Source of the DNA: a virus | Taxonomy: Duplodnaviria; Heunggongvirae; Uroviricota; Caudoviricetes | Direction: 5' to 3' (one strand) | DNA length: 41,124 nucleotides | Virus record (IMG/VR): IMGVR_UViG_2802429226_000008 | Location: 1 to 41,124 of that record | Part shown: positions 1 through 41,124 of the stretch, in pieces | Layout of the letters: each line of letters starts with the position of its first letter | How positions within the stretch are numbered: position 1 is the first letter of the stretch | Program-made: the position numbers and the translations under genes | The notes under the pieces: generated by a model | Databases searched by the model: none | The model's input: the letters and a program-made list of their open reading frames with translations, nothing else | What the model was told of the DNA's origin: nothing

Positions 1-1254
1 ATGCTGGAACAAATGGGCATTGCTGCGAAGCAAGCCTCGTATAAATTAGCGCAACTCTCCAGCCGCGAAAAAAATCGCGTGCTGGAAAAGATCGCTGATG
101 AGCTGGAAGCACAGAGCGAAAGCATCCTCGATGCTAACGCCCAGGATGTTGCTGACGCGCGTGCCAATGGCCTTAGCGAAGCGATGCTTGACCGTCTGGC
201 GTTAACGCCCGCGCGCCTGAAAGGCATTGCCGACGATGTGCGGCAGGTGTGTAATCTTGCCGATCCGGTAGGGCAGGTGATTGATGGAGGTGTGCTGGAC
301 AGCGGCCTGCGTCTGGAGCGTCGCCGCGTGCCGCTGGGTGTTATAGGTGTAATTTATGAAGCGCGTCCGAACGTGACAGTTGATGTCGCTTCGCTGTGTC
401 TGAAAACTGGTAACGCGGTGATCCTGCGCGGCGGCAAAGAAACCTGTCGCACTAACGCTGCAACGGTAGCGGTGATTCAGGACGCCCTGAAATCCTGCGG
501 TTTACCGGCAGGCGCAGTGCAGGCGATTGATAATCCGGATCGCGCACTGGTGAGTGAAATGCTGCGCATGGATAAATACATCGACATGTTGATCCCGCGT
601 GGTGGTGCTGGTTTGCATAAGCTGTGCCGCGAGCAGTCGACAATTCCGGTGATCACTGGCGGCATTGGCGTCTGCCATATTTACGTTGATGAAAGTGCTG
701 ACATTTCTGCAGCCCTGAAAGTGATCGTCAACGCGAAAACCCAGCGTCCGAGTACCTGCAATACGGTAGAAACGTTGCTGGTGAATAAAAACATCGCTGA
801 TAACTTCCTGCCTGCGTTAAGCAAGCAAATGGCGGAAAGCGGCGTGACGTTACACGCCGATGCTGCGGCACTGGCGCAGTTGCAGGCAGGATCTGCGAAA
901 GTGGTGGCTGTTAAGGCGGAAGAGTATGACGATGAATTCCTGTCGTTAGATTTGAACGTCAAAATCGTCAGCGATCTTGACGACGCCATCGCCCATATTC
1001 GTGAACACGGGACGCAACACTCCGATGCGATCCTGACGCGTGATATGCGCAATGCCCAGCGTTTTGTCAATGAAGTGGACTCCTCTGCTGTTTACGTTAA
1101 CGCGTCTACACGTTTCACCGACGGCGGCCAGTTTGGTCTTGGCGCGGAAGTGGCGGTAAGCACGCAAAAACTCCACGCACGCGGACCAATGGGGCTGGAA
1201 GCGCTGACCACCTACAAGTGGATCGGTATTGGTGATTACACCGTTCGTGCGTAA
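1..1254 (+). CDS. proA: gamma-glutamyl phosphate reductase (proline biosynthesis)
   Basis: 417-aa ORF starting at window position 1; protein matches my recollection of E. coli ProA along its length; proA is the known chromosomal neighbour of thrW. Confidence 0.93.
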
Positions 1255-1369
1255 ATAAAACCGGGTGATGCAAAAGTAGCCATTTGATTCACAAGGCCAT
1301 TGACGCATCGCCCGGTTAGTTTTAACCTTGTCCACCGTGATTCACGTTCGTGAACATGTCCTTTTCAGG

Positions 1370-1445
1370 GCCGATATAGCTCAGTTGGTAGAGCAGCGCA
1401 TTCGTAATGCGAAGGTCGTAGGTTCGACTCCTATTATCGGCACCA
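1370..1445 (+). tRNA. thrW: tRNA-Thr (anticodon CGU)
   Basis: 76-nt sequence GCCGATATAGCTCAGTTGGTAGAGC...GGTTCGACTCCTATTATCGGCACCA with anticodon loop cTTCGTAAt and 3' CCA; cloverleaf-compatible. Confidence 0.93.
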
Positions 1446-1459
1446 TTTAAATCAATAAG

Positions 1460-2623
1460 TTACACATCATTAGTACTTTCCTTATTTTTTGACTGGGACA
1501 AATTTGGGACCGATGGGTTCAGGATCGAGTCTATTTGCCGTGCGTGTTCGGTAAGGTGATTAGGTGCAAGGTGAGCATATCGACGAACCATTTCGATAGA
1601 CTCCCAGCCTCCCATTTCCTGTAACACTGACAACGGGACTCCGGCTTGAACCAGCCAACTTGCCCAGGTGTGTCTCAAGTCGTGAAATCTGAAATCATCA
1701 ATACCAGCCCGTCTCAGCGCCGCTTTCCAGGCTGTGTTTGCGTCATACCGCATCTTCCTTACTGTTGGCGCTTTCGTTCCGTCTGGTTTGGTACAGCTTT
1801 CCTTGTACACAAATACCCAACGGTGATGATTCCCGATTTGTTTTTTCAAAACGCGACATGCAGTATCATTCAGCGCAACGCCAATTGCGCGGTTTGATTT
1901 ACTCTCTTCCGGGTTTATCCATGCCACCCGGCGCTGCATGTCTATTTGTTGCCATTCAAGGTTGATGATGTTCGAGCGTCTTAAGCCTGTTGCCAGTGCA
2001 AATTCAACAACAGACTTTAATGGCTCCGGACATTCATCAATCAGCCTTTGTGCTTCATGGGGCTCCAGCCAGCGGATCCGTTTATTCTTTGGTTGAGGCA
2101 CTTTAATAATTGGTGCCTTATCCAGCATTTTCCATTCACGCTCTGCGGCTCTTAGTAGGGCCTTTATAAATGAAAGATGCGTAGCCTTCGTTGCAACGGA
2201 CGCTGGTTTTGGCGTGTATTCTGGAACAGGTTTCCCTTTTTTTCTGCATGCTTCTGCCCTGAGTCTCCAGTTTTCCTCATGACGCCGGTTCGTCATTTTC
2301 TGCATTGCTGAATAAATTTTTGATTCAGTAATGTCTCTTAGTTGCATTCCTGCGAAATGTTGAAGCCAGAATCCGATCCGGCTTTTGTCATCGTCCAGTG
2401 ATTTTTTATGTGCTTTCTCTTCAAGCCACCTGACACACGCTTCCTCGAACGTTATATCAGGTATTTCACCAAGTTTGCTGACCCGCCATGCTTCAGCCTT
2501 TAGCTTGTCATGGAGTTCTGTCGCCTGCCTTTTGTCCTTTGTTCCAAGAGACTGTTTAAATCTTTTACCGTTCGGCAATGTGAAACTGGCGTACCATATT
2601 TCACCTCTGCGGAAGAGTGACAT
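1460..2623 (-). CDS. int: phage integrase (tyrosine recombinase)
   Basis: 387 aa; C-terminal [10 protein letters not shown] and VRRYAHL tyrosine-recombinase motifs; ATG at 2623 with GAGGA SD; abuts tRNA. Confidence 0.93.
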
Positions 2624-2850
2624 TTTCTTTCCTCTGTTATGCCATCACCCGCGCTCACCTGGACAGTATGCAGCGGAGACTGAAGAGCCGCAATGCAGGC
2701 TTGTCGTGTTGTGAGGTAAGGAGATTTATTCTTAGTGGGATCTTTGCGTGTTGCCTGAAGACGCCCTGTGCGTATCCAGTTAATGGCAGTCGGTCTGGAT
2801 ATCTTGAGAAAATGACAGGCCTCATCGAGTGTGAGGCTGTATGGCTCCAT
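2500..2850 (-). CDS. excisionase-like HTH protein (putative Xis)
   Basis: ATG at 2850 preceded by GAGGTG SD; HTH segment [26 protein letters not shown]; overlaps the integrase 5' end as in lambda xis/int. Confidence 0.55.
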
Positions 2851-3155
2851 TATTTCACCTCTTGCTGTGACATTGTTGAAAAATGGATACCAGCTCGTTG
2901 CTGCCAGACGATCCAACCGAGAGTCATATCCCATGCCATGTATTCGTTATTGCCGTTTTTTGCTCTCCGACGATCTACTAAGTCACCGAAACGCTTTTCC
3001 ATGAATAATTCATAAGCTTCGCGTTCATCTGGTTCTACTTCCAGAGATAGGAGTGCGATTTCATAAGCACGGCGCTCAATATCGTCTCGCACGTCAAGGC
3101 TGCTGATACGCTCTTTAATTTCTTTAATCAGTTCTTTGTCGGTAAAAGTGGTCAT
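2850..3155 (-). CDS. hypothetical phage early protein
   Basis: 101-aa ORF; TAATG stop/start overlap with downstream gene at 2848..2852. Confidence 0.55.
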   Translation of the reverse strand: MTTFTDKELIKEIKERISSLDVRDDIERRAYEIALLSLEVEPDEREAYELFMEKRFGDLVDRRRAKNGNNEYMAWDMTLGWIVWQQRAGIHFSTMSQQEVK

Positions 3156-3517
3156 TATGCTCCAGCCTCCGGTGCTTTTGGCATTACTGCCCAGTGAGTG
3201 ATATTGACGTTTTCAAGGTCCCCGACCTGAAATGTCCACTGCCATTCTCCGGTTTCTTTTTGTCCCCAGGTGTACCAGAGAGAACGCCAACCAATTAGCC
3301 AGCCTTCTCCGTTAGCATCGAATAACAAAACACTTTCATTTGCTGGTGGCAGTTCAGTTGACACTGGTATTACTTTGTTTTCCTGTGCTGCACATTTAGC
3401 TTCAAGCGCATCGAATTTACGCACCAGGTATTCAGCATCTGTTTCATTTACTTTAAGATCTCGCGGTACACATCTCCCACGAAGAAACCCTTCCATTTCG
3501 AAAACATTCATGCGCAT
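3155..3517 (-). CDS. hypothetical phage early protein
   Basis: 120-aa ORF; TAATG coupling at 3153..3157; ATGA overlap with upstream gene. Confidence 0.55.
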   Translation of the reverse strand: MRMNVFEMEGFLRGRCVPRDLKVNETDAEYLVRKFDALEAKCAAQENKVIPVSTELPPANESVLLFDANGEGWLIGWRSLWYTWGQKETGEWQWTFQVGDLENVNITHWAVMPKAPEAGA

Positions 3518-4044
3518 TTGCGTAACTCCGATAACTCGTTAAAGCGTTCCATAAACATCCCGTAGGCATGGCCCGGTGCCAGTGGAATCACGTTGAACAT
3601 CTCTGTTGCCGGGATACCTTCCAGTACAGGCCAGAAAGAGCCATCATCAAGCCCGAGATCGCGGCGTTCGGTTGCCAGCATGATGAGATCGGCATATTTC
3701 ACGGGCGTACTCATAACTGGGGGTAATCCGTATTTCTCACGGATTACGGAGTCTATTTTTTCTTCCATTTGTTTATAGTCAGGAAGAAGGCGTTTCAGTG
3801 GTGCGGGAATGTCCTGGCAATACGCTTCTGTTGCATCATGCATTAACGCTTCAAAAGCAAATTCCTGCGGCACCAGCTGGCTGCAAAGAACCGCATGTTG
3901 GGCGACGCTGTAGAAGTGCGAAAGATGACCGGCAAAGCGACAGATATTTGAAAGGGAAACCGCGATATCGTTAATATCGATGTCGTCTTTATTTATCCTG
4001 TCATAATAAAAATGCTTCCCGGAAAAAGTTTTAATAAATGACAT
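3508..4044 (-). CDS. HD-domain phosphohydrolase (YfdR-like 5'-deoxynucleotidase family)
   Basis: H..H...HD motif (FAGHLSHF...HAV...LMHDATEAY); ATG at 4044 with GGAG SD (track start 4071 is a GTG). Confidence 0.7.
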   Translation of the reverse strand: MSFIKTFSGKHFYYDRINKDDIDINDIAVSLSNICRFAGHLSHFYSVAQHAVLCSQLVPQEFAFEALMHDATEAYCQDIPAPLKRLLPDYKQMEEKIDSVIREKYGLPPVMSTPVKYADLIMLATERRDLGLDDGSFWPVLEGIPATEMFNVIPLAPGHAYGMFMERFNELSELRKCA

Positions 4045-4171
4045 TTTGTTCTCCACGTATATGCGCTGCACCGCGCTGAATTCTGGTAAAAAGAATCCCT
4101 CACCATCCGGCGATTATTGAGTAAATTACGTTTTCATAAATGCCCCCGCAGGGGCATTTGCAGTAATGAAA

Positions 4172-4996
4172 TCAGGCGGTGAAAGTACCAATAAAGGTTT
4201 CTACTTTGCTGTCCTTGAATTTCTCAACAAGCAGATCACGAAATTCGTTAGCCATTTCTTCCTGCACCGCCTCCAGCTGAATAATGCGCAGAACCAGTAC
4301 CGGACGATCGCCAGTGATAATGCTGAGGCGTAATTTAAACGGACGTTCTTTCAGACCTTCAAACGGAATGCATTTAAATTCAAATGCCACTGGCATAATG
4401 TCTTTGGTCTTCGCTTCGACAGACTCCATCAGGGAGCGTTTGCCGCTGAAGTCATTATCTTCAAAATCAGCGGTCTGGTTTGCTTCAATCGTGATTTTAC
4501 GGACCGCCGCAGCCGCTTTTGTTGCCTGAATGGTGTCACCATTAGCATCAAAGCCCACAAGGTAGTCGGCCCAGTCTTCAATCCATTCTGCCAGTGATTT
4601 CTGGGAGTTACGCTCGCCATTAACAGACAACAGAGCAGAGAACGGTGCTGTCTTTTTCAGTTTGAGAGTGGCGGTGTTATCTGCGTGACCTGGTTCATCA
4701 ATAGTACCCAGGTTAAGCACACTGACGGCACGCATATTATCAGCATCGATAAAGCAGCGGGTGCCTTCATCTGCAAGATCTTTAGAATAACGGGTAAAGT
4801 CATCGATGCTGGCAGTGGAAAGCGCACCACGGAAACGGAAGCGATTTAAATTAAATTTTTCCAGATCATGAATGCGGAAATTCTCAGGCAATGCCACAGC
4901 ATCGGCACCAATCTTACTGATAATTTCATTAACACCCTGAGCAGAAATAAGGGCATGGATTTGATTAATTGCGGTTGCGTCTAAGTTCTGAGACAT
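4172..4996 (-). CDS. DUF2303 / YfdQ-like prophage protein
   Basis: 274-aa ORF with GAGGA SD; resemblance to CPS-53 YfdQ family from memory. Confidence 0.65.
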
Positions 4997-5061
4997 AATA
5001 AGTCCTCACTATATAAAGATATTCAGTGATGAGATAAATAATCAGTTAATTAAGAACGATA

Positions 5062-5424
5062 TTAATGACCTGCTGCGCGGAGTTTTCCGTCAGGTTCACC
5101 GGCAAGAGTCAGTAATTGTCCCTGGTCTTCCTGCAGAATAGTCAGGCGACCACCGCGATTGACATACATCGGCGTTTCGGTGGTGTCTTCTTCGGAAATT
5201 TTCCCGCGGTTAGTCGGGCGAACATATGAGAGTTTGTGTTTGATTTTCACACGGTTCTCATCAAATGGTTCGATTTCCAGGTTGAGTGAGACCTTACCTT
5301 TGGTTTTCGTGTTCATCACACCGGAAGCGACTTCACTGAGAACTGCGCCGATTTTGGTTTCAAATACGCCGCCGTCCAGCTCCCCGATAAATGCCTGCAC
5401 ATCAGTACTGCGTTCGCTAGCCAT
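5062..5424 (-). CDS. hypothetical phage protein (120 aa)
   Basis: ATG at 5424 with GAGGAG SD; upstream in-frame extension of track ORF to 5742 has junk-like composition. Confidence 0.6.
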   Translation of the reverse strand: MASERSTDVQAFIGELDGGVFETKIGAVLSEVASGVMNTKTKGKVSLNLEIEPFDENRVKIKHKLSYVRPTNRGKISEEDTTETPMYVNRGGRLTILQEDQGQLLTLAGEPDGKLRAAGH

Positions 5425-5861
5425 TTTGCTGCTCCTCATCATATCGACCCTGCAAGGCCGATTAGTTTCTCCACAAAACAGAGAAGAACACCTGCGGTAG
5501 CAGCCGCCCGGATGGATTGGGTTATGAGCCCGTCGTCCGGTGATGCTCTTCTCTGTTTTGTAAAAAGGACGGTACCAGCCGGAAGCAAGGGTACAAACTG
5601 GTACCGCCAGGACTACACACAGCATAAAGTTGTGGTGCCGGGTGCCTCCCGGTGCCTGGCGAAGGTTGCACACCAGACGGGTGGGTATCCACAGAAGGTC
5701 GACTGTCAGCCTCAACCTTAACCCGCGTGCGCTGAGCCGCATTCACCACAACGCTAAGGATTCTCTTTGGTTGAAAATACTTAGCTGTTATGTGCCTGTC
5801 TTTTCACCACTTCAGGCTCGGTGGTATCCTTTTAAGCCCGTATACATAAAAGGAAAATCAA

Positions 5862-6107
5862 ATGACTTTTGATGAAAAAGAACTTGATAATGCAATTAAT
5901 AAAATCATCGTAACGTCGCTCTTTTCCTGTCTCAGCGACACTCAGCAGAAACAGTTCTACGAATCGGCTTTCAACATGATCGAGCGTTGTTGTTTCTGCG
6001 ATGCCGACGAGTTACCTGAAAAAATCAGGAAACAGTTGGCTGATGCTCTTCGAGTGCGACTTTCTGACCAATTTTCTGAAATGTGCTCTCCGAATTTGGA
6101 CAAATAG
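5862..6107 (+). CDS. hypothetical small protein
   Basis: 81-aa ORF, AAGGA SD 9 nt upstream; convergently overlaps 6025..6300. Confidence 0.45.
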   Translation: MTFDEKELDNAINKIIVTSLFSCLSDTQQKQFYESAFNMIERCCFCDADELPEKIRKQLADALRVRLSDQFSEMCSPNLDK

Positions 6108-6300
6108 AAAAAGGCCATTTCCATTCAGGGTCTGATGGAAATACTTCAGCCTGTTCCAAAGCACGGCGTAAAGAGAACACAACTCCAGCCATAATCTGAT
6201 GTTTCCCATTGGTCCAGCTATCGCCGCTCTGATCTACAGGGGCGGCTATGTCGTATGACCAAACGACTTCACAGTTATTGTTTAAAATCTGGACTTTCAT
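6025..6300 (-). CDS. hypothetical small protein, first gene of leftward early operon
   Basis: ATG at 6300 with AGGTG SD; lies downstream of PL-like promoter. Confidence 0.45.
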   Translation of the reverse strand: MKVQILNNNCEVVWSYDIAAPVDQSGDSWTNGKHQIMAGVVFSLRRALEQAEVFPSDPEWKWPFSICPNSESTFQKIGQKVALEEHQPTVS

Positions 6301-6426
6301 TTCATACACCTGCTTTAACATGAGTGCCTAGTGGCACAACATGACTCAACGAATCATCCTGGACTTCATATGCCCCAGGCGGCTACTTCGTGGGCGTCCT
6401 GCCTGTTCGTTGTTTCGCTTGGGTAC

Positions 6427-6454
6427 ATTATGTATCTCAAAGGTACATTGTCAA
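6427..6454 (-). promoter_or_regulatory. PL-like sigma70 promoter (-35 TTGACA, 16-nt spacer, -10 CATAAT) with overlapping GTACA-type palindromes
   Basis: minus-strand reading of 6427..6454; palindrome TACAT-N-ATGTA at 6424..6434. Confidence 0.5.
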
Positions 6455-6457
6455 GTA

Positions 6458-6480
6458 TAAAAAAACCTGCCGAAGCAGGT
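6458..6480 (-). terminator. rho-independent terminator downstream of cI
   Basis: minus strand ACCTGCTTCGGCAGGT hairpin followed by a 7-T run. Confidence 0.7.
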
Positions 6481-6493
6481 TCATAAACATTGA

Positions 6494-7168
6494 TTAGGCT
6501 TTGATTTTGTATCTTCTTGGTTTTCCTGAGAAAATCACTGTACCAATTATAGAGCAATTACCGTTGATCTTAATGTAAGGCTCAGGCCAGTTTGGGTTTA
6601 ACGCTTTGAGATAACGCTGTGTCCCATCTTCTATCAACCTTTTGAAGGTGGTTTCGCCTGTATCGTGCATCAATGCAATAACGTCGTCACCGTGGCAGGC
6701 AGGTACTTCAGGATCGACAAAAATCATGTCTCCCGGGCGGTACTCATCAATCATTGAATCACCTATCACCCGCAAGATATAAGTCATTTCCCCACAGGGT
6801 ACAGGGCAGGGATACGTTTCTGCTGTGCTCAAATCAACCTCAGAATATCCAACTTCTTTCCATGCTCCGGCCTGTACCCATGATATGACAGGGACTAATG
6901 TGATTTGTTTATTAGTGATTGAAACATCAGGTTTTTTTGTGATGTTCGTTGTCTGGTGTTCTTGATCGAGCCATCCGACAGGCAGGTCGAAACATTTTTC
7001 GATGTGTCGTGCCATGCTGTCACCGATATTTTTAGTAGCACCATCTCCCATAAACCTGCTGGTCTGGGTTGGCTCGCGATCAATCATAGTGGCAAAGGAA
7101 GAATTCCCGCCAACACCATCTCTCAGTTTTCTGGCGTTAGACCGCCGGATGTCATGGATTGTTTTCAT
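6494..7168 (-). CDS. cI: CI-type prophage repressor (HTH-XRE N-domain, S24 LexA-like peptidase C-domain)
   Basis: 224 aa; C-terminal VIGDSM serine motif; no SD before ATG (leaderless-like); divergent from cro. Confidence 0.88.
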   Translation of the reverse strand: MKTIHDIRRSNARKLRDGVGGNSSFATMIDREPTQTSRFMGDGATKNIGDSMARHIEKCFDLPVGWLDQEHQTTNITKKPDVSITNKQITLVPVISWVQAGAWKEVGYSEVDLSTAETYPCPVPCGEMTYILRVIGDSMIDEYRPGDMIFVDPEVPACHGDDVIALMHDTGETTFKRLIEDGTQRYLKALNPNWPEPYIKINGNCSIIGTVIFSGKPRRYKIKA

Positions 7169-7258
7169 AACGAAATTAAAACCCTTGTACCGTTAAGGTA
7201 CAAGTATCTTGAAGGTTCATTTCAATCATGTAATATGTACACCGGAGGTACATATTGT
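7169..7258. promoter_or_regulatory. divergent PRM/PR promoter-operator region
   Basis: palindromes CTTGTACC-N5-GGTACAAG (7184..7204) and AATATGTAC-N7-GTACATATT (7232..7256); PR -35 TTGAAG 7209..7214, -10 TAATAT 7231..7236; PRM -35 (7198..7203) and -10 TTTAAT (7175..7180) on minus strand. Confidence 0.6.
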
Positions 7259-7459
7259 ATGAAAGCGTATTGGGACTCTTTAACCAAAGAACAGCAGGGC
7301 GAGTTGGCCGGAAAAGTTGGCTCAACACCTGGCTACTTACGGCTGGTTTTCAATGGCTATAAAAAAGCCAGTTTTGTGCTGGCTAAAAAACTTGAGCAAT
7401 GCACGTCAGGTGCAATTACGAAATCTGACTTAAGACCGGATATCTATCCGAAAGATTAG
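7259..7459 (+). CDS. cro: Cro-like HTH regulator
   Basis: 66 aa; GGAGG SD 10 nt upstream; divergent from cI. Confidence 0.75.
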   Translation: MKAYWDSLTKEQQGELAGKVGSTPGYLRLVFNGYKKASFVLAKKLEQCTSGAITKSDLRPDIYPKD

Positions 7460-7490
7460 CAGAACACTTTCAATTTTTAACCACAGAACG

Positions 7491-8054
7491 ATGAGGCTAA
7501 CCGTGGGTAAGCATCACTGGAAAATAGAAAAACAGCCTGAGTGGTACGTGAAAGCTGTCAGAAAAACTATCGCAAAGTTGCCGGGTGGTTACGCTGAAGC
7601 AGCTGACTGGCTGGATGTAACAGAGAACGCATTATTTAACCGCCTTCGTGCCGATGGCGATCAGATTTTCCCGCTGGGATGGGCAATGATTTTGCAACGT
7701 GCTGGTGGAACTCACTTCATTGCTGACGCAGTGGCGCAGTCTGCAAATGGCGTCTTTGTGTCTCTTCCTGACGTCGAGGATGTGGACAACGCCGATATTA
7801 ACCAGCGCCTGCTGGAAGTCATTGAACAGATCGGCAGTTATTCAAAACAGATTCGTTCAGCAATTGAAGACGGTGTAGTGGAACCGCATGAGAAGACAGC
7901 AATTAACGACGAGCTGTACCTCTCAATTTCGAAGCTGCAGGAGCATGCAGCACTGGTCTACAAAATTTTTTGCATTTCAGAAAGTAATGACGCCCGCGAG
8001 TGTGCAGCTCCGGGCGCCGTGGCGTGTCGTGACTGTGGAGAAACTAACGCATGA
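7491..8054 (+). CDS. putative early regulatory protein (CII/YdaT-position; function uncertain)
   Basis: 187-aa ORF immediately after cro. Confidence 0.5.
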
Positions 8055-8389
8055 ACAGTTTAACAACACACTACCGTCGCTCGCAACTGATTGCGCTTCC
8101 TGTACCGGGTGGAAAAGCGAAGGTGGAGTATTGCTATGCAGTAAATGTACCAGGTGACAGGGAAATTGTAACCCACAGCTTTGCAGAGTGGGCTGTGGGT
8201 GATTTCAACCGGCAGAAGGAGACAGTCCTTTGCGACAAGTTAACCGCTGGTTCAAAGATCACTACGGAGTGCCCGTCAGAGTCATTCGTTGGGAGCCGGA
8301 AACACAACGTGTTATCTACCTCCGCGAAGGCTATGAGCATGAGTGCTTCAGCCCGCTCGAACAGTTTCGTCGTAAATTCAGGGAAATAG
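8051..8389 (+). CDS. hypothetical protein; 3' half probably read in wrong frame (see finding)
   Basis: 112-aa track ORF; C-terminal third is Ser-rich junk-like while alternate frame 8203..8409 reads protein-like. Confidence 0.35.
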
Positions 8390-8398
8390 AGGTCGGTC

Positions 8399-9340
8399 AT
8401 GAGCACTAAATTAACCGGCTATGTATGGGATGGTTGCGCTGCATCAGGCATGAAATTATCCAGCGTGGCAATTATGGCCCGCCTGGCTGATTTCAGTAAT
8501 GACGAAGGTGTGTGCTGGCCATCAATTGAAACCATTGCCCGCCAGATTGGCGCGGGGATGAGTACCGTCAGAACGGCTATCGCACGGCTGGAAGCAGAAG
8601 GCTGGTTAACGCGTAAGGCGCGTCGCCAGGGTAACCGCAATGCGTCGAATGTTTATCAGCTTAACGTTGCGAAGCTTCAGGCAGCGGCATTTTCTCAACT
8701 GTCAGATTCTGACCCGTCAAAATCTGACGCATCAAAATCTGACCCGTCAAAATTTGATGCGTCGAAATCTGGCAAAAAAGCGGGTTTTCACCCGTCAGAA
8801 TCTGGCGGGGATCCGTCAGTAAAATCAAAACATGATCCGTCAGATAAAAAAACTTCTCGTCCGGACGCTTCGCAACCGGACACGCAGACGGCTGAACAGG
8901 AGTTTTTAACTCGCCATCCTGATGCGGTTGTATTCAGCCCTAAAAAGCGCCAGTGGGGAACGCAGGATGATTTGACCTGCGCACAGTGGCTCTGGAAAAA
9001 AATCATCGCCCTGTACGAGCAGGCCGCCGAATGTGACGGCGAGGTGGTTCGTCCCAAAGAACCGAACTGGACAGCCTGGGCAAACGAAATTCGCCTGATG
9101 TGTGTGCAGGATGGTCGTACTCACAAACAAATCTGCGAGATGTACAGCCGCGTCAGCCGCGATCCGTTCTGGTGCCGTAACGTGCTCAGCCCGTCGAAGC
9201 TGCGGGAAAAATGGGATGAGCTTTCCCTGCGCTTATCGCCGTCCGTCAGCACGTACACAGAAAAACGCGAAGACCCGTACTTCAAAGCCAGTTACGACAA
9301 CGTGGACTACAGCCAGATCCCGGCAGGATTCAGGGGGTGA
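8399..9340 (+). CDS. replication initiation protein (lambda O-like, N-terminal wHTH), contains iteron array
   Basis: 313 aa; N-terminal HTH region; internal DPSKSDASKSDPSKFDASKSG repeat reflecting DNA iterons. Confidence 0.8.
   Translation: MSTKLTGYVWDGCAASGMKLSSVAIMARLADFSNDEGVCWPSIETIARQIGAGMSTVRTAIARLEAEGWLTRKARRQGNRNASNVYQLNVAKLQAAAFSQLSDSDPSKSDASKSDPSKFDASKSGKKAGFHPSESGGDPSVKSKHDPSDKKTSRPDASQPDTQTAEQEFLTRHPDAVVFSPKKRQWGTQDDLTCAQWLWKKIIALYEQAAECDGEVVRPKEPNWTAWANEIRLMCVQDGRTHKQICEMYSRVSRDPFWCRNVLSPSKLREKWDELSLRLSPSVSTYTEKREDPYFKASYDNVDYSQIPAGFRG
8702..8806. repeat. iteron array (putative replication origin), 15-bp periodic direct repeats TCAAAATCTGAC, followed by an AT-rich tract
   Basis: copies at 8702, 8717, 8732, 8747, 8762 and 8795; A-rich segment 8820..8850. 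Confidence 0.7.
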
Positions 9341-9342
9341 TC

Positions 9343-9831
9343 ATGAGTCTTTTGAATGAAGTTCAGAAATTCATTGAAGCCCATCCGGGGTGTACTTCCG
9401 GAGACATTGCGGATGCTTTTGCAGGTTACTCACGGCAGCGCGTTCTGCAGTCAGCAAGCAAGTTACGTCAGAGTGGGCGTGTGGCTCACCGTTGTGAAGG
9501 AGATACACGCAGACATTTCCCACGCCTGACTGAGAGAGCGCAGGAGCCGGAACCACAACCAGTTCGTGAAACCAGACCTGTGCGCAATTTCTATGTCGGC
9601 ACTAACGATCCCCGGGTGATTTTGTGCCTGACCCGCCAGGCGGAAGAATTGGAGTCCAGGGGCTTATACCGTCGTGCTGCAACGGTGTGGATGGCGGCAT
9701 TCCGTGAAAGCCACTCCCAGCCAGAACGAAACAATTTTCTGGCGCGTCGTGAGCAGTGTTTACGGAAAAGCAGCAAGCGCGCTGTATCGGGTGATGAGTG
9801 GTATCTGTCAGGGAATTACGTGGGGGCTTAA
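9343..9831 (+). CDS. hypothetical phage protein (possible winged-helix N-terminus)
   Basis: ATG at 9343 (track start 9337 is GTG); TAATG overlap with next gene. Confidence 0.55.
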   Translation: MSLLNEVQKFIEAHPGCTSGDIADAFAGYSRQRVLQSASKLRQSGRVAHRCEGDTRRHFPRLTERAQEPEPQPVRETRPVRNFYVGTNDPRVILCLTRQAEELESRGLYRRAATVWMAAFRESHSQPERNNFLARREQCLRKSSKRAVSGDEWYLSGNYVGA

Positions 9832-10484
9832 TGAGTAATAAATATTGCCAGGAGCTGGTGGAACTGCGGAACAAACCAGCCCATGAACTGAAGGAAGTGG
9901 GTGATCAGTGGCGCACGCCGGACAACATTTTCTGGGGAATTAACACCCTGTTTGGCCCGTTTGTTCTGGATCTGTTTACTGACGGTGATAACGCCAAATG
10001 TGCTGCGTATTACACGGCGGAAGACAACGCGCTGGCGCATGACTGGTCAGAACGTCTTGCGGAGCTTAAAGGGGCTGCCTTTGGTAATCCCCCATACAGC
10101 CGCGCCAGTCAGCATGAGGGGCAATACATCACCGGCATGCGTTACATCATGAAACATGCCAGTGCCATGCGTGATAAGGGCGGGCGCTATGTTTTCTTGA
10201 TCAAAGCTGCCACCAGCGAAGTGTGGTGGCCGGAAGATGCAGATCATATTGCTTTTATTCGCGGGCGTATTGGTTTTGAACTGCCTGTCTGGTTTATCCC
10301 GAAAGACGAGAAGCAGGTACCGACAGGAGCTTTTTTCGCTGGTGCTATTGCTGTTTTTGACAAGACCTGGAAGGGACCGGCAATCAGCTACATCGGGCGC
10401 GATGAACTTGAGGCATGTGGTGAGGCGTTTCTGGCGCAGGTTCGCCAGCAGGCGGAAAAACTGGTCAGGGAGATGGCGGCATGA
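9831..10484 (+). CDS. phage DNA N6-adenine methyltransferase (orphan Dam-like)
   Basis: NPPY motif (GNPPYS); ATG at 9831 overlapping upstream stop. Confidence 0.82.
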   Translation: MSNKYCQELVELRNKPAHELKEVGDQWRTPDNIFWGINTLFGPFVLDLFTDGDNAKCAAYYTAEDNALAHDWSERLAELKGAAFGNPPYSRASQHEGQYITGMRYIMKHASAMRDKGGRYVFLIKAATSEVWWPEDADHIAFIRGRIGFELPVWFIPKDEKQVPTGAFFAGAIAVFDKTWKGPAISYIGRDELEACGEAFLAQVRQQAEKLVREMAA

Positions 10485-10807
10485 CGATGTTAACTCAATG
10501 CCAGCAGCAGGTGCTGGATATGCTGATTTCTTACCAAAAAGAACGTGGCTTCCCGCCAACCAATCAGGAGGTGGCAACCATGCTGGGATACCGTTCAGTG
10601 AATGCAGCGGTAGAACATCTTCGCGCACTGGAGAAAAAAGGCGTCATCACGATAAAGCGTGGCGTGGCCCGGGGCATCACGCTTCATACCGTGGTGAAGG
10701 ACGACGACAGCGAGGCGGTCGGGATTATCCGCTCACTGCTTGCCGGTGAGGAAAACGCCAGGCTGCGTGCAGCCCACTGGTTACATGAGAGGGGCCTGAA
10801 AGTATGA
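10481..10807 (+). CDS. LexA-N-terminal-like DNA-binding protein
   Basis: 108 aa; ATGA overlap; GGAG SD; winged-helix-like N-terminus. Confidence 0.55.
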   Translation: MTMLTQCQQQVLDMLISYQKERGFPPTNQEVATMLGYRSVNAAVEHLRALEKKGVITIKRGVARGITLHTVVKDDDSEAVGIIRSLLAGEENARLRAAHWLHERGLKV

Positions 10808-11193
10808 AGCTGATCTTGCCTTTCCCGCCCAGCGTGAACACGTACTGGCGACACCCCAATAAAGGGGCGTTTGCAGGTAAGAGCCTGATAAGCGCGGCGG
10901 GGCGCAAATTCCAGAGCGCGGCGTGTGCAGCAATAGTTGAGCAGTTACGTCGTCTGCCAAAACCAACGTCGGCACCTGCTTCAGTGGAGATCGTGTTGTT
11001 TCCTCCGGATAACCGGATCCGCGATCTGGACAACTATAACAAGGCGCTGTTTGACGCCCTGACCCACGCGGGTGTGTGGGAAGACGACAGTCAGGTGAAA
11101 AGAATGCTGGTGGAGTGGGGACCGGTTATCCCGGAAGGGAAGGTCGAGATCACTATCAGTAAGTACGAGAAAACGGCGGGTGCAGCCGCCTGA
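10804..11193 (+). CDS. rusA: RusA Holliday-junction resolvase
   Basis: 129 aa; LPFPPSVNTYWRH and RDLDNYNKALFDALT...EDDSQV motifs typical of RusA. Confidence 0.88.
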   Translation: MKLILPFPPSVNTYWRHPNKGAFAGKSLISAAGRKFQSAACAAIVEQLRRLPKPTSAPASVEIVLFPPDNRIRDLDNYNKALFDALTHAGVWEDDSQVKRMLVEWGPVIPEGKVEITISKYEKTAGAAA

Positions 11194-11212
11194 TTAAGAG
11201 GAGAAACGAAGT

Positions 11213-12010
11213 ATGAATAATCTGATGGTCATTGATGGTATTGAAGTTCGTCGTGATGCTTATGGGCGTTACAGCCTGAACGATCTGCACAGGGCTGCCG
11301 GTTCTCTGGATAAGCATAAGCCTGCATTCTGGCTCCGCAATGAGCAAACTGAACGTTTAATAAGCGAGTTGCAGATTTGCAACTCGGTCAATATAGAGCC
11401 AGTTAACGTTATTCGTGGCGGAAATAACCAGGGGACGTATGTCTGCAAAGAACTGGTGTATGCCTATGCAATGTGGATCAGCCCGTCATTCCATCTGAAG
11501 GTGATCCGTACTTTCGACATGGTAACCAGCGCACCTGAAAAATTATCCGGACAGGCTGCTGACAAGATGCAGGCTGGCGTGATTCTGCTGGACTTTATGC
11601 GCCGGGAGTTAAATCTGTCTAACTCTTCAGTGCTTGGAGCCTGTCAGAAACTTCAGGAGGCTGTTGGCTTACCGAATCTGGCACCGCGCTATGCCATTGA
11701 TGCTCCTGCTGATGCACACGATGGCTCAAGTCGCCCGACACTGTCACTGAGTGCACTGCTGAAACAGTATGGTATCCGCCTGACGGCTAATCAGGCATAT
11801 CACCAGATGGTGAAGCTGGGGATCGTCGAGCAGCGCGAACGATACAGCCGTACCGCGATTAACAACATCAAAAAATTCTGGTCGCTGACAGCGAAAGGTT
11901 GCATGTTCGGCAAGAACATCACCAGTCCCGCAAATCCGCGCGAGACGCAGCCGCATTTCTTCGAATCCCGATTCCCTGAGCTGTTAAAGCTGCTCGATAC
12001 CGTTCATTGA
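11213..12010 (+). CDS. KilA-N domain protein (putative antirepressor-like)
   Basis: 265 aa; strong AGGAG SD; N-terminal KilA-N-like segment. Confidence 0.7.
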   Translation: MNNLMVIDGIEVRRDAYGRYSLNDLHRAAGSLDKHKPAFWLRNEQTERLISELQICNSVNIEPVNVIRGGNNQGTYVCKELVYAYAMWISPSFHLKVIRTFDMVTSAPEKLSGQAADKMQAGVILLDFMRRELNLSNSSVLGACQKLQEAVGLPNLAPRYAIDAPADAHDGSSRPTLSLSALLKQYGIRLTANQAYHQMVKLGIVEQRERYSRTAINNIKKFWSLTAKGCMFGKNITSPANPRETQPHFFESRFPELLKLLDTVH

Positions 12011-12011
12011 G

Positions 12012-13007
12012 GTGACCGTGAGAGCACTACTGACCCCTGAAATTGCCCCGCGTATGGGGATCGTATTGTTCAGGCCAGGTTCAGAGCTGATGCCCTTGTT
12101 TATGCAGGGGCGTGTCCTGCTGGAGCCTGAGCCGGAACGTTATTCATCTTTCGCCAGTGGTGCCGTTCCGGCGGCATCACAACCGCTGGCGGATGATCCT
12201 GCCGTTCGGGCCGTGTTCCGCAATGAGGCAGTGATCCGTCGTGCTGGTGGCGTGGAATGTCTTGAAAGCTGGTTACTTCGTGAAAAAGGCTGCCAGTGGC
12301 CTCATTCCGGCTGGCACAGCGAGAACATGACCACAATGCGACACGCGCCGGGCGCAATCCGTCTGTGCTGGCACTGTGATAACCAGCTGCGCGATCAGTT
12401 CACGGAACGGCTGGAATCAATGGCAACGGATAACTGTGCCCGGTGGGTGTTATCTGTCGTGCGTCGGGATCTCGGTTTTAATGATAGTCACGTTGTGACA
12501 ATGCCGGAACTGTGCTGGTGGCTGGTTCGTAATGACTTGGCGGATGCCTTACCGGAAAGTGCAGCCCGTAAGGCACTGAGATTACCGAAGCCTGTTGTGC
12601 CGTCTGTCACCCGGGAAAGTGACCTTGTGCCTTCGGTTCCTGCCACCAGCATCATCCAGGATAAAGCGAAAAAGGTGCTGGCGCTGAAAGTGGATCCGGA
12701 GTCGCCGGAGTCTTTTATGTTACGCCCAAAACGTCGCCGCTGGGTTAATGAAAAGTACACGCGCTGGGTTAAGACACAGCCGTGTGCATGTTGTGGAAAG
12801 CCTGCTGATGATCCCCACCACCTGATAGGCCACGGTCAGGGGGGAATGGGTACAAAAGCGCATGACCTCTTTGTGTTGCCTTTGTGCAGAAAGCATCACG
12901 ACGAACTGCATGCGGATACCGTGGCATTTGAAGAGATGTATGGCTCCCAACTGGAGCTGATATTTCGTTTTATCGATCGTGCGCTGGCAATTGGCGTACT
13001 GGCGTAA
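12012..13007 (+). CDS. DUF968-family prophage protein (YdfU-like)
   Basis: 331 aa; C-terminal Cys/His-rich CACCGK...HHLIGHG...CRKHHDELH; start codon uncertain (GTG at 12012). Confidence 0.65.
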   Translation: MTVRALLTPEIAPRMGIVLFRPGSELMPLFMQGRVLLEPEPERYSSFASGAVPAASQPLADDPAVRAVFRNEAVIRRAGGVECLESWLLREKGCQWPHSGWHSENMTTMRHAPGAIRLCWHCDNQLRDQFTERLESMATDNCARWVLSVVRRDLGFNDSHVVTMPELCWWLVRNDLADALPESAARKALRLPKPVVPSVTRESDLVPSVPATSIIQDKAKKVLALKVDPESPESFMLRPKRRRWVNEKYTRWVKTQPCACCGKPADDPHHLIGHGQGGMGTKAHDLFVLPLCRKHHDELHADTVAFEEMYGSQLELIFRFIDRALAIGVLA

Positions 13008-13020
13008 GTGGAGAACGAGC

Positions 13021-13773
13021 ATGAACCTTGAAGCCTTACCAAAATATTACTCCCCAAAATCTCCAAAATTGAGCGATGACGCACCGGCGACAGGCTCAGG
13101 TGGTTTAACGATTACGGATGTGATGGCTGCGCAGGGGATGGTGCAGTCGAAAGCACCGCTTGGGTTTGCCTTATTCCTGGCAAAAGTTGGTGTTCAGGAT
13201 CCTCAGTTTGCGATTGAAGGTCTGCTCAATTACGCGATGGCACTGGATAACCCGACATTGAACAAATTGAGTGAAGAAATCCGGTTACAGATCATCCCTT
13301 ACCTTGTGAATTTTGCCTTTGCTGATTATTCCAGGTCTGCGGCAAGTAAGGCTCGCTGTGAGCATTGTGCTGGTACTGGATTTCATAATGTATTGCGCGA
13401 GGTGGTGAAGCACTCCAGAAGCGGGGAATCTGTTATCAAGGAAGAGTGGGTGAAGGAACTATGTCAGCATTGTCATGGTAAGGGAGAAGTCAGCACAGCG
13501 TGCAGAGGGTGTAAGGGTAAAGGTATTGTCCTGGATGAAAAAAGGACCCGGCTTCATGGCACACCTGTTTATAAGATTTGTGGGCGTTGCAATGGAAAAC
13601 GGTTTAGTCGTTTACCAACCACACTGGCGCGGCATCATGTCCAGAAGCTGGTACCGGACCTGACTGATTATCAGTGGTACAAAGGATATGCAAATGTCAT
13701 TGATAAACTGGTTACAAAGTGCTGGCAGGAGGAATCTTACGCTGAAGCACAATTGAGAAAGGTGACGAGATAA
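13021..13773 (+). CDS. late-gene antiterminator Q-like protein
   Basis: 250 aa; paired CxxC zinc-finger motifs (CEHCAGTG, CQHCHGKG, CRGCKGKG, CGRCNG); position just upstream of lysis genes. Confidence 0.78.
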   Translation: MNLEALPKYYSPKSPKLSDDAPATGSGGLTITDVMAAQGMVQSKAPLGFALFLAKVGVQDPQFAIEGLLNYAMALDNPTLNKLSEEIRLQIIPYLVNFAFADYSRSAASKARCEHCAGTGFHNVLREVVKHSRSGESVIKEEWVKELCQHCHGKGEVSTACRGCKGKGIVLDEKRTRLHGTPVYKICGRCNGKRFSRLPTTLARHHVQKLVPDLTDYQWYKGYANVIDKLVTKCWQEESYAEAQLRKVTR

Positions 13774-14372
13774 GTGATTTTCGCCGAAGATGGCGACATG
13801 ATGCTTGCATTTTTCAAAAAATATGGATAAGATTTTCTCAACGATGGGCTTTGTATGTCTGCCGTTGAGAATCTTCAAGAACCCGCCATCAAGTAGGTAT
13901 TTTGTTATCCAAATATCAGTTCTGAATAGTCTTAGTCGCTTCTTGATAAACATAAAAGAATAAGTACTTGCTTTGAATGGCCGCCTTTTAGACAGGGCAG
14001 AGAGTACGATTGGTTGAAAAAAGCATAGTTCTTGGCGGTAGGTTTTATTTTAGTCTCTCATCTATGTATCTAGGGAAGTATGTGATTACCTTCAGGAATT
14101 ATATCCTGTGTTTCATATGATTACATGGGAGCAAGGGACGCCAACTTTATAACAATTCTTTTGCCCAGCCACTATATATAGATAAAAAAAATCCTCATCA
14201 TCCCGTATATTGTTGTTGATTTCTTTTTGCTATATATGTTGTGTTTTTTATGCCTTTATTGCATATGTGATTAATGTGCTTGTTGTTATATTCAATACGA
14301 TGCCAAGGGATTTGGGACGTGTATATCCAATAAATTGGCAGATTTTTGTTAATTACTTGGGTAGCGTATTGT

Positions 14373-14813
14373 ATGACTAAAAATGCACAGCAGGTTCTTG
14401 AAGACTCTGCCCAACAGATTTTTCCCGATTATTTTCCTGCAGATGTTCCTCCAAAAGAGTCCTTGGATGCTGAAGGGGTTTTTTATCGCTTAGCCAGAAA
14501 TAATCCACCTGGGAAAGCTTGTTTTTTAAACATGAAAGAAGAAAACCCAAAAAGAATGAAAAAGTTCCAAGGGTTAAAATTGAAATGCTGCTATGGTGTT
14601 TCTATGTTCATGGACGAAACATCACTGGTAAATGTATTTAATAAATTTCCTGAAGGAATAGGTGAAAGGTTTATTGCTAAAGGCGAGTTGAATCCACAGG
14701 ATGGAAGAATGCTAAAAACAGGAGCTCCTGATTCGACTCATTTTACCATTTGGCTTTGTAAAGATGCTCGAGTTCATGAAAAATTCACCTGTATAAGAGA
14801 GGTGGTTAGATGA
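14373..14813 (+). CDS. hypothetical protein, AT-rich cargo gene A (146 aa)
   Basis: ATG at 14373 (track start 14346 is TTG); low-GC codon usage; ATGA overlap with gene B. Confidence 0.6.
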   Translation: MTKNAQQVLEDSAQQIFPDYFPADVPPKESLDAEGVFYRLARNNPPGKACFLNMKEENPKRMKKFQGLKLKCCYGVSMFMDETSLVNVFNKFPEGIGERFIAKGELNPQDGRMLKTGAPDSTHFTIWLCKDARVHEKFTCIREVVR

Positions 14814-16099
14814 GCAATATTTTTTTGGAAGATAGTGTGTTCGGCACATTATATATGCAAAAAATTTATGAGTTCTTCGAAGAGCCAAAACTTTTCTCTG
14901 TGTCTAATGAAATAAATAGCATGTTTGTTGTCTATTGGATTGGCGACGAAGAAGATTATGATAAATGGATTATCATACCGATTTCAAAAGATAGGTTGGA
15001 GCACTTCGAGCGTAAAAGAATTGATATTAGAAGTGTTTTAGTGTATCAAGAACAAAAGCTTTGCTATCAGTTTAATATTTACTATGAAGATAATCATGTT
15101 GATGAAATAAAAATAAATGTTTCTGAGTTAAATGAGAAGATAAAAATTCCAGAACCTAACTTATATATTAGTAGTGTTCTTCCTGTATTACCTAATGGTA
15201 AAATTGGAAAGGAGGTAGAATTCTCTACGCATGAGATTCATGTGGAGAAAACAGCAACTTCTGTGGAACCCTTGGTTTTAAAAGGCGTCTCGAAGCTTTT
15301 TGAGTGTTTTAATGATTTCTATTCATCAATATTAGCTGCATTTGATGAAAAAGATGTAATGAGTCCAGTATCTGGACGTCCTGGTTCATTTGTTCTTTCA
15401 TTCAAGGCAGATAAAATGCAGCAAATTGAACCATTGCTGAAAAAACTAAATGAGCTGATTCTATCAAGAAAAGATATTATTGGTTTTGTTAAACAGAATA
15501 ATATCGATGTTCAGATGTTATCTGCTTTATTTGAAAGTGTGATAGAGACAAGTTCATGTTTTGAACTAAAAAGTAATGTGACTGATGATATTATTCTTAG
15601 AGTCAGAAAAACTGATGCTGAGTTCTATTCTGGCACATTGATTAAAATGGCTACTCAAGTTGTTAGTAGTTATCAGGTACCGCAGGCTAACCTAATTGAA
15701 CAAGTGTTTAAGATAGTTGAATTAAAATGGCAAGAGAAGCATCTGAACCTGATTAGTACTGGTCTGGATAATCGACATATATTGTATTATATTCATGCGG
15801 CCAAAATACTTGGGTTACTAAATAGTAATGGTTCTGTTTCAGCTCTTGGTCAGCAATTGGTTGAATCTGACTATGATAAGAGACTAAGAATCGCTGCACG
15901 CGGTTTTGAAACAAGTCATTGCGGGTGGGCGTGGATTACCTGGAGTCAGGCTAAAAATCTTTCTGAGCTCGATCCACTTACAGCTGAACGATTTTTGCAA
16001 GATAGATGTATATCTCTCAGCTCCAAAACAATAAAGAGAAGGGCTTCTACTTTAAGGCAGTGGTGTGAAAAATTGCAACCTGCTTATCAGGAGCTCTGA
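14810..16099 (+). CDS. hypothetical protein, AT-rich cargo gene B (429 aa)
   Basis: GAGGTGG SD; long open frame in AT-rich DNA; no recognisable catalytic motif. Confidence 0.7.
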   Translation: MSNIFLEDSVFGTLYMQKIYEFFEEPKLFSVSNEINSMFVVYWIGDEEDYDKWIIIPISKDRLEHFERKRIDIRSVLVYQEQKLCYQFNIYYEDNHVDEIKINVSELNEKIKIPEPNLYISSVLPVLPNGKIGKEVEFSTHEIHVEKTATSVEPLVLKGVSKLFECFNDFYSSILAAFDEKDVMSPVSGRPGSFVLSFKADKMQQIEPLLKKLNELILSRKDIIGFVKQNNIDVQMLSALFESVIETSSCFELKSNVTDDIILRVRKTDAEFYSGTLIKMATQVVSSYQVPQANLIEQVFKIVELKWQEKHLNLISTGLDNRHILYYIHAAKILGLLNSNGSVSALGQQLVESDYDKRLRIAARGFETSHCGWAWITWSQAKNLSELDPLTAERFLQDRCISLSSKTIKRRASTLRQWCEKLQPAYQEL

Positions 16100-16176
16100 A
16101 GGATATGATGATTATCTTCTTTTTGGAAGAAGATAATGTAAATTTGATTTTATTATAACACTCTACCTAAATAAAA

Positions 16177-16200
16177 GGCTCGCACAGGCGAGCCTTTTCC
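16177..16200 (+). terminator. rho-independent terminator after cargo operon
   Basis: GGCTCGC-ACAG-GCGAGCC hairpin followed by TTTTCC. Confidence 0.6.
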
Positions 16201-16279
16201 ATGTCTCAATCTGATTCAACTATTTTATTTAACTTTTTATATGTCGCCTGCATAACTTACGAGGTGAGAGACGATATTC

Positions 16280-16615
16280 ATGCCCCATAATCCAAACACA
16301 TGGCCGGATTGGCTGGAGATTTTCCAGAGCTGGTGGCGTGGAGATACGCCTCTTGGCGCAGTGATTATGTCGATCGTTATGGCTGGTTTGCGTATTGCTT
16401 ATTTTGGTGGTGGTGGTGGCTGGAAGCGAAAAACGCTCGAGATTTTGCTCTGTGGTGCTCTGACGCTGACTTTTGCATCCGCGCTTGAGTATGTCGGATG
16501 GCCTAAATCGCTTTCTGTTGCCATTGGTGGTGGCGTGGGGCTGATCGGTGTCGATGCTATTCGTGGGGCTGCAATGCGAGTAATCGGTAATAAATTTGGT
16601 AGCTCGAAGGAGTAA
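16280..16615 (+). CDS. holin
   Basis: 111 aa with three hydrophobic segments; immediately upstream of endolysin. Confidence 0.72.
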   Translation: MPHNPNTWPDWLEIFQSWWRGDTPLGAVIMSIVMAGLRIAYFGGGGGWKRKTLEILLCGALTLTFASALEYVGWPKSLSVAIGGGVGLIGVDAIRGAAMRVIGNKFGSSKE

Positions 16616-16618
16616 TTT

Positions 16619-17095
16619 ATGCAGGCTCTAAATTCCCAGCGTAAAGCTTTCCTTGATATGGTGGCATGGTCAGAAGGAACGGATAACGGGCGACAACCGA
16701 CACGTAACCACGGTTATGACGTTATTGTTGGTGGCGAACTGTTCGCTGATTACTCCGATCACCCTCGCAAACTTGTCATGCTAAACCTCAAACTCAAATC
16801 AACAGCCGCTGGACGTTACCAGCTTCTTTCACGCTGGTGGGATACTTACCGTAAACAGCTTGGCCTGAAAGATTTTTCTCCAGAAAGCCAGGACGCTGTA
16901 GCGCTGCAGCAGATTAAAGAGCGTGGTGCTTTACCGATGATTGATTGCGGCGATATTCGTCAGGCTATCGCTCGTTGCAGCAATATCTGGGCGTCATTAC
17001 CCGGTGCAGGTTACGGTCAGTATGAACATAAAATCGGTGACCTGATTGCCCGATTTAAAGAGGCTGGCGGGGTGGTAAATGAAGTTGAGTTATAA
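16619..17095 (+). CDS. endolysin (lambda R-like lytic transglycosylase)
   Basis: 158 aa; near-colinear similarity to lambda R as recalled (NSQRKAFLDM.AWSEGTDNGRQ.TRNHGYDVIVGGELF). Confidence 0.9.
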   Translation: MQALNSQRKAFLDMVAWSEGTDNGRQPTRNHGYDVIVGGELFADYSDHPRKLVMLNLKLKSTAAGRYQLLSRWWDTYRKQLGLKDFSPESQDAVALQQIKERGALPMIDCGDIRQAIARCSNIWASLPGAGYGQYEHKIGDLIARFKEAGGVVNEVEL

Positions 17096-17630
17096 GCTGG
17101 TTATCGCTGCATTCTTCATTTCTATCTTTGGTGGACTCGTCTGGTCAGCAAACCATTACTACAGTAAATATCAGATAGAAAAGTTACGTGCGGATAAAGC
17201 CGTAGGTGAAGCAGAATATCAAGGGAAAGTGATAGCTGAACAGGCATTCAACTTTAGCCGCTTTAATCAGGTAGCAGAATATACTGGAAGTCTGAACTCA
17301 TTACTTAGTGACAGTGGTGAAAAAACGGTTATTAAATACAGGGAGATTCTCCATCGTGAAAAAAATTGCGATTTTCCTGTTCCTGCTGATATCGCTAACG
17401 GGGTGCTCGAATATGCGAACAGTTTACGTTCCGGCGCCATACATTCCGATCCCGGGCACCCTTACTCAGCCGATAATGACTCCTTTACCACCGGCGCGTT
17501 GACATACTGCCAGGCCGTGCTGTGGATTGAACCTCTACTGACAGCTATTGACAGGGCGAATAATCAGCTCGCAGGAATACGCCAGATAGAACGGGAACGG
17601 CAACAGTATCACAGAAGCCCCTCTCCCTGA
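17079..17630 (+). CDS. Rz-like i-spanin
   Basis: 183 aa; N-terminal TM segment; follows endolysin; contains embedded Rz1 frame. Confidence 0.78.
   Translation: MKLSYKLVIAAFFISIFGGLVWSANHYYSKYQIEKLRADKAVGEAEYQGKVIAEQAFNFSRFNQVAEYTGSLNSLLSDSGEKTVIKYREILHREKNCDFPVPADIANGVLEYANSLRSGAIHSDPGHPYSADNDSFTTGALTYCQAVLWIEPLLTAIDRANNQLAGIRQIERERQQYHRSPSP
17308..17502 (+). CDS. Rz1-like o-spanin lipoprotein embedded in Rz (+1 frame); true start probably downstream of 17308
   Basis: lipobox LTGC after hydrophobic signal; Pro-rich mature part; nested gene arrangement. Confidence 0.65.
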   Translation: MTVVKKRLLNTGRFSIVKKIAIFLFLLISLTGCSNMRTVYVPAPYIPIPGTLTQPIMTPLPPAR

Positions 17631-17721
17631 GGGGCTGTGAAAATAACCTTGAAAACTGCAATATAATCCCCATTAACTTTTCGTGACCTGCTATATCGGC
17701 AGGGTAAGAAAGGGAATTATT

Positions 17722-17919
17722 ATGTTAGAGAACTATTTTAAAAATGGTATGGCTAGTACAGATGAAAAAACACAGCGTTTACTTGCAGTTCAGGCTGCAC
17801 TTGAGATAGCTAAGGCATCAGCAAGCTCAGGTAATGGAGTAATGCATAGCGATTTAGATCAGGCAACTGAGCGCATTGGAAAGCTGGCCGATGCAATTCA
17901 GCTCGCTTTAAAAGGATAA
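17722..17919 (+). CDS. small hypothetical protein (65 aa), standalone unit
   Basis: ATG at 17722; TATAAT at 17662..17667 upstream; strong terminator downstream. Confidence 0.5.
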   Translation: MLENYFKNGMASTDEKTQRLLAVQAALEIAKASASSGNGVMHSDLDQATERIGKLADAIQLALKG

Positions 17920-17937
17920 AATGCGAACCGTACTTTA

Positions 17938-17961
17938 AACCGCCTTCGGGCGGTTTTTTTA
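17938..17961 (+). terminator. rho-independent terminator
   Basis: CCGCCTTCGGGCGG hairpin followed by a 7-T run. Confidence 0.85.
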
Positions 17962-18011
17962 TTACGATCTCTGTGGTCTGCCTCATAGTAATAAATTAAG
18001 GGGAAAGATTA

Positions 18012-18362
18012 ATGCCCCCGCGAATCCCAAAGGCCTGCCGTATTCGCGGCTGCAGCTCTACAACCACTGACCCGTCAGGCTATTGCGAAAGCCACAAAAG
18101 CGAAGGCTGGAAGCAATACAAGCCAGGTCAGTCCCGTCATCAGCGCGGCTATGGTTCGAAGTGGGATGTTATCCGCGCGCGTGTCCTGAAGCGTGACAAA
18201 GGCCTGTGTCAGTTATGTCTGCGTGCTGGTGTGGTGCGCGAGGCGAAAACCGTTGACCACATCATCCCTAAAGCGCATGGCGGCACTGATGCCGACAGTA
18301 ATCTGCAGAGTCTGTGCTGGCCCTGCCATAAGGCGAAGACGGCCCGTGAACGGTTAAAGTGA
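18012..18362 (+). CDS. HNH endonuclease (terminase-associated)
   Basis: 116 aa; Cys-rich N-terminus; DHIIPKAHGG...NLQSLCWPCH HNH motif. Confidence 0.85.
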   Translation: MPPRIPKACRIRGCSSTTTDPSGYCESHKSEGWKQYKPGQSRHQRGYGSKWDVIRARVLKRDKGLCQLCLRAGVVREAKTVDHIIPKAHGGTDADSNLQSLCWPCHKAKTARERLK

Positions 18363-18488
18363 TAATAATTCTCAACTGTCTGTGAGGGAGGGGCGGGTCA
18401 AATCCCTGTGACCTGACGTCTTCCGGACTGCCCGCCCCATCGTTTTTTTATACCCGCGAAAAATGAAATTTAACCAGGAGTGCCGCAT

Positions 18489-18983
18489 ATGGCTGGAACG
18501 GCGGGGCGTTCCGGGCGTCGCCCCAAGCCAACGGCGCGCAAGGCGCTGGCCGGAAACCCCGGCAAGCGAGCCCTGAACAAAGATGAACCTGTTTTTACGC
18601 CCATCAAAGGCGTTGAGCCACCGGAGTGGTTCGCAGAAGAAAATCTCCCTCTCGCCACGATCATGTGGCAACTGACAACCAAAGAACTCTGCGGTCAGGG
18701 TCTGCTGTGCGTGACTGACCTCGCGGTGCTTGAGCGGTGGTGCGTAGCCTATGAGTTCTGGCGACGTGCCGTGAAAAATATTGCCAGCCAGGGCAACACC
18801 ATCACCGGTGCAATGGGCGGTATGGTCAAAAATCCGGAGCTGACCGCCAAGAAAGAACAGGAGTCCGAGATGAGCAGCACGGGGGCAATGCTCGGACTCG
18901 ACCCCAGCAGCCGCCAGCGTCTGATTGGCCTGGCGGGGCAGAAGAAAGCCACTAACCCGTTTCTGAAAATTATCGAATCATGA
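18489..18983 (+). CDS. terminase small subunit (P27 family-like)
   Basis: ATG at 18489 with AGGAG SD; Gly/Arg/Pro-rich N-terminus; TGA/ATG overlap with TerL. Confidence 0.8.
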
Positions 18984-20713
18984 GCCGGAAATCTTACCCC
19001 AACGTAAATGCTGCCAATCAGTATGCCCGTGATGTCGTGCGCGGAAAGATTGTGGCCTGCCAGTTTGTGATTCAGGCCTGCCAGCGCCATCTTGATGACC
19101 TGATGGCGGAAAAAAGTAAGTCGTTTCGTTACCGCTTCGACAAGGACCTGGCTGAACGGGCCGCGAAATTTATTCAGCTGTTGCCACACACCAAGGGGGA
19201 GTGGGCATTCAAGAGGATGCCCATCACGCTGGAACCGTGGCAGCTCTTTGTGATCTGCTGTGCGTTTGGCTGGGTCAATAAAGGCTCCCGGCTGCGCCGC
19301 TTCAGGGAGGTGTATACCGAAATCCCCCGTAAGAACGGCAAATCGGCAATCTCTGCCGGTGTTGCCCTGTATTGTTTTGCCTGTGATAACGAGTTTGGCG
19401 CGGAAGTGTATTCCGGTGCCACGACAGAGAAACAGGCGTGGGAAGTCTTTCGCCCGGCGCGACTGATGTGTAAACGCACACCCATGCTGACGGAAGCGTT
19501 CGGGATTGAGGTTAACGCCTCAAACATGAACCGTCCGGAGGATGGCGCGCGGTTTGAACCGCTGATCGGTAACCCCGGTGATGGTTCATCACCCCACTGT
19601 GCCGTGGTGGATGAATATCACGAGCACGCCACCGATGCGCTTTATACCACGATGCTTACCGGGATGGGCGCGCGACGTCAGCCACTGATGTGGGCCATCA
19701 CCACCGCCGGGTACAACATTGAGGGGCCGTGCTACGACAAGCGGCGGGAAGTTATCGAGATGCTCAACGGTTCGGTACCCAACGATGAACTGTTCGGGAT
19801 CATCTATACCGTTGACGAAGGCGATGACTGGACCGACCCGCAGGTGCTGGAAAAAGCTAACCCGAATATTGGCGTGTCGGTTTATCGCGAATTTTTGTTA
19901 AGTCAGCAGCAGCGTGCGAAAAATAACGCCCGTCTGGCAAACGTCTTTAAAACAAAACACCTCAATATCTGGGTGTCGGCGCGTTCGGCGTATTTCAACC
20001 TGGTGAGCTGGCAGAGCTGCGAGGATAAATCACTGACCCTTGAGCAGTTCGAGGGGCAACCGTGCATTCTGGCCTTTGACCTGGCGCGTAAGCTGGATAT
20101 GAACAGCATGGCGCGACTTTATACCCGCGAGATTGACGGTAAAACGCATTACTACAGTGTGGCTCCGCGCTTCTGGGTACCGTATGACACGGTGTACAGC
20201 GTCGAGAAAAATGAAGATCGCCGGACAGCCGAACGCTTTCAGAAATGGGTGGAAATGGGCGTTCTGACCGTTACCGATGGTGCGGAGGTGGATTATCGCT
20301 ACATCCTCGAGGAGGCCAAAGCGGCGAACAAAATCAGCCCGGTCAGTGAGTCACCCATCGACCCCTTCGGGGCGACCGGGTTGTCACATGACCTTGCTGA
20401 TGAAGACCTGAATCCCGTCACTATCATTCAGAACTACACCAACATGTCCGACCCGATGAAAGAGCTGGAAGCGGCAATTGAATCGGGGCGCTTTCATCAT
20501 GATGGCAATCCCATCATGACCTGGTGTATCGGCAATGTGGTCGGCAAAACCATTCCGGGTAACGATGATGTGGTGAAACCCGTCAAAGAGCAGGCGGAAA
20601 ACAAAATTGACGGTGCAGTTGCGCTGATTATGGCGGTTGGCAGAGCCATGCTGTACGAGAAAGAAGACACGCTGTCTGACCACATTGAGTCCTATGGGAT
20701 CCGCTCGCTTTAA
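18980..20713 (+). CDS. terminase large subunit
   Basis: 577 aa; position and size; ATPase/nuclease two-domain length. Confidence 0.88.
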
Positions 20714-20724
20714 CTGAGGTAATT

Positions 20725-20907
20725 ATGATCATGCTGATTCTCGCGCCTCTGGTGGGCGTGCTGGGGGCGCTTTTGCTGGCGTATGGTGCCTGGCTGATTT
20801 ATCCCCCGGCGGGGTTTGTTGTTGCCGGGGCGTTGTGCCTGTTCTGGTCGTGGCTGGTAGCGCGATATCTCGACCGTACACAGCTGTCTGTTGGTGGAGG
20901 TAAATAG
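20725..20907 (+). CDS. small membrane protein (60 aa)
   Basis: two hydrophobic helices; between TerL and portal. Confidence 0.45.
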
Positions 20908-22148
20908 TGTTCTTTTCGGGATTATTTCAACGAAAAAGTGACGCACCGGTGACCACGCCAGCAGAGCTGGCGGATGCCATCGGGTTGTCCTACGACACCT
21001 ATACCGGAAAGCAGATCAGCAGTCAGCGGGCCATGCGACTGACGGCGGTTTTTTCCTGCGTCAGAGTGCTGGCAGAGTCGGTCGGGATGTTGCCCTGCAA
21101 TCTGTATCACCTGAACGGCAGCCTGAAGCAGAGAGCCACCGGCGAACGTCTGCATAAACTGATCTCCACGCATCCCAATGGCTATATGACGCCGCAGGAG
21201 TTCTGGGAGCTGGTGGTCACCTGTCTGTGCCTGCGGGGAAACTTTTACGCCTACAAAGTGAAAGCATTTGGCGAAGTGGCTGAACTGCTGCCCGTCGATC
21301 CCGGCTGTGTGGTACCGAAGCTTAACAGTAGCTGGGAGCCGATCTATCAGGTCACATTCCCGGATGGCTCTACGGATGTACTGAGCCAGGAGGATTTCTG
21401 GCATGTGCGCACGCTGACGCTGGACGGACTGGTGGGGCTGAATCCCATCGCCTATGCCCGCGAGGCAATATCGCTGGCAGCTGCGACCGAAGAGCACGGG
21501 GCCAGACTGTTCAGCAATGGCGCGGTGACGTCGGGTGTGTTGCGTACAGAGCAGACGCTGTCAGATCAGGCTTATGAGCGCCTGAAGAAAGATTTTGAGG
21601 AGCGTCACACCGGGCTTGGCAATGCTCACCGCCCGATGATCCTTGAGATGGGGCTGGACTGGAAGTCGATGGCGCTGAACGCCGAGGACAGCCAGTTCCT
21701 GGAAACCCGCAAGTTTCAGCTTGAAGAAATCTGTCGTCTGTTCCGGGTGCCGTTGCACATGGTGCAGAACACCGATCGCGCCACCTTCAACAATATCGAA
21801 GAGCTGGGGCTGGGATTTATCAACTATTCACTGGTGCCGTATCTGACCCGCATCGAACAGCGGATCAACACCGGACTGGTACGAAAAAGTAAGCAGGGCG
21901 TTTATTACGCCAAATTTAACGCCGGGGCGTTACTGCGCGGGGATATGAAGTCCCGTTTTGAAGCCTACGCCACCGGGATCAACTGGGGAATTTACTCTCC
22001 CAATGACTGCCGCGACCTGGAAGATATGAATCCGCGTCCCGGTGGTGATGTCTATCTCACACCGATGAACATGACCACGAAACCCTCCGATGGCAGTAAA
22101 GCCGGTAAGCAGAAGGATAACGCCAATGCAGACGAAACAACGTCTTGA
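20907..22148 (+). CDS. portal protein (HK97 family)
   Basis: 413 aa; GTG start with GGAGG SD; follows terminase. Confidence 0.88.
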   Translation: MFFSGLFQRKSDAPVTTPAELADAIGLSYDTYTGKQISSQRAMRLTAVFSCVRVLAESVGMLPCNLYHLNGSLKQRATGERLHKLISTHPNGYMTPQEFWELVVTCLCLRGNFYAYKVKAFGEVAELLPVDPGCVVPKLNSSWEPIYQVTFPDGSTDVLSQEDFWHVRTLTLDGLVGLNPIAYAREAISLAAATEEHGARLFSNGAVTSGVLRTEQTLSDQAYERLKKDFEERHTGLGNAHRPMILEMGLDWKSMALNAEDSQFLETRKFQLEEICRLFRVPLHMVQNTDRATFNNIEELGLGFINYSLVPYLTRIEQRINTGLVRKSKQGVYYAKFNAGALLRGDMKSRFEAYATGINWGIYSPNDCRDLEDMNPRPGGDVYLTPMNMTTKPSDGSKAGKQKDNANADETTS

Positions 22149-22776
22149 TGTACCGCTGAGTCTGAAATCTGTCAGTGACTCCGGTGAGTTTGAAGGGTAT
22201 GGCTCCGTCTTTGGTGTAAAGGACAGCCACGATGATGTGGTGATGTCCGGGGCATTTGCTGCTTCCCTGCGGGCGTGGAGTGACAGAAAAGCGTTACCTG
22301 CGCTGCTCTGGCAGCACCGCATGGATGAGCCCATCGGTGTTTACACCGAAATGAAGGAAGACGATGTCGGGCTTTACGTCAGGGGGCGGTTGCTCATTGA
22401 TGATGATCCCCTGGCAAAACGCGCACATGCACACATGAAGGCCGGTTCGTTAACCGGCCTTTCTATTGGGTACGTCCTGAAGGACTGGGAATACGACCGG
22501 ACGAAAGAAGCCTTTCTGCTGAAAGAAATCGACCTCTGGGAAGTCAGTCTGGTGACGTTCCCGTCTAACGACGAGGCGCGGATCAGCGACGTCAAGAACG
22601 CGCTGGCCCGCGGGAAAATCCCCGAACAGAAAAAAATCGAAAGAGTCCTGCGTGATGTCGGACTCTCCCGTACCCAGGCCAAAGCATTCATGGCCGGGGG
22701 CTATGGCGCACTGTCCCTGCGCGACGCTGAGGATGTGGGTTCTGCACTGAATGCACTGAAAAATCTGAACTTCTAA
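22126..22776 (+). CDS. prohead protease (HK97 family)
   Basis: ATG at 22126 with AGAAGGA SD; follows portal. Confidence 0.82.
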   Translation: MQTKQRLDVPLSLKSVSDSGEFEGYGSVFGVKDSHDDVVMSGAFAASLRAWSDRKALPALLWQHRMDEPIGVYTEMKEDDVGLYVRGRLLIDDDPLAKRAHAHMKAGSLTGLSIGYVLKDWEYDRTKEAFLLKEIDLWEVSLVTFPSNDEARISDVKNALARGKIPEQKKIERVLRDVGLSRTQAKAFMAGGYGALSLRDAEDVGSALNALKNLNF

Positions 22777-22790
22777 TCAGGAGAAATACG

Positions 22791-23996
22791 ATGGCGGTTG
22801 ATATTAAAGATGTCGAACAGGTCGCGCAGGAGCTGCAGCAGAAGTTTGACGACTTCAAAGCAAAGAACGACAAGCGCGTGGATGCGATTGAGCAGGAAAA
22901 AGGCAAACTTGCCGGGCAGGTGGAAACCCTGAACGGGAAACTCAGCGAGCTGGAAAATCTCAAAAGCGATCTTGAAAAAGAGCTGCTTGAGCTGAAACGT
23001 CCGGCAGGTGGCGCGCAAAATAAACTGGCCACCGAGCATAAAGAAGCGTTTGTGGGCTTTTTGCGTAAAGGTCGTGAAGATGGTCTGCGCGATCTGGAGC
23101 GTAAGGCATTGCAGGTGGGCACCGATGAAGACGGTGGCTATGCCGTGCCGGAAGCACTGGATCGCAACATTCTCACCCTGCTGAAAGATGAAGTGGTGAT
23201 GCGCCAGGAAGCCACGGTAATCACTGTTGGCGGTTCCGACTACAAAAAACTGGTGAATCTGGGCGGCACGGCTTCCGGATGGGTTGGCGAGACTGATGCA
23301 CGCTCCCAGACCGCCACCTCAAAACTGGGACTGATTGAACCTTTCATGGGGGAAATCTACGGCAACCCGCAGGCTACCCAGAAAATGCTGGACGATGCCT
23401 TCTTCAACGTGGAGGCCTGGATCAACAGCGAGCTGGCAACCGAATTTGCCGAACAGGAAGAAATTGCCTTTACCTCAGGCGATGGCACCAAGAAGCCGAA
23501 AGGGTTCCTGGCGTATGAATCCACTGATGAAACCGATAAGGTCCGGGCGTTCGGCAAACTTCAGCATATTGTATCCGGCGAAGCGACTGCGGTGACCGCA
23601 GACGCCATTATCAAACTGATTTACACGCTGCGTAAGGCACACCGCACTGGCGCGAAGTTCATGATGAACAACAACAGCCTGTTTGCCATCCGTCTGCTGA
23701 AAGACAGCGAGGGTAACTATCTGTGGCGTCCGGGGCTGGAGCTGGGGCAGCCGTCCTCTCTGGCGGGTTACGGTATCGCTGAAAACGAACAGATGCCGGA
23801 TATCGCAGCTGATGCGAAAGCCATTGCATTTGGTAACTTCAAACGGGGTTACACCATCGTTGACCGTATCGGCACCCGCATTCTGCGTGACCCGTACACC
23901 AATAAACCGTTTGTCGGTTTTTATACCACCAAGCGCACCGGCGGGATGCTGGTCGATTCGCAGGCCATCAAACTGCTGAAGATTGCAGAGGCGTAA
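22791..23996 (+). CDS. major capsid protein (HK97 fold) with N-terminal scaffold-like coiled coil
   Basis: 401 aa; coiled-coil-like N-terminal ~100 aa then capsid domain; strong SD. Confidence 0.88.
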   Translation: MAVDIKDVEQVAQELQQKFDDFKAKNDKRVDAIEQEKGKLAGQVETLNGKLSELENLKSDLEKELLELKRPAGGAQNKLATEHKEAFVGFLRKGREDGLRDLERKALQVGTDEDGGYAVPEALDRNILTLLKDEVVMRQEATVITVGGSDYKKLVNLGGTASGWVGETDARSQTATSKLGLIEPFMGEIYGNPQATQKMLDDAFFNVEAWINSELATEFAEQEEIAFTSGDGTKKPKGFLAYESTDETDKVRAFGKLQHIVSGEATAVTADAIIKLIYTLRKAHRTGAKFMMNNNSLFAIRLLKDSEGNYLWRPGLELGQPSSLAGYGIAENEQMPDIAADAKAIAFGNFKRGYTIVDRIGTRILRDPYTNKPFVGFYTTKRTGGMLVDSQAIKLLKIAEA

Positions 23997-24045
23997 TCAT
24001 TCATGGGCGCGGAACCGCGCCCCCTGTTCTGACGGGTGAAGAATC

Positions 24046-24246
24046 ATGATCCTGAAACAAGATCTGAAATGGTCACCGGACGGTATGCGTGTTGAGGTCA
24101 TTCGGGCCGGTGAGTATGACGACGGGGCGCTTCCTGCCCGTGTGCAGGAGATTGCACTTCAGGCCGGGTTAGCAGAGCGCGGAATCAGTGCAAAAAGCAG
24201 TAAAGCGGCAAAAGAGAAAAAAGCCACGACCAGTAAAGAGGGCTGA
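24046..24246 (+). CDS. hypothetical small head-module protein
   Basis: 66-aa ORF between capsid and connector. Confidence 0.4.
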   Translation: MILKQDLKWSPDGMRVEVIRAGEYDDGALPARVQEIALQAGLAERGISAKSSKAAKEKKATTSKEG

Positions 24247-24248
24247 GC

Positions 24249-24572
24249 ATGCTTCTGACAATGGAAGAGATTAAAGCCCAACTCCGGCTGGATGAGGATT
24301 TCGATACTGATGACCGCCATCTGCAACTGCTGGCCTGTGCGGCACAAAAGCGGACGGAAACGTATCTGAACCGGACGCTCTATGCACCGGATGAAACCAT
24401 TCCGGACAACGATCCGGACGGTCTGCACCTGCCGGATGATATTCGTCTGGGGATGCTGATGCTTATCAGCCATTTTTACGAAAACCGCTCGTCGGTTACG
24501 GAAGTGGAGAAACTCGACATGCCGCAGAGTTTTGGCTGGCTTGTTGGCCCGTACAGGTACTTTCCGCAATGA
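24249..24572 (+). CDS. head-tail connector (gp6-like)
   Basis: 107 aa; position and size. Confidence 0.7.
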   Translation: MLLTMEEIKAQLRLDEDFDTDDRHLQLLACAAQKRTETYLNRTLYAPDETIPDNDPDGLHLPDDIRLGMLMLISHFYENRSSVTEVEKLDMPQSFGWLVGPYRYFPQ

Positions 24573-24979
24573 AAATTCGTCAGGCGCAGACCAGCGCAAC
24601 CTACATTCTGCCGGACCCCGGCGAACTGAATAAACGCGTCCTGATTCGCCAGCGGGTGGATATGCCCGCGGATAACTTTGGCGTGGAGCCTCAATACCCG
24701 GTTACGTTCCGGACATGGGCGAAGGTTATCCAGACCAGTGCCACCACCTGGCAGGAAACCGCGCAGACCGGGGACGCCATCACCCATTACATCACCATTC
24801 GTTACCGCCGGGGGATCACCGCTGATTATGAGGTGGTCTGCGGTGACAGTGTGTACCGGGTGAAACGTCAGCGCGATCTGAACGGGGCGCGGCGCTTTCT
24901 GCTGCTGGAGTGTACGGAGCTGGGCGAATGTAGGCAGAGTCACGGAGGCAACAATGACGACTTCCTTTTTGCACGTTGA
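24569..24979 (+). CDS. head closure / head-tail adaptor protein
   Basis: 136 aa; ATGA coupling. Confidence 0.65.
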   Translation: MKIRQAQTSATYILPDPGELNKRVLIRQRVDMPADNFGVEPQYPVTFRTWAKVIQTSATTWQETAQTGDAITHYITIRYRRGITADYEVVCGDSVYRVKRQRDLNGARRFLLLECTELGECRQSHGGNNDDFLFAR

Positions 24980-25460
24980 TTTTCAGCAGCCCGCGGAGAT
25001 GCGCTTTAACCGCGCCCGTGTCCGGCGGGCGTTTGTCACGATTGGTCAGCGTCATATGCGTGATGCCCGTCGGCTGGTGATGCGCCGTGCGCGGTCGGCA
25101 GCGGGTGAAAACCCCGGTTATCAGACCGGACGCCTGGCTCGTTCGATTGGTTACATGGTACCCAGAGCCAGTAAACATCGCCCTGGTTTTATGGCACGTA
25201 TAGCCCCTAACCAGCGTAATGGAGAGGGAAACCGCCGTATCACCGGTGATTTTTATCCGGCTTTTTTGTTCTATGGCGTGAGGCGAGGGGCAAAGCGTCG
25301 TCGCAGCCATCATCGTGGTGCATCCGGTGGCAGAGGCTGGCGACTGGCTCCACGTAATAACTTCATGGTGGAAACGCTTGAAAAGAACCACAGCTGGACA
25401 CGCTATTTTCTGGCGCGGGAATTGCGTAAATCACTGAAGCCGGAGCGACGACACAGATGA
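24954..25460 (+). CDS. HK97 gp10-like tail-attachment protein
   Basis: 168 aa, basic. Confidence 0.6.
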   Translation: MTTSFLHVDFQQPAEMRFNRARVRRAFVTIGQRHMRDARRLVMRRARSAAGENPGYQTGRLARSIGYMVPRASKHRPGFMARIAPNQRNGEGNRRITGDFYPAFLFYGVRRGAKRRRSHHRGASGGRGWRLAPRNNFMVETLEKNHSWTRYFLARELRKSLKPERRHR

Positions 25461-26017
25461 AACTGACTCCTGTTATTGCTGCGCTGCGTGCCCGCTGTCC
25501 GTATTTTGAAAACCGGGTGGCAGGCGCGGCCCAGTTCAAAAATCTGCCGGAGGTCGGAAAGCTGAAGCTCCCGGCGGCATATGTGGTACCGGGTGATGAC
25601 TCTCCGGGAGAAAACAAAAGCCAGACCGACTACTGGCAGGAGCTGAAAGAGGGCTTCTCCGTGGTTGTCATACTGAGTAACGGGCGTGATGAGCGCGGTC
25701 AGTTTGCCTCGTATGATGTGGTGGACGATGTCCGGCAGATGCTCTTTAAGGCTCTGCTGGGCTGGAACCCGGAAGCGTGCGGTAACCCGATTACCTATGA
25801 CGGCGGCACGCTGCTGGATCTGAATCGTCATGAGCTGATTTATCAGTTCGATTTTTCGGTCATCAGCGAGCTGACCGAAGAAGATACCCGCCAGCAGGAT
25901 GACCTGAACAGTCTGGATGAACTGCGAACGCTGGCGATTGATGTTGATTATCTCGATCCCGGTAACGGGCCTGACGGCGATATCGAACATCACACCGAAA
26001 TACCCCTTCCTTCCTGA
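25457..26017 (+). CDS. putative neck / tail completion protein
   Basis: 186 aa; ATGA coupling; position before sheath. Confidence 0.5.
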   Translation: MKLTPVIAALRARCPYFENRVAGAAQFKNLPEVGKLKLPAAYVVPGDDSPGENKSQTDYWQELKEGFSVVVILSNGRDERGQFASYDVVDDVRQMLFKALLGWNPEACGNPITYDGGTLLDLNRHELIYQFDFSVISELTEEDTRQQDDLNSLDELRTLAIDVDYLDPGNGPDGDIEHHTEIPLPS

Positions 26018-26025
26018 GGATCATC

Positions 26026-26196
26026 ATGTTTGTGAAACCTGTTAAAGGGGGGTCAGTGCCTGACCCTGCCCGCGGCGACCTTTTGCCCGCCGAAGGGCGA
26101 AATGTTGATGAGAACAACTACTGGCTGCGCCGTGAAGCAGCGGGTGATATCCGGCGCGTGAATAAAAAGGTGAACACCGATGACGATAAGCTTTAA
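26026..26196 (+). CDS. small protein (56 aa) preceding tail sheath, not in ORF track
   Basis: ATG at 26026 with GAGGA SD; overlaps sheath start. Confidence 0.4.
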   Translation: MFVKPVKGGSVPDPARGDLLPAEGRNVDENNYWLRREAAGDIRRVNKKVNTDDDKL

Positions 26197-27676
26197 CACC
26201 ATTCCGTCGAATACGCTGGTTCCGCTGTTTTATGCGGAAATGGATAACCAGGCTGCGAATACTGCACAGGACAGCGGAGCATCGCTGCTGATTGGTCATG
26301 CCAATAACGGTGCAGAGATTGTTGCCAACAGTCTGGTGCTGATGCCGTCGGCAGACTATGCACGCCAGATTTGTGGTGCGGGAAGTCAGCTGGCGCGTAT
26401 GGTCGAGGCTTATCGCCAGACCGACCCGTTTGGTGAGCTGTATGTGATTGCCGTTCCGGAAGCCACAGGCGCGGCGGCAACGGTTACGCTGACGGTGACC
26501 GGGGAAGCAACCGAAAGCGGCACGGTGAATGTCTATGTGGGACGTACCCGCGTGCAGGCTCCGGTGACCAACGGCGATAACGTCACGACGATTGCCAGCA
26601 GTATCAAAGATGCCATCAATGCCGTTCCGACTCTGCCGTTTACAGCTTCATCTTCGGCTGGCGTGGTCACACTGACCGCGCGTCATAAGGGGCTTTGCGG
26701 GAATGAAATTCCTGTCAGCCTCAATTACTACGGCTTTGGTGGGGGCGAAGTGCTGCCTGCGGGCGTACAGATTGCCGTGGCGACGGGGACCGCCGGAACG
26801 GGCTCTCCTGTTCTCACCGGCGCGGTGGCTGCAATGGCGGATGAGCCGTTTGATTATATCGGCCTGCCGTTCAACGACACGGCCTCCGTTAACACGCTGG
26901 TGACCGAGATGAACGATACCAGCGGTCGCTGGAGCTATGCGCGTCAGCTGTATGGTCATGTGTATACGGCAAAGATCGGCACGCTGTCAGAACTGGTGAC
27001 CGCAGGTGACCAGTTTAACCAGCAGCACATTACCCTGGCGGGGTACGAAAAAGAGACCCAGACGCCTGCTGACGAGCTGGCGGCAAGCCGTACCGCCCGC
27101 GCAGCGGTGTTTATTCGCAACGATCCGGCACGTCCCACGCAGACCGGTGAGCTGGTGGGTATGCTGCCTGCGCCGAAGGGGAAACGGTTCACGATGACCG
27201 AACAACAGACCCTGCTGTCTCATGGCGTGGCAACGGCGTATGTCGAAAGCGGGGTACTGCGCATTCAGCGTGATGTCACCACGTACAGGAAAAACGCTTA
27301 CGGGGTTGCGGATAACAGCTACTTCGACAGTGAGACACTGCATACCAGCGCGTATGTACTGCGCAAACTGAAATCCGTCATTACCAGTAAGTACGGGCGT
27401 CACAAGCTTGCCAGTGACGGTACCCGCTTTGGTCCCGGTCAGGCGATTGTCACCCCGGCGGTGATCAAAGGGGAACTGCTGGCAACCTACCGTCAGCTTG
27501 AGCGTGCGGGGATCGTGGAAAACTACGAACTGTTTAAGCAGTACCTGGTTGTGGAGCGTGATGCCAGCGATCCGAACCGCCTGAACACGCTGTTCCCGCC
27601 TGACTATGTTAACCAGTTGCGTGTCTTTGCCGTGGTTAACCAGTTCCGTCTTCAGTATTCAGAGGAGTCCGCATAA
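26180..27676 (+). CDS. contractile tail sheath protein (Mu gpL-like)
   Basis: 498 aa; precedes tube; TAATG coupling to tube. Confidence 0.82.
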   Translation: MTISFNTIPSNTLVPLFYAEMDNQAANTAQDSGASLLIGHANNGAEIVANSLVLMPSADYARQICGAGSQLARMVEAYRQTDPFGELYVIAVPEATGAAATVTLTVTGEATESGTVNVYVGRTRVQAPVTNGDNVTTIASSIKDAINAVPTLPFTASSSAGVVTLTARHKGLCGNEIPVSLNYYGFGGGEVLPAGVQIAVATGTAGTGSPVLTGAVAAMADEPFDYIGLPFNDTASVNTLVTEMNDTSGRWSYARQLYGHVYTAKIGTLSELVTAGDQFNQQHITLAGYEKETQTPADELAASRTARAAVFIRNDPARPTQTGELVGMLPAPKGKRFTMTEQQTLLSHGVATAYVESGVLRIQRDVTTYRKNAYGVADNSYFDSETLHTSAYVLRKLKSVITSKYGRHKLASDGTRFGPGQAIVTPAVIKGELLATYRQLERAGIVENYELFKQYLVVERDASDPNRLNTLFPPDYVNQLRVFAVVNQFRLQYSEESA

Positions 27677-28032
27677 TGGCCCGTATCGGGGGAACCTGTT
27701 ATTTCAAAATTGACGGTCAGCAGCTATCGCTGACCGGCGGCATTGAGGTGCCCATGAACAAAACGGTTAATGATGACATCATCGGTCTGGACGGTTCAGT
27801 GGACCGCAAGGAAACTCACCGTGCACCTTATGTCAAAGGGACCTTCAAGGTACCGAAGAATTTTCCGGTGAGCAAAATCACCTCGTCTGATGAGATGACC
27901 ATCACTGCCGAGCTGGCGAACGGTCAGGTCTATGTACTGTCGTCTGCCTGGCTGCACGGCGAAGCGAACCATAATGCCGAAGAAGGCACGGTCGATCTTG
28001 AGTTCCACGGTGAAGAAGGGGATTACCAGTAA
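27676..28032 (+). CDS. tail tube protein (Mu gpM-like)
   Basis: 118 aa; between sheath and chaperone. Confidence 0.78.
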   Translation: MARIGGTCYFKIDGQQLSLTGGIEVPMNKTVNDDIIGLDGSVDRKETHRAPYVKGTFKVPKNFPVSKITSSDEMTITAELANGQVYVLSSAWLHGEANHNAEEGTVDLEFHGEEGDYQ

Positions 28033-28301
28033 TGAAAGAGCTTGAGTTAAAGAAACCGATTACCGCTCATGGCGAGACACTCTCCGTACTGGAGTTTGAT
28101 GAGCCCACCGGGAAAGATGTCCGCGAGCTGGGGTATCCCTACCAGATGAATCAGGATGAGTCCGTCAGACTTCTGGCGCATGTGGTATCGAAATACATCG
28201 TGCGGCTGGCGAAAGTGCCGCAAAGCTCTGTCGACCAGATGTCTCCGGCAGACCTGAATGCAGCGGCGTGGCTTGTGGCCGGTTTTTTCCTCCAGGCCTG
28301 A
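28032..28301 (+). CDS. tail assembly chaperone
   Basis: 89 aa; precedes tape measure; slippery site near 3' end. Confidence 0.7.
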   Translation: MKELELKKPITAHGETLSVLEFDEPTGKDVRELGYPYQMNQDESVRLLAHVVSKYIVRLAKVPQSSVDQMSPADLNAAAWLVAGFFLQA

Positions 28302-28450
28302 CGGCTGAATACCTCACTGATCGCTTCTTTGACTGCGCCAGTTACTGGCGCATTAATCCTTTCGAATTGCTGAATATGCCGATCAGTGAAATTCCCTTAC
28401 TGGTCAGTCAGGCAAACAGGATAGAGCAGGAGAAACGCACACATGGCTGA
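28268..28450 (+). CDS. tail assembly chaperone -1 frameshift extension
   Basis: -1 frame ORF overlapping chaperone end; heptamer T_TTT_TTC at 28283..28289. Confidence 0.55.
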   Translation: MACGRFFPPGLTAEYLTDRFFDCASYWRINPFELLNMPISEIPLLVSQANRIEQEKRTHG

Positions 28451-30278
28451 ATTTGAGCTTAAGGCGTTGATCACCGGTGTCGACAGGCTTTCTCCCGCAC
28501 TGTCGAAAATGCAAAAGAAAATCCGGGGATTTAAACGCCAGGCGGAAGAAGCGTCACAGGGTGGGCTGGCGCTTGGTGGCGGACTGGCAGCGGGTCTGAC
28601 GCTTTCCCTGAAATCTTATGCCGATCAGGAAAACGCCGCCACCGGGCTGAAAGTCGCCATGATGGATGCGAACGGCGAGGTTGGAAAGAGCTTTCAGGAC
28701 ATCAATAAACTGGCTATTGGCCTGGGTAACCAGCTACCCGGTACAACGGCTGATTTCCAGAACATGATGCAGATGCTGGTGCGTCAGGGGATCCCGGCAG
28801 AAAACATTCTGGGTGGTGTGGGTAAAGCGACAGCTTATCTTGCGGTACAACTGAAAAAAACACCGGAAGCGGCTGCTGAGTTTGCTGCAAAGATGCAGGA
28901 TGCTACCGGAACGGCGTCAGAAGACATGATGGGGCTGTTCGACACTATCCAGAAGGCGTTTTATCTGGGCGTTGACGATACCAACATGTTGTCCTTCTTC
29001 ACTAAAACCAGTTCTGTTCTGAAGATGGTGAACAAGGACGGTCTTCAGGCTGCACAGAGCCTTGCCCCCATCAGCGTCATGATGGATCAGATGGGGATGA
29101 ACGGGGAGTCGGCAGGTAATGCCCTGCGAAAAGTTATCCAGTCCGGATTAAGCGTTAAGAAAATCAGGGACGTCAATAAAGTCATGGCCCGCCAGAGACT
29201 CGGGGTACAGCTCGATTTTACTGACGGCAAAGGAAGTTTTGGCGGTCTTGATAACATGTTCAGGCAACTGGCAAAGCTGCGAAAACTGACCGACGTTAAG
29301 CGAACAGGTGTACTTAAGGCAATATTTGGTGATGATGCCGAAACCCTTCAGGTGGTCAATGCACTAATCGATAAAGGAAAGGATGGCTACGATCAGATCC
29401 AGCAGAAGATGAATAAACAGGCCAGCCTGAATAAACGTGTTCAGGCCCAGCTTGGTACGCTGTCCAACCTGTGGGAGGCAATGACGGGGACCGCAACTAA
29501 CGGCCTTGCGGCTATTGGCGGCGCATTTTCTGGTGACGCCAAAAATATCACGCAATGGCTGGGGGAGTTGGGGGAGAAATTCACGAAGTTTGCGGATGAA
29601 AATCCCCGGGTTATTCGCGGCGTCGTCGGGCTTGCTGCCGGTCTTGCGATTCTGAAACTGGGATTGATGGGCGTGGGCAGTGCCATCAGTATTGTCAGCA
29701 GGATCATGTCGATGACGCCGATTGGCATGATTGCGACGGCGATAGCCCTGGCTGCGGGATTAATTATCACTAACTGGGATGTTGTTGGACCTTATTTTAA
29801 GAAACTCTGGGAAACCATTGGTCCTTATTTTGAGGCTGGCTGGGAACTCCTTAAGAAAGTTTTTGCCTGGTCGCCGCTGGGGATGGTGATCAATAACTGG
29901 GGGCCGGTTGTTAAGTGGTTTCAGGATATGTGGGACAAGCTGAAGCCAATTATTGAGTGGTTTACCGACAGTTCCGGTGACACGGTCGATGCCATTAACT
30001 CTGCGCAGTGGGGCGCGGGTGCTTATGATGCTTATGGGACGGGAATATCGGCGCGGGGATACATACCTTATCCGGTGGTGGATCTGGCTCAGTCAAACAA
30101 CGCCTCCGGTGCCACAGGCCCGAATCCCTTCATGATTAACAAAGCTTCTGCGCCAAAAGTTGATGGTGAGATCAAGGTCTCTTTTGTGAATTCGCCTCCG
30201 GGGATGCGGGTTATGGAAACGCGATCCAGCGGTTTTGATGTCAGCCATGATGTTGGCTATACGCGCTTTGGCAGGTAA
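28443..30278 (+). CDS. tail tape measure protein
   Basis: 611 aa; helical with hydrophobic central segment; position. Confidence 0.85.
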   Translation: MAEFELKALITGVDRLSPALSKMQKKIRGFKRQAEEASQGGLALGGGLAAGLTLSLKSYADQENAATGLKVAMMDANGEVGKSFQDINKLAIGLGNQLPGTTADFQNMMQMLVRQGIPAENILGGVGKATAYLAVQLKKTPEAAAEFAAKMQDATGTASEDMMGLFDTIQKAFYLGVDDTNMLSFFTKTSSVLKMVNKDGLQAAQSLAPISVMMDQMGMNGESAGNALRKVIQSGLSVKKIRDVNKVMARQRLGVQLDFTDGKGSFGGLDNMFRQLAKLRKLTDVKRTGVLKAIFGDDAETLQVVNALIDKGKDGYDQIQQKMNKQASLNKRVQAQLGTLSNLWEAMTGTATNGLAAIGGAFSGDAKNITQWLGELGEKFTKFADENPRVIRGVVGLAAGLAILKLGLMGVGSAISIVSRIMSMTPIGMIATAIALAAGLIITNWDVVGPYFKKLWETIGPYFEAGWELLKKVFAWSPLGMVINNWGPVVKWFQDMWDKLKPIIEWFTDSSGDTVDAINSAQWGAGAYDAYGTGISARGYIPYPVVDLAQSNNASGATGPNPFMINKASAPKVDGEIKVSFVNSPPGMRVMETRSSGFDVSHDVGYTRFGR

Positions 30279-30338
30279 TGAAAAATTAATCTGTTAATGA
30301 GTTCCACTCCGGTGGGATTTTTTATGTACGGAGTTTAT

Positions 30339-31667
30339 ATGACGTGGAAAGACAGACTTCAGGACGCGTCATTTCGCGGTGTGCCGTTTAAGGTTGAAGA
30401 AGAAAGTACGGGAACCGGTCGTCGTGTGGAAACGCATGAATACCCGAACCGCGACAAACCCTATACCGAAGACCTGGGGAAAATCACTTTCCGCCCGTCC
30501 ATCACGGCTTATGTGGTGGGAGATGACTGCTTTGACCAGCGCGATCGCCTGATTGACGCGCTGAATAAACCCGGTCCTGGCACGCTTGTCCATCCGACTT
30601 ACGGTGAGCTGAAAGTCTGTGTTGACGGAGAGGTTCGGGTCAGCACATCGAAGAGTGAAGGGCGTATTGTCCGCTTTGACCTGAAGTTTGTCGAAGCGGG
30701 AGAACTCTCTTACCCCACATCAGGTGCGGCGACGGCGCAGACGCTGATGTCATCCTGTTCTGCACTGGATGACTGCATCAGTGACAGTTTCAGTAGTTTC
30801 AGTATCGATGGCGTGGCAGATTTTGTGCAGAACGACGTCGTCGGTAATGCCGGCACAATGCTTGGGTATGTTTCTGATGCGATGAAAGTGGTGGATTCTG
30901 CCGTATCGGATGCCGCCAGGCTGTTGCAGGGGGATATCTCGGTACTTCTGCCGCCGCCATCGTCAGGCAAAAATTTCGTTGAGCAGGTGCAGAAAATGTG
31001 GCGTACCGGGAAACGCCTTTATGGTAACGCCAGCGACCTGGTCACCATGATCAAAACGCTTTCCGGTGTCAGCCTTGGCAGCGATCTGCAACCGCGCGGC
31101 GTCTGGAAAACGGACAGTAAAACCACCGCCACGGCGACACAGCAGCGTAACGTGGTTGCCAGCATCCTTCGTACGACCGCAATCAGCGAAGCGGCGTATG
31201 CCGTCACCCGATTGCCTGCGCCAACAACTTCCGCGGTGATGCAGAATGCCGCAGTGGGGCAGGCAACAACACCCGCGCAGAGCACTGGCTGGCCTTCCGT
31301 CACGCATCCGGCACTGAACAATGCACCGGCGGTGAAAAGCACGGTTGACCTGCCAACGTGGGAAGAACTGACTGACATTCGCGACACACTGAATACGGCA
31401 ATTGATAAGGAGTTGTCCCGTACAACCAGTGATGCGCTGTTTCTGGCGCTGCGCCGGGTGAAAGCAGATCTGAATGCGGATATCAACACGCGCCTTGAAC
31501 AGTCTGCACGGATCATTCAGCGCACGCCGGATGAGGTTTTACCCGCGCTGGTGCTGGCGGCGACCTGGTTTGATAACGCGGCGCGTGACGGGGACATTAT
31601 CCGGCGTAATGCCATTACGCATCCCGGCTTTGTGCCGGTGATCCCTCTGAAGGTGCCAGTGCAATGA
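30339..31667 (+). CDS. DNA circularization protein-like tail/baseplate protein (Mu gp43-like)
   Basis: ATG at 30339 with GGAG SD; N-terminal WKDRLQDASFRGVPF...HEYPNRD motif. Confidence 0.78.
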   Translation: MTWKDRLQDASFRGVPFKVEEESTGTGRRVETHEYPNRDKPYTEDLGKITFRPSITAYVVGDDCFDQRDRLIDALNKPGPGTLVHPTYGELKVCVDGEVRVSTSKSEGRIVRFDLKFVEAGELSYPTSGAATAQTLMSSCSALDDCISDSFSSFSIDGVADFVQNDVVGNAGTMLGYVSDAMKVVDSAVSDAARLLQGDISVLLPPPSSGKNFVEQVQKMWRTGKRLYGNASDLVTMIKTLSGVSLGSDLQPRGVWKTDSKTTATATQQRNVVASILRTTAISEAAYAVTRLPAPTTSAVMQNAAVGQATTPAQSTGWPSVTHPALNNAPAVKSTVDLPTWEELTDIRDTLNTAIDKELSRTTSDALFLALRRVKADLNADINTRLEQSARIIQRTPDEVLPALVLAATWFDNAARDGDIIRRNAITHPGFVPVIPLKVPVQ

Positions 31668-32743
31668 ACGATAACGTCACGCTACGGGTAAATGGCCGGG
31701 AGTGGAATGGCTGGACATCGGTGCGCATCGGTGCCGGTGTTGAACGACTGGCGCGGGATTTCAGTGTGGAGATCACCCGCCAGTGGCCGGGAGATGAGGG
31801 TATCACCACGCTTCAGCCGCGCATTAAAAACGGTTCAAAAGTGGAAGTGCTGATTGGTGATGAGCTGGTGATCACTGGCTGGGTGGAGGCGACGCCCGTT
31901 CGTTACGATGCCCGTTCGGTCAGCACCGGTATTGCCGGACGTAGTCTGACCGCTGACCTGATTGACTGTGCAGCCGAACCGACACAGTTTAACGGACGAT
32001 CGCTGGTACAGATTGCGCAGGCGCTTGCTGCGCCTTTCGGCATTGAGGTGGTGAACAGCGGTGCGCCGTCGGGTGTTATTCCTGATGTCCAGCCTGATCA
32101 CGGTGAAACGGTGATTGAGGTAATCAACAAAATACTCGGTCAGCAGCAGGCGCTGGCTTATGACGACCCGCACGGCAGGCTGGTGATTGGCGGTATTGGC
32201 TCAACGCGGGCACATACCGCGCTGGTACTTGGGGAAAACATCCTTTCCTGTGATACGGAGAAGAGTATCCGGGAGCGGTTTTCAGTTTACCAGGTGGCGG
32301 GGCAGCGTGCCGGAAACGACGATGATTTCGGTGAGGCCACCACCACCGCGCTGCGGGCCCGCACAGAGGACGCATTTATTGCCCGTTACCGTCCGATGTA
32401 TATCAGGCAGACAGGGCAGGCCACGGGGGCAGGCTGTATTGCCCGTGCTGACTTTGAAGCCCGGCAACGGGCGGCGCGGACGGATGAAACCACCTATGTG
32501 GTGCAGGGCTGGCGACAGGGTAACGGTACGCTGTGGCAGCCCAACCAGCGGGTGATTGTCTTCGATCCGGTCTGTGGTTTCGACAATACCGAACTGCTTG
32601 TTTCGGAAGTCACGTTTACTCAGGACCAGAACGGCACCCTGACGGAAATCCGTGTCGGCCCGCCTGATGCTTATCTGCCTGAACCCGAAGCCCCCGGCTC
32701 GCGGAAAAAGAAAAAAGCCAGAGTACAGGAGGATCCGTTCTGA
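31664..32743 (+). CDS. baseplate hub protein (Mu gpP / late-control-D-like)
   Basis: 359 aa; ATGA coupling; position. Confidence 0.78.
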   Translation: MNDNVTLRVNGREWNGWTSVRIGAGVERLARDFSVEITRQWPGDEGITTLQPRIKNGSKVEVLIGDELVITGWVEATPVRYDARSVSTGIAGRSLTADLIDCAAEPTQFNGRSLVQIAQALAAPFGIEVVNSGAPSGVIPDVQPDHGETVIEVINKILGQQQALAYDDPHGRLVIGGIGSTRAHTALVLGENILSCDTEKSIRERFSVYQVAGQRAGNDDDFGEATTTALRARTEDAFIARYRPMYIRQTGQATGAGCIARADFEARQRAARTDETTYVVQGWRQGNGTLWQPNQRVIVFDPVCGFDNTELLVSEVTFTQDQNGTLTEIRVGPPDAYLPEPEAPGSRKKKKARVQEDPF

Positions 32744-33291
32744 TGAGGACGATTGAAGCCATGCAGCGACAACTCCTCGGCCTGATTGGGCGGGCCGTGG
32801 TGAAAAGCATCAGTGCCGCCACGAAATGTCAGACCGTGGATGTGTCCCTGATTGCCGGTGAACCCAAAGCAGGGGTTGAACATCTTGAACCCTACGGTTT
32901 TACCTCAAGGGCAAACAGCGGTGCGGAAGCGGTGGTGTTGTTTCCGGATGGCGACCGTTCTCATGCGGTGGTTGTTACGGTGTCGGACCGGCGCTACCGC
33001 CTGAAAGGGCTGCAGACGGGTGAGGTGGCTGTCTATGACGATCAGGGGCAGTCCGTGACGCTGACCCGGGAGGGGATCGTGGTGGACGGTGCAGGTAAAA
33101 CGATCACGTTTCGCAATTCACCTAAAGCACGTTTTGAAATGGACCTGGAAGTGACCGGACAGGTGAAAGACCTGTGCGACTCCGGCGGCACCACCATGTC
33201 AGCGATGCGGCTTGCCTATAACGGCCATCGTCACAGAGAGAACGGTCAGGGCAGTAACACCGACAAACCGGATAAAGCGATGGAGGCATGA
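32743..33291 (+). CDS. baseplate assembly protein V (spike)
   Basis: 182 aa; position. Confidence 0.75.
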   Translation: MRTIEAMQRQLLGLIGRAVVKSISAATKCQTVDVSLIAGEPKAGVEHLEPYGFTSRANSGAEAVVLFPDGDRSHAVVVTVSDRRYRLKGLQTGEVAVYDDQGQSVTLTREGIVVDGAGKTITFRNSPKARFEMDLEVTGQVKDLCDSGGTTMSAMRLAYNGHRHRENGQGSNTDKPDKAMEA

Positions 33292-33716
33292 TGGAACTGT
33301 GGCTGACGGTGAACGGTAAACGCACCTGCGCCAGCGCACCGCTGGATCCGCTGACCCGCGCCGTGGTGATTTCCCTGTTTACCTGGCGGCGGGCGGAGCC
33401 TGATGACAATGTCGACGTCCCGATGGGATGGTGGGGGGATACCTGGCCTGCGGTACAGAATGACCGTTACGGCTCCCGGCTGTGGCTGCTTCAGCGCGGC
33501 AAACTGACCAATCAGCTGGTGCAGACGGTAAGGGGGTATATCCGCGAATGCCTGCAATGGATGATTGATGACGGTGTGGTGTCCCGTATTGATCTGGATA
33601 TCCGCCGCACCGGGATTAATGAACTGGGTAACAGTATCACTCTCTGGCGTCGTGACGGACCGGTAATGATTTCTTTTGATGATCTGTGGAGTGCGATAAC
33701 GCATGGCGGACAGTGA
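33288..33716 (+). CDS. GP46-family baseplate protein
   Basis: 142 aa; position. Confidence 0.72.
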   Translation: MMELWLTVNGKRTCASAPLDPLTRAVVISLFTWRRAEPDDNVDVPMGWWGDTWPAVQNDRYGSRLWLLQRGKLTNQLVQTVRGYIRECLQWMIDDGVVSRIDLDIRRTGINELGNSITLWRRDGPVMISFDDLWSAITHGGQ

Positions 33717-34761
33717 ATTTCAGCGCCCGACGCTGGCAGAAAATATCAGTATGCTCCGTAACGATTTATTCGCCAGGCTGGACGTCAGCGACACGCTCCG
33801 GCGCATGGATGAAGACGTGCGGGCAAAGGTGTATGCGGCGGCGCTGCATACGGTTTACGGGTACATCGATTATCTGGCAATGAACATGCTGCCTGACCTG
33901 TGCGATGAGTCCTGGCTGGCGCGACATGCTGCGATGAAACGGTGTCCGCGCAAGGGGGCCACGACTGCCAGCGGGTATATGCGCTGGGAAGGTGTCAGCG
34001 ATGGCCTGAAGGTGACCGCCGGGAGTGTTATTCAGCGCGATGACCTGGTTCAGTACACGGCAACTGCCGATGCAACCAGCTCCGGTGGTGTCCTGCGCGT
34101 GCCGATCGCCTGCTCAAGTGCAGGCGCGGTCGGTAACGCTGACGACGGTACGTCATTAATCCTGGTCACGCCGGTGAATGGTCTGCCGTCTTCCGGCGTG
34201 GCAGATACCCTGACAGGTGGATTTGATACTGAAGAGCTGGAAACGTGGCGCGCCCGCGTCATTGAGCGGTATTACTGGACGCCTCAGGGCGGGGCTGACG
34301 GGGACTATGTCGTCTGGGCTAAAGAAGTGCCCGGCATTACCCGCGCATGGACATACCGTCACTGGATGGGAACGAGAACTGTCGGTGTGATGATTGCCAG
34401 CAGTGACCTGATTAATCCCATTCCGGAAGAATCAACGGAAACGGCGGCAAGACAACATATCGAGCCACTGGCCCCGGTGGCAGGCTCTGATTTGTATGTA
34501 TTCAGGCCGGTGGCGCATAAAGTGGATTTTCATATCCGTGTGACGCCGGATACACCGGAAATACGAGCCGCCATCACCGCGGAGTTGCGTTCGTTCCTGC
34601 TGCGTGATGGTTATCCGCAGGGAGAACTGAAGGTGTCACGTATCAGTGAAGCGATTTCCGGTGCGAACGGGGAATACAGCCATCAGTTGCTTGCCCCGGC
34701 GGACAATATCTCCATTGCAAAAAATGAGCTGGCAGTTCTGGGGACGATTTCATGGACGTGA
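33703..34761 (+). CDS. baseplate J-like protein (Mu gp47-like)
   Basis: 352 aa; position. Confidence 0.78.
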
Positions 34762-35336
34762 CAAACGATGATTATATCCGTCTGTTGTCGGCACTGTTGC
34801 CGCCCGGTCCGGCGTGGTCAGTCAGCGATCCGGCGATTGCCGGTGCGGCACCGTCATTAACCCGCGTTCATCAGCGTGCGGATGCCCTGATGCGGGAGCT
34901 GGATCCGCGCACCACCACTGAACTGATAAACCGCTGGGAGCGTCTGTGCGGCCTGCCGGATGAATGTATTCCGGCAGGGACGCAGACCCTTCGCCAGCGT
35001 CAGCAACGGCTGGATGCGAAGGTTAACCTGGCGGGCGGCATCAATGAGGATTTTTATCTTGCACAGCTTGCTGCCCTGGGCAGACCAGACGCCACCATCA
35101 CGCGATACGACAAAAGCACGTTCACCTGCTCATCGGCCTGTACTGACGCGGTGAATGCGCCGGAATGGCGGTATTACTGGCAGGTCAACATGCCAGCCGC
35201 CACCAACACCACCTGGATGACATGTGGCGATCCCTGTGATTCCGCGCTGCGCTTCTGGGGGGACACCGTTGTCGAGTGTGTTCTTAACAAACTCTGCCCG
35301 TCGCATACCTATGTGATTTTTAAATATCCGGAGTAA
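34752..35336 (+). CDS. DUF2313 tail protein (Mu gp48 / YmfQ-like)
   Basis: 194 aa; last baseplate gene before tail fiber. Confidence 0.72.
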
Positions 35337-35339
35337 TCC

Positions 35340-36110
35340 ATGCATCGTATAGACACGAAAACCGCGCAGAAGGATAAGTTCGGCGCGGGTAAGAACGGTT
35401 TTACCCGTGGTAACCCCCAGACCGGCACGCCTGCCACCGATCTGGATGATGACTACTTTGACATGTTGCAGGAGGAGCTTTGCAGCGTTGTGGAGGCATC
35501 CGGTGCCAGCCTGGAGAAGGGGCGGCATGACCAGCTGCTTACCGCGCTTCGTGCGCTGCTGTTAAGCCGCAAGAATCCGTTTGGCGATATCAAATCGGAT
35601 GGCACGGTGAAAACAGCTCTCGAAAACCTTGGTTTGGGAGAAGGCTCTGCATTACCTGTTGGTGTCCCTGTTCCGTGGCCTTCAGCCACTCCGCCAACAG
35701 GCTGGCTGAAATGCAACGGAGCAGCTTTTTCTGCTGAAGAATACCCGGAACTGGCAAAGGCTTACCCGACAAATAAATTGCCAGATTTACGTGGTGAGTT
35801 TATTCGTGGCTGGGATGACGGGCGTGGTATTGATGCTGGACGTGCTTTATTGAGCCTTCAGGCTGGGATGCTGGAAAAACACCGCCATATTGTTGTTGCC
35901 AATGATGGTTACGACACAAAAGATGAATGGGAACTGGCTACGATTTTCAAAAAAACATACACACAAGGACGGGGACTTGATGCCACAAATACAGGAGGGA
36001 GTCTGATCCCATCACCGACACTTCATTCACGAGGGAGTATCGGTAATACTGGCGGGAGTGAGACCCGTCCACGAAATATTGCATTTAACTTTATCGTGAG
36101 GGCTGCATAA
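35340..36110 (+). CDS. tail fiber protein (constant N-part, variable C-part inside invertible segment)
   Basis: 256 aa; crossover site inside codons ~93-101 (LENLGLGE). Confidence 0.8.
35617..35644. repeat. left inversion crossover site (gix/cix-like)
   Basis: CTCTCGAAAACCTTGGTTTGGGAGAAGG; inverted copy at 37459..37486. Confidence 0.75.
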
Positions 36111-36712
36111 TGGATAACGCAGTATTAAATAGCGAGTTTATTGCCACGAAGGCGGGGAATATTACCGTCTATAACTACGATGGTGAAACTCGGGAATATA
36201 TTTCTGCATCAACTGAATATCTTGCAATGGGTGTCGGTATTCCAGCATATTCCTGTTTAGACGCTCCTGGTACATATAAGGCTGGTTATACAATTTGCCG
36301 TTCTGTAGATTTAAATTCATGGGAATATGTGCCAGACCATCGCGGTGAAATCGTCTATAACACCGAAACGGGAGACGCCAAAGAAATCACAGCTCCGGGT
36401 GATTATCCTGAAAATACAACCACTATCGCCCCGTTAACGCCATTCGATAAATGGGATGGTAAGAAATGGGTGACCGATACTGAGGCACAGCATAGCGCCG
36501 CAGTAGACGCGGCAGAAGTACAGCGTCAGTCACTGATTAATACTGCAATGGCTTCCATTAGTCTGATTCAACTTAAATTGCAGGCCGGGCGGAAGCTGAT
36601 GCAGGCAGAGACCACCCGACTTAACACTGTGCTGGATTACATTGACGCGGTGACGGCAACAGATACCAGCACAGCGCCGGATGTCATCTGGCCTGAACTG
36701 CCGGAGGCGTAG
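36110..36712 (+). CDS. tail fiber assembly protein
   Basis: 200 aa; TAATG coupling to tail fiber; conserved C-terminus shared with the inverted alternative. Confidence 0.78.
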   Translation: MDNAVLNSEFIATKAGNITVYNYDGETREYISASTEYLAMGVGIPAYSCLDAPGTYKAGYTICRSVDLNSWEYVPDHRGEIVYNTETGDAKEITAPGDYPENTTTIAPLTPFDKWDGKKWVTDTEAQHSAAVDAAEVQRQSLINTAMASISLIQLKLQAGRKLMQAETTRLNTVLDYIDAVTATDTSTAPDVIWPELPEA

Positions 36713-37121
36713 GCCATTCAATATCTGGCACACTGGAGGTATCAACCAGCTCCAGTGCGTCCAGGTAATCCAGCCATAAATTATATTGCGCCAGTTCCTC
36801 GTCTTTCAGACGACCAATAGCGGCTTTACCGGGCCATTGTTTACTGTTCATGTATTCGTTGGCCTGATTAAGCAATAATTGCCTTTCTGATTCTGCCTGT
36901 TGAATAAGTTCTTCATGTGATGGTGGAGGTATTAGTGCCCATGTGGGTAATCCATTTTCTCCTGCAACACGAATTTTGCCATCTGGGGGCGTATTTATTG
37001 CAAATTCATTATAAACATCATCACTGACAGCCAGAGCATCATCTGGCCATGAATTTGCATTAATGTAATCATCCTTAAGTGCAGGATTCACAAAAATGTT
37101 TAAAGATGGACTATAAAACAT
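36684..37121 (-). CDS. alternative tail fiber assembly protein (inverted orientation)
   Basis: 145 aa; C-terminus (...VDTSSVPDIEWPTPP) parallels the plus-strand assembly protein C-terminus (...TDTSTAPDVIWPELP). Confidence 0.72.
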   Translation of the reverse strand: MFYSPSLNIFVNPALKDDYINANSWPDDALAVSDDVYNEFAINTPPDGKIRVAGENGLPTWALIPPPSHEELIQQAESERQLLLNQANEYMNSKQWPGKAAIGRLKDEELAQYNLWLDYLDALELVDTSSVPDIEWPTPPAVQAR

Positions 37122-37122
37122 A

Positions 37123-37512
37123 TTACACCCCTATAGCGATATAACGACCTAATACAGCGTTTGCAGCAGTCGCTATGCTTGAAAAACCGCGGAACTGATT
37201 TGATGTAATTGCAGAAGCCGACAGGATTCCTGCGCCTGAAGGTGTATGCCCCACATGACTAACTATCATTCCATAACATGCTGACGGAAAGGCAAAAGGA
37301 AAATCGTTAAGATATCCGGCATCTTCACCACCAGACCCACCAAATCTCGCCTGCCCCCACTGAATAATCAGTGTTCTCCGGGAACCTGAAATAATTAACG
37401 GAATCGTTACATACCCATTCAGACCAATGACACCCGATGCAGTGCCAGCCAGAGATAATTCTCCCAAACCAACGTTTATGAAAATGCAGAAATAACAAGC
37501 AAATGGCATCAT
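37123..37512 (-). CDS. alternative tail-fiber C-terminal cassette (silent until inversion fuses it to the constant N-part)
   Basis: ORF reads ...NVGLGE at crossover site, matching NLGLGE of expressed fiber. Confidence 0.65.
   Translation of the reverse strand: MMPFACYFCIFINVGLGELSLAGTASGVIGLNGYVTIPLIISGSRRTLIIQWGQARFGGSGGEDAGYLNDFPFAFPSACYGMIVSHVGHTPSGAGILSASAITSNQFRGFSSIATAANAVLGRYIAIGV
37459..37486. repeat. right inversion crossover site (gix/cix-like)
   Basis: TTCTCCCAAACCAACGTTTATGAAAATG; shares TTGGTTTGGGAGAA with the left site in inverted orientation. Confidence 0.75.
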
Positions 37513-37538
37513 TCCTGCTTTTGTCAGGGAGATCTACC

Positions 37539-38093
37539 ATGCTTATTGGCTATGTACGTGTGTCAACAAATGACCAGAACACCGATCTACAACGTAATGC
37601 GTTGAACTGTGTAGGATGTGAACTGATTTTTGAAGACAAGATAAGCGGTACGAAGTCCGAAAGGCCCGGACTGAAAAAACTGCTCAGGACATTATCGGCA
37701 GGTGACACACTGGTTGTCTGGAAGCTGGATCGGCTGGGGCGTAGTATGCGGCATCTGGTCATTCTAGTTGAGGAGTTGCGCGAACGTGGCGTTAATTTTC
37801 GCAGCCTGACGGATGCTATTGATACCAGCACACCGATGGGGCGTTTTTTCTTTCATGTGATGGGTGCCTTGGCTGAAATGGAACGAGAACTGATTGTTGA
37901 ACGAACAAAAGCTGGACTGGAAGCTGCTCGCGCGCAGGGACGAATTGGTGGACGTCGTCCCAAACTTACACCAGAACAATGGGCGCAGGCCGGGCGATTA
38001 ATTGCATCAGGCGTTCCTCGCCAAAAGGTGGCGATCATCTATGATGTTGGTATATCGACACTGTATAAGAAGTTTCCGGTTGGAGATAAATGA
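37539..38093 (+). CDS. serine DNA invertase (Hin/Gin/Pin/Cin family)
   Basis: 184 aa; N-terminal GYVRVSTNDQ catalytic-Ser motif; C-terminal HTH; adjacent to crossover site. Confidence 0.9.
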   Translation: MLIGYVRVSTNDQNTDLQRNALNCVGCELIFEDKISGTKSERPGLKKLLRTLSAGDTLVVWKLDRLGRSMRHLVILVEELRERGVNFRSLTDAIDTSTPMGRFFFHVMGALAEMERELIVERTKAGLEAARAQGRIGGRRPKLTPEQWAQAGRLIASGVPRQKVAIIYDVGISTLYKKFPVGDK

Positions 38094-38094
38094 A

Positions 38095-38129
38095 ACCGTA
38101 GCACGTCGTATGCAAGAACGTGCTACGGT
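38095..38129 (+). terminator. stem-loop just after invertase stop (possible terminator)
   Basis: 10-bp stem CCGTAGCACG/CGTGCTACGG; no clear U-tract. Confidence 0.35.
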
Positions 38130-38313
38130 TAGCTGGTGAAATGTCGATAGTGCGAGTGTTGAATAATTTTTAGCCGTTATTGATTTTACGTATTTTTGTA
38201 TGAGATGATTTGCATCTCCTGTCACCGACCATCTATGACTATACGTCACCATTTCTAGGGCTGCTATGTGCCAAGAGCGGCAATTGACAGAGAGCAGCCC
38301 TATCTCAGTGGCT

Positions 38314-41124
38314 TTATTTTTTTAGAGATTGCATTCGTTCATTGAATATGTCCAATGTGTCTTGAAATTCAACAAAGCCTCTATCCTTTATAAGGCTTTT
38401 AATTAAGTTAGGAAAATCACTTTCTACACCAGCTGTAATGAAATCTAACTCGCCTAATTTATTCGGGATGTTTTCAGAAACAAATTTGTTAATAACCTCA
38501 AGAAATTGATCAGGCATGGCACATCCGCTTGCGACTAAATGCAAACATTCCATAATATCGCTTACTGTTGCCAGTGGTAGGTTTAAAATATTACTGTTAA
38601 TAAACTTGTCTATAATGTCAACGACCTCAGGAGAGCCAATCCTTTTGATGTTCAATAATAAACTCTTAGTGATGGATCTTTTCCACTTATCATCAAATAA
38701 TTGTATTTTTGTTAACGCTAATGTTAATAGTTCAGTGTTTTTGTATTCGTAATTATGATTCTCTGATAATATGTAAATGTTTCGTAAGATATTGGAGTTA
38801 ATTACATGCTGGTCATAACCATTTAACTCTCCTGTATTGATTTTTATAAGTATTACATCCAGGATTTTTAACATATCATCATGGGATTTTTGATACAAAA
38901 ACTCATTCACAGCTAGAAGATTATGTATGTTTTCATAAATATTTATGTTATTAGTTCTGCCTTCTAACAAAGGAAGCAAACCATTTATTATTTTCTTTAA
39001 CTGGTTTGAACTCCACGGAACACATCCTAATATAATCAATAAATTATTGGTCCATCGATCTATTGAAGTGGTATGAATAAAATTTTTATTTTTCAACCTA
39101 ATCAGGTTGCATATGTTTTCGAGAGAGTTGAGTAAATATTTCTTAATATGGTGAACTTCTCTTTTGTCAAGTTTGCTGGTGCTGATTATTATTTTGTCTT
39201 TTATTACCTTACTTAAAAATTTTTTGAGTTTTTCTGTCTCGCAGTATTTTATTAACATAAATAGATCGATTCTATTAACATAGAATATCTCTTCGCATAG
39301 ATAGTGTTCGAGGCTACTAAGAATATTAAATTCGAAAAATTGTTTAACCTCTTTATATTCTTCAATTAAAATTTCGTTGCCTAAAATGAAATACACATAA
39401 GGGTACAGTTTCGCTCTTGTTTTAAATTCATCATTGGAAAATGCTATTCCACCACTCTTTCTTATTTGTGAGTACCCTAAATTCTTCTTCGATTCAACGT
39501 CAAATCGATAGTAAGCTTTGTATATTTCATTAAATTCAAGCATCTTTACTAATTCTTGTAGCTCACTTTGCACCCCCCGTGGAAAATCAATTATTTTACT
39601 TTTAAACTCAAATGGAGTATGGCTTTCCATTATTGATTTACAATCTTCATCAATGTCCTTACCGTTACAGTGTAAATCCGACTTCAACATCCTGTAAGCA
39701 TAATCAAAATTAGACATGTGAATGGTGGCGAGAATATAGTTTCTCTCATTAAGATGAAGCTTTACTTTCGAAATAAGAATATCGAGAAGTTTGCCATATT
39801 CCTTGTTAATAAGAAGTATTTCAGCATTATCCTTTGAATAAGCGAAAGAAATCTTATTGTATAGCTCAGACTCTAATTCTGAAGAACTAATCACCTCATA
39901 CAGTTTCGAGTCATAACTAACTGTATTTATAAATGCCTTTTCCAAAATAGATGAGAATGTCTTTTTTAAGTGAGTATTTTTACTCAAAATGTCATTAAGG
40001 TATATGCTATTTATTTTCCTGCTATACTCGTCATAATCAGTCGTCAAAATATTATTGTGGGAGGTTAGTTTAACCCCAGACTTATCATAATCAATGGTAC
40101 TATTAGTTAATTTTTTACTGATCTGCTCAGGGAGCAATACTTTGTATTGTGTTAATGCTTTTAGTTTGCTATCAACATATTTATTTATTTTTTTTGTTAC
40201 AATACATTGAATATCATTCTTCAATTTATTTTTATCAAAATCAGACATTCTCAGGTCATCTTCTATTTTTTTTACCTTTGACTCAGTATAGATTAGGGTC
40301 CTCTTTATAAACTCATCTTGGTTTTTAACAAGCTTGAAATCACTGAAAAATTTTGAATAAAGATCATGATAGCTAATGTCAGTATTCATCGGTGTCAACA
40401 AGGATATCCCATGATTTCTTAAGTAAAGAGCCTGGGCTGCATCATGATTTTTCTGGAGCAAATATTTTCTTGGTGTTGCTTTTGATATAGTTGTAACCCA
40501 TGAAACAATCTGTTTTAAATCATAATCACTATAAGAGTATCCTAAAAACACAACAGTGTTTGTTGAGAATATTCCTTTTATAAAATTTTCGATAAGTGGA
40601 AAATTTTGGCTGTACTGTAAGTAATCATCCTCTTTAAAAACAAAATTATTCTGTCGAAAATCCCCATGCATCTTTATAATTTTCTTGTCCAAATGACTTT
40701 GTGCCAGGTCCACGTCAGAACTAACTAAATCATAAGCCAATCCTATGTCTTGTGCAGTTTTTTCAAGCAAACTATCCCAGTTGGTTGTAATTATATAGTG
40801 GGGGTTTAATTCAAATAGCATCTTATGAAAAAGACTTGGTTTCAAATCTCTAATTATTGATTTGACTTTTTTAACATAAGAGTTTTGTCCGTATTGAAGA
40901 AAGTAAAGTTGGGCTATTTTTAAATAATCATTTTCTTCAGACAATCCTAAGTCGTCTTTTAGCTCATTTATTAACTCCCTCCAGGTTGGTATTTTTATTA
41001 ATTCCGTTTCGCTGAATTTAGAAAAACCAGCACCAATAAAAAGAACTAACTTATTATCTTGACTGGCATTCAATATTTCGTTCAAGTCATATTCAGAAAA
41101 AGAAAGTGGATTTAAATTTATCAT
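38314..41124 (-). CDS. SIR2-domain protein (936 aa), candidate NAD+-depleting antiphage defense protein (DSR/ThsA-like N-domain, unknown C-domain)
   Basis: N-terminal GAGFS (31-35), TTNWD (N115), KMHGD (H153), FLGYSYSD motifs; AT-rich codon usage; ATG exactly at window edge. Confidence 0.78.
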   Translation of the reverse strand: MINLNPLSFSEYDLNEILNASQDNKLVLFIGAGFSKFSETELIKIPTWRELINELKDDLGLSEENDYLKIAQLYFLQYGQNSYVKKVKSIIRDLKPSLFHKMLFELNPHYIITTNWDSLLEKTAQDIGLAYDLVSSDVDLAQSHLDKKIIKMHGDFRQNNFVFKEDDYLQYSQNFPLIENFIKGIFSTNTVVFLGYSYSDYDLKQIVSWVTTISKATPRKYLLQKNHDAAQALYLRNHGISLLTPMNTDISYHDLYSKFFSDFKLVKNQDEFIKRTLIYTESKVKKIEDDLRMSDFDKNKLKNDIQCIVTKKINKYVDSKLKALTQYKVLLPEQISKKLTNSTIDYDKSGVKLTSHNNILTTDYDEYSRKINSIYLNDILSKNTHLKKTFSSILEKAFINTVSYDSKLYEVISSSELESELYNKISFAYSKDNAEILLINKEYGKLLDILISKVKLHLNERNYILATIHMSNFDYAYRMLKSDLHCNGKDIDEDCKSIMESHTPFEFKSKIIDFPRGVQSELQELVKMLEFNEIYKAYYRFDVESKKNLGYSQIRKSGGIAFSNDEFKTRAKLYPYVYFILGNEILIEEYKEVKQFFEFNILSSLEHYLCEEIFYVNRIDLFMLIKYCETEKLKKFLSKVIKDKIIISTSKLDKREVHHIKKYLLNSLENICNLIRLKNKNFIHTTSIDRWTNNLLIILGCVPWSSNQLKKIINGLLPLLEGRTNNINIYENIHNLLAVNEFLYQKSHDDMLKILDVILIKINTGELNGYDQHVINSNILRNIYILSENHNYEYKNTELLTLALTKIQLFDDKWKRSITKSLLLNIKRIGSPEVVDIIDKFINSNILNLPLATVSDIMECLHLVASGCAMPDQFLEVINKFVSENIPNKLGELDFITAGVESDFPNLIKSLIKDRGFVEFQDTLDIFNERMQSLKK

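What the first reader, a model, noticed from the sequence alone, without database searches (positions are those of the whole stretch)
1370..1462. Prophage integration at the 3' end of thrW with integrase immediately adjacent
Seen: the integrase stop codon (1460..1462) lies 15 nt after the tRNA CCA end. Established: tyrosine integrases of this type recombine within the 3' portion of tRNA genes and regenerate the tRNA 3' end, so attL should overlap ~1425..1460 and a direct repeat of the tRNA 3' segment should exist at the far prophage end (not in the window).
Basis: partly seen in the sequence, partly recalled or inferred. Interest (0 to 1): 0.28.

Follow-up and report, generated by a model that had tools for sequence, protein, structure and literature searches.

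The report
Prophage left junction at thrW tRNA
This is the ordinary left junction (attL) of a 40-kb SfV/P22-type prophage inserted in the threonine tRNA gene thrW of an Escherichia marmotae-like chromosome. The predicted matching repeat does exist, 441 bp past the window end, so the finding is correct but textbook.

Summary
tRNA-Thr(CGU) lies at 1370..1445 (+). A 387-aa tyrosine integrase ORF lies at 1460..2623 (-), and its TAA stop is at 1460..1462.

The integrase is 98% identical to Shigella phage SfV Int and 89% identical to P22 Int. A 116-aa Xis gene overlaps its start.

I found the source contig, PTSS01000010.1. It is 100% identical to both ends of the window, at consistent spacing. In it, a perfect 59-bp copy of window 1400..1458 lies 441 bp beyond the window end.

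A same-species four-way comparison is clean. The left arm of attL matches the empty site 80/80. The right arm of attR matches the empty-site flank 360/360. The other two arms match SfV attP 74/80 and 356/361.

The repeat starts at nucleotide 31 of the tRNA, at the edge of the anticodon loop, not at about 1425. It includes the published 46-bp SfV/P22 core. The excisable unit is 40,165 bp.

The strand-exchange point is probably the anticodon loop (1401..1407). P22 GenBank records instead mark a core that corresponds to 1407..1429, so this point is unresolved.

The mechanism is already known and interest is low. Side observations:
- The host flank is a fossil integrase gene.
- A SIR2 gene sits where SfV carries its gtr genes.

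The parts
1..1254 (+). proA (glutamate-5-semialdehyde dehydrogenase); chromosomal flank on the B side of attL
   Evidence: A 417-aa ORF, annotated proA in syntenic E. coli loci. It is only 90-92.7% identical in DNA to every E. coli genome and to the other Escherichia species found. Its protein is identical to the ProA of E. marmotae CP025979.1.
1370..1445 (+). thrW, tRNA-Thr(CGU), intact. Nucleotides 1-30 come from the host. Nucleotides 31-76 lie within the phage/host identity block.
   Evidence: ARAGORN and Rfam at 71.8 bits. The sequence is identical to thrW at empty sites. It is nearly invariant across about 70 Enterobacteriaceae loci, with 8 carrying 1-2 differences.
1400..1458 (+). attL common core: a 59-bp perfect direct repeat with attR of the same contig. 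The first 46 bp (1400..1445) are the published SfV/SfI/SfIV/P22 attP core. Against E. coli attB the identity runs to 1455 (56 bp).
   Evidence: Four-way comparisons. The attR copy lies at L123 16226 onward. SfI record annotation of a 46-bp attP core. PMC3851460.
1401..1407 (+). Anticodon loop TTCGTAA (anticodon at 1403..1405); the favoured candidate for the 7-bp strand-exchange (overlap) region
   Evidence: This is inference. In 11 phages of this integrase family, which target thrW or tRNA-Arg(UCU), the phage-borne tRNA fragment starts within a few nucleotides of the 5' edge of this loop. In one of them, GF-2, it runs about 4 nt further 5'. This matches the anticodon-loop sublocation rule summarised in bioRxiv 10.1101/2020.11.02.365908.
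1407..1429 (+). Equivalent of the 23-bp 'attP core' annotated in P22, P22-pbi and phage L GenBank records. Read as 8+7+8, it places the overlap at GTCGTAG, 1415..1421. This is the alternative crossover candidate.
   Evidence: Record annotations mapped onto the window. ES18 annotates 25 bp, equivalent to 1407..1431.
1456..1515 (+). P' arm of attL (phage-derived). It holds two direct TGGGAC repeats 11 bp apart (1494..1499 and 1505..1510) that are candidate Int arm-type sites. It overlaps the last codons of int.
   Evidence: From 1400 onward attL matches the SfV attP right arm 356/361. The TGGGAC pair sits at the same offsets (+94 and +105) in SfV, SfI, P22, ES18 and L. Further copies lie in the P arm. 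Their function is inferred.
1460..2623 (-). int, a tyrosine integrase of the P22/SfV (thrW-specific) type, 387 aa, apparently intact
   Evidence: Pfam PF00589, E 3.5e-48. It matches SfV Int at 381/387 and P22 Int at 346/387, with the same length. The closest solved structure is the HP1 integrase.
2500..2850 (-). xis (excisionase, the recombination directionality factor), 116 aa from the ATG at 2850. It overlaps the start of int by 124 nt. A longer 144-aa reading runs to 2934.
   Evidence: Pfam HTH_17, E 5.9e-09. Its position and length match P22 xis. P22 Xis is 116 aa (PMC4111918).
1400..41124 (.). Body of the SfV-like prophage as far as the window reaches: LexA-like repressor, replication genes, Q, lysis genes, terminase, HK97-type head, Mu-type contractile tail, pin invertase and SIR2 cargo. 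The element ends at attR, at window-equivalent 41565..41623. The unit length is 40,165 bp.
   Evidence: Gene content matches the UMNK88 annotation. 63-67% of the sequence is 97-98% identical to SfV. There is no internal att copy. attR is in L123.
38314..41124 (-). SIR2-domain protein gene (936 aa, about 30% GC). It is the last prophage gene before the P arm and attR, in the slot where SfV and P22 carry gtrABC.
   Evidence: Pfam SIR2_2, E 3.4e-24. The N-terminal 260 aa are closest to DSR2 (PDB 8k98, E 6e-35). The same gene sits 441 bp from attR in 10 E. coli genomes, and an eleventh, fS58a (L008), has the 46-bp core about 440 bp from the annotated gene start.

Best explanation
Positions 1400..~1515 are the attL junction of an apparently intact 40.2-kb SfV-like temperate myophage. 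The phage inserted into thrW by Int-mediated site-specific recombination of the P22/SfV type.

The phage attP carries a copy of thrW nucleotides 31-76 plus about 13 bp of downstream sequence. Recombination between this copy and the chromosomal gene splits thrW. The host 5' part (1370..1399) becomes joined to the phage-borne 3' part, so an intact tRNA gene remains at attL. The displaced host 3' fragment ends up at attR, 40,165 bp away.

Int is transcribed toward the tRNA, and its last codons overlap the P' arm. Xis, just upstream, should direct excision.

Shown here: the anatomy, both junctions, the empty site, and identity to the attP arms of characterised phages. Inferred: that strand exchange occurs in the 7-nt anticodon loop (1401..1407; about 0.65), that the TGGGAC repeats are arm-type Int sites, and that the prophage is still excision-competent.
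For: - The tRNA, int and xis calls are solid.
- Int is 98% identical to SfV Int and 89% identical to P22 Int.
- All phage matches to 1380..2700 begin exactly at window 1400.
- The four-way att comparison with E. coli sites gives a 56-bp core.
- The source contig was identified at 100% identity over 5,123 and 15,785 nt, with consistent spacing.
- attR lies 441 bp past the window end, as a 59-bp perfect repeat.
- Within the same species, the attL left arm matches attB 80/80 and the attR right arm matches the attB flank 360/360. The attR left arm matches the SfV P arm 74/80, and the attL right arm matches the SfV P' arm 356/361.
- The 46-bp attP shared by SfI, SfIV and SfV, and their integration into thrW, are published (PMC3851460).
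- P22 att requirements are published (PMC4111918).
- Empty thrW sites occur in 948 of 5,426 complete E. coli genomes. The same int abuts thrW in 796.
- For the anticodon loop: in 11 family members on two different tRNAs, the fragment starts within a few nucleotides of the loop's 5' edge. PMC2629481 reports 43 bp of argU in epsilon34.
Against: - P22, P22-pbi, phage L and ES18 GenBank records annotate the attP core at the equivalent of 1407..1429/1431. That would put the overlap at 1415..1421 rather than in the anticodon loop.
- The primary paper (Smith-Mungo et al. 1994) could not be read.
- thrW is almost invariant, so no natural polymorphism maps the crossover.
- Excision competence was not tested.
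- The middle of the window (5124..25339) was not compared directly with the source contig.
Confidence: 0.95

Rival explanations
1. The same integration, but strand exchange occurs in the variable loop and 5' strand of the T-stem (GTCGTAG, 1415..1421). This segment is flanked by the imperfect inverted repeats ATGCGAAG and GTTCGACT, as the 23-bp core annotated in P22 records implies.
For: Four curated phage records mark this 23-25-bp segment as the attP core. CGAA-N9-TTCG symmetry is present (read directly from the sequence).
Against: This model leaves unexplained why every family member keeps exact tRNA identity from nucleotide 31/32 onward, on two different target tRNAs. The phage-side bases TTCTTATA just left of 1400 are conserved between P22 and SfV, although the rest of the P arm diverges. 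That fits a core-type site flanking the anticodon loop. An attR fragment with the G50:C64 allele (L112) would be a heterology inside this proposed overlap, if the incoming phage carried the usual T50.
Confidence: 0.3
2. Integration occurs at the extreme 3' end of the tRNA (the asymmetric 3'-end sublocation), with attL confined to about 1425..1460.
For: The integrase stop codon lies only 15 nt from the CCA end. Many tRNA-targeting islands use the T-loop or the 3' end.
Against: The identity block between attP, attB, attL and attR begins at 1400 in every comparison. The phage therefore carries 46 nt of the tRNA, far more than a 3'-end crossover would require.
Confidence: 0.03
3. The int next to thrW belongs to a decayed, non-excisable remnant, or the 40-kb stretch is two tandem elements (a prophage plus a separate SIR2 island) sharing the tRNA site.
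For: thrW is a hot spot. In genomes with an identical ProA, it carries other elements, truncated int scars and a fossil int. The SIR2 gene has 30% GC and replaces the gtr genes.
Against: int and xis are full length. A complete set of head, tail, lysis and regulatory genes is present. Both att copies are perfect over 59 bp. No third att copy lies between them. The P arm beside SIR2 is the SfV P arm.
Confidence: 0.05

Closest known systems
Shigella flexneri serotype-converting phages SfV, SfIV, SfI and SfII (integration module int-xis-attP at thrW)
   Same: Int is 98-99.5% identical to theirs. The attP arms and the 46-bp core are nearly or exactly identical. They share the Xis, the same early-left genes, an HK97-type head and a Mu-type tail. 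63-67% of the genome is 97-98% identical. The orientation is also the same: thrW-attL-int on one side and cargo-attR on the other.
   Different: The cargo next to attP is a 936-aa SIR2 protein instead of gtrA-gtrB-gtr(type). The tail-fibre/pin region and a low-GC two-gene insert after Q differ. The host is E. marmotae-like rather than Shigella or E. coli.
Salmonella phage P22 Int/Xis/attP (the characterised prototype)
   Same: Int is 89% identical, also 387 aa. Xis is 116 aa. The 46-bp core is identical, the int stop lies at the same distance from the core, and the TGGGAC repeats sit at the same offsets. It also integrates into thrW beside proA (PMC2629481 table).
   Different: The DNA of the arms is only about 80% identical. 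The virion is a podovirus. P22 identity with attB stops at the CCA, whereas here it runs 10-13 bp further.
argU-targeting relatives (epsilon34, 2G7b, DLP12-type) and APSE/Klebsiella phages on tRNA-Arg(UCU)
   Same: They have the same integrase family (64-73% identity) and the same layout. Int converges on a tRNA fragment that starts at the anticodon loop and runs to the CCA.
   Different: They use a different target tRNA and a different core sequence.
HK542 / SfX-type integrases, also at thrW
   Same: The target tRNA fragment is the same and starts at nucleotide 31.
   Different: Int is only 56% identical, and the arms are unrelated.

Membership tests
P22/SfV-type thrW-specific tyrosine integrase module | Tyrosine recombinase catalytic domain, full length | tested here: met
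   PF00589 at E 3.5e-48, covering profile positions 1-171 of 172. The protein is 387 aa with no frameshift relative to SfV or P22 Int.
P22/SfV-type thrW-specific tyrosine integrase module | Close sequence relationship to characterised Int proteins of that specificity | tested here: met
   381/387 identical to SfV Int and 346/387 identical to P22 Int.
P22/SfV-type thrW-specific tyrosine integrase module | 46-bp core identical to thrW nucleotides 31-76, placed just downstream of the int stop codon | tested here: met
   Window 1400..1445 equals the attP cores of SfI, SfV and P22. The 46-bp attP is published (PMC3851460).
P22/SfV-type thrW-specific tyrosine integrase module | Element bounded by direct repeats of the core (attL and attR), with an empty site reconstructible as B-O-B' | tested here: met
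   attR lies 441 bp past the window end in the 100%-identical contig. The arms match attB and attP as expected. Empty sites are found in E. marmotae and E. coli.
P22/SfV-type thrW-specific tyrosine integrase module | Excisionase gene upstream of int and overlapping it | tested here: met
   An HTH_17 protein of 116 aa at 2500..2850, overlapping int by 124 nt as in P22.
P22/SfV-type thrW-specific tyrosine integrase module | Arm-type Int binding sites in the P and P' arms | tested here: inconclusive
   Conserved TGGGAC direct repeats lie at +94/+105 and at -60 (also -125/-114 in P22). Binding was not tested, and the published site list could not be read.
P22/SfV-type thrW-specific tyrosine integrase module | Demonstrated integration and excision activity | not testable with these tools
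   Requires induction followed by junction PCR, or in vitro recombination.
Anticodon-loop sublocation class of tRNA-targeting integrases (Williams scheme) | The phage/host identity block starts at the anticodon loop and runs to the 3' end | tested here: met
   The block starts at nucleotide 31 here and at nucleotide 31/32 in 10 relatives on two tRNAs. The scheme is as summarised.
Anticodon-loop sublocation class of tRNA-targeting integrases (Williams scheme) | Strand exchange within the 7-nt loop | not testable with these tools
   There is no informative polymorphism. P22 record annotations point elsewhere.
Serotype-converting (gtr-carrying) SfV-like phages | gtrA-gtrB-gtr(type) operon between the tail genes and attP | tested here: not met
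   That slot holds only the SIR2 gene, 38314..41124. SfV, SfI and P22 carry gtr genes there.

The most novel reading that the evidence does not exclude
The 936-aa SIR2 protein beside attR may be an uncharacterised single-gene anti-phage NADase. Its N-terminal domain resembles DSR2, and its 660-aa C-terminal part matches nothing searched. It is carried as swappable cargo in the lysogenic-conversion slot of SfV-like phages, in place of the O-antigen gtr genes. In that case the attR-proximal slot would be a general exchange point for host-benefit genes.
Probability: 0.4. Interest if true: 0.35.

Novelty: already known. Interest (0 to 1): 0.1.

Why it matters
The result fixes the exact prophage boundaries. 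The core is 1400..1458, the unit length is 40,165 bp, and attR lies 441 bp past the window end. Genes in the window can therefore be assigned to phage or host with confidence.

It also shows an SfV-type Shigella/E. coli phage, with an attP core identical to SfV's, resident in E. marmotae. This is possible because thrW is nearly invariant across Enterobacteriaceae.

The mechanism itself has been textbook knowledge since the P22 and SfV work, so the finding adds an instance, not a principle.

Tried and rejected
- I searched the window for a second copy of either half of the core, allowing up to 3 mismatches. There is none (repeat finder).
- I looked for the source genome among 5,426 complete E. 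coli genomes. It is absent: proA is at most 92.3% identical and the prophage at most about 97%.
- An exact 33-mer from the window end was scanned against the GTDB species representatives, with no hit. A ProA scan there found only other Escherichia species, at 90-92.7%.
- The source was finally found through exact-protein look-ups.
- Williams 2002, Vander Byl & Kropinski 2000, Mattis 2008 and Cho 1999 were requested by id and are not held. Smith-Mungo 1994 has no PMC id and was not requested.
- I tried to map the crossover from natural polymorphism. thrW is almost invariant, and all attL copies examined are identical.
- I tried to retrieve attL of the genome whose attR carries the G50:C64 allele (CP057673.1). 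It is not in the E. coli collection, and no other genome has that attR. A look-up through a shared 120-aa protein was swamped by 32,533 blocks.
- Promoter and terminator scans around attL gave nothing above the shuffled expectation.

Full report
**Observation**

The window opens with proA (1..1254, +). ARAGORN finds a single tRNA, tRNA-Thr(CGT), at 1370..1445 (+). Rfam's tRNA model scores it 71.8 bits. An ORF on the minus strand at 1460..2623 encodes 387 aa. It holds a full-length Phage_integrase domain (E 3.5e-48). Its stop codon is the reverse complement of tta at 1460..1462, and 14 bases separate it from the CCA end. A 116-aa HTH_17 protein (2500..2850, -) overlaps the start of int, exactly as P22 xis does.

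**What the integrase is**

DNA from 1380..2700 matches Shigella phages SfIV and SfV (99.5%), SfI and SfII (98.5%), and P22, ST64T, L and ES18 (80%). Every one of these matches begins at query base 21, which is window 1400. The protein is 381/387 identical to SfV Int and 346/387 identical to P22 Int, with the same length. Published work states that SfI, SfIV and SfV share an identical 46-bp attP and integrate into thrW (PMC3851460). The SfI record annotates that 46-bp core where window 1400..1445 aligns.

**The far-end repeat**

Neither half of the core recurs in the window, even with 3 mismatches. No complete E. coli genome holds the source. proA is at most 92.3% identical, although the phage part is 98.5-99.4% identical to E. 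coli prophages and SfV.

Exact-protein look-ups then found contig PTSS01000010.1 (GCA_002965295.1). L120 equals window 1..5123 and L123 equals window 25340..41124, each with 0 mismatches. Their record coordinates fit one offset (window p = record 63081 + p).

In L123 the sequence of window 1400..1458 recurs perfectly at 16226, which is 441 bp past the window end. The same 46-bp fragment lies 441 bp beyond the same SIR2 gene in 10 E. coli genomes, and about 440 bp beyond it in an eleventh, fS58a (L008).

**Four-way comparison**

An empty site in the same species (CP025979.1, an E. marmotae genome from PMC6650469) gives these matches:
- attL left arm against attB: 80/80.
- attR right arm against the attB flank: 360/360.
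- attR left arm against the SfV P arm: 74/80.
- attL right arm against the SfV P' arm: 356/361.

With E. coli attB the common core is 1400..1455. The core starts at tRNA nucleotide 31, the last base pair of the anticodon stem. The unit from core to core is 40,165 bp, comparable to SfIV (39,758 bp) and SfV (37,074 bp).

**How it works**

The anatomy is that of a lambda-style heterobivalent tyrosine integrase system. The attP is reported as about 260 bp and the attB as 27 bp for P22. IHF is dispensable for P22, and Xis is the directionality factor (PMC4111918).

The phage carries thrW nucleotides 31-76, so integration rebuilds an intact gene at attL and displaces the host 3' fragment to attR. 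Two TGGGAC repeats 11 bp apart (1494..1499 and 1505..1510) lie in the last codons of int. They are conserved at identical offsets in SfV, SfI, P22, ES18 and L, with further copies in the P arm. I take them as candidate arm-type sites, which is an inference.

**Crossover point**

Eleven family members start their tRNA fragment within a few nucleotides of the 5' edge of the anticodon loop (the 43-bp argU block of epsilon34 is from PMC2629481):
- Five thrW phages with 89-99% identical Int: SfV, SfI, P22, ES18 and phage L.
- HK542 and GF-2, also on thrW, with 56-59% identical Int. In GF-2 the identity runs about 4 nt further 5'.
- 2G7b, epsilon34, APSE-2 and a Klebsiella phage on tRNA-Arg(UCU), with 64-73% identical Int.

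A phage needs to carry only what lies 3' of the exchange point. This sharp, shared start therefore argues that the 7-nt loop (1401..1407) is the overlap. That is the anticodon-loop sublocation summarised.

Against this, P22, P22-pbi, L and ES18 records annotate a 23-25-bp core equivalent to 1407..1429/1431. That would centre the overlap on 1415..1421. The primary paper was not available, and thrW is too invariant for natural markers. I put about 0.65 on the loop and about 0.3 on the annotated segment.

**Rivals**

- A 3'-end crossover is contradicted by the position of the identity block.
- A decayed remnant or a tandem composite is unlikely. int and xis are intact, a full set of structural genes is present, the two att copies are perfect, no third copy exists, and the P arm beside the SIR2 gene is the SfV P arm.

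**Comparison and novelty**

This is a member of the P22/SfV thrW integration module on every feature I could test. It is not a serotype-converting phage, because the gtr slot holds a SIR2 gene. The mechanism and the site are already known, so interest is low.

**Side observations**

- The species' "native" flank after thrW is a fossil of an older related int gene. Two 97-nt segments are 86% identical to window 1529..1625 and 2032..2128.
- Three genomes with an identical ProA carry thrW plus a window-like P' arm up to about 1625, fused to that fossil. This is the signature of prophage loss by homologous recombination rather than by Int/Xis.
- Other notes are listed in the noticed-in-passing section.

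Noticed in passing
window 1..1399: The chromosomal flank (proA plus the 5' part of thrW) is only 90-92.7% identical to every E. coli genome and to E. ruysiae and E. whittamii. Its ProA protein is identical to that of E. marmotae CP025979.1. From 1400 onward the DNA is 99.4% identical to Shigella phage SfV. The host is therefore E. marmotae-like (cryptic clade V), and the phage has crossed species.
   Followed up: yes
L123 16285..16580 (source contig, beyond the window end); same sequence in L101 and L107: The host-side flank of attR, which is also the flank of the species' empty site, is a fossil integrase gene. Two 97-nt segments are 86% identical to window int 1529..1625 and 2032..2128, with the stretch between them deleted. 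An earlier P22-family prophage decayed at the same site. This also explains why phage/host identity runs past the CCA end.
   Followed up: yes
L103, L105, L106 (genomes with identical ProA), thrW + 180 nt: These loci have thrW followed by a window-type P' arm and int 3' end up to about window 1625 (99%), then switch into the fossil int and chromosomal genes. This looks like prophage deletion by homologous recombination between the int 3' end and the fossil copy, not Int/Xis excision.
   Followed up: partly
window 38314..41124 (-): A 936-aa SIR2_2-domain protein at about 30% GC, the last gene before attR, in the slot where SfV and P22 carry gtrABC. The N-terminal 260 aa are closest to DSR2 (PDB 8k98, E 6e-35) and ThsA. 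The C-terminal 660 aa or so match nothing in PDB, Pfam or PADLOC. The same gene (99.8%) occurs in thrW prophages of pig ETEC strains.
   Followed up: partly
window 14346..16099 (+): A low-GC (35%) two-gene insert just after the Q antiterminator (12979..13773). It gives weak PADLOC hits to PD-T4-10_A and PD-T4-10_B, and a Pfam DUF6575 hit. UMNK88 carries TIR and caspase-family genes at the same slot, so this is a second swappable defence-like cargo position.
   Followed up: partly
L112 (CP057673.1), attR fragment 441 bp from SIR2: This attR tRNA fragment carries the compensatory T-stem variant G50:C64, an allele also seen in intact thrW of three other taxa (L011, L066, L079). If the attL of that genome has the usual T50:A64, the crossover must lie 5' of position 50. 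The attL could not be retrieved.
   Followed up: partly
window 1407..1429 versus 1401..1407: GenBank records of P22, P22-pbi, L and ES18 mark a 23-25-bp attP core that does not include the anticodon loop. Comparative anatomy of 11 family members points to the loop as the exchange region. The conflict is unresolved.
   Followed up: partly
window 36684..38093: A pin-type serine invertase (37503..38093, +; Resolvase plus HTH_7) lies next to oppositely oriented tail-fibre and tail-fibre-assembly genes (36684..37512, -). This is an invertible host-range segment like those of Mu, P1 and e14. The region differs from SfV and from UMNK88.
   Followed up: no
window 8687..8809: Six iteron-like copies of TCAAAATCTGAC(C/G)C(G/A), mostly at 15-bp spacing, lie inside the replication-gene region. 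They are probably the phage origin.
   Followed up: no
L135 (CP164244.1): The same early-left genes (the DUF2303, 178-aa, 120-aa and 101-aa ORFs) are joined there to a lambda-type Exc/Int module beside a pectinesterase gene. The integration module is exchanged as a unit just after the 101-aa ORF.
   Followed up: no
L100, L102, L104 (genomes with identical ProA): thrW is a hot spot in this species. One genome carries a P4-like integrase island reading away from the tRNA, another an unrelated element, and a third an SfV-like prophage with the TTAAAATCAA variant.
   Followed up: no

Follow-up and report, generated by a model that had tools for sequence, protein, structure and literature searches.

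Prophage genes yfdR and yfdQ of the SfV type and the structured RNA spacer between them

The two consecutive minus-strand open reading frames considered here correspond to yfdR and yfdQ of E. coli prophages, in their SfV-type allelic form. Takeover of host replication is the best-supported role of the yfdQ/yfdR cassette, and we put this reading at about an even chance. The genes themselves are already known. The first-pass annotation had called their functions poorly characterised, a description that does not fit yfdR and yfdQ, since binding of K-12 YfdR to DnaA has been published (PMC4776307). Because both genes are named, are common (found in some 70% of complete E. coli genomes) and have a published DnaA link, the flagged pair adds little. 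The one fresh item among these known genes is the conserved three-hairpin RNA spacer between them, which has no Rfam family.

Identity and setting of the yfd genes

The window, that is, the whole 41,124-nt stretch of DNA that was analysed, contains a lambdoid, SfV-type and apparently complete prophage at thrW. Its tyrosine integrase gene (1460..2623, minus strand) adjoins tRNA-Thr(CGU) (1370..1445) and proA, and an xis-like gene was recognised at 2500..2934 (minus strand) by a profile match to HTH_17. Five minus-strand genes with the order yfdP-yfdQ-spacer-yfdR-yfdS-yfdT make up the early-left cluster. The first of them, yfdP (5062..5424), encodes 120 aa, of which 119 are identical to K-12 YfdP, and belongs to PF27127 in newer Pfam releases. 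The next gene, yfdQ (4172..4996), had been described as encoding a 274-aa DUF2303 protein, and this was confirmed by a full-length match to PF10065 (E=8e-92; 307.7 bits against a gathering threshold of 26.6, residues 7-272). The HD phosphohydrolase gene reported at 3508..4044 was likewise borne out, both by its HD residues and by a match to PHROG 318 at 4e-110. It is followed by yfdS (3155..3517, DUF551; 115/120 residues identical to K-12), which overlaps the end of yfdR by 10 nt, and by yfdT (2850..3155; 96/101 identical).

YfdR and YfdQ were found to be 97% (173/178) and 98.5% (270/274) identical to the proteins of E. coli K-12 CPS-53. YfdR differs from its K-12 counterpart by five substitutions (R16K, D23V, Q92R, S99A and E170D). 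Its near-identity over the full length and the flanking yfdQ and yfdS, arranged as in K-12, establish the orthology. Translation of yfdR from the ATG gives 178 aa, against 187 aa for an alternative GTG start at 4071; the ATG is also the choice of RefSeq and K-12. Thousands of E. coli genomes in RefSeq carry the genes under the names yfdQ and yfdR, with a match in 3844/5426.

In CPS-53 (KpLE1) of K-12 all five genes recur with unchanged order and encode proteins 95-99% identical, and the 127-nt spacer between yfdQ and yfdR is shared, its hairpin being identical. However, the K-12 prophage, at argW, has decayed and no longer has PL, cI or the late genes, whereas the prophage studied here lies at thrW and has kept PL and its operators. 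At the DNA level, orf28-32 of Shigella flexneri phage SfV (U82619 / NC_003444) are 99.7% identical to window positions 2800-5800. The YfdQ of SfV is 100% identical, and int, xis and cI are arranged alike, but SfV orf37-39 differ from the early-right replication region of the window. In the SfV record, orf28-32 are annotated as unknown or hypothetical. A scan of viral contigs returned only matches that were 99-100% identical, with synteny to YfdP in 78/78 and to YfdR in 77/77 cases, and added no diversity.

Placement of both genes in an early leftward operon was supported by a PL-like promoter, TTGACA-16-CATAAT, which matches the consensus at 11/12 positions. This site, at 6454..6427 on the minus strand, overlaps both 17-bp CI-type operator-like palindromes (OL; 6411..6447, at 6431-6447 and 6411-6427). 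Three OR palindromes of the OL type are located between cI and cro (7186..7253), and OL and OR are of the common type TGTAyC-N5-GGTACA. The promoter lies just downstream of a cI terminator-like hairpin (6463..6482), and the first ORF after it is SfV orf33 (6025..6321, minus strand, 98 aa), for which no family match was obtained. The cassette would be transcribed leftward from CI-repressed PL and would therefore be expressed upon induction or infection. We agree with the earlier view that both genes are accessory. In the prophage, one initiator-like protein was found to be encoded, and no Rec module, helicase gene or loader gene was recognised.

YfdR, DnaA and the nucleotide pool

Takeover of host replication is placed first because K-12 YfdR binds domain I of DnaA and the multicopy cluster blocks initiation at oriC. 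[quoted passage not shown] Multicopy yfdQRS or yfdQRT blocked oriC initiation in wild-type, hda-185, dnaAcos, seqA and diaA backgrounds, and oriC replication in vitro was inhibited in extracts oversupplied with YfdQRST (PMC4776307). YfdQ, YfdS and YfdT did not bind strongly to YfdR or DnaA (PMC4776307). The authors of that study pointed to SfV orf29-31 as homologues and proposed a role like that of lambda P. All these replication phenotypes were obtained by over-expression of a cryptic-prophage cluster, no phenotype resulted from deletion of yfdQRST, and it was conceded in that study that the initiation effect may be an artefact (PMC4776307).

DnaA binding and inhibition of initiation have thus been shown in the literature for K-12 proteins that are 97-98.5% identical to those of the window. 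Binding of DnaA domain I by the window YfdR is predicted from the 97% identical K-12 protein, and we infer the role of the cassette during phage growth from the K-12 literature and the sequence taken together. YfdR would occupy the Phe46 patch of DnaA domain I in competition with DiaA and the DnaB helicase, and YfdR together with YfdQ and either YfdS or YfdT would halt new rounds of initiation at oriC. A block of the DnaA-DnaB contact may also free host DnaB/DnaC for the phage origin, because the phage encodes neither a helicase nor a loader.

DnaA is also bound by several other proteins that change initiation, namely lambda P, SirA of B. subtilis, and DiaA and Dps of E. coli. Like YfdR, SirA and DiaA target the domain-I patch (Phe46, or Phe49 in B. 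subtilis), whereas lambda P uses domain III. All these modulators are unrelated to YfdR in sequence and fold, so the analogy is functional only. One observation that counts against takeover as the role of the cassette is that a YfdR-type HD gene was present at only 3/10 yfdP-yfdQ loci. An intact, PL-controlled SfV-type prophage, unlike the decayed K-12 copy, offers a setting in which takeover through YfdR and DnaA can be tested.

The main alternative for YfdR is that it acts chiefly as a 5'-deoxynucleotidase, dephosphorylating dNMPs released by breakdown or turnover of host DNA and so rebalancing the precursor pools of the phage. Nucleotide-pool manipulation had been suggested at first pass, and it is possible because the catalytic residues of YfdR are intact: H39, H49, H68-D69, E72, D77 and D118 were invariant among 31 relatives, and H49, H68-D69, E72, D77 and D118 align with H33, H68-D69, E72, D77 and D137 of YfbR. 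The metal-binding residues place YfdR in the HD-domain phosphohydrolase superfamily, and it shares the HD fold with the 5'-deoxynucleotidase YfbR (PDB 2paq) and with Atu1052, along with the residues for metal binding and catalysis (H, HD, E, D and D). RefSeq and PHROG label YfdR a 5'-deoxynucleotidase or dNMP phosphatase. In addition, YfdR-type HD genes recur 3' of yfdPQ in Enterobacterales (adjacent in 48/73) and in two Pseudomonas phages.

However, the identity to YfbR is only 22%, and YfdR falls below the YfbR family cut-offs, just below for Pfam PF12917 (25.1 bits, cut-off 25.9) and far below for the NCBIfam equivalog NF003009 (20.4 bits, cut-off 122). Its nearest solved structure by sequence is the HD protein Atu1052 (2gz4, E=9e-14). 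All aligned YfdR-type proteins have a 7-residue gap at the LINRWPL segment of YfbR. This segment includes the substrate-binding residues Arg18 and Trp19. Furthermore, a dNMP phosphatase would drain DNA precursors instead of supplying them. [quoted passage not shown] The active site is intact, but the low reported affinity and the LINRWPL gap speak against nucleotide metabolism as the main function. Manipulation of the nucleotide pool comes second to host-replication takeover and is considered unlikely as the principal role. Because the HD active site is complete, a weak dNMP phosphatase activity of YfdR is probable, and it would probably be secondary or ancestral.

The spacer between yfdQ and yfdR

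The stem-loop noted earlier between the two genes was found to be a single helix within a larger conserved structured spacer, which had been overlooked. The perfect hairpin with a 9-bp stem and a 4-nt loop is present, but its exact extent is 4138..4159, slightly narrower than the range 4136..4163 first given. On the transcribed minus strand it reads AAAUGCCCC-UGCG-GGGGCAUUU and lies 13 nt past the yfdQ stop codon. The window as a whole contained 9 perfect hairpins with a stem of at least 9 bp, compared with 0.78 +/- 0.82 expected from 40 dinucleotide shuffles. When ranked by hairpin energy, p was ~1e-7, a value that overstates specificity because the control comprised all sequence blocks and not intergenic ones only.

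The structured spacer of ~130 nt (4040..4171, minus strand) runs from the yfdQ stop to the next start and contains three helices. It was matched by covariance model R1 with 121.6 bits. The model covers 43 distinct loci, with 98.9% of cells paired and compensatory changes at 11/18 pairs, a result attained by 0/500 shuffles. Helix 1 is the 9-bp stem-loop, whose covarying pairs include AU<->UA and GC<->CG exchanges. In the covariation alignment it is followed by helix 2 (4100..4113), UCGCC-GGAU-GGUGA, then an invariant GGGAUU, and by helix 3 (4062..4076), a short GC stem with the conserved loop GUGCAG. The Shine-Dalgarno sequence GGAG is at 4051..4054, all on the same strand. The invariant motifs of the spacer are the loop GUGCAG, GGGAUU and GGAGAA. 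A hairpin was found no more than 70 nt from the yfdQ stop codon in 76/80 species-level loci, and the element accompanies yfdQ also where a gene other than yfdR comes next.

As an alternative, the stem-loop might be no more than an intrinsic terminator of the usual kind, or an intergenic palindrome that arose by chance. The perfect GC-rich stem so close to the stop codon fits a terminator, and a hairpin with a U-run occupies the same place in the distant phages VvAW1, Mystique and 1.232.O. In the window, however, the stem is followed by AUGAAAAC instead of a U-tract, and the site was not listed by a terminator scan requiring a minimum of 5 T in 8. The basal A-U pairs of the stem covary, with AU<->UA exchanges in 12-13 sequences; therefore, selection acts on pairing and not on U-richness. 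Two further covarying helices and invariant single-stranded motifs extend to the next start codon, and the excess of G.U cells (about 30) over non-pairs (8) favours an RNA transcribed in the sense direction. A plain terminator or a chance palindrome thus seems rather improbable.

Comparison with Rfam gave no match at the gathering threshold, the sole scoring model being STnc100 (RF02076). STnc100 resembles the spacer in part, in that a GC hairpin precedes a GGGUUC...ACC segment. This identity was rejected: the score was 17.3 bits against a gathering threshold of 47, genuine copies belong to the late part of phage genomes (downstream of stx2, for instance), and the spacer site of five related loci gave no gathering-level match. 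Two other candidates were discarded as well. A nut-like boxA/boxB arrangement before helix 1 did not hold, the GCUCUG-like stretch being missing in the E. coli variant, and a short reading frame within the spacer, which reads ATG AAA ACG TAA in this window, is not conserved, with loop-length indels that are not multiples of three.

Helix 1 most likely uncouples the expression of yfdPQ from that of the downstream genes. In this role it may be an RNA-stability barrier or a weak attenuator, and the remainder of the element would be the leader of the next gene. To judge from the motifs, which resemble a two-site CsrA-type target, protein binding is possible, as is attenuation or RNA processing. 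It is tentatively proposed, at somewhat less than an even chance, that the spacer is a previously undescribed candidate cis-regulatory RNA of enterobacterial prophages that travels with yfdPQ and controls the next gene, alongside a widespread phage machine formed by YfdP and YfdQ (1788 clusters at 50% identity; 36-chain homologue). The K-12 copy of the spacer is at NC_000913.3 2474857..2474988, and a conserved structured RNA at this locus can be tested at once in existing transcriptomic data.

YfdQ and its partner YfdP

The conserved partner of the DUF2303 protein is the upstream yfdP and not the HD gene, a point missed in the first-pass annotation. A yfdP homologue was located directly upstream of yfdQ on the same strand in 10/10 diverse phages and in 78/79 species-level loci, whereas an HD gene was adjacent in about two thirds of the species-level yfdPQ loci. 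Because distant phages of Vibrio, Xanthomonas and Acinetobacter keep yfdP-yfdQ without a YfdR-type HD gene, the core function of YfdQ is not tied to YfdR. Domain fusions of DUF2303 were absent among the top 150 representatives, which apart from fragments were 265-288 aa long. YfdQ would act as a stand-alone protein of ~30 kDa that seems always to be encoded with the small YfdP.

A solved homologue of YfdQ was identified in PDB entry 9o7m, 'YfdQ Protein' (E=2e-44 with a single sequence and 9e-58 with a profile), for which 36 chains were deposited. The source is a CP2-like lytic phage of Xanthomonas; the protein is also 274 aa long, belongs to the family over its full length with ~38% identity and is preceded by a YfdP homologue. 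In that virulent phage, the genes after yfdQ are a DUF1351-like gene, Erf, an exonuclease and SSB, and not an HD gene. A full-text literature search found no paper on 9o7m. By analogy with the ~38% identical 36-chain homologue, the window YfdQ may also form a large assembly.

Such an assembly would suit a DNA-binding ring or filament of YfdP and YfdQ, serving in single-strand annealing or end protection in place of the missing Rec module. The prophage has no recognisable Rec module, and elsewhere yfdPQ adjoins SSB, Erf, RecT and exonuclease genes. However, the yfdPQ cluster is also found where the Rec module is complete: TL-2011c carries it together with RecT, exonuclease, Gam and SSB, and CP2 together with Erf, YqaJ and SSB. 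ArgO145 also has both, and its authors deem a recombination role unlikely (PMC12315714). Neither YfdP nor YfdQ is basic (pI 5.0 and 5.7), and neither resembled the annealing proteins Rad52, Red-beta, Erf and RecT in fold or sequence. Replacement of the Rec module is therefore quite unlikely.

An anti-defence function, also raised earlier, in which the HD and/or DUF2303 protein would break down a nucleotide messenger or sequester an effector of host immunity, is very improbable: the early and accessory position of the genes, the ability of HD domains of other families to cleave cyclic nucleotides, the typically large homo-oligomers of 'sponge' proteins and the plaques of another resident phage induced by YfdQ production in K-12 (one preprint) would fit it, but the PADLOC library, which holds defence and not anti-defence proteins, gave no match to any of the five proteins YfdP to YfdT, no link turned up in the literature, the nearest HD relatives YfbR and Atu1052 are of the monophosphatase type and not of the HD-GYP or phosphodiesterase type, and the genes, which are extremely widespread in E. 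coli, are kept in a decayed cryptic prophage. DUF2303 is better studied together with YfdP than with the HD protein, with the solved homologue as a guide.

Identity of the flagged genes and the surrounding prophage

The region flagged in the first-pass annotation, which described an HD phosphohydrolase gene and a DUF2303 gene on the minus strand, was found to be correctly described at the level of both ORFs (3508..4044 and 4172..4996). Assignment of the latter to DUF2303 was unambiguous (PF10065, E=8e-92, full length). The HD assignment also stood, since residues H39, H49, H68-D69, E72, D77 and D118 were invariant among 31 relatives. When the HD ORF was aligned with YfbR, the E. coli 5'-deoxynucleotidase, its H49, H68-D69, E72, D77 and D118 corresponded to H33, H68-D69, E72, D77 and D137 of YfbR; the nearest solved relative by sequence was the HD protein Atu1052 (2gz4, 9e-14). 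Window positions 2800-5800 shared 99.7% identity with orf28-32 of Shigella phage SfV and had matches in 3844 of the 5426 complete genomes of E. coli, in which the RefSeq gene names are yfdP, yfdQ, yfdR ("5'-deoxynucleotidase") and yfdS. The YfdP, YfdQ, YfdR, YfdS and YfdT proteins of CPS-53, a cryptic prophage of K-12, were identical to those of the window at 119/120, 270/274, 173/178, 115/120 and 96/101 positions, and the K-12 yfdQ-yfdR spacer had the same length and an identical hairpin. Therefore, the flagged pair is yfdQ-yfdR of a yfdPQRST cassette. Because these genes were already known, the finding itself is ordinary; interest remains in what the cassette might do for a live phage, in how YfdP and YfdQ, a very widespread pair, act and in a structured, apparently undescribed RNA after yfdQ.

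The window opens with the 3' part of proA (1..1254) and a tRNA-Thr(CGU) gene (1370..1445), directly after which begins a prophage of the SfV type that appears intact and is integrated at thrW. Its minus-strand genes encode a tyrosine integrase (1460..2623), an excisionase-like HTH_17 protein, a 101-aa ORF, a 120-aa DUF551 ORF, the HD and DUF2303 proteins, a further 120-aa ORF that is YfdP (5062..5424), a 98-aa ORF (6025..6321) and a CI-type repressor with an S24-peptidase domain (6494..7168). The early-right genes (7491..13773) encode CII-like, HTH_36 replication (one), PerC, Dam, LexA-like, RusA, KilA-N, DUF968 and Q antiterminator proteins; no recombination module, helicase or helicase-loader gene was recognisable in the prophage. 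The HTH_36 protein (8399..9340) carries SKSD/PSKSD-type peptide repeats in its middle part, encoded by DNA direct repeats around 8700..8790 that may be origin iterons. The approximately 440 nt 5' of yfdP (within 5425..6107) contained no convincing ORF; an 81-aa ORF at 5862..6107(+) overlaps convergently with the 3' end of orf33 (6025..6321). A 936-aa ORF (38314..41124, minus strand) lies near the right edge of the window.

The placement of the pair in an early leftward operon was borne out by a TTGACA-16-CATAAT site (6454..6427) located just beyond the terminator-like hairpin of cI. This PL-like site overlaps two 17-bp palindromes, and three of the same type lie between cI and cro. All five (TGTAyC-N5-GGTACA; two within 6411..6454, three within 7186..7253) are probably the CI operators of the present immunity type.

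YfdP as the partner of YfdQ

Genomic neighbourhoods were compared across a diverse set of ten phages (Salmonella, E. coli, Vibrio, Pseudomonas, Xanthomonas and Acinetobacter). In all ten, the gene immediately upstream of YfdQ encoded a YfdP homologue, and a YfdR-type HD gene was found within 3 kb of YfdQ in only three. In a set of 80 species-level bacterial loci, YfdP was directly upstream of YfdQ in 78 of 79, and YfdR adjoined YfdQ in 48 of 73 and lay within 3 kb in 53 of 73. It may be concluded that the true partner of the DUF2303 protein is YfdP, which has its own Pfam family (PF27127).

The DUF2303 family comprises 1788 clusters at 50% identity and is uniformly single-domain, with proteins of approximately 265-288 aa. 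Its sole PDB relative was 9o7m, "YfdQ Protein" (274 aa, 36 chains), which shares 98.8% sequence identity with a protein from the virulent, CP2-like Xanthomonas phage MET23-P3. In phage CP2, a YfdP homologue (39% identity, E=8e-18 to the 120-aa ORF of the window) precedes the yfdQ-type gene, which is followed by DUF1351-like, Erf, YqaJ exonuclease, HNH and SSB genes. AlphaFold models of YfdQ and YfdP yielded no informative structural relative. SSB, annealing-protein and exonuclease genes are frequent neighbours of YfdP-YfdQ, so that the pair is placed among DNA-metabolism modules. Lambdoid phages were surveyed in 2025 (PMC12315714): the three-gene cluster was common in their early-left operons, whether the phage had a complete Rec module or none, and a hidden recombination role was rated unlikely by the authors. 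The DUF2303 protein of Burkholderia phage JC1 co-purified with virions, which could be a mere effect of a very large assembly.

Proposed role of YfdR in host-replication takeover

The yfd cluster was recovered because it suppressed hda-185 in multicopy, and extra copies inhibited oriC initiation in several over-initiating mutants as well as in the wild type (PMC4776307). Purified YfdR bound DnaA, with Phe46 of DnaA domain I important for binding, and moderately inhibited the binding of DnaA to DiaA and to DnaB; in vitro, oriC replication was inhibited by extracts that contained an oversupply of the four proteins. Deletion of the cluster gave no phenotype, and the authors warned that over-expression could mislead. 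They named SfV orf29-31 as homologues and likened the effect to that of the lambda P protein.

Takeover of host replication is thus the best-supported role of YfdR. Identity and context were established here, the protein interactions come from the literature on 97% identical proteins, and the role during phage growth is what we infer from them. Upon induction, transcription from PL would lead to synthesis of YfdR, which would bind DnaA at the domain-I patch that also serves DiaA and DnaB. With this patch occupied, new host initiations would stop. DnaB/DnaC could also be left for the origin of the phage, which encodes just one initiator-like protein and lacks a helicase loader.

Nucleotide-pool manipulation, suggested in the first-pass annotation, is a possible enzymatic role because the HD active site of YfdR is intact. 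However, the scores of YfdR in two family models for YfbR (25.1 and 20.4 bits) were below the cut-offs (25.9 and 122 bits, respectively), and YfdR was gapped at the LINRWPL segment of YfbR in the alignment. [quoted passage not shown] Nothing supported the anti-defence role suggested alongside it. The earlier interpretation was right in part.

Structured RNA after yfdQ

The stem-loop reported between the two genes was real, with a perfect 9-bp stem and a 4-nt loop, and its coordinates were corrected from 4136..4163 to 4138..4159. Perfect hairpins with a stem of 9 bp or more numbered nine in the window, compared with 0.78 +/- 0.82 in dinucleotide shuffles; others lie at 3723..3747 (9 bp, within the yfdR coding sequence) and, close together, at 16111..16137 and 16173..16198 (11 bp each). 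Ten of 11 diverse loci had a strong hairpin, of unrelated sequence, after the yfdQ stop, as had 76 of the 80 species-level loci. In Enterobacterales the whole spacer was conserved (126-139 nt). Helix 1 (4138..4159) is followed by the motif GUGAAGCGUAAUU, helix 2 (4100..4113) by AGGGAUUCGUGCAACCAAAA, and helix 3 (4062..4076), which closes a conserved GUGCAG loop, by a GGAGAA ribosome-binding site.

When 25 sequences were simply aligned with MAFFT, pairing held for 95.8% of cells, compared with 42-61% with slid partners, and compensatory changes occurred in eight pairs, a number reached by 0 of 500 shuffles. A covariance model gave one match per locus, always directly after yfdQ (43 distinct loci, 52-149 bits). 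Its alignment, which leans towards structure because it is fitted to the model, had 98.9% of cells paired and compensatory changes in 11 of 18 pairs. The excess of G.U cells in it (approximately 30 vs 8 non-pairs) favours a sense-strand RNA.

The element was also present in K-12 and SfV, and phage TL-2011c, with a 52% identical YfdQ, lacked it. It was kept in loci of Mangrovibacter and Kosakonia that have another gene in place of yfdR; therefore, it travels with yfdQ. In five such prophage loci (L099, L100, L110, L111 and L116), the spacer precedes yfdR-unrelated ORFs of 106-221 aa starting MNMPLTDMPLEEL... or MRQELASMTIIEL..., which indicates a module-exchange point.

Helix 1 is probably not a classical terminator, since it has no U-tract and the A-U pairs at the stem base covary as pairs. 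Of the Rfam models, only STnc100 scored on the spacer, below its threshold (17.3 vs 47 bits), and genuine copies of it occur in phage late regions; in the rest of the window, only the tRNA reached an Rfam threshold. As a cis-acting RNA, the spacer may keep yfdPQ expression separate from that of downstream genes, whether through stability or through attenuation, and it may double as the leader of whichever gene comes next.

The invariant GGA motifs of the spacer suggest a candidate CsrA-type target. Within 4051..4099, AGGGAUUC follows helix 2, with the GGAGAA ribosome-binding site approximately 45 nt further on, an arrangement resembling a two-site CsrA target. In Vibrio phage VvAW1, the gene two positions upstream of yfdP-yfdQ (3816..4028 of its locus, L006) encodes a CsrA homologue, and phage JC1 has both CsrA and the DUF2303 protein. 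In the early region of Salmonella phage ST64B (L004 1611..1799, minus strand), C4 antisense RNA (79.7 bits) and isrK (64.3 bits) adjoin within the annotated sb41.

Follow-up and report, generated by a model that had tools for sequence, protein, structure and literature searches.

Organization of the locus

The window, by which we mean the whole stretch of 41,124 nucleotides that was analysed, is an SfV-type lambdoid prophage, and the 437 bp considered here (positions 5425-5861) are 99.8% identical to phage SfV by BLAST. The genes and promoter match around this gap are as follows.

6494-7168, minus strand: cI-like repressor gene
6454-6427, minus strand: sigma-70 match (11/12, TTGACA-16-CATAAT) from a promoter consensus scan, just downstream of the repressor gene
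6025-6321, minus strand: orf33, which matches a PHROG family end to end
5862-6107, plus strand: ORF convergent with orf33 and overlapping its 3' end, matching phrog_3311 end to end (E 1.2e-55)
5062-5424, minus strand: orf32 (yfdP-like), annotated in SfV and matching phrog_204

We take the 11/12 match at 6454-6427 to be the likely pL. Beyond the gap the leftward genes run from orf32 through yfdQ and yfdR onward to xis and int. The repressor gene, the pL-like match, orf33 and orf32 all lie on the minus strand, in agreement with an earlier note on this DNA, made from the sequence alone, which had placed the gap in the leftward early operon. The pair formed by orf33 and the plus-strand ORF shares a convergent, overlapping layout with YmfJ and YmfI of e14 and was considered as their homologue; no similarity between the proteins was found.

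The description of the gap in that note as GC-rich and highly structured is borne out by our calculations. GC content is 0.52-0.58 over 5400-5800, compared with 0.375-0.45 in neighbouring sampling windows on both sides, and the minus-strand fold of 5425-5861 has a predicted free energy of −176.5 kcal/mol (z = −6.2), a stability reached by none of 100 shuffled sequences. The plus-strand fold of the same stretch has z = −3.6, and the better folding of the minus strand agrees with an RNA transcribed leftward, as from pL. All of the inverted repeats listed earlier were located within one base of the stated coordinates, and a perfect long-range pair absent from that list (the last line below) was also found.

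5473-5490 / 5544-5561: long inverted repeat ACAAAACAGAGAAGAACA and its partner, extending to 25-nt arms (5473-5497 / 5537-5561) that are 84% complementary, with 39 nt between the arms
5570-5578 / 5598-5606: perfect 9-bp repeat containing GGTACCAG/CTGGTACC
5638-5642 / 5648-5652: CCGGG/CCCGG
5629-5637 / 5744-5752: perfect 9-bp long-range pair GTTGTGGTG / CACCACAAC

The structured RNA proposed in the earlier note stands, but the stretch is made of several modules, with GGTACCAG/CTGGTACC forming the stem of a predicted intrinsic terminator, and the right-hand ~70 bp most likely belong to a promoter that points in the opposite direction. The stretch is thus a composite of modules, neither a dead gene nor one RNA element, and its parts are, from right to left:

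5832-5861, plus strand: predicted 5' UTR and ribosome-binding site AAGGAAAA (5850-5857) of the ORF at 5862-6107
5794-5831, plus strand: conserved 38-nt module with an extended -10 (TG at 5822-5823, TATCCT at 5825-5830) and a -35-like TTTCAC/TTTTCA at 5801-5807
5753-5785, minus strand: P0 hairpin (inverted repeat, 13 nt, 85% complementary), abutting the 5' end of helix P1 of the core
5626-5755, minus strand: pseudoknotted, structured core of the STnc100/PasD type, 130 nt
5611-5625, minus strand: 15-nt linker AUGCUGUGUGUAGUC between core and terminator
5562-5610, minus strand: predicted intrinsic (Rho-independent) terminator, here called tL, with a 13-bp stem GGCGGUACCAGUU/GGCUGGUACCGUC followed by C and UUUUU (5566-5562)
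5468-5566, minus strand: long hairpin whose tip is a three-way junction and whose basal duplex of ~25 bp includes the terminator U-tract (predicted −51 kcal/mol)
5425-5467, minus strand: 5' UTR of orf32, with ribosome-binding site GAGGAG (5432-5437) and a small hairpin

A structured core related to STnc100

In a permissive Rfam scan, one of the checks suggested in the earlier note, the STnc100 model (RF02076) matched positions 5559-5774 on the minus strand over its full length (model positions 1-206 of 206) with 39.5 bits and E 8.6e-7. The STnc100 gathering threshold is 47 bits, which the window copy does not reach, and a whole-window Rfam scan at the gathering threshold accordingly reported no STnc100, only a tRNA at 1370-1442. 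Copies in ST64B (35.1 bits), phiES15 (40.6 bits) and P1 (33.4 bits) also score below the threshold. The consensus fold of the family is nevertheless present in the window: there is a closing helix around UGGUGAAU / CACCA, followed by internal hairpins and the CCGGG-AGGCA-CCCGG hairpin, and at the 3' end an intrinsic terminator (13-bp stem and UUUUU) that Rfam aligns to the 3' hairpin of the model. The window copy and STnc100 thus share their helices and conserved strings (UGGUGAAU ... CACCGGGAGGCACCCGGCACCA), a full-length alignment, a prophage location and a terminator after the structured part. They differ in P2, which reads GCGGC...GCG in the window and CCCCC...GGGG in STnc100, and in the pseudoknot P3, which is not in the Rfam model. 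The window copy also lies in a pL operon with no promoter of its own found, whereas most of the relatives that we collected lie between Q or methylase genes and lysis genes. On the strength of these sequence and structure matches, we regard the core as a further, sub-threshold member of the known RNA family STnc100, set inside a modular leader.

More than 120 viral contigs were recovered with an exact 20-mer from the core (ACCGGGAGGCACCCGGCACC, in P5), and a covariance model, R1, was built from 47 representatives of <90% identity. R1 scores 83.2 bits (E 1.7e-24) on the window core at 5626-5755 (minus strand), the window sequence being itself one of the 47 training sequences, and it finds 136 copies in the loci searched. 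A second candidate core at 4059-4170 (minus strand), in the yfdQ-yfdR gap, reached 15 bits with half of its helices misfitting and was not counted.

The predicted fold begins with the closing helix P1 (GUUGUGGUG/CACCACAAC on the minus strand), which is 7-9 bp long across the family. P1 is followed by an unpaired AAU, hairpin P2 with a conserved GCG loop and helix P2a. The pseudoknot P3-P4 joins the strand after P2a, AAGGUUG, to CAACCUU, which lies in the P4 hairpin loop, and the last hairpin, P5 (CCGGG-AGGCA-CCCGG), has a 5-bp stem and a 5-nt loop. Across 101 distinct relatives, 97.2% of cells are in standard pairs, and compensatory changes are seen at 17 of the 26 pairs. Covariation scores 0.408, compared with 0.136 in shuffles (0/500 reach the observed value) and no more than 0.106 with slid partners; fitting the alignment to the model makes these figures lean towards structure, but the margin is still large. 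The two strands of the pseudoknot covary as well, for example as CCAGUC/GACUGG, CUGGUGU/ACACCGG, AAGGUUG/CAACCUU and AGACUGACAAA/UUUGUCAGUCU, among others, and the complementary run averages 7.1 for matched strands as against 5.1 for strands mismatched between sequences. The apparent invariance of P5 stems partly from the collection of relatives with an exact P5 20-mer, and the copy in Qin carries a compensatory change there (CCUGG/CCAGG). Together with the conservation of the long hairpin described below, the full-length STnc100 alignment and the compensatory covariation of the core support the structured RNA that the earlier note had proposed from its repeats.

Elements flanking the core

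The perfect 9-bp repeat at 5570-5578 / 5598-5606 lies within the stem of tL, and the predicted fold consists of this 13-bp stem and then the U-run. The loop of tL is unusually large (~15-19 nt), and a simple terminator scan missed tL because its loop is longer than 8 nt. A hairpin followed by a T-run occurs after the core in 91 of 123 distinct family contexts (74%), at a median of 42 nt downstream. The linker between core and terminator is a candidate single-stranded seed or, alternatively, the 3' strand of an outer closing helix. Near-identical linkers follow the core in ST64B, e14 and phiES15 despite differing terminators, and no site complementary to the linker was found elsewhere in the window. 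The minimum-energy fold pairs the linker with 5784-5800, a pairing to which covariation gives no support. On the other side of the core, hairpins of different sequence occupy the place of P0 in ST64B, phiES15 and P1, as compared by eye. Neither a consensus scan nor inspection revealed a leftward promoter directly upstream of the core.

The tip of the long hairpin consists of two small hairpins, one ending in GGGCUCAUAACCC and the other short and variable. Among 19 variants, 96% of cells in the long hairpin are paired, as opposed to 47-55% in slid controls, and four pairs show compensatory changes. By BLAST, about half of the complete E. coli genomes (2811 of 5426) have a match to 5425-5620, a 196-nt query comprising the hairpin and terminator, and the gene that follows the hairpin varies, being yfdP-like here and in ST64B and xisE in e14. 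A perfect duplex of such length is a substrate for RNase III. We infer from its form that the long hairpin is a candidate RNase III-type processing site in read-through transcripts.

Arsenophonus phage-plasmids carry the 38-nt module of 5794-5831 with 95-97% identity. Each of the 12 distinct contexts that we recovered has an ORF beginning (ribosome-binding site and ATG) 20-40 nt past the module, on the strand opposite to the core, and these ORFs are mutually unrelated. At the -10 position, relatives have TATACT (phiES15) or TATGCT (e14), with a -35-like hexamer 17-18 bp upstream. The module was not called by the consensus promoter scan. Judged from its motifs and its contexts, the module is probably a portable rightward promoter for 'moron' genes that would drive the ORF at 5862-6107 and is not part of the leftward RNA.

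Distribution and contexts of the core

BLAST finds relatives of the core in ST64B, phiES15, P1-like phages and others. In ST64B a full copy follows the repressor gene with no annotated ORF between them, and in phiES15 a full copy is followed by a terminator and then kil. P1 carries a full copy in the leader of its ban operon, which also contains three tRNA genes, and this copy ends 29 nt before tciA. E. coli K-12 carries two full copies by R1. One is in e14 (68 bits) under the annotated CDS ymfH, and the other is in Qin (69.6 bits), where it begins 12 nt after the dicF terminator and ends 24 nt before the dicB ATG. A divergent version occurs in the same place in mEp460 and an Stx2a phage, upstream of the same terminator. 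The layout of repressor gene, leader, core, linker, terminator and next gene recurs in the leftward operons of ST64B, e14 and phiES15.

Most copies on viral contigs are located downstream of a Q, DNA methyltransferase or TerB gene and upstream of a holin or phrog_143 gene. No conserved protein partner is encoded beside the core, the neighbours being diverse (Q, DNA methyltransferase, TerB, three holin families and phrog_143). On several contigs, 3-5 units stand in tandem at a period of ~250 nt, and most of these units have their own terminator. A pattern derived from P2 found 95 stretches in species-representative genomes, nearly all of them in Enterobacterales (Enterobacteriaceae, Erwiniaceae and Rahnella). 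HK022 gave no R1 match, no copy of the core was found in DLP12 (IpeX) or phi80, and R1 found none in the late region of the phage in the window. The M3 RNA of phi80 is an oop homologue according to its annotation.

Comparison with known systems

STnc100 and the related PasD have been described as prophage-encoded sRNAs that associate with Hfq and have no assigned function (bioRxiv 10.64898/2026.05.13.724894). PasD1 and PasD2 of enteropathogenic E. coli are reported to be structural relatives of STnc100 located in lambdoid prophages (bioRxiv 10.64898/2026.05.13.724894). STnc100 itself is present in several copies in Salmonella LT2, and vesicles of E. coli strains that produce Shiga toxin have been found to contain it. 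The PasD genes lie near Q and lpxR, whereas the window copy is in the leftward operon, and the link from the window to PasD runs only through STnc100.

DicF is a further point of comparison. Qin carries the same core beside dicF, and the 5' arm of the window terminator, GGCGGUACCAGUUUGUAC, resembles GGCGGUAUCAGUUUUAC of DicF. The DicF model (RF00039) nevertheless scores only 15.7 bits at 5567-5621 (minus strand; E 2.5, gathering score 48), which is not significant, and the two hairpins pair differently. The order of the parts is also reversed, with the core preceding the terminator in the window and following the dicF terminator in Qin. A paper on the dicBF operon is silent on any structured element in the dicF-dicB interval.

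Most relatives of the core lie between Q and a holin gene with a terminator after them, in which they resemble lambda 6S RNA and StxS. The Q-to-holin interval is where terminated pR' leader transcripts such as these two arise. The window copy differs from them in that it belongs to the early left operon. The put RNAs of HK022 invite another comparison, as they too are cis-encoded structured RNAs located upstream of terminators in an early operon of a lambdoid phage without N. They are two-stem RNAs of ~70 nt, with putL just downstream of PL and putR ~270 nt from the PR start site (PMC9378689). The window core is instead 130 nt long, pseudoknotted and ~670 nt from pL, whereas putL is promoter-proximal. 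Homology to put was rejected, as a BLAST search (word size 7) of the window pL and pR regions against the HK022 early region gave no match, and neither did R1.

A tRNA gene was likewise rejected: ARAGORN was negative in 5300-6000, and the Rfam tRNA model gave nothing in 5200-6500 at E values up to 10. The only tRNA similarity found is a run of 14 identical nt shared with the anticodon arm of initiator tRNA.

Possible roles of the element

The explanation that we favour, with slightly better than even confidence, is that the stretch gives rise to a prophage sRNA, derived from a leader or a 3' end, that ends at tL, and that read-through RNA is processed at the long hairpin. The immediate-early transcript from pL would then include the stretch as an untranslated, structured segment in its downstream part. 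RNA polymerase moving leftward would transcribe P0, the 130-nt core and the 15-nt linker and then meet a strong intrinsic terminator. Termination at 5562-5567, followed by trimming of the orf33 part, would leave a stable sRNA consisting of P0, core, linker and terminator, and the same termination would limit transcription into orf32, yfdQ and yfdR and on to xis and int. In transcripts that read through, the 25-bp duplex after the terminator might be cut by RNase III, which would split the sRNA part from the mRNA. The sRNA may pair with targets via its linker, like its Hfq-bound relatives, and the conserved fold may give it stability or bind a partner. The core strand is co-oriented with all flanking leftward genes and with the 11/12 promoter match 670 bp upstream. 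Because pL is repressed in the lysogen, the RNA may be made only on induction. Because no promoter lies directly upstream of the core, the primary transcript would be ~855 nt long and would need processing.

A fold of four to five helices with a pseudoknot exceeds what a base-pairing sRNA needs, and the real function of the core may lie elsewhere. It might, for example, be a cis element for the next gene that is recognised by a host factor, whether as a processing or 'punctuation' signal, a 5' stabiliser or a translational control. We consider this rather unlikely overall, but some copies argue for it. The Qin copy takes up the space from the dicF terminator to dicB and stops just short of the dicB ATG, the P1 copy lies similarly close to tciA in a leader that has three tRNA genes, and the phiES15 copy has kil as its next gene. 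In the first two, a gene start (dicB or tciA) follows 24-29 nt after the core with no terminator between them, an arrangement that fits a cis role better than an sRNA gene. The fold is also better conserved than the linker downstream of it. The topology of the core is loosely tRNA-like, with several helices meeting at a junction that P1 closes and the 3' strand of P5 leading directly into that of P1. tRNA-like structures serve to cut polycistronic RNAs. The likeness is nonetheless loose, as ARAGORN and the Rfam tRNA model are negative, P1 has 7-9 bp and the loop of P5 has 5 nt rather than 7. After most copies, moreover, a terminator precedes any gene, and some arrays have no ORF between their units.

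Another alternative, which we think improbable, is that the core controls the terminator that follows it, either as a ligand-sensing riboswitch or as a put-like antitermination RNA. A structured domain, a short linker and an intrinsic terminator make up a classic layout for such control, and 74% of contexts have it. Between pL and the terminator the window encodes no arginine-rich, N-like protein, and ST64B has no annotated ORF there. Control of the terminator by the core would explain how leftward genes are expressed in a phage without an N gene. The family also occurs at both of the terminator sites that are controlled by antitermination in lambdoid phages, namely after pL and in the interval between Q and the lysis genes. 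The Qin copy, however, follows a terminator, and the P1 copy has none. Inspection by eye showed no conserved alternative structure in which the core pairs with the terminator stem, and the lack of both BLAST similarity and R1 matches in the HK022 early region also counts against a put-like role. Finally, phages with the core in the late leader encode Q, which would make an RNA antiterminator redundant.

We give very little credence to a protein-coding reading, in which the stretch would hold one or several small genes or what frameshifts have left of such a gene. ORFs in the gap do match PHROG families of annotated phage ORFs (phrog_3651, E 2e-46; phrog_33599, E 1e-15), and annotations exist over other copies, as ymfH in the RefSeq record of e14 and as 'hypothetical protein' in many phages. 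The gap ORFs are nonetheless short and overlapping, as the earlier note had observed in finding no convincing coding frame, and none of them matches a Pfam family. The distance between two conserved anchors, taken modulo 3, is evenly spread among the three classes (34, 30 and 28 of 92 relatives), which means that no reading frame is preserved, and each frame is closed in at least half of the same 92 relatives. Neither Pfam nor the anchor spacing therefore points to a frameshifted fragment of a known protein gene, the outcome that the earlier note had held against its own RNA reading. The ORFs annotated over the element differ in strand and frame among genomes, in ST64B nothing is annotated over it, and the conservation is accounted for by base-pair covariation in the core and the long hairpin. 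Since the frames are not conserved and Pfam families are not matched, the PHROG matches in the gap are most likely to ORFs called over the RNA elsewhere, and probable annotation artefacts over this region include ymfH and several PHROG families.

An equally faint chance attaches to a decayed inserted element with the inverted repeats as its ends, which the earlier note had offered as its other reading: the GC content is above that of the flanks and BLAST matches break at ~5609 and ~5825, but the repeats are covarying stems, there is no transposase or target-site duplication, no BLAST match places the same 437 bp at an unrelated non-prophage site bounded by direct repeats, and the breakpoints coincide with module borders (the terminator/core border and the rightward -10), as is normal in the mosaicism of lambdoid phages. 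Both the protein-coding and the inserted-element readings are essentially excluded.

Implications

The 437 bp, which are unannotated or misannotated in SfV-type prophages, are now resolved into named parts, and the STnc100 family is wider than its Rfam threshold admits. The same fold is found in the pL operons of SfV, ST64B, e14 and phiES15, in the ban leader of P1 and in the dicF-dicB spacer of K-12, so that two well-studied loci of K-12, this spacer and ymfH, carry it unrecognised. In a reported screen, a retron toxin-antitoxin system was triggered by a ymfH clone, and we found no literature on ymfH as an RNA. We tentatively propose, as an idea with a real though minor chance of being right, that the core is a structured RNA domain in its own right, which has a specific partner (a host processing enzyme, RNA polymerase, a defence system or a small ligand) and sits at regulatory joints of phage operons, and that the retron was triggered by core RNA or by the adjoining initiator-tRNA-like hairpin and not by a protein. 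The K-12 copies make the question of what the core does open to standard genetics. Its strong conservation across prophages of Enterobacterales, beside terminators and toxic genes (dicB and kil), indicates that it probably has a specific role.

Core copies in Qin, P1 and e14

Copies of the core, an STnc100/PasD-type pseudoknotted structured RNA, are located in the following elements:

L234 7709-7842 (+), full core copy in the dicF-dicB spacer of the Qin prophage of E. coli K-12 BW25113 (69.6 bits, E 2e-21)
L002 2499-2628 (+), core copy in the leader of the phage P1 ban operon (75 bits)
L127 2867-3185 (+), core copy (68 bits), terminator and long hairpin in E. coli K-12 e14, under the annotated CDS ymfH

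The Qin copy begins 12 nt past the DicF terminator, stops 24 nt short of the dicB start codon, and has a compensatory change in helix P5 (CCUGG/CCAGG). No core copy between the two genes is mentioned in the dicBF paper. In P1, tciA starts 29 nt downstream of the core, and the C1-controlled ban leader that holds the core also contains three tRNA genes and a 'dicF-like region'. The core thus co-occurs with DicF-like sequence in P1, in Qin and, weakly, in the window.

Because the e14 CDS overlies a core copy, the terminator and the long hairpin, ymfH ('protein YmfH') is probably not a protein gene. It is listed among the prophage genes that triggered a retron toxin-antitoxin system in a published screen (bioRxiv 10.1101/2020.06.22.160242).

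Tandem arrays and outlying matches

The core is also found repeated in tandem, with 3 to 5 units per array at intervals of ~250 nt:

L071 4376-5463 and 8376-8519, tandem core arrays
L033 1722-2345, tandem core array
L024 369-992, tandem core array
L014 2322-3354, tandem core array

Most of these units have their own terminator downstream and an AT-rich promoter-like stretch upstream, and no ORF separates the first units.

More distant sequences were scored with R1, a covariance model built from 47 core relatives including the window sequence itself:

L126 2694-2834 (-), divergent core variant in mEp460 (21.9 bits)
L128 2694-2834 (-), divergent core variant in Stx2a_1447 (13.4 bits)
Window 4059-4170 (-), weak match in the yfdQ-yfdR spacer (15 bits)

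The mEp460 and Stx2a_1447 variant lies upstream of the same terminator module as in the window and shares helix P1 with the core (GUUGUGGUG/CACCACAAC), but its P5 is different (CCGG-AGAUCAGCA-CCGG). That this variant scores only so low with R1 indicates that the core family is broader than is covered by either R1 or the Rfam STnc100 model (RF02076). The spacer match, which has counterparts at this position in mEp460 and one viral contig, includes a GC-rich hairpin (GCCCCUGCGGGGGC) and is probably an ordinary intercistronic hairpin rather than a member of the core family.

An initiator-tRNA-like hairpin tip

One arm of the long hairpin, which folds as a three-way junction, ends in a tip with an exact tRNA match:

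Window 5519-5532 (-), CGGGCUCAUAACCC

In E. coli initiator tRNA-fMet the identical 14 nt are found in the anticodon stem-loop, where they cover the consecutive G-C pairs and the CUCAUAA loop (one exact 14-nt tRNA-fMet match in the window vs 0.01 expected). Few parts of the long-hairpin module are better conserved than this stretch, but the loop at this position varies, being CUCAUUA in ST64B and UUAAUAA in e14.

Putative flanking promoter, genes and leader

Window 5794-5831 and L235 2001-2038 (Arsenophonus nasoniae phage-plasmid), 38-nt string
Window 5862-6107 (+) and 6025-6321 (-), convergent ORF pair
Window 1370-1442 (+), tRNA gene near the left end (71.8 bits)

Between E. coli/Shigella phages and Arsenophonus plasmids, the 38-nt string shows 95-97% identity. 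In every case an opposite-strand ORF, whose identity varies, starts 20-40 nt away from it. The string resembles a portable extended -10 promoter and can also form two overlapping hairpins. The two convergent ORFs share 83 bp where their 3' ends meet, and each aligns with a PHROG family over its whole length. In e14 the layout is the same (ymfI/ymfJ), although the proteins are unrelated to those of the window. Leftward transcription from pL, the predicted early promoter, would produce RNA antisense to the rightward gene at 5862-6107. The tRNA, with anticodon CGU in the loop UUCGUAA, presumably belongs to the host and occupies the prophage attachment site.

The predicted pL transcript opens with ~70 nt (AACGAACAGGCAGGACGCCCACGAAGUAGCCGCC...GAUGAUUCG) that the window (6330-6420, -) and ST64B (L003 ~2660-2740) conserve and that could form a stem-loop structure; BLAST found no similarity between this leader and HK022. 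Because neither the window phage nor ST64B has an N gene, the promoter-proximal leader is a better candidate site than the core for an antiterminator like the put RNAs of HK022.

What the first reader, a model, noticed from the sequence alone, without database searches (positions are those of the whole stretch)
8203..8409. Protein-like reading frame hidden behind the annotated ORF: frameshifted gene or small TTG-initiated gene
Seen: track ORF 8051..8389 ends in Ser-rich, junk-like sequence (...[24 protein letters not shown]). The -1 frame over 8203..8409 instead reads a well-composed peptide (..[58 protein letters not shown]) and ends at TAA 8407..8409, overlapping the start of the replication gene (ATG 8399) in typical coupled fashion. 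It has no ATG; a TTG at 8230 is preceded by AAGGAG (8216..8221). Inference: either a small gene with non-ATG start missed by ORF callers, or the upstream gene (8051..) carries a -1 frameshift (sequencing error, pseudogenisation or programmed) near 8203..8230.
Basis: seen in the sequence. Interest (0 to 1): 0.45.

Follow-up and report, generated by a model that had tools for sequence, protein, structure and literature searches.

The report
DUF4222 gene nested inside ymfM
The "hidden" frame is a real small phage gene (DUF4222 family, TTG start) lying almost entirely inside the second half of the cell-division-inhibitor gene ymfM in another frame; selection keeps both frames open, so the published ymfM phenotype cannot yet be assigned to one product.

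Summary
The alternate frame 8230..8409 is a bona fide DUF4222 (PF13973) gene: 67 bits against a cut-off of 27. Its TTG aligns with ATG or GTG starts in relatives, and an AAGGAG sits 8 nt upstream. RefSeq/PGAP already annotates it (WP_001250269.1). Phage records and E. coli K-12 annotate only the 112-aa ORF ymfM.

The frameshift or pseudogene reading is not supported. There is no conserved slippery site, and in-frame fusions in databases are sporadic with different junctions. In distant phages the two modules are separate genes.

The unexpected result concerns the "junk-like" ymfM tail, which is not a chance read-through. In 104 unique loci the ymfM-frame ORF stays open across DUF4222. Among 42 thinned lineages there are 0 stops against 77 expected, while control frames match expectation. 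Yet the tail's amino-acid sequence drifts freely and is predicted disordered. The long ORF nearly always stops within about 11 nt of the replication-gene start.

Best reading: two truly overlapping genes. ORF continuity, not tail sequence, is selected, probably to relay ribosomes to the replication gene.

Consequence: the ymfM (SfiC) filamentation experiments used constructs that contain both genes.

The parts
8051..8389 (+). Long ORF ymfM (112 aa): a conserved N-module followed by a Ser/Thr/Ala-rich tail. 97% identical to K-12 e14 YmfM (b1148, 'cell division inhibitor YmfM').
   Evidence: phrog_1170 match over 1-112. No Pfam or NCBIfam hit.
8051..8054 (+). ATGA overlap: the ymfM start codon overlaps the stop of the CII-like gene ymfL (7491..8054), a translational-coupling geometry. 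GGAG lies upstream.
   Evidence: upstream sequence ctgtGGAGaaactaacgcATG.
8051..8221 (+). N-module of YmfM (about aa 1-57), the protein-level conserved part. It occurs as a stand-alone 59-65-aa gene in distant phages.
   Evidence: tblastn gives 59-63% identity in Klebsiella phages. Stand-alone genes: Hafnia yong2 280..459, phiNP 405..602, Providencia 901..1092. AF2 pLDDT 55-74 with three strands and two helices.
8200..8202 (+). TGA stop in the DUF4222 frame, 27 nt upstream of its start. It limits any frameshift-fusion window.
   Evidence: In other loci this stop lies 0-57 nt upstream.
8216..8221 (+). Shine-Dalgarno AAGGAG for the DUF4222 gene, embedded in ymfM codons K56-E57, with an 8-nt spacer to the TTG.
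   Evidence: A GGAG-type motif is present in 80 of 104 unique loci.
8230..8409 (+). DUF4222 gene (59 aa, TTG start), identical to RefSeq WP_001250269.1. Predicted small Tudor/SH3-like beta-barrel.
8230..8389 (+). Dual-coding overlap, 160 nt. DUF4222 codons 1-53 lie one frame back (-1) from ymfM codons 60-112.
   Evidence: In the ymfM frame: 0 stops against 77.3 expected, open in 42 of 42 lineages against 3.9 expected. Control frames match expectation. Tail residues vary freely. Tail AF2 pLDDT 32-37.
8387..8392 (+). ymfM stop TAG (8387..8389) abutting the GAGG (8389..8392) Shine-Dalgarno of the replication gene, with 9 nt between the stop and the ATG.
   Evidence: The stop-to-next-start distance is +9 nt (n=40) or -11 nt (n=44) in 84 of 99 scorable loci.
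8399..9340 (+). Replication-initiator-like gene (HTH_36; named O / primosomal protein in relatives). Its start is overlapped by the DUF4222 stop (8407..8409).
   Evidence: The DUF4222 stop overlaps the next start in nearly all loci: -4 (ATGA) n=47, -11 n=25.

Best explanation
Two genuine genes on the same strand overlap here.

(1) ymfM (8051..8389) starts at an ATG coupled to the ymfL stop. It encodes a conserved N-module of about 57 aa, followed by a tail of about 53 aa.

(2) A DUF4222 gene (8230..8409) initiates independently at TTG 8230, using the AAGGAG embedded in ymfM codons 56-57. It is read one frame back (-1) from ymfM. It makes a 59-aa beta-barrel protein of the RgdR/DUF4222 family of small prophage regulators.

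Shown: DUF4222 is the frame under protein-level selection in the overlap. The ymfM frame there is under selection only against stop codons.

Inferred: what is selected is that ribosomes translating ymfM continue to a stop placed on the Shine-Dalgarno or start of the replication gene. This would be a ribosome relay running ymfL to ymfM to rep. DUF4222 can then sit between ymfM's N-module and rep without breaking translational coupling.

My confidence is about 0.85 that both ORFs are real, overlapping and kept open by selection. It is about 0.45 that coupling to the replication gene is the reason.
For: DUF4222 is real:
- Pfam 67 bits, and 65-75 bits for nested ORFs that are only 38-45% identical to the window's.
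- Amino-acid identity between lineages is 0.60 against 0.35 in the other frame. Nucleotide differences at its codon positions 1/2/3 are 0.28/0.25/0.56.
- Its start codon and SD are conserved. AF2 pLDDT is 84.

The N-module is real: it is conserved down to 38-41% identity and stands alone in Hafnia, Providencia and phiNP phages.

The long ORF is selected:
- In 104 of 104 unique loci chosen only for an open +1 frame upstream, that frame stays open to DUF4222 codon 52 or beyond.
- The null is calibrated: 0 stops against 77.3 expected, whereas the +2 frame has 152 against 160 and the N-only region has 144 against 119 and 145 against 162. The joint P for 15 lineages under 75% nt identity is about 10^-15.5.
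- Val codons before an A-initial codon are GTC 104 and GTT 117, with GTA/GTG 0 of 221. The same context in the N-only part uses GTA/GTG in 100 of 139 cases.

The tail sequence is unconstrained:
- All four bases occur at DUF4222 four-fold sites, and the tail residue varies.
- The three YmfM differences between the window and K-12 all fall in the tail, while DUF4222 is identical.
- Tail pLDDT is 32-37.

Coupling geometry:
- The long-ORF stop lies +9 or -11 nt from the next gene's start in 84 of 99 loci.
- Within the +9 class the DUF4222 stop position varies (-11, -17, -44, -55), while the ymfM stop-to-start spacing is fixed.
- Stand-alone N-module genes also end on the next gene's start.
Against: - There is no expression data. 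Initiation at TTG 8230 and translation of the ymfM tail are inferred from comparative sequence only.
- Coupling to rep could in principle be supplied by DUF4222 alone, since its stop overlaps the rep start. The need for ymfM to read through is therefore not proven.
- In SfV, ST64B and Stx phages the +1 ORF continues 500-800 nt into an Ash-family domain. That fits 'in-frame fusion' rather than termination-reinitiation.
- In YeP2 and PSTCR8lys the +1 frame is open over DUF4222 although no upstream ORF reads in. Part of the openness could therefore be an intrinsic property of the family that I have not identified.
- The lineages are phylogenetically related, so the joint probability is overstated. 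The free C/T toggling at the risk sites argues against simple inertia.
Confidence: 0.7

Rival explanations
1. The tail is a functional part of the YmfM protein. It would be an intrinsically disordered Ser/Thr/Ala-rich C-terminal extension whose presence, length or composition matters (for stability, localisation or action on the division machinery), while its exact sequence does not.
For: Stop codons are purged over the whole tail. Tail length is constant and its composition is similar across lineages: S 21.5%, T 11.7%, A 10.5%. The 112-aa ORF causes filamentation when expressed.
Against: The composition and length follow automatically from the DUF4222 constraints on the other frame. No tail position shows constraint beyond stop avoidance. 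The N-module functions as a stand-alone 59-65-aa gene in other phages, and with unrelated short tails in P0054, P0056 and P0070. The filamentation construct also contains DUF4222.
Confidence: 0.2
2. Only the N-module and DUF4222 are real. The 3' half of ymfM is a meaningless read-through that happens to be open through chance or shared ancestry.
For: The tail looks like junk: it is low-complexity, predicted disordered and poorly conserved. PGAP does not call ymfM at all in most E. coli genomes.
Against: Zero stops against 77 expected with calibrated controls, 42 of 42 lineages open against 3.9 expected, and a joint P of about 10^-15.5 for 15 lineages under 75% nt identity. Synonymous sites at risk positions toggle between C and T but are never A or G.
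Confidence: 0.04
3. A -1 frameshift, either programmed or a sequencing or mutational error, joins the N-module to DUF4222. The real product would be a fusion of about 118 aa.
For: The frame offset between the N-module and DUF4222 is always the same. A few 102-152-aa proteins carrying both the N-module and PF13973 exist in the databases. An A_AAG motif exists at 8252-8255 in the window (my reading of the sequence).
Against: The fusion proteins all have different junctions and tiny cluster sizes, which fits sporadic indels. A DUF4222-frame stop lies just upstream of its start, 0-3 nt away in 14 loci. Slippery heptamers occur in only 5 of 42 lineages at scattered positions, and the A_AAG is not conserved in Klebsiella. 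DUF4222 has its own conserved start codon and SD. The two modules are separate, non-adjacent genes in Hafnia and phiNP phages. The window sequence is 100% identical to many independent complete genomes, so it is not a read error.
Confidence: 0.03
4. The DUF4222 frame is spurious, and ymfM (112 aa) is the only gene.
For: K-12 and many phage annotations list only ymfM.
Against: The Pfam match is strong. DUF4222 genes stand alone elsewhere. The codon-position signature is that of the DUF4222 frame. The family has a characterised member, RgdR.
Confidence: 0.01

Closest known systems
[quoted passage not shown]
   Same: The window's 112-aa ORF is 97% identical to it. The flanking genes are the same: ymfK-like repressor, cro-like gene, ymfL, then a replication gene. 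K-12 carries the identical nested 59-aa DUF4222 ORF with the same AAGGAG-N8-TTG.
   Different: The published work treats ymfM as a single gene. The whole fragment was cloned in pBAD24 and the whole gene deleted. The earlier screen fragments also span all of ymfM. The phenotype is therefore not assigned to a reading frame. In the library searched, the five papers that mention DUF4222 do not appear among the listed ymfM papers.
RgdR (ECs1581) of EHEC O157:H7 prophage CP-933C, a DUF4222-domain regulator (Flockhart et al. 2012, PMC3378721; review PMC10877973)
   Same: Both are small prophage-encoded proteins with a DUF4222 domain. RgdR was also left unannotated in one reference genome, EDL933.
   Different: RgdR is 99 aa, lies on a P4-like element, and has an RGD motif important for activity. 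The window protein is 59 aa, has no RGD tripeptide, and sits in a lambdoid early-right operon. I did not have the RgdR sequence to align. Its functions (LEE1/ler activation, motility repression, non-specific DNA binding) cannot be transferred without a test.
Embedded same-strand gene pairs of phages, e.g. lambda Rz/Rz1 (Rz1 lies in the +1 frame inside Rz); recalled from general knowledge, not tested here
   Same: A small gene with its own start and SD lies inside a larger ORF on the same strand in another frame, and both are conserved.
   Different: In Rz/Rz1 both products are sequence-constrained and act together. Here one frame (the ymfM tail) shows only stop avoidance. The inner gene also extends 20 nt beyond the outer stop in the window; it is fully embedded in the L012 class. 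There is no evidence that the two products interact.
Translationally coupled gene chains (termination-reinitiation at ATGA or short-spacer junctions) in phage early operons; established general mechanism
   Same: ymfL and ymfM are joined by ATGA. The ymfM stop lies 9 nt before the rep ATG, on its SD. The DUF4222 stop overlaps the rep start, and the rep stop overlaps the next gene's GTG.
   Different: Here the relay ORF would have to traverse a complete second gene in another frame to reach the coupling site. I have not seen that described, and it is inferred, not shown.

Membership tests
Pfam PF13973 (DUF4222) | HMM score above the curated gathering threshold over most of the 53-position profile | tested here: met
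   67.3 bits against a cut-off of 27, profile positions 3-52 of 53, E = 8.6e-19. Diverged nested homologues score 65-75 bits.
Pfam PF13973 (DUF4222) | Small stand-alone protein encoded in prophages or phages of Proteobacteria | tested here: met
   59 aa. More than 130 homologues of 50-86 aa are named DUF4222 by NCBI. 111 phage records hold a match.
RgdR family (functional sense, Flockhart 2012) | RGD tripeptide, reported as important for activity | tested here: not met
   The 59-aa sequence contains no RGD. The requirement is described.
RgdR family (functional sense, Flockhart 2012) | Activates LEE1/ler and type III secretion; represses motility | not testable with these tools
   This needs genetics and reporter assays.
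YmfM (e14 b1148) | Full-length sequence identity and conserved position between ymfL and the replication gene | tested here: met
   109 of 112 residues identical to K-12 YmfM. Synteny is shown.
YmfM (e14 b1148) | Inhibits Z-ring formation and causes filamentation when expressed | not testable with these tools
   Reported for the K-12 fragment. That fragment also carries the SD, the TTG and 53 of 59 codons of DUF4222.
Embedded / overprinted same-strand gene pair | Inner gene with its own conserved initiation signals inside an outer ORF in a different frame | tested here: met
   Start codon conserved as ATG, GTG or TTG in 104 of 104 loci. SD present in 80 of 104. The frame offset is identical wherever the N-module is adjacent. 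In the window 160 of 180 nt are inside ymfM.
Embedded / overprinted same-strand gene pair | Both frames maintained by selection | tested here: met
   The DUF4222 frame shows a protein-level signature. The ymfM frame has 0 stops against 77.3 expected, with calibrated controls.
Embedded / overprinted same-strand gene pair | Both products expressed | not testable with these tools
   No ribosome-profiling or proteomic data are available here.
Programmed -1 ribosomal frameshift | Conserved slippery heptamer X_XXY_YYZ in the upstream frame at the junction | tested here: not met
   Found in 5 of 42 lineages, with different motifs and positions.
Programmed -1 ribosomal frameshift | Downstream frame lacks its own initiation signals and is open back to the shift site | tested here: not met
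   Its own start codon and SD are conserved. An in-frame stop lies 0-57 nt upstream of the start in most loci.

The most novel reading that the evidence does not exclude
The SfiC/YmfM division-inhibition phenotype of e14 is caused wholly or partly by the unannotated nested DUF4222 protein. That protein is a Tudor-like small beta-barrel that may bind RNA polymerase, like the UvrD-CTD, CarD and Mfd-RID domains it resembles. Under this reading the ymfM tail exists only as a 'ribosome relay': a reading frame kept stop-free, with no constraint on its peptide, so that translation is handed from ymfL through ymfM to the replication gene across an entire second gene.
Probability: 0.2. Interest if true: 0.7.

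Novelty: new member of a known kind. Interest (0 to 1): 0.5.

Why it matters
1. E. coli K-12, the reference genome, lacks an annotation for a conserved and evidently selected 59-aa gene inside b1148 (ymfM).

2. The assignment of the 35-year-old SfiC phenotype to "YmfM" rests on constructs and deletions that contain both genes. It needs frame-specific mutants, which are easy to make (C8236T, T8241A, T8230C).

3. The locus is a clean natural example of a dual-coding region in which one frame is selected only for being open. That is useful for calibrating overlapping-gene detectors and for studying translational coupling across an embedded gene.

4. Annotation pipelines disagree three ways on this 360-bp stretch: ymfM, DUF4222, or an antisense ORF. 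The disagreement is propagated across thousands of genomes.

Tried and rejected
- **phrog_20047.** I took this 63-aa family as a hint that natural variants truncate YmfM just after the N-module by a DUF4222-synonymous stop. The 63-aa database proteins are instead frameshifts into the third frame (...[14 protein letters not shown]), so they are uninformative.
- **Database fusions.** I considered the in-frame N-module+DUF4222 proteins (P0030, P0052, P0059, P0065, P0090) as evidence for a fusion product. I rejected this because each has a different junction.
- **Locus retrieval.** The search for related loci with the full 15-sequence alignment failed because no stretch was conserved enough. It worked after splitting the alignment into two subgroups.
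- **NCBIfam.** It gave nothing for either product. PADLOC was not run.
- **Published overexpression screens.** The fragments span all of ymfM, so they do not resolve which frame causes filamentation.
- **N-module fold.** I did not run a fold search on the N-module model because its confidence is too low (pLDDT 53).

Full report
**Context.** The window is a lambdoid prophage of the e14/SfII/SfIV type. The region reads: LexA-like repressor (6494..7168, minus strand), a cro-like gene, the CII-like gene ymfL (7491..8054, PF06892), the 112-aa ORF 8051..8389, a replication-initiator-like gene (8399..9340, HTH_36), and a PerC-like gene. The 701 bp around the finding are 100% identical to many complete E. 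coli chromosomes and 98-99% identical to phages SfIV, SfII and others. The sequence is therefore not a read error.

**Observation.**
- ORF 8051..8389 has a Ser-rich tail.
- The frame one base back is open from 8203 (after TGA 8200..8202) to TAA 8407..8409.
- Its only start codon is TTG 8230, with AAGGAG at 8216..8221.
- Its stop overlaps the replication-gene ATG at 8399.

**What the alternate frame is.** The 59-aa translation is a near-full-length match to Pfam DUF4222 (PF13973; 67.3 bits, cut-off 27). NCBI PGAP annotates exactly these coordinates as a 'DUF4222 domain-containing protein', WP_001250269.1, and leaves 8055..8229 empty. Phage GenBank records (SfIV, vB_EcoM-720R4) and K-12 RefSeq annotate only the 112-aa ORF as a hypothetical protein or YmfM. 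One phage record annotates an antisense ORF instead. More than 130 database proteins of 50-86 aa from many Enterobacterales are named DUF4222.

The family has one characterised member, RgdR (ECs1581) of EHEC. It is a 99-aa prophage regulator that activates LEE1/ler, represses motility and binds DNA non-specifically. The window protein lacks RgdR's RGD motif.

**The start codon.** In Klebsiella, Pantoea and many other relatives the residue aligned with TTG 8230 is ATG or GTG. Across 104 unique loci the start is ATG in 47, GTG in 54 and TTG in 3. A GGAG-type SD lies 4-18 nt upstream in 80 of them.

**The upstream ORF is not junk and not frameshifted.** The first roughly 57 residues of ORF 8051..8389 (the N-module) are conserved as protein: 59-63% identity in Klebsiella phages, and down to 38-41% in Hafnia and Providencia phages. 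In distant phages the N-module is a stand-alone gene:
- Hafnia yong2: 280..459, 59 aa.
- phiNP: 405..602, 65 aa.
- Providencia PSTRCR_117lys: 901..1092, 63 aa.

In Hafnia and phiNP, DUF4222 sits about 700-850 nt away, behind another gene. So the N-module and DUF4222 are separate genes, not halves of one.

Database proteins that join them in frame (P0030, P0052, P0059, P0065, P0090) each have a different junction and tiny cluster sizes. The DUF4222 frame has a stop 0-57 nt upstream of its start in most loci. X_XXY_YYZ heptamers occur in 5 of 42 lineages at scattered positions. A programmed or accidental -1 frameshift is therefore not supported.

**The unexpected part: the long ORF is kept open.** I collected 137 loci with a DUF4222 ORF from phage records, genomes of 38 species, IMG/VR and Logan contigs. 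They hold 111 unique DUF4222 nucleotide sequences.

In 104 of them an ORF in the +1 frame relative to DUF4222 (the ymfM frame) begins at least 150 nt upstream. In all 104 that ORF continues without a stop to DUF4222 codon 52 or beyond, or past its stop. The +2 frame carries 1-12 stops.

I resampled synonymous codons of each DUF4222 protein using the window's own codon usage. Among 42 lineages thinned to under 88% nucleotide identity:
- The +1 frame over codons 2-51 has 0 stops against 77.3 expected, and is open in 42 of 42 against 3.9 expected.
- The same null predicts the controls well. DUF4222 +2 frame: 152 observed, 159.7 expected. N-only region +1: 144 observed, 119 expected. N-only region +2: 145 observed, 162 expected.
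- Fifteen lineages under 75% identity give a joint probability of about 10^-15.5. This is overstated by shared ancestry but is decisive in direction.

At the mechanistic level, Val codons followed by an A-initial codon are GTC (104) or GTT (117) and never GTA or GTG (0 of 221). In the non-overlapped N-module part of the same loci, the same context uses GTA or GTG in 100 of 139 cases. The sites are not frozen: they toggle between C and T.

**The tail's sequence is free.**
- At conserved four-fold-degenerate DUF4222 residues (G17, R10, R36, P49, G40) all four third bases occur, and the ymfM-frame residue varies widely, e.g. A/E/V/G/D.
- Mean pairwise amino-acid identity is 0.60 in the DUF4222 frame and 0.35 in the tail frame.
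- Nucleotide differences at DUF4222 codon positions 1/2/3 are 0.28/0.25/0.56. The tail frame is therefore most variable at its own second position, the opposite of a coding signature.
- The three differences between the window's YmfM and K-12 YmfM all lie in the tail, while the DUF4222 proteins are identical.
- AlphaFold2 predicts residues 68-112 as unstructured (pLDDT 32-37). The N-module is modestly confident (pLDDT 55-74).

Selection thus acts on continuity of the reading frame, not on the peptide it encodes.

**Where the long ORF ends.** In 84 of 99 scorable loci the long-ORF stop lies +9 nt (n=40) or -11 nt (n=44) from the start codon of the next gene. In the +9 class, which includes the window, the DUF4222 stop position varies (-11, -17, -44, -55 relative to that start) while the ymfM stop-to-start spacing is constant. 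In the window the TAG (8387..8389) abuts the GAGG (8389..8392) that serves the ATG at 8399. Upstream, ymfL and ymfM are joined by ATGA. Stand-alone N-module genes in Hafnia, Providencia and phiNP also end on the next gene's start.

This geometry suggests the favoured mechanism. ymfM-frame ribosomes must reach the replication gene's initiation region, forming a coupling relay from ymfL through ymfM to rep. DUF4222 is accommodated in another frame without interrupting it. This step is inference.

Three observations argue for caution:
- DUF4222's own stop also overlaps the rep start.
- In SfV, ST64B and Stx phages the +1 ORF runs on into an Ash-family domain that begins right after DUF4222.
- In YeP2 and PSTCR8lys the +1 frame is open without an upstream read-in ORF.

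**Consequence for the literature.** K-12 e14 carries the identical nested ORF with the same AAGGAG-N8-TTG, but annotates only 'cell division inhibitor YmfM'. The study that assigned the SfiC filamentation phenotype to ymfM cloned the whole ymfM fragment into pBAD24 and deleted the whole gene. A fragment ending at the ymfM stop contains the SD, the TTG and 53 of 59 DUF4222 codons, which covers the whole Pfam domain. The earlier overexpression screens recovered fragments spanning all of ymfM. None of these experiments distinguishes the two products. In the library searched, the five papers that mention DUF4222 are not among the listed ymfM papers.

**Verdict.** The 'small TTG gene' reading is right but already known to RefSeq, and the frameshift reading is wrong. 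The added value is twofold. First, this is a statistically robust, conserved overlapping gene pair in which the ymfM tail is selected only to be open. Second, the functional assignment of ymfM/SfiC is confounded by the nested gene. Same-strand embedded genes are a known kind in phages, lambda Rz/Rz1 being an example (from general knowledge), so this is a new member of a known kind, of moderate interest. It becomes more interesting if the nested protein proves to be the division inhibitor, or if the relay model holds.

Noticed in passing
window 8687-8809: Six 15-nt-spaced direct repeats (TCAAAATCTGACSCR-like) lie inside the replication gene and encode the DPSKSDASKS... stretch. They look like origin iterons embedded in the initiator gene, as in lambda O.
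   Followed up: partly
window 8134-8406 (minus strand); L006 859..1146: A 90-aa antisense ORF covers the same stretch. It is annotated as the CDS here in phage vB_EcoS-733R5, in place of ymfM or DUF4222. This is a third conflicting annotation of the same 360 bp.
   Followed up: no
L018 (SfV) 552..1388; L019 (ST64B); L020; L061: In SfV, ST64B and Stx-type phages, DUF4222 (701..880) is unannotated. It lies in another frame inside the 5' part of an annotated 'transcriptional regulator/antirepressor' ORF, which begins MNSLT... like ymfM. That ORF's Ash domain starts at residue 117, just after the DUF4222 stop. No SD-preceded start lies between them.
   Followed up: partly
L009 (Hafnia yong2) 1280..1465; L010 (phiNP) 1289..1468: There are unannotated bona fide DUF4222 ORFs (65.6 and 75 bits). 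In Hafnia the ORF lies under the 5' end of an 'Ash family protein' CDS in another frame. In phiNP it lies in an 'intergenic' gap between rha and rep. phiNP is the one locus with many +1-frame stops, 7 in all.
   Followed up: partly
L144 (E. coli K-12 MG1655, NC_000913.3 1204001..1204180): The K-12 reference annotation has no gene for the intact 59-aa DUF4222 ORF nested in ymfM (b1148).
   Followed up: yes
L017 1501..1862: The gene range on record for the 113-aa product is 362 nt, which is not a multiple of 3, and it is flagged 'translates to query: no'. It may merge the two overlapping CDSs, but this is unexplained.
   Followed up: no
P0054, P0056, P0070, P0075, P0089: These are mosaic variants. 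Some carry the N-module joined to unrelated short tails; P0054 reads into the alternate frame at the 3' end of the replication gene, which implies a deletion of DUF4222 and rep. Others carry different N-termini reading into the same DUF4222-overlapping tail. The recombination joint seems to sit at ...GDFNRQ.
   Followed up: partly
window 9337-9831: The gene after the replication gene is PerC-family by PGAP and gives a sub-threshold match to ANR-family negative regulators (22.5 bits, cut-off 32). Its GTG start overlaps the rep stop, another coupled junction.
   Followed up: no

Follow-up and report, generated by a model that had tools for sequence, protein, structure and literature searches.

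We suggest that the DNA between the antiterminator gene Q and the holin gene of an SfV-like E. coli prophage is a self-contained moron which carries a two-gene, toxin–antitoxin-like abortive infection cassette of the PD-T4-10 superfamily, and we give this reading a probability of roughly 60%. The prophage, analysed here as one stretch of 41,124 nucleotides (the window), combines a lambdoid early region with a Mu-like tail and adjoins a tRNA-Thr gene downstream of proA. The genes flanking the cassette could be confirmed as Q (PF03589) and a lambda-type holin (PF05106, gene start 16280), as a preliminary description of this DNA had proposed. The two open reading frames between them, in the following A and B, their ATGA overlap and the GAGGTGG Shine–Dalgarno sequence are all present as claimed there (Table 1), and in an identical prophage in RefSeq A and B are annotated as the same two CDSs.

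Table 1. Features between Q and the holin gene (positions in the window).
Feature	Position	Strand	Remarks
Lambdoid segment downstream of Q	13774..13888	+	Phage backbone, outside the cargo; from comparison with E. coli genomes and phages
Cassette-specific spacer	13889..14283	+	AT-rich, GC 0.34; short unconserved ORFs only
Promoter-like extended -10 element, TGtTATATT	14284..14292	+	From comparative alignment
Leader inverted repeat and T-run	14300..14347	+	Arms ATGCCAA (14300–14306) and TTGGCAG (14334–14340)
Gene A	14373..14813	+	146 aa; ORF call, same CDS in RefSeq
Gene B	14810..16099	+	429 aa; ORF call, same CDS in RefSeq
Translational-coupling junction	14799..14813	+	GAGGTGG Shine–Dalgarno sequence (14799–14805) and ATGA stop/start overlap (14810–14813); direct sequence reading
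Intrinsic-terminator-like hairpin, AAAAGGCUCGC-ACAG-GCGAGCCUUUU	16173..16198	+	11-bp stem; closes the cassette before the holin

The A/T-biased composition noticed earlier was borne out by computation. The windowed GC content is 0.32–0.37 across positions 14001–16000 as compared to 0.49–0.58 in the flanks, and GC3 is 0.286 for A and 0.281 for B but 0.475, 0.464 and 0.560 for the neighbouring genes of Q, the holin and the DUF968 protein. Of 5426 complete E. coli genomes, 3 contain the full cassette. With a GC3 of 0.28 and this sparse distribution the cassette appears to be rare and of foreign origin. Two pairs of direct repeats flanking B (14809–14832/16107–16130 and 14948–14971/16126–16149, 75–79% identical) were regarded as chance matches in AT-rich DNA.

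An indication of what the cassette may do comes from its resemblance to PD-T4-10, a two-gene system of E. coli with overlapping open reading frames that was selected by phage challenge (Vassallo 2022, Nat Microbiol; PMC9519451). In PD-T4-10 the B protein is toxic when alone, A neutralises B, and A could not be deleted; the system protects against T-even phages by toxin–antitoxin-like abortive infection and worked as a two-gene clone in K-12 (PMC9519451). A survey from 2024 gives its two overlapping genes no known function. The search with profile HMMs (Pfam, PADLOC) that had been recommended returned the PADLOC profiles PD-T4-10_A and PD-T4-10_B (PDLC04023/PDLC04024). Protein A matches the former with an E-value of 4.7e-10 and 37.3 bits (residues 24–144 on profile positions 24–147 of 148) and has no match in Pfam or NCBIfam. 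Protein B matches the latter with an E-value of 1.1e-7 and 30 bits, and only residues 23–120 align, to positions 26–120 of 353; the remaining ∼300 amino acids do not match the PD-T4-10_B profile. As both proteins correspond to components of an experimentally validated system, in matching order, the initial view of an undescribed system has to be given up.

The likeness extends to the architecture. Both systems have overlapping, co-oriented reading frames with a small A upstream of a larger B, an order that is the same in all related loci; the homology covers the full length of A but only the N-terminal domain of B (the N-terminal part of DUF6575); and both systems are carried by mobile elements in E. 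coli. On the contrary, B of the window has 429 amino acids compared to ∼353 profile positions, its C-terminal two-thirds (tandem winged helix and DUF7226-like part) lie outside the profile match, and the scores of 37 and 30 bits are low. Longer representatives of the A family score 17–38 bits against PD-T4-10_A, comparable to A of the window, so that the similarity is at the level of a superfamily rather than of orthologues. In addition, the PD-T4-10 proteins of ECOR65 (RCO36089.1/RCO36088.1) are not among the matches of our 144-sequence profile in an indexed protein search, and it is thus from the PADLOC profiles only that the relationship is drawn. Judged by these comparisons the cassette is only distantly related to PD-T4-10 and differs from it in structure; PD-T4-10 is itself the sole member of the family with experimental testing. 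What was already known is PD-T4-10 as a validated two-gene abortive infection system; what is new is the divergent variant.

Protein B is modular. A β-rich N-terminal domain (amino acids 1 to ∼120), which lies within DUF6575 (3–223), always accompanies A. It is followed by what are probably two winged-helix units (about 203–265 and 296–345) and by a helical, DUF7226-like C-terminus (319–420). The part beyond the N-terminal domain is swappable: here it is a tandem winged helix, elsewhere a helicase, a PDC-M63B-like, a PDC-M32A-like or an Nmad2 domain, or nothing. Searches of Pfam and NCBIfam with B gave only DUF6575 and a sub-threshold DUF7226, which agrees with the earlier statement that neither protein has a P-loop, nuclease, HEPN, TIR or transmembrane motif, and no nuclease fold or motif was found in A or B. 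Likewise, PHROG, Pfam and fold comparisons give no support for the possibility, raised at the outset, that A or B might be a virion or lysis component.

For protein A two methods predict a fold that resembles ADP-ribosyltransferases (ARTs). The top Foldseek matches are cholera toxin, LT and pertussis toxin, and the best structural matches include the ART-fold proteins of the RES-Xre, ParST, MbcTA and DarTG systems. Among 144 homologues with a mean identity of 22% the residues R39, S77 and H123 are conserved; G111 and W127 are conserved residues of the protein, too. R39 on β1 (at least 90% conserved) and the invariant S77 on β2 fit the R-S-E positions of ARTs, and the β5 position is taken by the invariant H123 with no conserved glutamate, all assigned by strand order only; the canonical catalytic glutamate thus appears to be missing. 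At the sequence level, Pfam scans with all 19 members, at E-values as high as 10, and a search of the PDB sequences by profile yielded chance matches only, for example, to myoglobin. Representatives of 243–266 amino acids, considered as possible fusions of A to other domains, carry low-complexity N-terminal extensions that are apparently miscalled starts, and none of them matches the B profile. From the predicted ART-like fold and the conserved Arg-Ser-His set we suggest that A is most likely an NAD+-binding or NAD+-using regulator of B rather than a passive antitoxin.

RES-Xre, ParST, MbcTA and DarTG are likewise small two-gene modules with an ART-fold protein, and some systems of this type defend against phage. 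There, the toxin is the ART-fold protein, with catalytic residues of the R-E-S or H-Y-E type, whereas the ART-like A of the window is the counterpart of the reported neutraliser and has an R-S-H set; moreover, A has no sequence-level similarity to their ART-fold proteins, and its partner is neither an Xre nor a macrodomain protein. The roles could also be inverted in our cassette, with A as the effector (a toxin with ART or NADase activity), an immunity clamp formed by the N-terminal domain of B, and the variable C-terminus of B (winged helix here, helicase elsewhere) as a nucleic-acid sensor that releases or activates A upon infection. We regard this arrangement as possible but rather unlikely, as in PD-T4-10 it is B that is toxic alone and A that neutralises and is undeletable (PMC9519451), and as the catalytic glutamate is apparently missing; the minimal pair is equally compatible with the N-terminal domain of B being the toxic part. 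The cassette also departs from classical type II systems, in which a small labile DNA-binding antitoxin faces an enzymatic toxin: here the predicted domain logic is reversed, as it is the large B that has the winged-helix DNA-binding modules and the small A that has the enzyme-like fold. As a working analogy we may refer to type VII systems (MntA-HepT, TakA-TglT), where an enzyme-like protein neutralises the toxin, possibly by covalent modification. To our knowledge the type VII antitoxins are nucleotidyltransferases or kinases and none has an ART fold.

Between Q and A lie 599 bp and not about 570 bp as given before. The cassette-specific part from 13889 onwards is AT-rich, as described, and has no conserved ORF. 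The first ∼115 bp are conserved lambdoid DNA; of 5426 E. coli genomes 1261 contain this segment with 88–96% identity, and it is also present in Stx2 and other lambdoid phages. Phage Ayreon has an annotated terminator at the end of the matching segment. In the window the segment is the probable site of the late promoter pR′ and of the Q-utilisation region, with TTGCAT-17 nt-TAAGAT at 13805–13833. The idea that the 600 bp upstream of A are a decayed methyltransferase gene was discarded, as tblastn with five methyltransferase queries gave no match there.

A scan with a generic sigma-70 model found no promoter upstream of A, and the extended -10 element surfaced only through comparative alignment: TTG(T/C)TATATT is invariant in an alignment of ten cassettes located after Q, after a methyltransferase gene or after P2 gpA. 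Its distance to A is nearly constant in most enterobacterial loci of the window type (B identity 47%–100%), and we infer that it serves as the cassette's own promoter. The arms of the downstream inverted repeat are invariant or nearly so in 19 non-redundant leaders. When these leaders are folded with RNAalifold, five pairs of the 7-bp stem are unvarying, pair 6 is AU in 14 and GU in 4 leaders, and pair 7 is CG in 7, GU in 4 and UA in 3 leaders and broken in 5. The repeat may be either a hairpin or attenuator of the 5′-leader or else an operator, the covariation being too weak for a choice between RNA and DNA. The hairpin that had been noted between B and the holin gene is present (dG -17.6 kcal/mol; z -4.36 vs shuffles); a simple terminator scan missed it because the T-run is absorbed into the stem. 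The sole match of the region to a known RNA family, SurA sRNA over this terminator, is sub-threshold (19.9 bits vs a gathering score of 100) and was dismissed. As the conserved -10 element and the leader travel along with the genes and a terminator hairpin follows B, the cassette appears to be autonomous.

The P2 gpA-portal slot is known to hold tin/old and the lambdoid Q-S slot to hold stx. Our cassette resembles such morons in its slots, its AT-rich insert, its own promoter-like element and terminator and its late-operon orientation, whereas its gene content is unrelated to stx and tin/old. It is found between Q and the holin, after the lysis cassette, in the P2 gpA/portal hotspot and next to integrases, and relatives are also present on a conjugative element and on plasmids. 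The presence in other known prophage cargo slots upholds the idea of cargo that was acquired horizontally in the Q-to-lysis region. T4 Alt, ModA and ModB are ARTs that modify host proteins, and A might similarly serve the lytic programme, or lysogenic conversion as a eukaryote-directed toxin, when expressed by Q antitermination. Its position and orientation downstream of Q and pR′, which are those of stx, and the Foldseek matches to bacterial toxins would fit this; nevertheless, we hold such a role to be very improbable. A signal peptide and a partner resembling a B pentamer are both missing, the cassette brings along a promoter-like element and a terminator of its own, and outside phages relatives occur within restriction–modification (R-M) operons and at chromosomal loci in Acidobacteria and cyanobacteria. 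In addition, none of 50,697 deposited phage genomes was matched in a tblastn search with A, and on plasmids this search returned window-type pairs only.

The proposal of a tightly coupled two-component module was examined by co-occurrence and holds in every checkable locus. An A homologue lies immediately upstream of a B homologue in all 24 loci examined first and in 59 of 60 prophage contigs, the lone exception being cut by the contig end, and 10 out of 10 distant lineages that were looked up have A followed by a protein with a B-type N-terminal domain. This pairing spans Enterobacterales to Acidobacteria and cyanobacteria, and at 50% identity the A family falls into 693 clusters. B starts within a few bases of the end of A in those window-type loci that were examined, and in distant loci the gap is at most ∼40 nt; one locus (L095) has a small opposite-strand ORF between A and the B-type protein.

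The overlapping genes and toxin–antitoxin-like architecture, together with relatives on plasmids and conjugative elements and beside other toxin–antitoxin genes, would also suit a plain addiction module, which would stabilise the prophage or mobile element without taking part in antiphage defence. We consider this quite unlikely, since PD-T4-10, to which the cassette is homologous, came out of a selection by phage challenge and confers protection by abortive infection (PMC9519451), cassettes with a B 73% identical to that of the window reside in the P2 defence hotspot, and further relatives reside in R-M operons and defence islands. By analogy a defence role is likely. The earlier suggestion of antiphage defence or a toxin is thus retained in the form of a defence or toxin–antitoxin cassette, which is the best reading in view of the homology of both proteins to the validated PD-T4-10 in the same order, of the slots and of the pairing.

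A coupling of A and B to DNA modification, with the pair as an accessory or guard of methyltransferases or R-M systems and the DNA-binding part of B as the sensor, could coexist with the defence reading. Adenine methyltransferases of different families lie directly upstream of A in several lineages. In Acidobacteria this is an MmeI/PglX-like enzyme whose stop codon overlaps the start of A, and in Psychromonas it is Dam; the Vibrio/Photobacterium/Rheinheimera clade has a short N6_N4 enzyme encoded 46 bp upstream of A, and Klebsiella-type prophages have a longer N6_N4 enzyme. Of 60 prophage contigs, 8 have a methyltransferase adjoining the pair, in one case downstream of it. Two type I R-M operons (L031 and L096) carry A and B between hsdS and hsdM, and their pairs share only 43% (B) and 56% (A) identity; furthermore, a DNA-hypermodification island encodes a B with a fused Nmad2 domain. 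On the other hand, most distant loci have no adjoining methyltransferase, nor has the window, where the nearest one is a Dam-family gene ∼3.9 kb upstream; as, moreover, neither protein has a nuclease fold or motif, the window copy does not qualify as an R-M system. Methyltransferases are common cargo of the same prophage slots, so that some adjacency is expected by chance, and our figures are raw counts. PD-T4-10 was active as a two-gene clone in K-12, though K-12 supplies Dam. On balance we judge the coupling to be unlikely. PrrC, an anticodon nuclease encoded in the EcoprrI type I hsd operon, is an abortive infection module that is triggered by T4. The relatives between hsdS and hsdM are placed as prrC is within the hsd genes, but there is no sequence or fold similarity and the window copy is outside any R-M operon; a PrrC-style guard relationship is speculative.

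Under the defence reading we propose that in the lysogen the cassette would be transcribed from its own extended -10 promoter and that transcription would end at the hairpin, so that the lysis genes stay silent. A would bind the N-terminal domain of B, or act on B enzymatically, and keep the complex inert. Infection by a second phage, by analogy to PD-T4-10 possibly a T-even-like one, would upset the balance between A and B, and growth of the infected cell would halt before progeny is released. As the lineage-specific part of B is a winged-helix module, output or sensing would probably proceed via DNA binding rather than by a recognisable nuclease or NTPase activity.

The comparisons reported here add to the known system the constant pairing of A with the N-terminal domain of B across phyla, the swappable remainder of B, and a putative promoter and leader repeat of its own; in addition, relatives often adjoin DNA methyltransferases or lie inside R-M operons. 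PD-T4-10 is an experimentally selected defence system of E. coli that is still without a mechanism, and the window supplies a divergent natural variant of it. The constant unit of A and the ∼110-aa N-terminal domain of B indicates where neutralisation must occur, the predicted ART-like fold of A offers three conserved polar residues for mutation, and the modular remainder of B is in this variant a predicted DNA-binding winged-helix array. The family is large and phylogenetically wide, and current defence annotation, when filtered by coverage, would probably miss the window variant as PD-T4-10. The Q-to-holin slot of non-Stx lambdoid prophages carries likely defence cargo with its own regulatory leader. 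A more tentative idea, which we find doubtful at present, is that A is an active enzyme which depends on NAD+ and represents an Arg-Ser-His clade of the ART fold not recognised before; it would control its partner via the conserved DUF6575 N-terminal domain, and the family would be functionally wired to DNA methylation or R-M status. If true, this would be a new toxin–antitoxin and defence switch with an ART-like enzyme as neutraliser or trigger, and the 693-cluster family would combine it with output or sensor modules that can replace one another, namely winged-helix, helicase, PDC-M63B, PDC-M32A and Nmad2 domains.

The cassette between antiterminator Q and the holin, genes A and B (see table), had been described from the sequence as AT-rich cargo, and most of its anatomy is borne out. 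Both open reading frames are present with the ATGA stop/start overlap and the Shine–Dalgarno sequence GAGGTGG (14799–14805), and RefSeq, for an E. coli prophage that is 99.8% identical, lists A as "hypothetical protein" and B as "DUF6575 domain-containing protein". Upstream lies Q (PF03589); downstream come a lambda-type holin (PF05106) and then the genes for endolysin and spanin. The compositional deviation is real: windowed GC is 0.32–0.37 over 14001–16000 compared with about 0.49–0.58 in both flanks, and GC3 is 0.286 in A and 0.281 in B compared with 0.475 in Q, 0.464 in the holin and 0.560 in the DUF968 gene. The hairpin 3′ of B was recovered as well (16173–16198, 11-bp stem, dG −17.6 kcal/mol, z −4.4). 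The gap between Q and A, put at about 570 bp in the preliminary description, measures 599 bp, and its initial ∼115 bp are backbone DNA common to 1261 of 5426 E. coli genomes, Stx phages and other lambdoid phages and probably hold pR′. The whole cassette is present in only three of the 5426 complete E. coli genomes; A has no match among 50,697 deposited phage genomes and only two matches in plasmids.

Features of the cassette, of protein B and of the tail-fibre region
Feature	Position	Strand	Description
Gene A	14373–14813	+	146 aa ORF
Gene B	14810–16099	+	429 aa ORF
Beta-rich N-domain	B N-terminus		predicted structure
Winged-helix pattern 1	B about aa 203–265		predicted structure
Winged-helix pattern 2	B about aa 296–345		predicted structure
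Helical C-terminus	B C-terminal end		predicted structure
Hin-like serine invertase	37503–38093		Resolvase + HTH_7
Tail-fibre C-terminal/assembly genes, oppositely oriented	36110–36712; 36684–37121; 37123–37512	+; −; −	

Imperfect collinear direct repeats (14809–14832/16107–16130 and 14948–14971/16126–16149, 75–79% identical over 24 nt) connect the beginning of B with the sequence right past its stop codon; probably they are chance matches within AT-rich sequence, and they could also mark the cassette boundaries. Q itself (12979–13773) carries a DnaJ-type CxxCxGxG zinc-finger signature between two Antiterm matches (PF00684, E 3e-7, below Pfam's cutoff). As listed, the Q frame has a GTG start and shares 29 nt with the DUF968 gene before it; since the RefSeq product has 250 aa, the true start probably lies about 14 codons further downstream.

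The cassette stands as coupled cargo that likely serves defence, but not as an undescribed kind of system, as both proteins match PADLOC profiles of PD-T4-10. A covers nearly the entire PD-T4-10_A profile (E 4.7e-10), and B matches PD-T4-10_B with residues 23–120 only (E 1.1e-7). In Pfam, B matches DUF6575 (aa 3–223, E 8e-37) and, barely sub-threshold, DUF7226 (aa 319–420), and A has no match; neither protein matches NCBIfam, and in PHROGs B has one weak match of unknown function and A none. PD-T4-10 was found by functional selection against T4 as two overlapping ORFs whose function was not predicted, the HHpred tables giving no domain hits at publication (Vassallo et al. 2022, PMC9519451). 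Its B protein is toxic and completely neutralised by A, which is not deletable, whereas deletion of B abolishes the protection; the defence mode is abortive, and DUF6575 was counted among the domains newly linked to defence (PMC9519451). A late-2024 survey still gives the system as of unknown function. Next to a relative that protects against phage, a pure addiction module appears improbable for our cassette. Other diverse members of the A family score about as well against PD-T4-10_A as the window's A, so that the kinship drawn from the PADLOC profiles is one at the superfamily level.

Homologues of A lie directly upstream of homologues of B in all 24 loci first examined and in 59 of 60 IMG/VR prophage contigs, the one exception being truncated by the contig end. 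An exhaustive profile search (E up to 1e-3, clustering at 50% identity) yielded 693 cluster representatives of the A family, nearly all of them stand-alone proteins of 120–150 aa; the handful of longer members seem to owe their length to miscalled start codons. In ten out of ten distant lineages with readable neighbourhoods A is followed by a protein bearing the N-domain; at L095 a single small opposite-strand ORF lies between A and its partner. The window-type B of ∼429 aa occurs throughout Enterobacterales and, at 27–40% identity, in Vibrio, Photobacterium, Psychromonas and Rheinheimera. Common to all B proteins are the first ∼120–200 residues only, and the remainder is lineage-specific: a DEAD/ResIII helicase in the acidobacterial protein of about 808 aa, PDC-M63B-like in four lineages, PDC-M32A-like in two and an Nmad2 domain in one (L095). 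The Spirulina counterpart, with 131 aa, has no further module after the N-domain. As A and the N-domain stay constant and the remainders differ, sequence comparison defines A plus N-domain as the core and the C-terminal part of B as an exchangeable module.

Across 144 homologues of A, whose columns are on average 22% identical, S77, G111, H123 and W127 do not vary, and P22, P26, P27, R39 and F51 are conserved to at least 90%. According to the secondary structure, R39 is on beta1, S77 on beta2 and H123 on beta5; by strand order only, we take these to be the Arg, Ser and catalytic Glu positions of R-S-E-type ARTs. An ART-like fold of A is likely, and A may be an active enzyme. Protein B was modelled with a pLDDT of 91. 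Relative to classical type II TA pairs the domain logic would be reversed: the enzyme-like fold is predicted in the small protein, which corresponds to the neutraliser reported for PD-T4-10, and the DNA-binding modules in the large one, which corresponds to the toxin reported there.

We suggest, with a probability of roughly 60%, that the cassette is a TA-like Abi cassette of the PD-T4-10 superfamily in which A would restrain B at its conserved N-domain and a winged-helix DNA binder would be the module peculiar to this variant. Nevertheless, either protein could be the effector, because B past the N-domain differs from PD-T4-10B, because a minimal pair of A and N-domain exists and because, to our knowledge, all other ART-fold TA proteins are toxins. 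Roles inverted relative to PD-T4-10, with A as effector, are unlikely given the toxicity of B reported there.

The DNA upstream of A was aligned from cassettes that follow Q, a methyltransferase or P2 gpA. An extended −10-like element, TG(T/C)TATATT (14284–14292), is invariant there and travels with the cassette. ATGCCAA begins 17 nt past the start of this element and its inverted partner TTGGCAG follows 32–43 nt beyond ATGCCAA, before a T-run. The leader (14284–14347) has near-constant spacing upstream of A in most enterobacterial window-type cassettes (B identity 47–100%; besides the window, the related loci L002, L007–L012 and L039–L091), and its elements were not found in the Vibrio, Psychromonas and acidobacterial types. 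Folding with RNAalifold yields a stem of 7 bp in which five pairs show no variation; covariation is therefore too weak to separate an RNA role of the repeat, as leader hairpin or attenuator, from a role as DNA operator, and the repeat may be either. Together with the hairpin 3′ of B, the promoter-like element and leader give the cassette the anatomy of an autonomous moron, which could be expressed independently in the lysogen and through which Q-modified polymerase would read upon induction. That A is an ART serving the lytic cycle or virulence is highly improbable.

Relatives of the cassette sit in the P2 gpA/portal defence hotspot, after the lysis cassette, next to integrases, on a conjugative element and on a plasmid between recombinases. 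Directly upstream of A we find an MmeI/PglX-like methyltransferase in Acidobacteria, its stop overlapping the start of A, Dam in Psychromonas and a longer N6_N4 methyltransferase in Klebsiella-type prophages; in the Vibrio clade a short N6_N4 methyltransferase lies 46 bp upstream. In addition, A and B are inserted between hsdS and hsdM in two type I R-M operons (L031, 6001–7545; L096, 6001–7546), an arrangement that recalls prrC at EcoprrI; since the two pairs are only 43% (B) and 56% (A) identical to one another, this placement has been kept although the pairs have diverged considerably. The varied adenine methyltransferases, which adjoin the cassette in 8 of 60 prophage contigs, both R-M operons and the Nmad2 fusion speak for a coupling to R-M or DNA methylation, which would be compatible with our main reading. 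On the other hand, methyltransferase adjacency is missing from most distant loci whose neighbourhoods were read, the nearest methyltransferase of the window, of the Dam family, is about 3.9 kb upstream of A, and methyltransferases are frequent cargo in these prophage slots. We therefore treat the association as a lead and the coupling as rather unlikely; that a new ART-fold clade acts as an enzymatic switch in a modular defence family linked to methylation is also doubtful. The Dam-family N6-adenine methyltransferase gene (nin-like region, about 9819–10472, corresponding to 11046–11699 in the matching locus L001) may be relevant to the association in the relatives.

Three kinds of related locus were noted. 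In acidobacterial MAGs (L021, L022, L024, about 4800–10430; L023 is a truncated copy) a type IIL MmeI/PglX-like methyltransferase-nuclease of 924–943 aa heads a three-gene operon with A and the N-domain–helicase fusion, the latter with weak PbeA, Cas3 and HamB matches; the operon resembles a separate R-M-linked system, as yet undescribed, on the A plus N-domain core. A conserved trio, in which an N6_N4 methyltransferase (237 aa, 70–86% identical between the loci) is followed after 46 bp by A of 126 aa and then B of about 420 aa, is found in Vibrio, Rheinheimera, Photobacterium and a Bacteriovoracaceae MAG (L005/L006, L017–L020); in V. fluvialis it adjoins a filamentous prophage that encodes Zot, secretin and a gpA-like replication protein. 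At L095 (5673–7930) A stands beside a ThsB-like TIR gene, and after the DUF6575–Nmad2 fusion come a 2OG-Fe(II) oxygenase, a 5-hmdU DNA kinase-like protein and, finally, an Mrr nuclease; the whole resembles a DNA-hypermodification and defence island.

The window has a second strongly AT-rich block (38314–41124, minus strand, GC about 0.30) at the right prophage end. Its 936-aa product, with the start codon at the window edge, begins with a SIR2_2 domain (Pfam, E 3e-24) and in PADLOC matches Thoeris ThsA in the SIR2 part only (residues 15–230, E 4e-29), no profile matching over the full length; it is probably a further, unclassified SIR2-type defence cargo. The segment 35340–38093 is a tail-fibre host-range switch, with the invertase beside the oppositely oriented fibre and assembly genes, arranged as the invertible segments of Mu Gin and P1 Cin.

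The stretch of PD-T4-10 B past the N-domain is not conserved in our B, and the novelty of the cassette is that of a divergent variant of a kind already described. Its value lies in structural and comparative handles on a validated system without a mechanism rather than in a new category.

Follow-up and report, generated by a model that had tools for sequence, protein, structure and literature searches.

The window, by which we mean the whole 41,124-nucleotide stretch of DNA analysed here, has proA and tRNA-Thr(cgt) at its start and an integrase gene after them. It carries a prophage of ~38 kb or more, with genes for the integrase, a CI-like repressor, terminase, portal, major head, sheath, tape measure and baseplate proteins, and this prophage looks complete as judged from 10 proteins only. 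The following features make up its tail-fibre region and the invertase gene beside it:

35340..36110, plus strand: tail-fibre gene expressed in the present orientation, 256 aa (ORF; Pfam Collar, E = 1.9e-15; PHROG tail fibre families)
35617..35642, no strand: pixL, left crossover site, CTCTCGAAAACC-TT-GGTTTGGGAGAA, with the core TT at 35629-35630, within the fibre gene at codons LENLGLGE
36110..36712, plus strand: tail-fibre assembly gene that goes with the Collar tip, with a TfaE-like product of 200 aa (Pfam Caudo_TAP, E = 2.8e-31)
36684..37121, minus strand: alternative assembly gene, 145 aa, TfaP-like (Pfam Caudo_TAP, E = 7.1e-35)
37123..37470, minus strand: silent alternative fibre tip with a gp53-like C domain (Pfam Gp53-like_C, E = 1.2e-12); the ORF continues to 37512
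37459..37484, no strand: pixR, right crossover site, TTCTCCCAAACC-AA-CGTTTATGAAAA, with the core AA at 37471-37472
37539..38093, plus strand: pin, serine DNA invertase, 184 aa (Pfam Resolvase, E = 1.2e-51, and HTH_7)
37557..37628 (gene nt 19-90), no strand: putative enhancer in the 5' end of pin, from alignment with the P1 cin enhancer, annotated at cin nt 19-90

The constant N-terminal part of the fibre runs from 35340 to ~35630 (about 97 aa) and is followed by the variable Collar tip at 35631-36110. Over its first 105 aa the protein shares 97% identity with K-12 StfP, and the Collar tip matches K-12 StfE at 60% identity; the 200-aa assembly protein that goes with this tip shares 85.5% identity with K-12 TfaE. 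On the minus strand, identities are lower, at 50% between the 145-aa assembly protein and K-12 TfaP and 30% between the gp53-like tip and K-12 StfP. The two tips carry unrelated Pfam domains (Collar and Gp53-like_C), and the two assembly genes are convergent, with an overlap of 29 nt. A first-pass annotation of this DNA had described the same gene layout, and its coordinates and domains were all recovered by ORF and Pfam analysis. It had also called the alternative fibre part startless, which holds only in the sense that this part comes without the N-terminal constant part of the fibre, because the minus-strand ORF (37123-37512, 129 aa) has an ATG at 37512 and a second one at 37509, 13 codons outside the segment, and is thus mechanically open from its own start. 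In relatives, RefSeq annotates this ORF as a CDS.

The sites pixL and pixR, 26 bp each, lie in inverted orientation and match the sites of the K-12 e14 P segment at 26/26 positions. Each is an imperfect dyad in which two 12-bp half-sites flank a 2-bp core (left half-sites CTCTCGAAAACC / TTCTCCCAAACC, right half-sites TTCTCCCAAACC / TTTTCATAAACG), and the cores, TT in pixL and AA in pixR on the plus strand, are the same dinucleotide after orientation correction. Both inverted repeats quoted in the first-pass annotation were found in place, the segment of about 1.84 kb that it had proposed corresponds to a core-to-core distance of 1842 bp, and the dyad-symmetric core on which its reading depended is present at both sites, with matching cores. 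Its description of the sites as gix/cix-like can be sharpened, as they are identical to the K-12 e14 sites and not merely gix- or cix-like. Further crossover sites, as in a multi-inversion system like Min of p15B, were not found in the window.

Could such a repeat have arisen by chance? An inverted-repeat search returned arms at 35624-35642 and 37459-37477 (19 nt, 95% complementary, 1816 nt between them), and the exact 14-mer that they share, TTCTCCCAAACCAA, occurs nowhere else in the 41-kb window, even with 2 mismatches allowed. Repeat length alone is only modestly significant, because 400 shuffles of the 5.5-kb region gave an exact separated inverted repeat of at least 14 nt in 3.3% of cases, a count restricted to separated arms, without local palindromes; this is what a chance origin has in its favour. 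The decisive point against chance is the 26/26 identity of both sites with those of K-12 e14, and the sites moreover fall at the boundary between the constant and variable parts of the fibre, with an invertase gene adjoining.

The product of this gene, which RefSeq names pinE, is 94.6% identical to K-12 PinE and 76.6% identical to Mu Gin, and it matches the Gin structure 3uj3 over its full length (E = 3.5e-93). An identical protein is encoded on 645 public contigs. Sequence and Gin alignment show the catalytic residues R7, S9, D64, R65 and R68 and, in helix E, the motif FFF-H-M. The adjacent Hin/Gin/Pin-type invertase claimed in the first-pass annotation is therefore there at full length, with the catalytic Ser9 kept and with both the Resolvase and the HTH_7 domains. 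A Shine-Dalgarno-like AGGGAG stands 7 nt upstream of the gene, and a promoter scan found no match to the sigma-70 consensus upstream of pin. Residues K46, K47, R50, Q150, R153 and L154 of Pin are presumably the counterparts of the Fis/enhancer-contact residues of Hin, a correspondence that the Gin alignment supports. In Hin, these residues (K47, R48, K51, Q151, R154 and L155) contact Fis and the enhancer and are conserved only among Fis/enhancer-dependent invertases (PMC3798978).

The 5' part of the invertase gene, where the first-pass annotation had suggested looking for a Fis-binding enhancer, contains two matches to the degenerate Fis consensus, at 37561-37575 (TGTCAACAAATGACC) and 37609-37623 (GTGTAGGATGTGAAC), whose centres are separated by 48 bp. 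This degenerate form of the consensus, K...M, is said to come from Hübner and Arber in 1989. Both 15-mers match KNNYRNNWNNYRNNM at 7/7 positions, and the matches occupy the same positions in all five genes compared, which include pin, pinE, gin and cin. A pair of Fis-consensus matches 48 bp apart, in any position, was seen in only 45 of 5000 shuffles; with the strict pattern G-N13-C, the distal site was found in pin but the 48-bp pair was not. The centre of the proximal match lies ~96 bp from the pixR core, and in Salmonella hixL is ~100 bp from the proximal Fis site (PMC3798978). Conservation of the enhancer sites is not independent of protein constraint, because the catalytic motif VRVSTNDQ is encoded in the same stretch, and we call this a putative enhancer.

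Inverting the segment in silico yields an in-frame fibre of 212 aa, made of the constant part and the gp53-like tip; the 145-aa assembly gene then begins 1 nt past the stop of this fibre. The predicted junctions for the two orientations (35630 / 37471) are GGGAGAA followed by GGCTCTGC and GGGAGAA followed by TTATCTCTGG. The exact 212-aa fusion predicted in this way is encoded on 72 public contigs, and the native 256-aa fibre on 12. Among complete E. coli genomes (coverage of at least 80%), 50 carry the segment in the orientation of the window and 49 in the orientation obtained in silico, and relatives with the same cassettes occur in both states. Over 6184 bp, the only difference between the O157:H7 strains 7409 and 2-6-2 is that the DNA between the sites is exactly reverse-complemented. 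Likewise, the near-isogenic CP057024 and CP057022, which have the same cassette pair as the window, differ by an exact inversion of the segment, and their recombinant junction is the predicted one. In one other pair of relatives (L004 and L005), a SNP adjoins the core, and BLAST aligns the two as one collinear piece.

These natural inversions also bear on whether general homologous recombination could have produced the two orientations in relatives. Homologies of 14-19 bp are too short for efficient RecA-dependent recombination, and the independent inversions all break within the same 14-15 nt, inside the predicted sites. We therefore consider a chance repeat, or inversion by homologous recombination, to be effectively refuted. 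The first-pass annotation had assigned the locus to invertible segments of the host-range-switch type (Mu G, P1 C, e14 P) and had noted that the window shows one orientation. With both orientations in natural isolates and breakpoints in the sites, the assignment stands, and the orientation shown is opposite to that of the MG1655 reference, being the StfP2/StfE2 state in the nomenclature of PMC12529663. In clonal MG1655 cultures, inversion of the e14 P segment has been detected by sequencing and PCR (PMC4272514), and the e14 P segment is inverted by PinE, PinQ and PinR (PMC12529663).

With a probability of roughly 90%, we read the locus as a P segment of e14 type with Pin, carried by a contractile-tailed E. 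coli prophage that looks complete, and inversion by Pin and Fis as the event that swaps the fibre tips. The mechanism is established for Hin and Gin, and we infer it for this copy. Pin dimers would bind the two 26-bp sites, which on supercoiled DNA would come together in a synapse with the enhancer, bound by Fis within the first 90 nt of pin; the Pin tetramer would then cleave both sites at the 2-bp core via Ser9, and rotation of one tetramer half by 180 degrees, followed by religation of the ends, would leave the 1842-bp segment inverted. Because the left site lies within the fibre gene, past codon 101, the constant part, presumably the one that attaches to the baseplate, could join either tip, giving a fibre of 256 aa with the Collar tip, as in the window, or one of 212 aa with the gp53-like tip. 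Either way, the assembly gene that belongs to the tip would come next in the same transcript, and the virions released by a population of lysogens would be expected to be of two kinds, differing in their fibre tip. Analogy with Mu and P1 suggests that the two tips may correspond to two receptor specificities.

From the sequence features, flipping of the segment in this particular strain is probable. It is very unlikely that the switch is a frozen relic that either does not invert in this strain or inverts without consequence since the prophage makes no virions. The lack of a promoter consensus match for pin would fit such a relic, as would K-12 e14, a defective remnant that still carries the segment, but even this defective copy inverts. 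In the window, moreover, both cassettes and both assembly genes are open, the structural genes are full length, and the sites, the invertase and the enhancer positions are intact and identical or near-identical to those of copies that demonstrably flip.

The locus, a P segment of the long-known e14 type in intact form, is real but ordinary. Both the e14 P segment and Pin were already known in the 1980s, and the inversion has shown up in sequencing reads as well as in hundreds of genomes. For annotation, this means that what appears at such loci as a fibre gene and as a 'gp53-like domain-containing protein' is one gene in two states. For strain comparison, a 1.8-kb inversion at this place is phase variation and not misassembly. 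In the literature, we found no host-range experiment on any e14-type fibre; the present copy could serve as a test of host-range change by e14-type tips, and is suited to it because the prophage looks complete.

The e14 P segment with PinE, for which PMC4272514 cites Plasterk and van de Putte (1985) and Mehta et al. (2004), is the system closest in detail, with identical 26-bp sites, a Pin of 94.6% identity, a constant fibre part of 97% identity, a segment of ~1.8 kb and the same gene order (ymfQ, fibre, tfa, tfa', fibre tip', pin). It has also been treated by Kirigo et al. 2025 (PMC12529663). The window differs from K-12 e14 in its orientation, which is opposite to that of MG1655, in its diverged tips (60% for Collar, 30% for gp53-like) and TfaP-like protein (50%), in a prophage that looks complete and lies at proA/tRNA-Thr rather than icd, and in its cargo after pin, a SIR2-family gene instead of mcrA. 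The 417-aa ORF at 1-1254 had been considered as icd, as in e14-type integration, but BLAST identified it as proA, with tRNA-Thr after it. Integration in icd with an e14 integrase, which would define e14 itself, was not found in the window; because proA/tRNA-Thr and the integrase stand at its start, we regard the P segment and pin module as e14-type but the prophage as a different mosaic relative.

The G segment of Mu with Gin has the same arrangement of a constant part S, gix, Sv-U, U'-Sv', gix and gin with the enhancer at its 5' end. The invertases are 76.6% identical, the half-site pattern TTNTCNNAAACC is common to both, and the baseplate genes upstream in the window are Mu-like (gp45-gp48). 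Unlike the present segment, however, the G segment is ~3 kb long with far longer fibre parts, its core is TC/GA instead of TT/AA, and the tips are unrelated. The P1 C segment likewise switches a fibre tip by means of a Fis/enhancer-dependent invertase, Cin, with Fis matches at gene nt 30 and 78 within the annotated enhancer, but its 4.2-kb segment has cin on the other side, where cixL overlaps the 3' end of cin. The cassette pair of the window, with its 145-aa assembly protein unchanged, is also found as an invertible fibre cassette in E. coli P2-like prophages (L015 and L018), where it has equivalent crossover sites and is seen in either orientation. These prophages, by contrast, combine it with a long P2 H-type constant fibre part (465 or 509 aa), an invertase of 188 aa and a P2-type baseplate. 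Some genomes, CP057673.1 among them, have an e14-like as well as a P2-like copy.

The gene that follows pin in the window encodes a SIR2-family, defence-like protein.

In K-12, inversion of the P segment creates StfE2, which blocks adsorption of T2 (PMC12529663). A switch that mainly serves the host, in which the minus-strand ORF at 37123-37512 would, if expressed in the lysogen, block the adsorption of other phages, is accordingly suggested by the StfE2 configuration of the window; the 17 N-terminal residues of this ORF, whose codons lie outside the segment, are identical to K-12 StfE at 16/17 positions, AGGA stands 3 nt ahead of its second ATG (37509), and the SIR2-family gene next to pin would suit such a role. 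The gp53-like part shares only 30% identity with K-12 StfP, however, so the reported receptor-masking activity does not transfer to it, and the promoter scan for this ORF gave nothing of note, only a weak 9/12 promoter-like match on the minus strand upstream, inside pin. Because the prophage looks complete, a function in the virion is the simpler reading, and we consider a mainly host-serving switch unlikely. The host-serving and virion-tip readings are nevertheless compatible.

A more specific proposal, to which we give a small chance, is that in the lysogen the orientation seen turns on the 129-aa ORF, with its start outside the segment and its hydrophobic N-terminus, as a surface-masking exclusion factor. 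The ORF and the SIR2-family gene would then make up a phase-variable corner of the prophage devoted to defence, and inversion in trans by the invertase of P2-like prophages could couple the switches. If true, this would extend the K-12 StfE2 effect to a quite different tip (30% identity).

The two inverted repeats that the first-pass annotation had proposed, from sequence alone, as crossover sites of a Mu G / P1 C / e14 P-type switch were both found where it had placed them. A repeat search returned arms at 35624-35642 and 37459-37477 (19 nt, 95% complementary, 1816 nt apart) with an exact 14-mer in common, TTCTCCCAAACCAA, which occurs only twice window-wide with 2 mismatches tolerated. A separated exact inverted repeat of at least 14 nt arose in 3.3% of 400 shuffles of the 5.5-kb region, and repeat length by itself is only modestly significant; it is the content and position of the repeat that make it meaningful. 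Both arms are portions of 26-bp imperfect dyads, pixL and pixR, and the dyad-symmetric core is indeed present: the central dinucleotides, TT and AA, are equal after orientation correction, with a core-to-core distance of 1842 bp. pixL lies in the fibre gene at codons 94-101 (LENLGLGE), and the minus-strand ORF at 37123-37512 reads ...NVGLGE at pixR. Both sites of the e14 element of E. coli K-12 MG1655 match the window sites 26/26, and a half-site pattern is common to these and to Mu gixL and gixR.

Features of the invertible tail-fibre segment (P segment) and its invertase gene
35340-36110, plus strand: tail fibre, 256 aa, Collar domain (ORF, Pfam, PHROG)
35617-35642: left crossover site (pixL), CTCTCGAAAACC-TT-GGTTTGGGAGAA
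36110-36712, plus strand: assembly protein, 200 aa, Caudo_TAP (domain search)
36684-37121, minus strand: assembly protein, 145 aa, Caudo_TAP (domain search)
37123-37512, minus strand: ORF with Gp53-like_C domain (domain search)
37459-37484: right crossover site (pixR), TTCTCCCAAACC-AA-CGTTTATGAAAA
37539-38093, plus strand: invertase (pin), 184 aa, Resolvase + HTH_7 (domain search)

The assignment of pin to the Hin/Gin/Pin type was borne out by a full-length alignment to the Gin crystal structure sequence (E = 3.5e-93), and identity amounts to 94.6% with K-12 PinE and 76.6% with Mu Gin. Pin retains Ser9, R7, D64, R65 and R68 as well as the FFF-H-M motif of helix E, and it has the basic helix-B residues K46, K47 and R50, plus Q150, R153 and L154. 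The correspondence of these residues to Hin is taken from the Gin alignment and the Hin sequence. Conservation of their Hin equivalents is limited to Fis/enhancer-dependent invertases (PMC3798978). The length, domains, functional residues and public copies of pin gave no sign of decay, and 645 public contigs encode exactly this 184-aa protein. That the segment is a frozen relic, no longer inverting in this strain, is very improbable, and nothing in the sequence hints at it.

Fis binding was considered in the 5' part of pin by aligning the first 150 nt of the window pin, K-12 pinE, O157 pin, Mu gin and P1 cin; an enhancer of Cin inversion is annotated in the P1 GenBank record at cin nt 19-90. 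Matches (7/7) to a Fis consensus, KNNYRNNWNNYRNNM, were present in 5/5 genes with centres at gene nt 30 and nt 78, 48 bp apart and within the cin-annotated interval. The candidate enhancer is represented in the window by matches at 37561-37575 and 37609-37623, to a consensus that is degenerate, and it stays putative; any 48-bp pair of matches arose in 45/5000 shuffles of the first 215 nt. The centre of the proximal predicted site lies ~96 bp from the pixR core, and in Salmonella the proximal Fis site is ~100 bp from hixL (PMC3798978). The first predicted site overlaps codons of the catalytic motif VRVSTNDQ, so its conservation is not independent of protein constraint. At the sequence level, the full complement of a Fis/enhancer-dependent invertase system is present, with a putative enhancer. 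By analogy with Hin and Gin, Pin dimers on both sites and the Fis-bound enhancer would synapse on supercoiled DNA (PMC4513852, PMC3798978), a Pin tetramer would form with Ser9 cutting at the 2-bp core, and one tetramer half would rotate by 180 degrees before the ends are religated.

When the segment is inverted in silico at its cores, the gp53-like tip becomes fused in frame to the constant part and a 212-aa fibre results; the 145-aa assembly gene then begins 1 nt past its stop. When 5426 complete E. coli genomes were searched with the 3.3-kb locus (coverage at least 80%), 50 carried the window orientation and 49 the inverted version, with single collinear alignments across both junctions among the matches. 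O157:H7 7409 and 2-6-2 have the same 6184-bp locus, the only difference being that the stretch from site to site is exactly reverse-complemented (0 mismatches); the crossover is limited to TTGGTTTGGGAGAAG, predicted core included. CP057024 and CP057022, with assembly sizes 2 bp apart and the window's cassette pair in each, are exact reverse complements over 1816 nt; one of them contains the junction of GGGAGAA with TTATCTCTGGCT as predicted beforehand. Exact protein matches on public contigs numbered 72 for the 212-aa fusion and 12 for the native 256-aa fibre, and both states were seen among relatives 2-5% diverged from the window. Four independent comparisons show that P-segment inversion occurs in nature. 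The frame is kept on inversion, both states are natural and the breakpoints fall inside the sites. A chance repeat or RecA-driven inversion is ruled out, since the sites are identical to those of e14 and the breakpoints are precise and recurrent.

The switch interpretation of the first-pass annotation is correct and the observation real, although already known: the window P segment is one more copy of a system described since the 1980s, and RefSeq relatives already carry a pinE annotation. Sequencing and PCR have revealed e14-segment inversion within clonal MG1655-derived cultures (PMC4272514). The segment is inverted by each of PinE, PinQ and PinR, and of 562 E. coli genomes 33% were reported to show inversions (PMC12529663).

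Compared with K-12 e14, the sites, invertase and constant fibre part are conserved, whereas the Collar tip (60% identical), the gp53-like tip (30%) and the TfaP-like assembly protein (50%) have diverged, a mosaic pattern usual for receptor-binding modules. The domains of the two tips are unrelated, and by analogy with Mu and P1 the tips would differ in receptor specificity. The P segment of the MG1655 reference is oriented opposite to that of the window, which has the 'StfP2/StfE2' state in the naming of PMC12529663. The ORF at 37123-37512 has its ATG 13 codons beyond the segment edge and a second ATG preceded at 3 nt by AGGA. Its 5' part external to the segment (37472-37512, minus strand) reads MMPFACYFCIFINVGLGE, a hydrophobic N-terminus identical at 16/17 positions to that of the K-12 fibre protein StfE, and its layout is that of StfE2, the fusion made by P-segment inversion. 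It is possible, though unlikely, that this ORF acts like StfE2 in host defence by blocking adsorption, as the StfE2 configuration is reported to do for T2 in K-12 (PMC12529663); however, the gp53-like tip is strongly unlike that of K-12, and a promoter scan found no good promoter for the ORF. Such a role would add to the tail-fibre switch, not replace it.

The convergent assembly genes share 29 nt where their 3' ends meet (36684-36712), as do tfaP and tfaE of K-12 e14. An 18-nt inverted repeat on both sides of this overlap (36631-36648 / 36757-36774, 89% complementary) reflects a conserved C-terminal motif (LDYIDA / LDYLDA) that both strands encode. The 90%-identity cluster containing the 212-aa fibre has the 145-aa assembly protein as representative and assembly proteins as the majority of members, which looks like a clustering artefact of the protein collection, not biology.

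At the start of the window (1-2623) are proA (1-1254), tRNA-Thr(cgt) (1370-1445) and a gene on the minus strand for a 387-aa integrase, an order that places the prophage at thrW and not at icd, the site of e14. Its genes include those for a CI-like repressor, the large terminase, the portal and major head proteins, the tail sheath, the tape measure and the Mu-like baseplate proteins gp45 to gp48, and from this gene content it looks complete, whereas K-12 e14 is a 15-kb remnant. proA and the integrase have only ~95.7% identity to their best full-length matches in complete E. coli genomes. Near relatives of the tail module adjoin prfC/osmY, so the tail and P-segment module travels with varied integration modules.

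Two hairpins 3' of pin are probably terminators, with loop lengths outside the terminator-scan criteria: one (38094-38130) begins at the pin stop codon and has perfect 13-nt arms and an 11-nt loop; the other (38256-38320) has an imperfect 19-nt stem, then a T-run, adjoining the stop of a convergent SIR2 gene. This gene, directly after pin (38314-41124, minus strand), encodes a 936-aa protein with SIR2_2 at aa 111-242 and a ThsA-like SIR2 match confined to aa 15-230; nothing in Pfam or PADLOC matched its C-terminal ~700 aa. Several porcine ETEC genomes have this gene at 99.9% identity, and it is probably prophage cargo that provides single-gene anti-phage defence. Comparison of the window (38094-41124) with three fetched loci (L006, 6347-7180; L001, 9155-13008; L004, 7453-8961) shows that cargo varies in the slot from pin to the prophage end. 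The occupant is the SIR2 gene in the window and mcrA in K-12 e14. BCE049 has a LEM-3-like GIY-YIG nuclease with a Dcm methylase and a type II restriction enzyme behind it, O157:H7 has the same GIY-YIG gene (where the fetched locus stops), and E600003 has an LPO_1073/Vpar_1526 family protein with DinI.

The window's cassette pair also lies within the long fibre gene of P2-like prophages (CP057673.1 and CP057978.1; positions 3000-6600 of each fetched locus), with an identical 145-aa assembly protein, equivalent crossover sites and both orientations represented (509-aa Collar fibre vs 465-aa gp53-like fibre). CP057673.1 has two copies, one e14-like and accompanied by the SIR2 gene as it is in the window, the other P2-like; each copy has a separate invertase, and cross-inversion in trans between the two is plausible.

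What the first reader, a model, noticed from the sequence alone, without database searches (positions are those of the whole stretch)
38094..41124. 936-aa AT-rich SIR2-domain protein at the prophage end, downstream of the invertase: candidate single-gene NADase defense
Seen: minus-strand ORF 38314..41124 with the ATG exactly at the window edge. The N-terminal ~210 aa carry the SIR2-like motif series GAGFS (res 31-35), ITTNWD (Asn115, nt 40780..40782), KMHGD (His153, nt 40666..40668) and VVFLGYSYSD (193-200). About 700 further residues have no motif I recognise. Codon usage is very AT-rich, unlike the adjacent tail genes. The gene is convergent with the invertase, with hairpins between them. 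Established: SIR2-domain proteins with a catalytic Asn/His pair act as NAD+-depleting abortive-infection effectors (Thoeris ThsA, DSR1/DSR2, SIR2-HerA); as I recall, the equivalent slot next to pin in prophage e14 holds the restriction gene mcrA. Inference: a DSR-like standalone effector whose C-terminal sensor domain may be novel. A partner gene upstream (beyond the window) cannot be excluded.
Basis: partly seen in the sequence, partly recalled or inferred. Interest (0 to 1): 0.85.

Follow-up and report, generated by a model that had tools for sequence, protein, structure and literature searches.

The report
Divergent DSR2-type sirtuin defence gene
The last gene of this E. coli prophage encodes a distant relative of DSR2, a known one-protein anti-phage system that destroys the cell's NAD+ on sensing a phage protein; it is a new branch of a known family rather than a new kind of system.

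Summary
A 936-aa minus-strand ORF (38314..41124) starts at the window edge, has 30% GC, and carries an N-terminal SIR2_2 domain. Ser35, Asn115, Asp117 and His153 are invariant in 41 homologs and align with DSR2 S51/N133/D135/H171.

No partner gene exists. In near-identical E. coli genomes the upstream sequence is non-coding, followed by the attR copy of tRNA-Thr. Homologs in other genera are also solitary.

The host element is an SfII/SfI-like myovirus prophage at thrW. The gene fills the slot where SfII carries its gtrABC serotype-conversion genes.

Verdict: a divergent, untested Gram-negative clade of DSR2-type NADase abortive-infection proteins. Its trigger is unknown. NCBIfam and PADLOC DSR models miss it, and they also miss BsDSR2. 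Interest is moderate to low.

The parts
38314..41124 (-). Complete gene for the 936-aa DSR2-like protein (stop codon 38314-38316; ATG 41122-41124)
   Evidence: identical protein AEE54981.1/WP_000609167.1, named 'SIR2 family protein'
40321..41124 (-). SIR2 (NADase) domain, residues 1-268. Catalytic codons: S35 41020-41022, N115 40780-40782, D117 40774-40776, H153 40666-40668
   Evidence: Pfam SIR2_2. phmmer against BsDSR2 gives E 6e-35, with residues aligned to S51/N133/D135/H171. All four are invariant in 41 homologs. hhalign SIR2 vs SIR2: E 2e-58
39889..40320 (-). Mixed alpha/beta linker subdomain of the MID region, residues 269-412 (boundaries approximate)
   Evidence: AF2 secondary structure: long helices plus two beta-hairpin pairs. 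It corresponds to the DSR2 Linker 299-408. hhalign for the whole MID region (residues 275-559): 88%, E 3e-6
39445..39888 (-). Helical-bundle subdomain of the MID region, residues 413-560 (boundaries approximate)
   Evidence: AF2 model. It lies within the 502-column hhalign alignment to DSR2 307-856
38317..39444 (-). HEAT-like alpha-solenoid, the putative sensor, residues 561-936. The last ~95 residues (842-936) are not alignable to DSR2 at profile level and are the least conserved part of the family
38256..38302 (.). Inverted repeat 12 nt downstream of the gene's stop codon; a possible transcript-end hairpin
   Evidence: No T-run follows, so it is not called a terminator
38094..38130 (.). Perfect 13-bp inverted repeat immediately after the stop of the convergent invertase gene
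1370..1455 (+). tRNA-Thr(CGT) thrW and the 56-nt attL core (1400-1455). The identical attR copy lies about 441-496 nt beyond the window end, so the DSR2-like gene is the last gene inside the prophage

Best explanation
The gene encodes a divergent member of the DSR2 (defence-associated sirtuin 2) family. DSR2 is a single-protein abortive-infection system carried as prophage cargo.

Proposed mechanism, by analogy with B. subtilis DSR2:
- The protein is held inactive, probably as a tetramer with the SIR2 domains at the centre and the MID/HEAT-like arms pointing outward.
- A newly made protein of an infecting phage docks in the C-shaped HEAT-like solenoid.
- That binding opens the SIR2 NAD+ pocket (S35/N115/D117/H153).
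- NAD+ is hydrolysed to ADP-ribose and nicotinamide, and phage replication aborts.

Shown here: the domain architecture, the catalytic residues, homology of both halves to DSR2, and the single-gene, mobile-cargo context.

Inferred: NADase activity, oligomeric state, activation by a phage protein, and the abortive outcome.

Unknown: the identity of the trigger.
For: 1. SIR2 domain. Pfam SIR2_2 E 3e-24. The best PDB sequence match is BsDSR2 at E 6e-35, against about 1e-14 for ThsA and KomC. S35/N115/D117/H153 align with DSR2 S51/N133/D135/H171 and are invariant across 41 homologs down to 29% identity.

2. Whole-protein fold. The AF2 model has pLDDT 86.9 and pTM 0.77, and was built without templates. 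Its top 45 Foldseek PDB hits are all DSR2 chains, full length, with E about 1e-21 and TM 0.63-0.65.

3. C-terminal part alone (residues 275-936, pLDDT 87.6).
- Foldseek: the top 41 hits are all DSR2 (E 6e-7 to 1e-3). Generic solenoids follow at E >= 0.035 and TM < 0.2.

4. Sequence homology without the SIR2 domain.
- hhalign of the family MID+CTD against the BsDSR2-family MID+CTD: 97.7%, E 1.7e-12, 502 columns.
- Controls: reversed template E 0.077; best of 10 block shuffles E 0.0076.
- Bridging proteins are hit by both MID+CTD profiles. P0400 scores E 3e-9 with this family and 1.2e-15 with the BsDSR2 family. P0391 scores 4.5e-11 and 1.8e-13.

5. Single gene.
- In UMNK88 and fS58a only non-coding DNA, attR and host paoD lie upstream.
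- Homologs are solitary in an Enterobacter lambdoid prophage, in the Aeromonas chromosome, and in Avibacterium next to a transposase and GmrSD.

6. Mobile cargo.
- GC is 0.30 against 0.57 for the tail genes.
- Only 14 of 5426 complete E. coli genomes carry the full-length gene.
- The gene sits in the slot between the tail-fibre genes and the att site, where SfII carries an acyltransferase and gtrABC.

7. Sensor-like evolution. The SIR2 domain averages 59% identity in all pairs, the MID/CTD 27-33%.
Against: - No experiment exists for this protein or its clade. No paper in the library names its accessions.
- The CTD-only profile finds nothing in the PDB by plain HMM-versus-sequence search at E <= 10. 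The CTD homology therefore rests on profile-profile comparison, fold and bridging sequences.
- The last ~95 residues do not align with DSR2.
- Curated DSR models do not call it. NCBIfam Dsr2 gives 67.7 bits against a cut-off of 1400, over the SIR2 region only. No PADLOC DSR model is hit. BsDSR2 itself fails the same models, so this weighs little.
- Oligomerisation and activation could not be tested.
- DSR1 shows that a SIR2 effector need not cause cell death.
Confidence: 0.8

Rival explanations
1. A Thoeris-type ThsA effector: a SIR2 NADase switched on by a small-molecule signal (gcADPR) made by a TIR-domain partner.
For: The best PADLOC hits are the ThsA1 SIR2 models, at E 4e-29 and 5e-26. 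ThsA structures are found by sequence at E about 1e-14.
Against: - The ThsA match covers only profile positions 11-229 of 478, which is the SIR2 part. No SLOG/STALD or Macro domain is present.
- BsDSR2 produces the same ThsA hits.
- No TIR gene lies nearby in E. coli or in three other genera.
- The C-terminal fold matches DSR2, not SLOG.
Confidence: 0.03
2. A DSR1-type, Avs5-type or SIR2-HerA-type system: a SIR2 effector with a TPR capsid sensor, a STAND NTPase, or a HerA partner.
For: It shares the immune-type SIR2 domain. EcDsr1 is also a single-gene E. coli system.
Against: - No TPR, P-loop/STAND or HerA domain is found by Pfam, NCBIfam or PADLOC.
- No neighbouring HerA gene exists.
- The fold search returns DSR2, not TPR or STAND proteins.
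- The Dsr1 sensor is described as a bilobed TPR domain homologous to the Avs7 sensor, which is a different architecture.
Confidence: 0.04
3. The SIR2 domain is not a bulk NADase here. Instead it uses NAD+ to modify a target, by ADP-ribosylation or deacylation of a host or phage protein. In that case the gene could serve prophage or host physiology rather than abortive infection.
For: SIR2 folds support several NAD-dependent chemistries. DSR1 gives only transient NAD+ depletion without growth arrest. A weak NCBIfam hit of BsDSR2 to an NAD-dependent deacylase model shows the common ancestry.
Against: - The closest characterised relative, over both domains, is a demonstrated NADase.
- The catalytic tetrad is conserved.
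- The gene is AT-rich, sporadic, mobile cargo. One homolog lies near a GmrSD type IV restriction gene.
- Housekeeping sirtuins belong to a different clade from all antiphage SIR2 proteins.
Confidence: 0.08
4. A decaying or non-functional remnant carried passively in a cryptic prophage.
For: The cluster holds many truncated entries, which may be assembly fragments or pseudogenes. The neighbouring tail-fibre gene is frameshifted in UMNK88.
Against: - The ORF is intact at 936 aa.
- It is >= 99% identical over the matched DNA in 14 complete genomes, within two different neighbourhoods.
- Homologs keep their full length (~890-950 aa) across several gammaproteobacterial families and Neisseria, with invariant catalytic residues.
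Confidence: 0.05

Closest known systems
Bacillus subtilis 29R DSR2 (defence-associated sirtuin 2; PDB 8WKT, 8K98, 8WY8 and others)
   Same: - It has the same four-part architecture in the same order: SIR2 NADase, alpha/beta linker, helical bundle, HEAT-like solenoid.
- The size is similar (936 vs 1005 aa).
- The catalytic S/N/D/H residues are the same.
- Both are single-gene systems.
- Profile-profile homology holds for both halves.
   Different: - Overall identity is only 16-19%, and 11-13% in the MID-CTD.
- The MID-CTD similarity is invisible to HMM-versus-sequence search.
- The last ~95 residues are not alignable, and the protein is about 70 aa shorter.
- The hosts are Gammaproteobacteria and Neisseria rather than Firmicutes.
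- Here it is carried by an SfII-like myovirus prophage.
- The trigger is unknown. The SPR-type siphovirus tail tube protein that activates BsDSR2 need not be the ligand.
Gao et al. 2020 DSR2 as modelled by NCBIfam NF041819 (1215-position equivalog) and the PADLOC DSR models
   Same: An N-terminal SIR2 domain matches at E 5.5e-19 over profile positions 8-217. Both are single-gene defence sirtuins.
   Different: The score is 67.7 bits against a cut-off of 1400, and nothing beyond the SIR2 region matches. No PADLOC DSR model is hit. The structurally characterised BsDSR2 also fails these models, so they describe another clade.
ThsA of type I Thoeris
   Same: A related immune-type SIR2 NADase domain.
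   Different: There is no SLOG signal-binding domain and no ThsB/TIR partner. The C-terminal region is a DSR2-type solenoid.
E. coli Dsr1 (WP_029488749.1)
   Same: A single-protein SIR2 defence system in E. coli that senses a phage structural protein, the major capsid protein.
   Different: The Dsr1 sensor is a bilobed TPR domain shared with Avs7. This protein has no TPR signature and folds like DSR2.

Membership tests
DSR2 (BsDSR2-type defence-associated sirtuin) | N-terminal immune-type SIR2 domain with catalytic S51/N133/D135/H171 equivalents | tested here: met
   S35/N115/D117/H153 align with these residues and are invariant in 41 homologs. hhalign SIR2 vs SIR2: E 2e-58
DSR2 (BsDSR2-type defence-associated sirtuin) | MID region (alpha/beta linker + helical bundle) following the SIR2 domain | tested here: met
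DSR2 (BsDSR2-type defence-associated sirtuin) | C-terminal HEAT-like alpha-solenoid sensor homologous to that of DSR2 | tested here: met
DSR2 (BsDSR2-type defence-associated sirtuin) | Stand-alone single gene, with no conserved partner | tested here: met
DSR2 (BsDSR2-type defence-associated sirtuin) | Tetramer with a central SIR2 core; NADase activated by binding of a phage tail tube protein; NAD+ depletion and abortive infection | not testable with these tools
   Needs biochemistry, cryo-EM or multimer modelling. The mechanism comes from the papers read
Dsr2 as defined by NCBIfam NF041819 / PADLOC DSR2 | Score above the curated cut-off over the full-length profile | tested here: not met
   67.7 bits against 1400, SIR2 region only. 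No PADLOC DSR hit. BsDSR2 also fails
Thoeris ThsA | SLOG/STALD (or Macro) signal-sensing domain and a neighbouring TIR-domain ThsB | tested here: not met
   The ThsA profile is matched only over positions 11-229 of 478. No TIR gene is present in any context examined
DSR1 | SIR2 fused to a bilobed TPR sensor homologous to the Avs7 sensor | tested here: not met
   No TPR or DSR1 profile hit. The C-terminal fold is DSR2-like, and none of the listed top hits is a natural TPR sensor protein. No direct comparison with EcDsr1 was made
SIR2-HerA (Nezha) / Avs5 | HerA ATPase partner, or a STAND NTPase domain in cis | tested here: not met
   No NTPase domain. No adjacent HerA gene

The most novel reading that the evidence does not exclude
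This Gram-negative clade has kept the DSR2 scaffold but re-tuned its solenoid. The unalignable, fastest-evolving last ~95 residues are part of that change. On this reading it recognises a phage protein other than a siphovirus tail tube protein. Because it lives in a myovirus prophage, it must also ignore that phage's own tail tube. It would then be a second, E. coli-tractable example showing how one sensor fold is re-targeted. It would also explain why the gene is missed by the NCBIfam and PADLOC DSR models.
Probability: 0.4. Interest if true: 0.45.

Novelty: new member of a known kind. Interest (0 to 1): 0.33.

Why it matters
- It extends the structurally characterised DSR2 family into Enterobacterales, Aeromonas, Acinetobacter, Pasteurellaceae and Neisseria. 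This clade is labelled only 'SIR2 family protein' and is missed by the NCBIfam and PADLOC DSR models. Those models also miss BsDSR2 itself. This is a practical annotation gap.
- It shows that the att-proximal cargo slot of SfII/SfI-type serotype-converting phages can carry a defence gene instead of O-antigen modification genes.
- An E. coli DSR2-type protein would allow trigger hunting with the well-developed coliphage collections.
- None of this changes current understanding of how SIR2 defences work.

Tried and rejected
- A plain HMM search of the PDB with the MID+CTD profile alone found nothing at E <= 10. The long 11-707 alignment obtained with the full-length profile could therefore be over-extension from the SIR2 anchor. 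I did not rely on it and used SIR2-free hhalign with controls instead.
- The afdb50 fold library was unavailable.
- Gao et al. 2020 is not held in the library, so the original DSR1 and DSR2 sequences could not be compared directly.
- tblastn against 50,697 phage genomes gave only two weak, SIR2-only hits. The gene is not common in sequenced free phages.
- A search for effector swapping on this sensor found none. Essentially all full-length representatives are ~890-950 aa, with the MID+CTD starting near residue 270.
- Strict terminator and promoter scans around the gene were uninformative.
- A literature search for the protein's accessions returned nothing.
- The e14/mcrA analogy was rejected as the context, because the prophage is SfII-like at thrW.
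Full report
**1. Observation**

The window holds a minus-strand ORF at 38314..41124 encoding 936 aa. Its ATG falls on the last three bases of the window. In E. coli UMNK88 the locus is 99.8% identical. There an in-frame stop lies four codons upstream of this ATG, and RefSeq annotates the same start (WP_000609167.1, 'SIR2 family protein'), so the protein is complete.

GAGFS is at 31-35, N115 is in ITTNWD, H153 is in KMHGD, and VVFLGYSYSD is at 191-200.

The gene has 30% GC and 30% GC3. A baseplate gene has 57%/62% and the invertase has 49% GC.

It is convergent with a serine invertase at 37503-38093, which matches the Resolvase and HTH_7 Pfam families. Two inverted repeats lie between them, at 38094-38130 and 38256-38302. 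Neither qualifies as a canonical intrinsic terminator.

**2. The N-terminal domain**

- Pfam SIR2_2 matches residues 111-242 at E 3.4e-24.
- Against all PDB sequences, the best match by far is B. subtilis DSR2, at E 6e-35 over residues 14-273. ThsA and KomC SIR2 domains follow at E about 1e-14.
- In that alignment S35, N115, D117 and H153 fall on DSR2 S51, N133, D135 and H171. These are the residues named as the NAD+ pocket and catalytic residues of DSR2.
- All four are invariant in an alignment of 41 homologs that reach down to 29% identity.

**3. The C-terminal 660 residues**

No sequence library names this region. I built a 41-sequence alignment and predicted the structure with AlphaFold2, without templates. 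The model has pLDDT 86.9 and pTM 0.77. It consists of:

- a SIR2 domain (about residues 1-268);
- a mixed alpha/beta linker with two beta-hairpin pairs (about 269-412);
- a helical bundle (about 413-560);
- a long alpha-solenoid running to the C-terminus.

This is the SIR2 / Linker / HB / HEAT-like layout described for DSR2.

Full-length fold search: Foldseek against the PDB returned DSR2 chains as the top 45 hits. The alignments are full length, with E about 1e-21, TM 0.63-0.65 and 16-19% identity.

The SIR2 domain could be driving that result, so I modelled residues 275-936 on their own (pLDDT 87.6, pTM 0.85) and searched again.

- Foldseek: the top 41 hits are all DSR2, with E from 6e-7 to 1e-3. 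Generic solenoids follow at E >= 0.035 and TM < 0.2.

Sequence-level tests gave the following.

- A MID+CTD-only profile found nothing in the PDB by plain hmmsearch at E <= 10.
- I retrieved the BsDSR2 family and built a 24-sequence alignment of it.
- hhalign of the two SIR2-free profiles gave 97.7% probability and E 1.7e-12 over 502 columns. Residues 312-841 here align to DSR2 307-856.
- Controls were clean. A reversed template gave E 0.077, and the best of ten block shuffles gave E 0.0076.
- MID alone gave 88% (E 3e-6). The HEAT-like part alone gave 95.5% (E 1.4e-8).
- The last ~95 residues do not align. They are also the least conserved part of the family.

An exhaustive search of 1.84 billion representative proteins with the MID+CTD profile found only 168 clusters at E <= 0.001. 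Nearly all full-length hits are ~890-950 aa, with the match starting near residue 270. A few longer proteins are also hit by the BsDSR2-family MID+CTD profile. P0400 scores E 3e-9 and 1.2e-15. P0391 scores 4.5e-11 and 1.8e-13. P0401 and P0383 are also hit by both. These proteins link the two groups.

The C-terminal region is therefore a diverged DSR2 MID/HEAT-like module, not a new domain.

**4. Context**

- The window starts with a 417-aa aldehyde-dehydrogenase-family gene, which I take to be proA from its size and its position beside thrW. Next come tRNA-Thr(CGT) at 1370-1445 and a tyrosine integrase at 1460-2623 (-).
- The structural genes are about 97% identical to the Shigella serotype-converting myoviruses SfII, SfI and SfIV.
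- A 56-nt copy of the tRNA 3' end (window 1400-1455) recurs in UMNK88 about 441-496 nt beyond the window end. A truncated LysR pseudogene and paoD follow it.
- The SIR2 gene is therefore the last gene inside a thrW-integrated prophage. The ~440 nt upstream of it hold no credible ORF. No partner gene exists.
- In SfII, the stretch between the tail-fibre assembly gene and int holds an acyltransferase, an IS element and gtrA-gtrB-gtrII. Here that cargo slot holds the invertase and the DSR2-like gene.
- In strain fS58a the same gene (99.2% identical) sits beside a GIY-YIG protein and an acyltransferase instead of pin.
- Only 14 of 5426 complete E. coli genomes carry the full-length gene.
- Homologs are solitary elsewhere too. 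One lies in a lambdoid prophage replication/nin region in Enterobacter. One lies between housekeeping genes in Aeromonas. One lies next to a transposase and near GmrSD in Avibacterium.
- The SIR2 domain averages 59% pairwise identity, against 27-33% for the MID/CTD. That pattern fits a conserved effector coupled to a fast-evolving sensor.

**5. Mechanism**

By homology with BsDSR2, the most likely mechanism has four steps:

- The resting protein is an auto-inhibited oligomer.
- A phage protein made during infection binds the HEAT-like solenoid.
- The SIR2 NAD+ pocket opens.
- NAD+ is depleted, and infection aborts.

The architecture, the catalytic residues and the single-gene mobile context are shown here. 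NADase activity, tetramerisation, the trigger and the abortive outcome are inferred. The trigger need not be a tail tube protein, because identity in the sensor is only 11-13% and the C-terminal tail differs.

**6. Membership**

The protein meets every sequence and structure criterion of the BsDSR2-type family that I could test.

It fails the curated Dsr2 model of NCBIfam (67.7 bits against 1400, SIR2 region only) and hits no PADLOC DSR model. BsDSR2 itself fails both as well. Those models therefore describe another clade (Gao's 1215-position DSR2), and the failure says little.

The other candidate families are excluded as follows:

- ThsA: no SLOG domain and no TIR partner.
- DSR1: a TPR sensor shared with Avs7, which is a different architecture.
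- Avs5: no NTPase domain.
- SIR2-HerA: no HerA partner.

**7. Novelty and score**

This is a new, untested, Gram-negative branch of a known and mechanistically well-understood family, so I file it as a new member of a known kind.

A specialist would not be surprised by a SIR2 NADase carried as prophage cargo. The useful points are these:

- there is an annotation gap, since the clade is named only 'SIR2 family protein';
- the gene occupies the serotype-conversion slot of an SfII-like phage;
- an E. coli DSR2-type protein would make the trigger easy to search for.

Interest is 0.33. The most novel reading still open is a re-targeted sensor that recognises a non-tail-tube trigger (probability about 0.4, interest about 0.45 if true).

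Noticed in passing
window 14346-16099 (+), two ORFs (155 aa and 429 aa) just downstream of the Q antiterminator gene at 12979-13773: This is a second AT-rich island (GC 0.34-0.35). Its two proteins weakly match PD-T4-10_A (E 5.6e-10) and PD-T4-10_B (E 1.1e-7) in PADLOC. The larger protein carries DUF6575 + DUF7226, and DUF6575 is listed among the domains of the Vassallo et al. PD systems. It is probably a second prophage-borne defence system.
   Followed up: partly
window 36110-38093: An invertible tail-fibre cassette. A tail fibre assembly gene at 36110-36712 (+) faces an oppositely oriented alternative set: Caudo_TAP at 36684-37121 (-) and a gp53-like C-terminal fragment at 37123-37512 (-). 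The serine invertase follows at 37503-38093 (+). In UMNK88 the gp53-like fragment is annotated as frameshifted.
   Followed up: partly
whole window; attL at 1400-1455; attR about 441-496 nt beyond the window end (L001 16107-16162): The prophage is an SfII/SfI/SfIV-like myovirus integrated at thrW. It lacks the gtrABC serotype-conversion genes that occupy the att-proximal slot in SfII.
   Followed up: yes
P0149 (B. subtilis DSR2) tested against NCBIfam and PADLOC: The structurally characterised BsDSR2 does not hit NCBIfam NF041819 'Dsr2' or any PADLOC DSR model at E <= 0.01. It hits only the ThsA SIR2 models. The name DSR2 therefore covers clades that these HMMs do not unite.
   Followed up: partly
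L002 (E. coli fS58a) 7421-9814: In this strain the same DSR2-like gene is preceded by an acyltransferase-family gene and a LEM-3-like GIY-YIG nuclease-domain gene instead of pin. The att-proximal slot is thus a variable cargo hotspot.
   Followed up: no
L001 (UMNK88) 4307-4753 (-), compared with window 28443-31667: UMNK88 has a minus-strand 'OB-fold protein' gene between the tape-measure and DNA-circularisation genes. That gene is absent from the window, where the two genes are adjacent. This is another small variable insertion.
   Followed up: no
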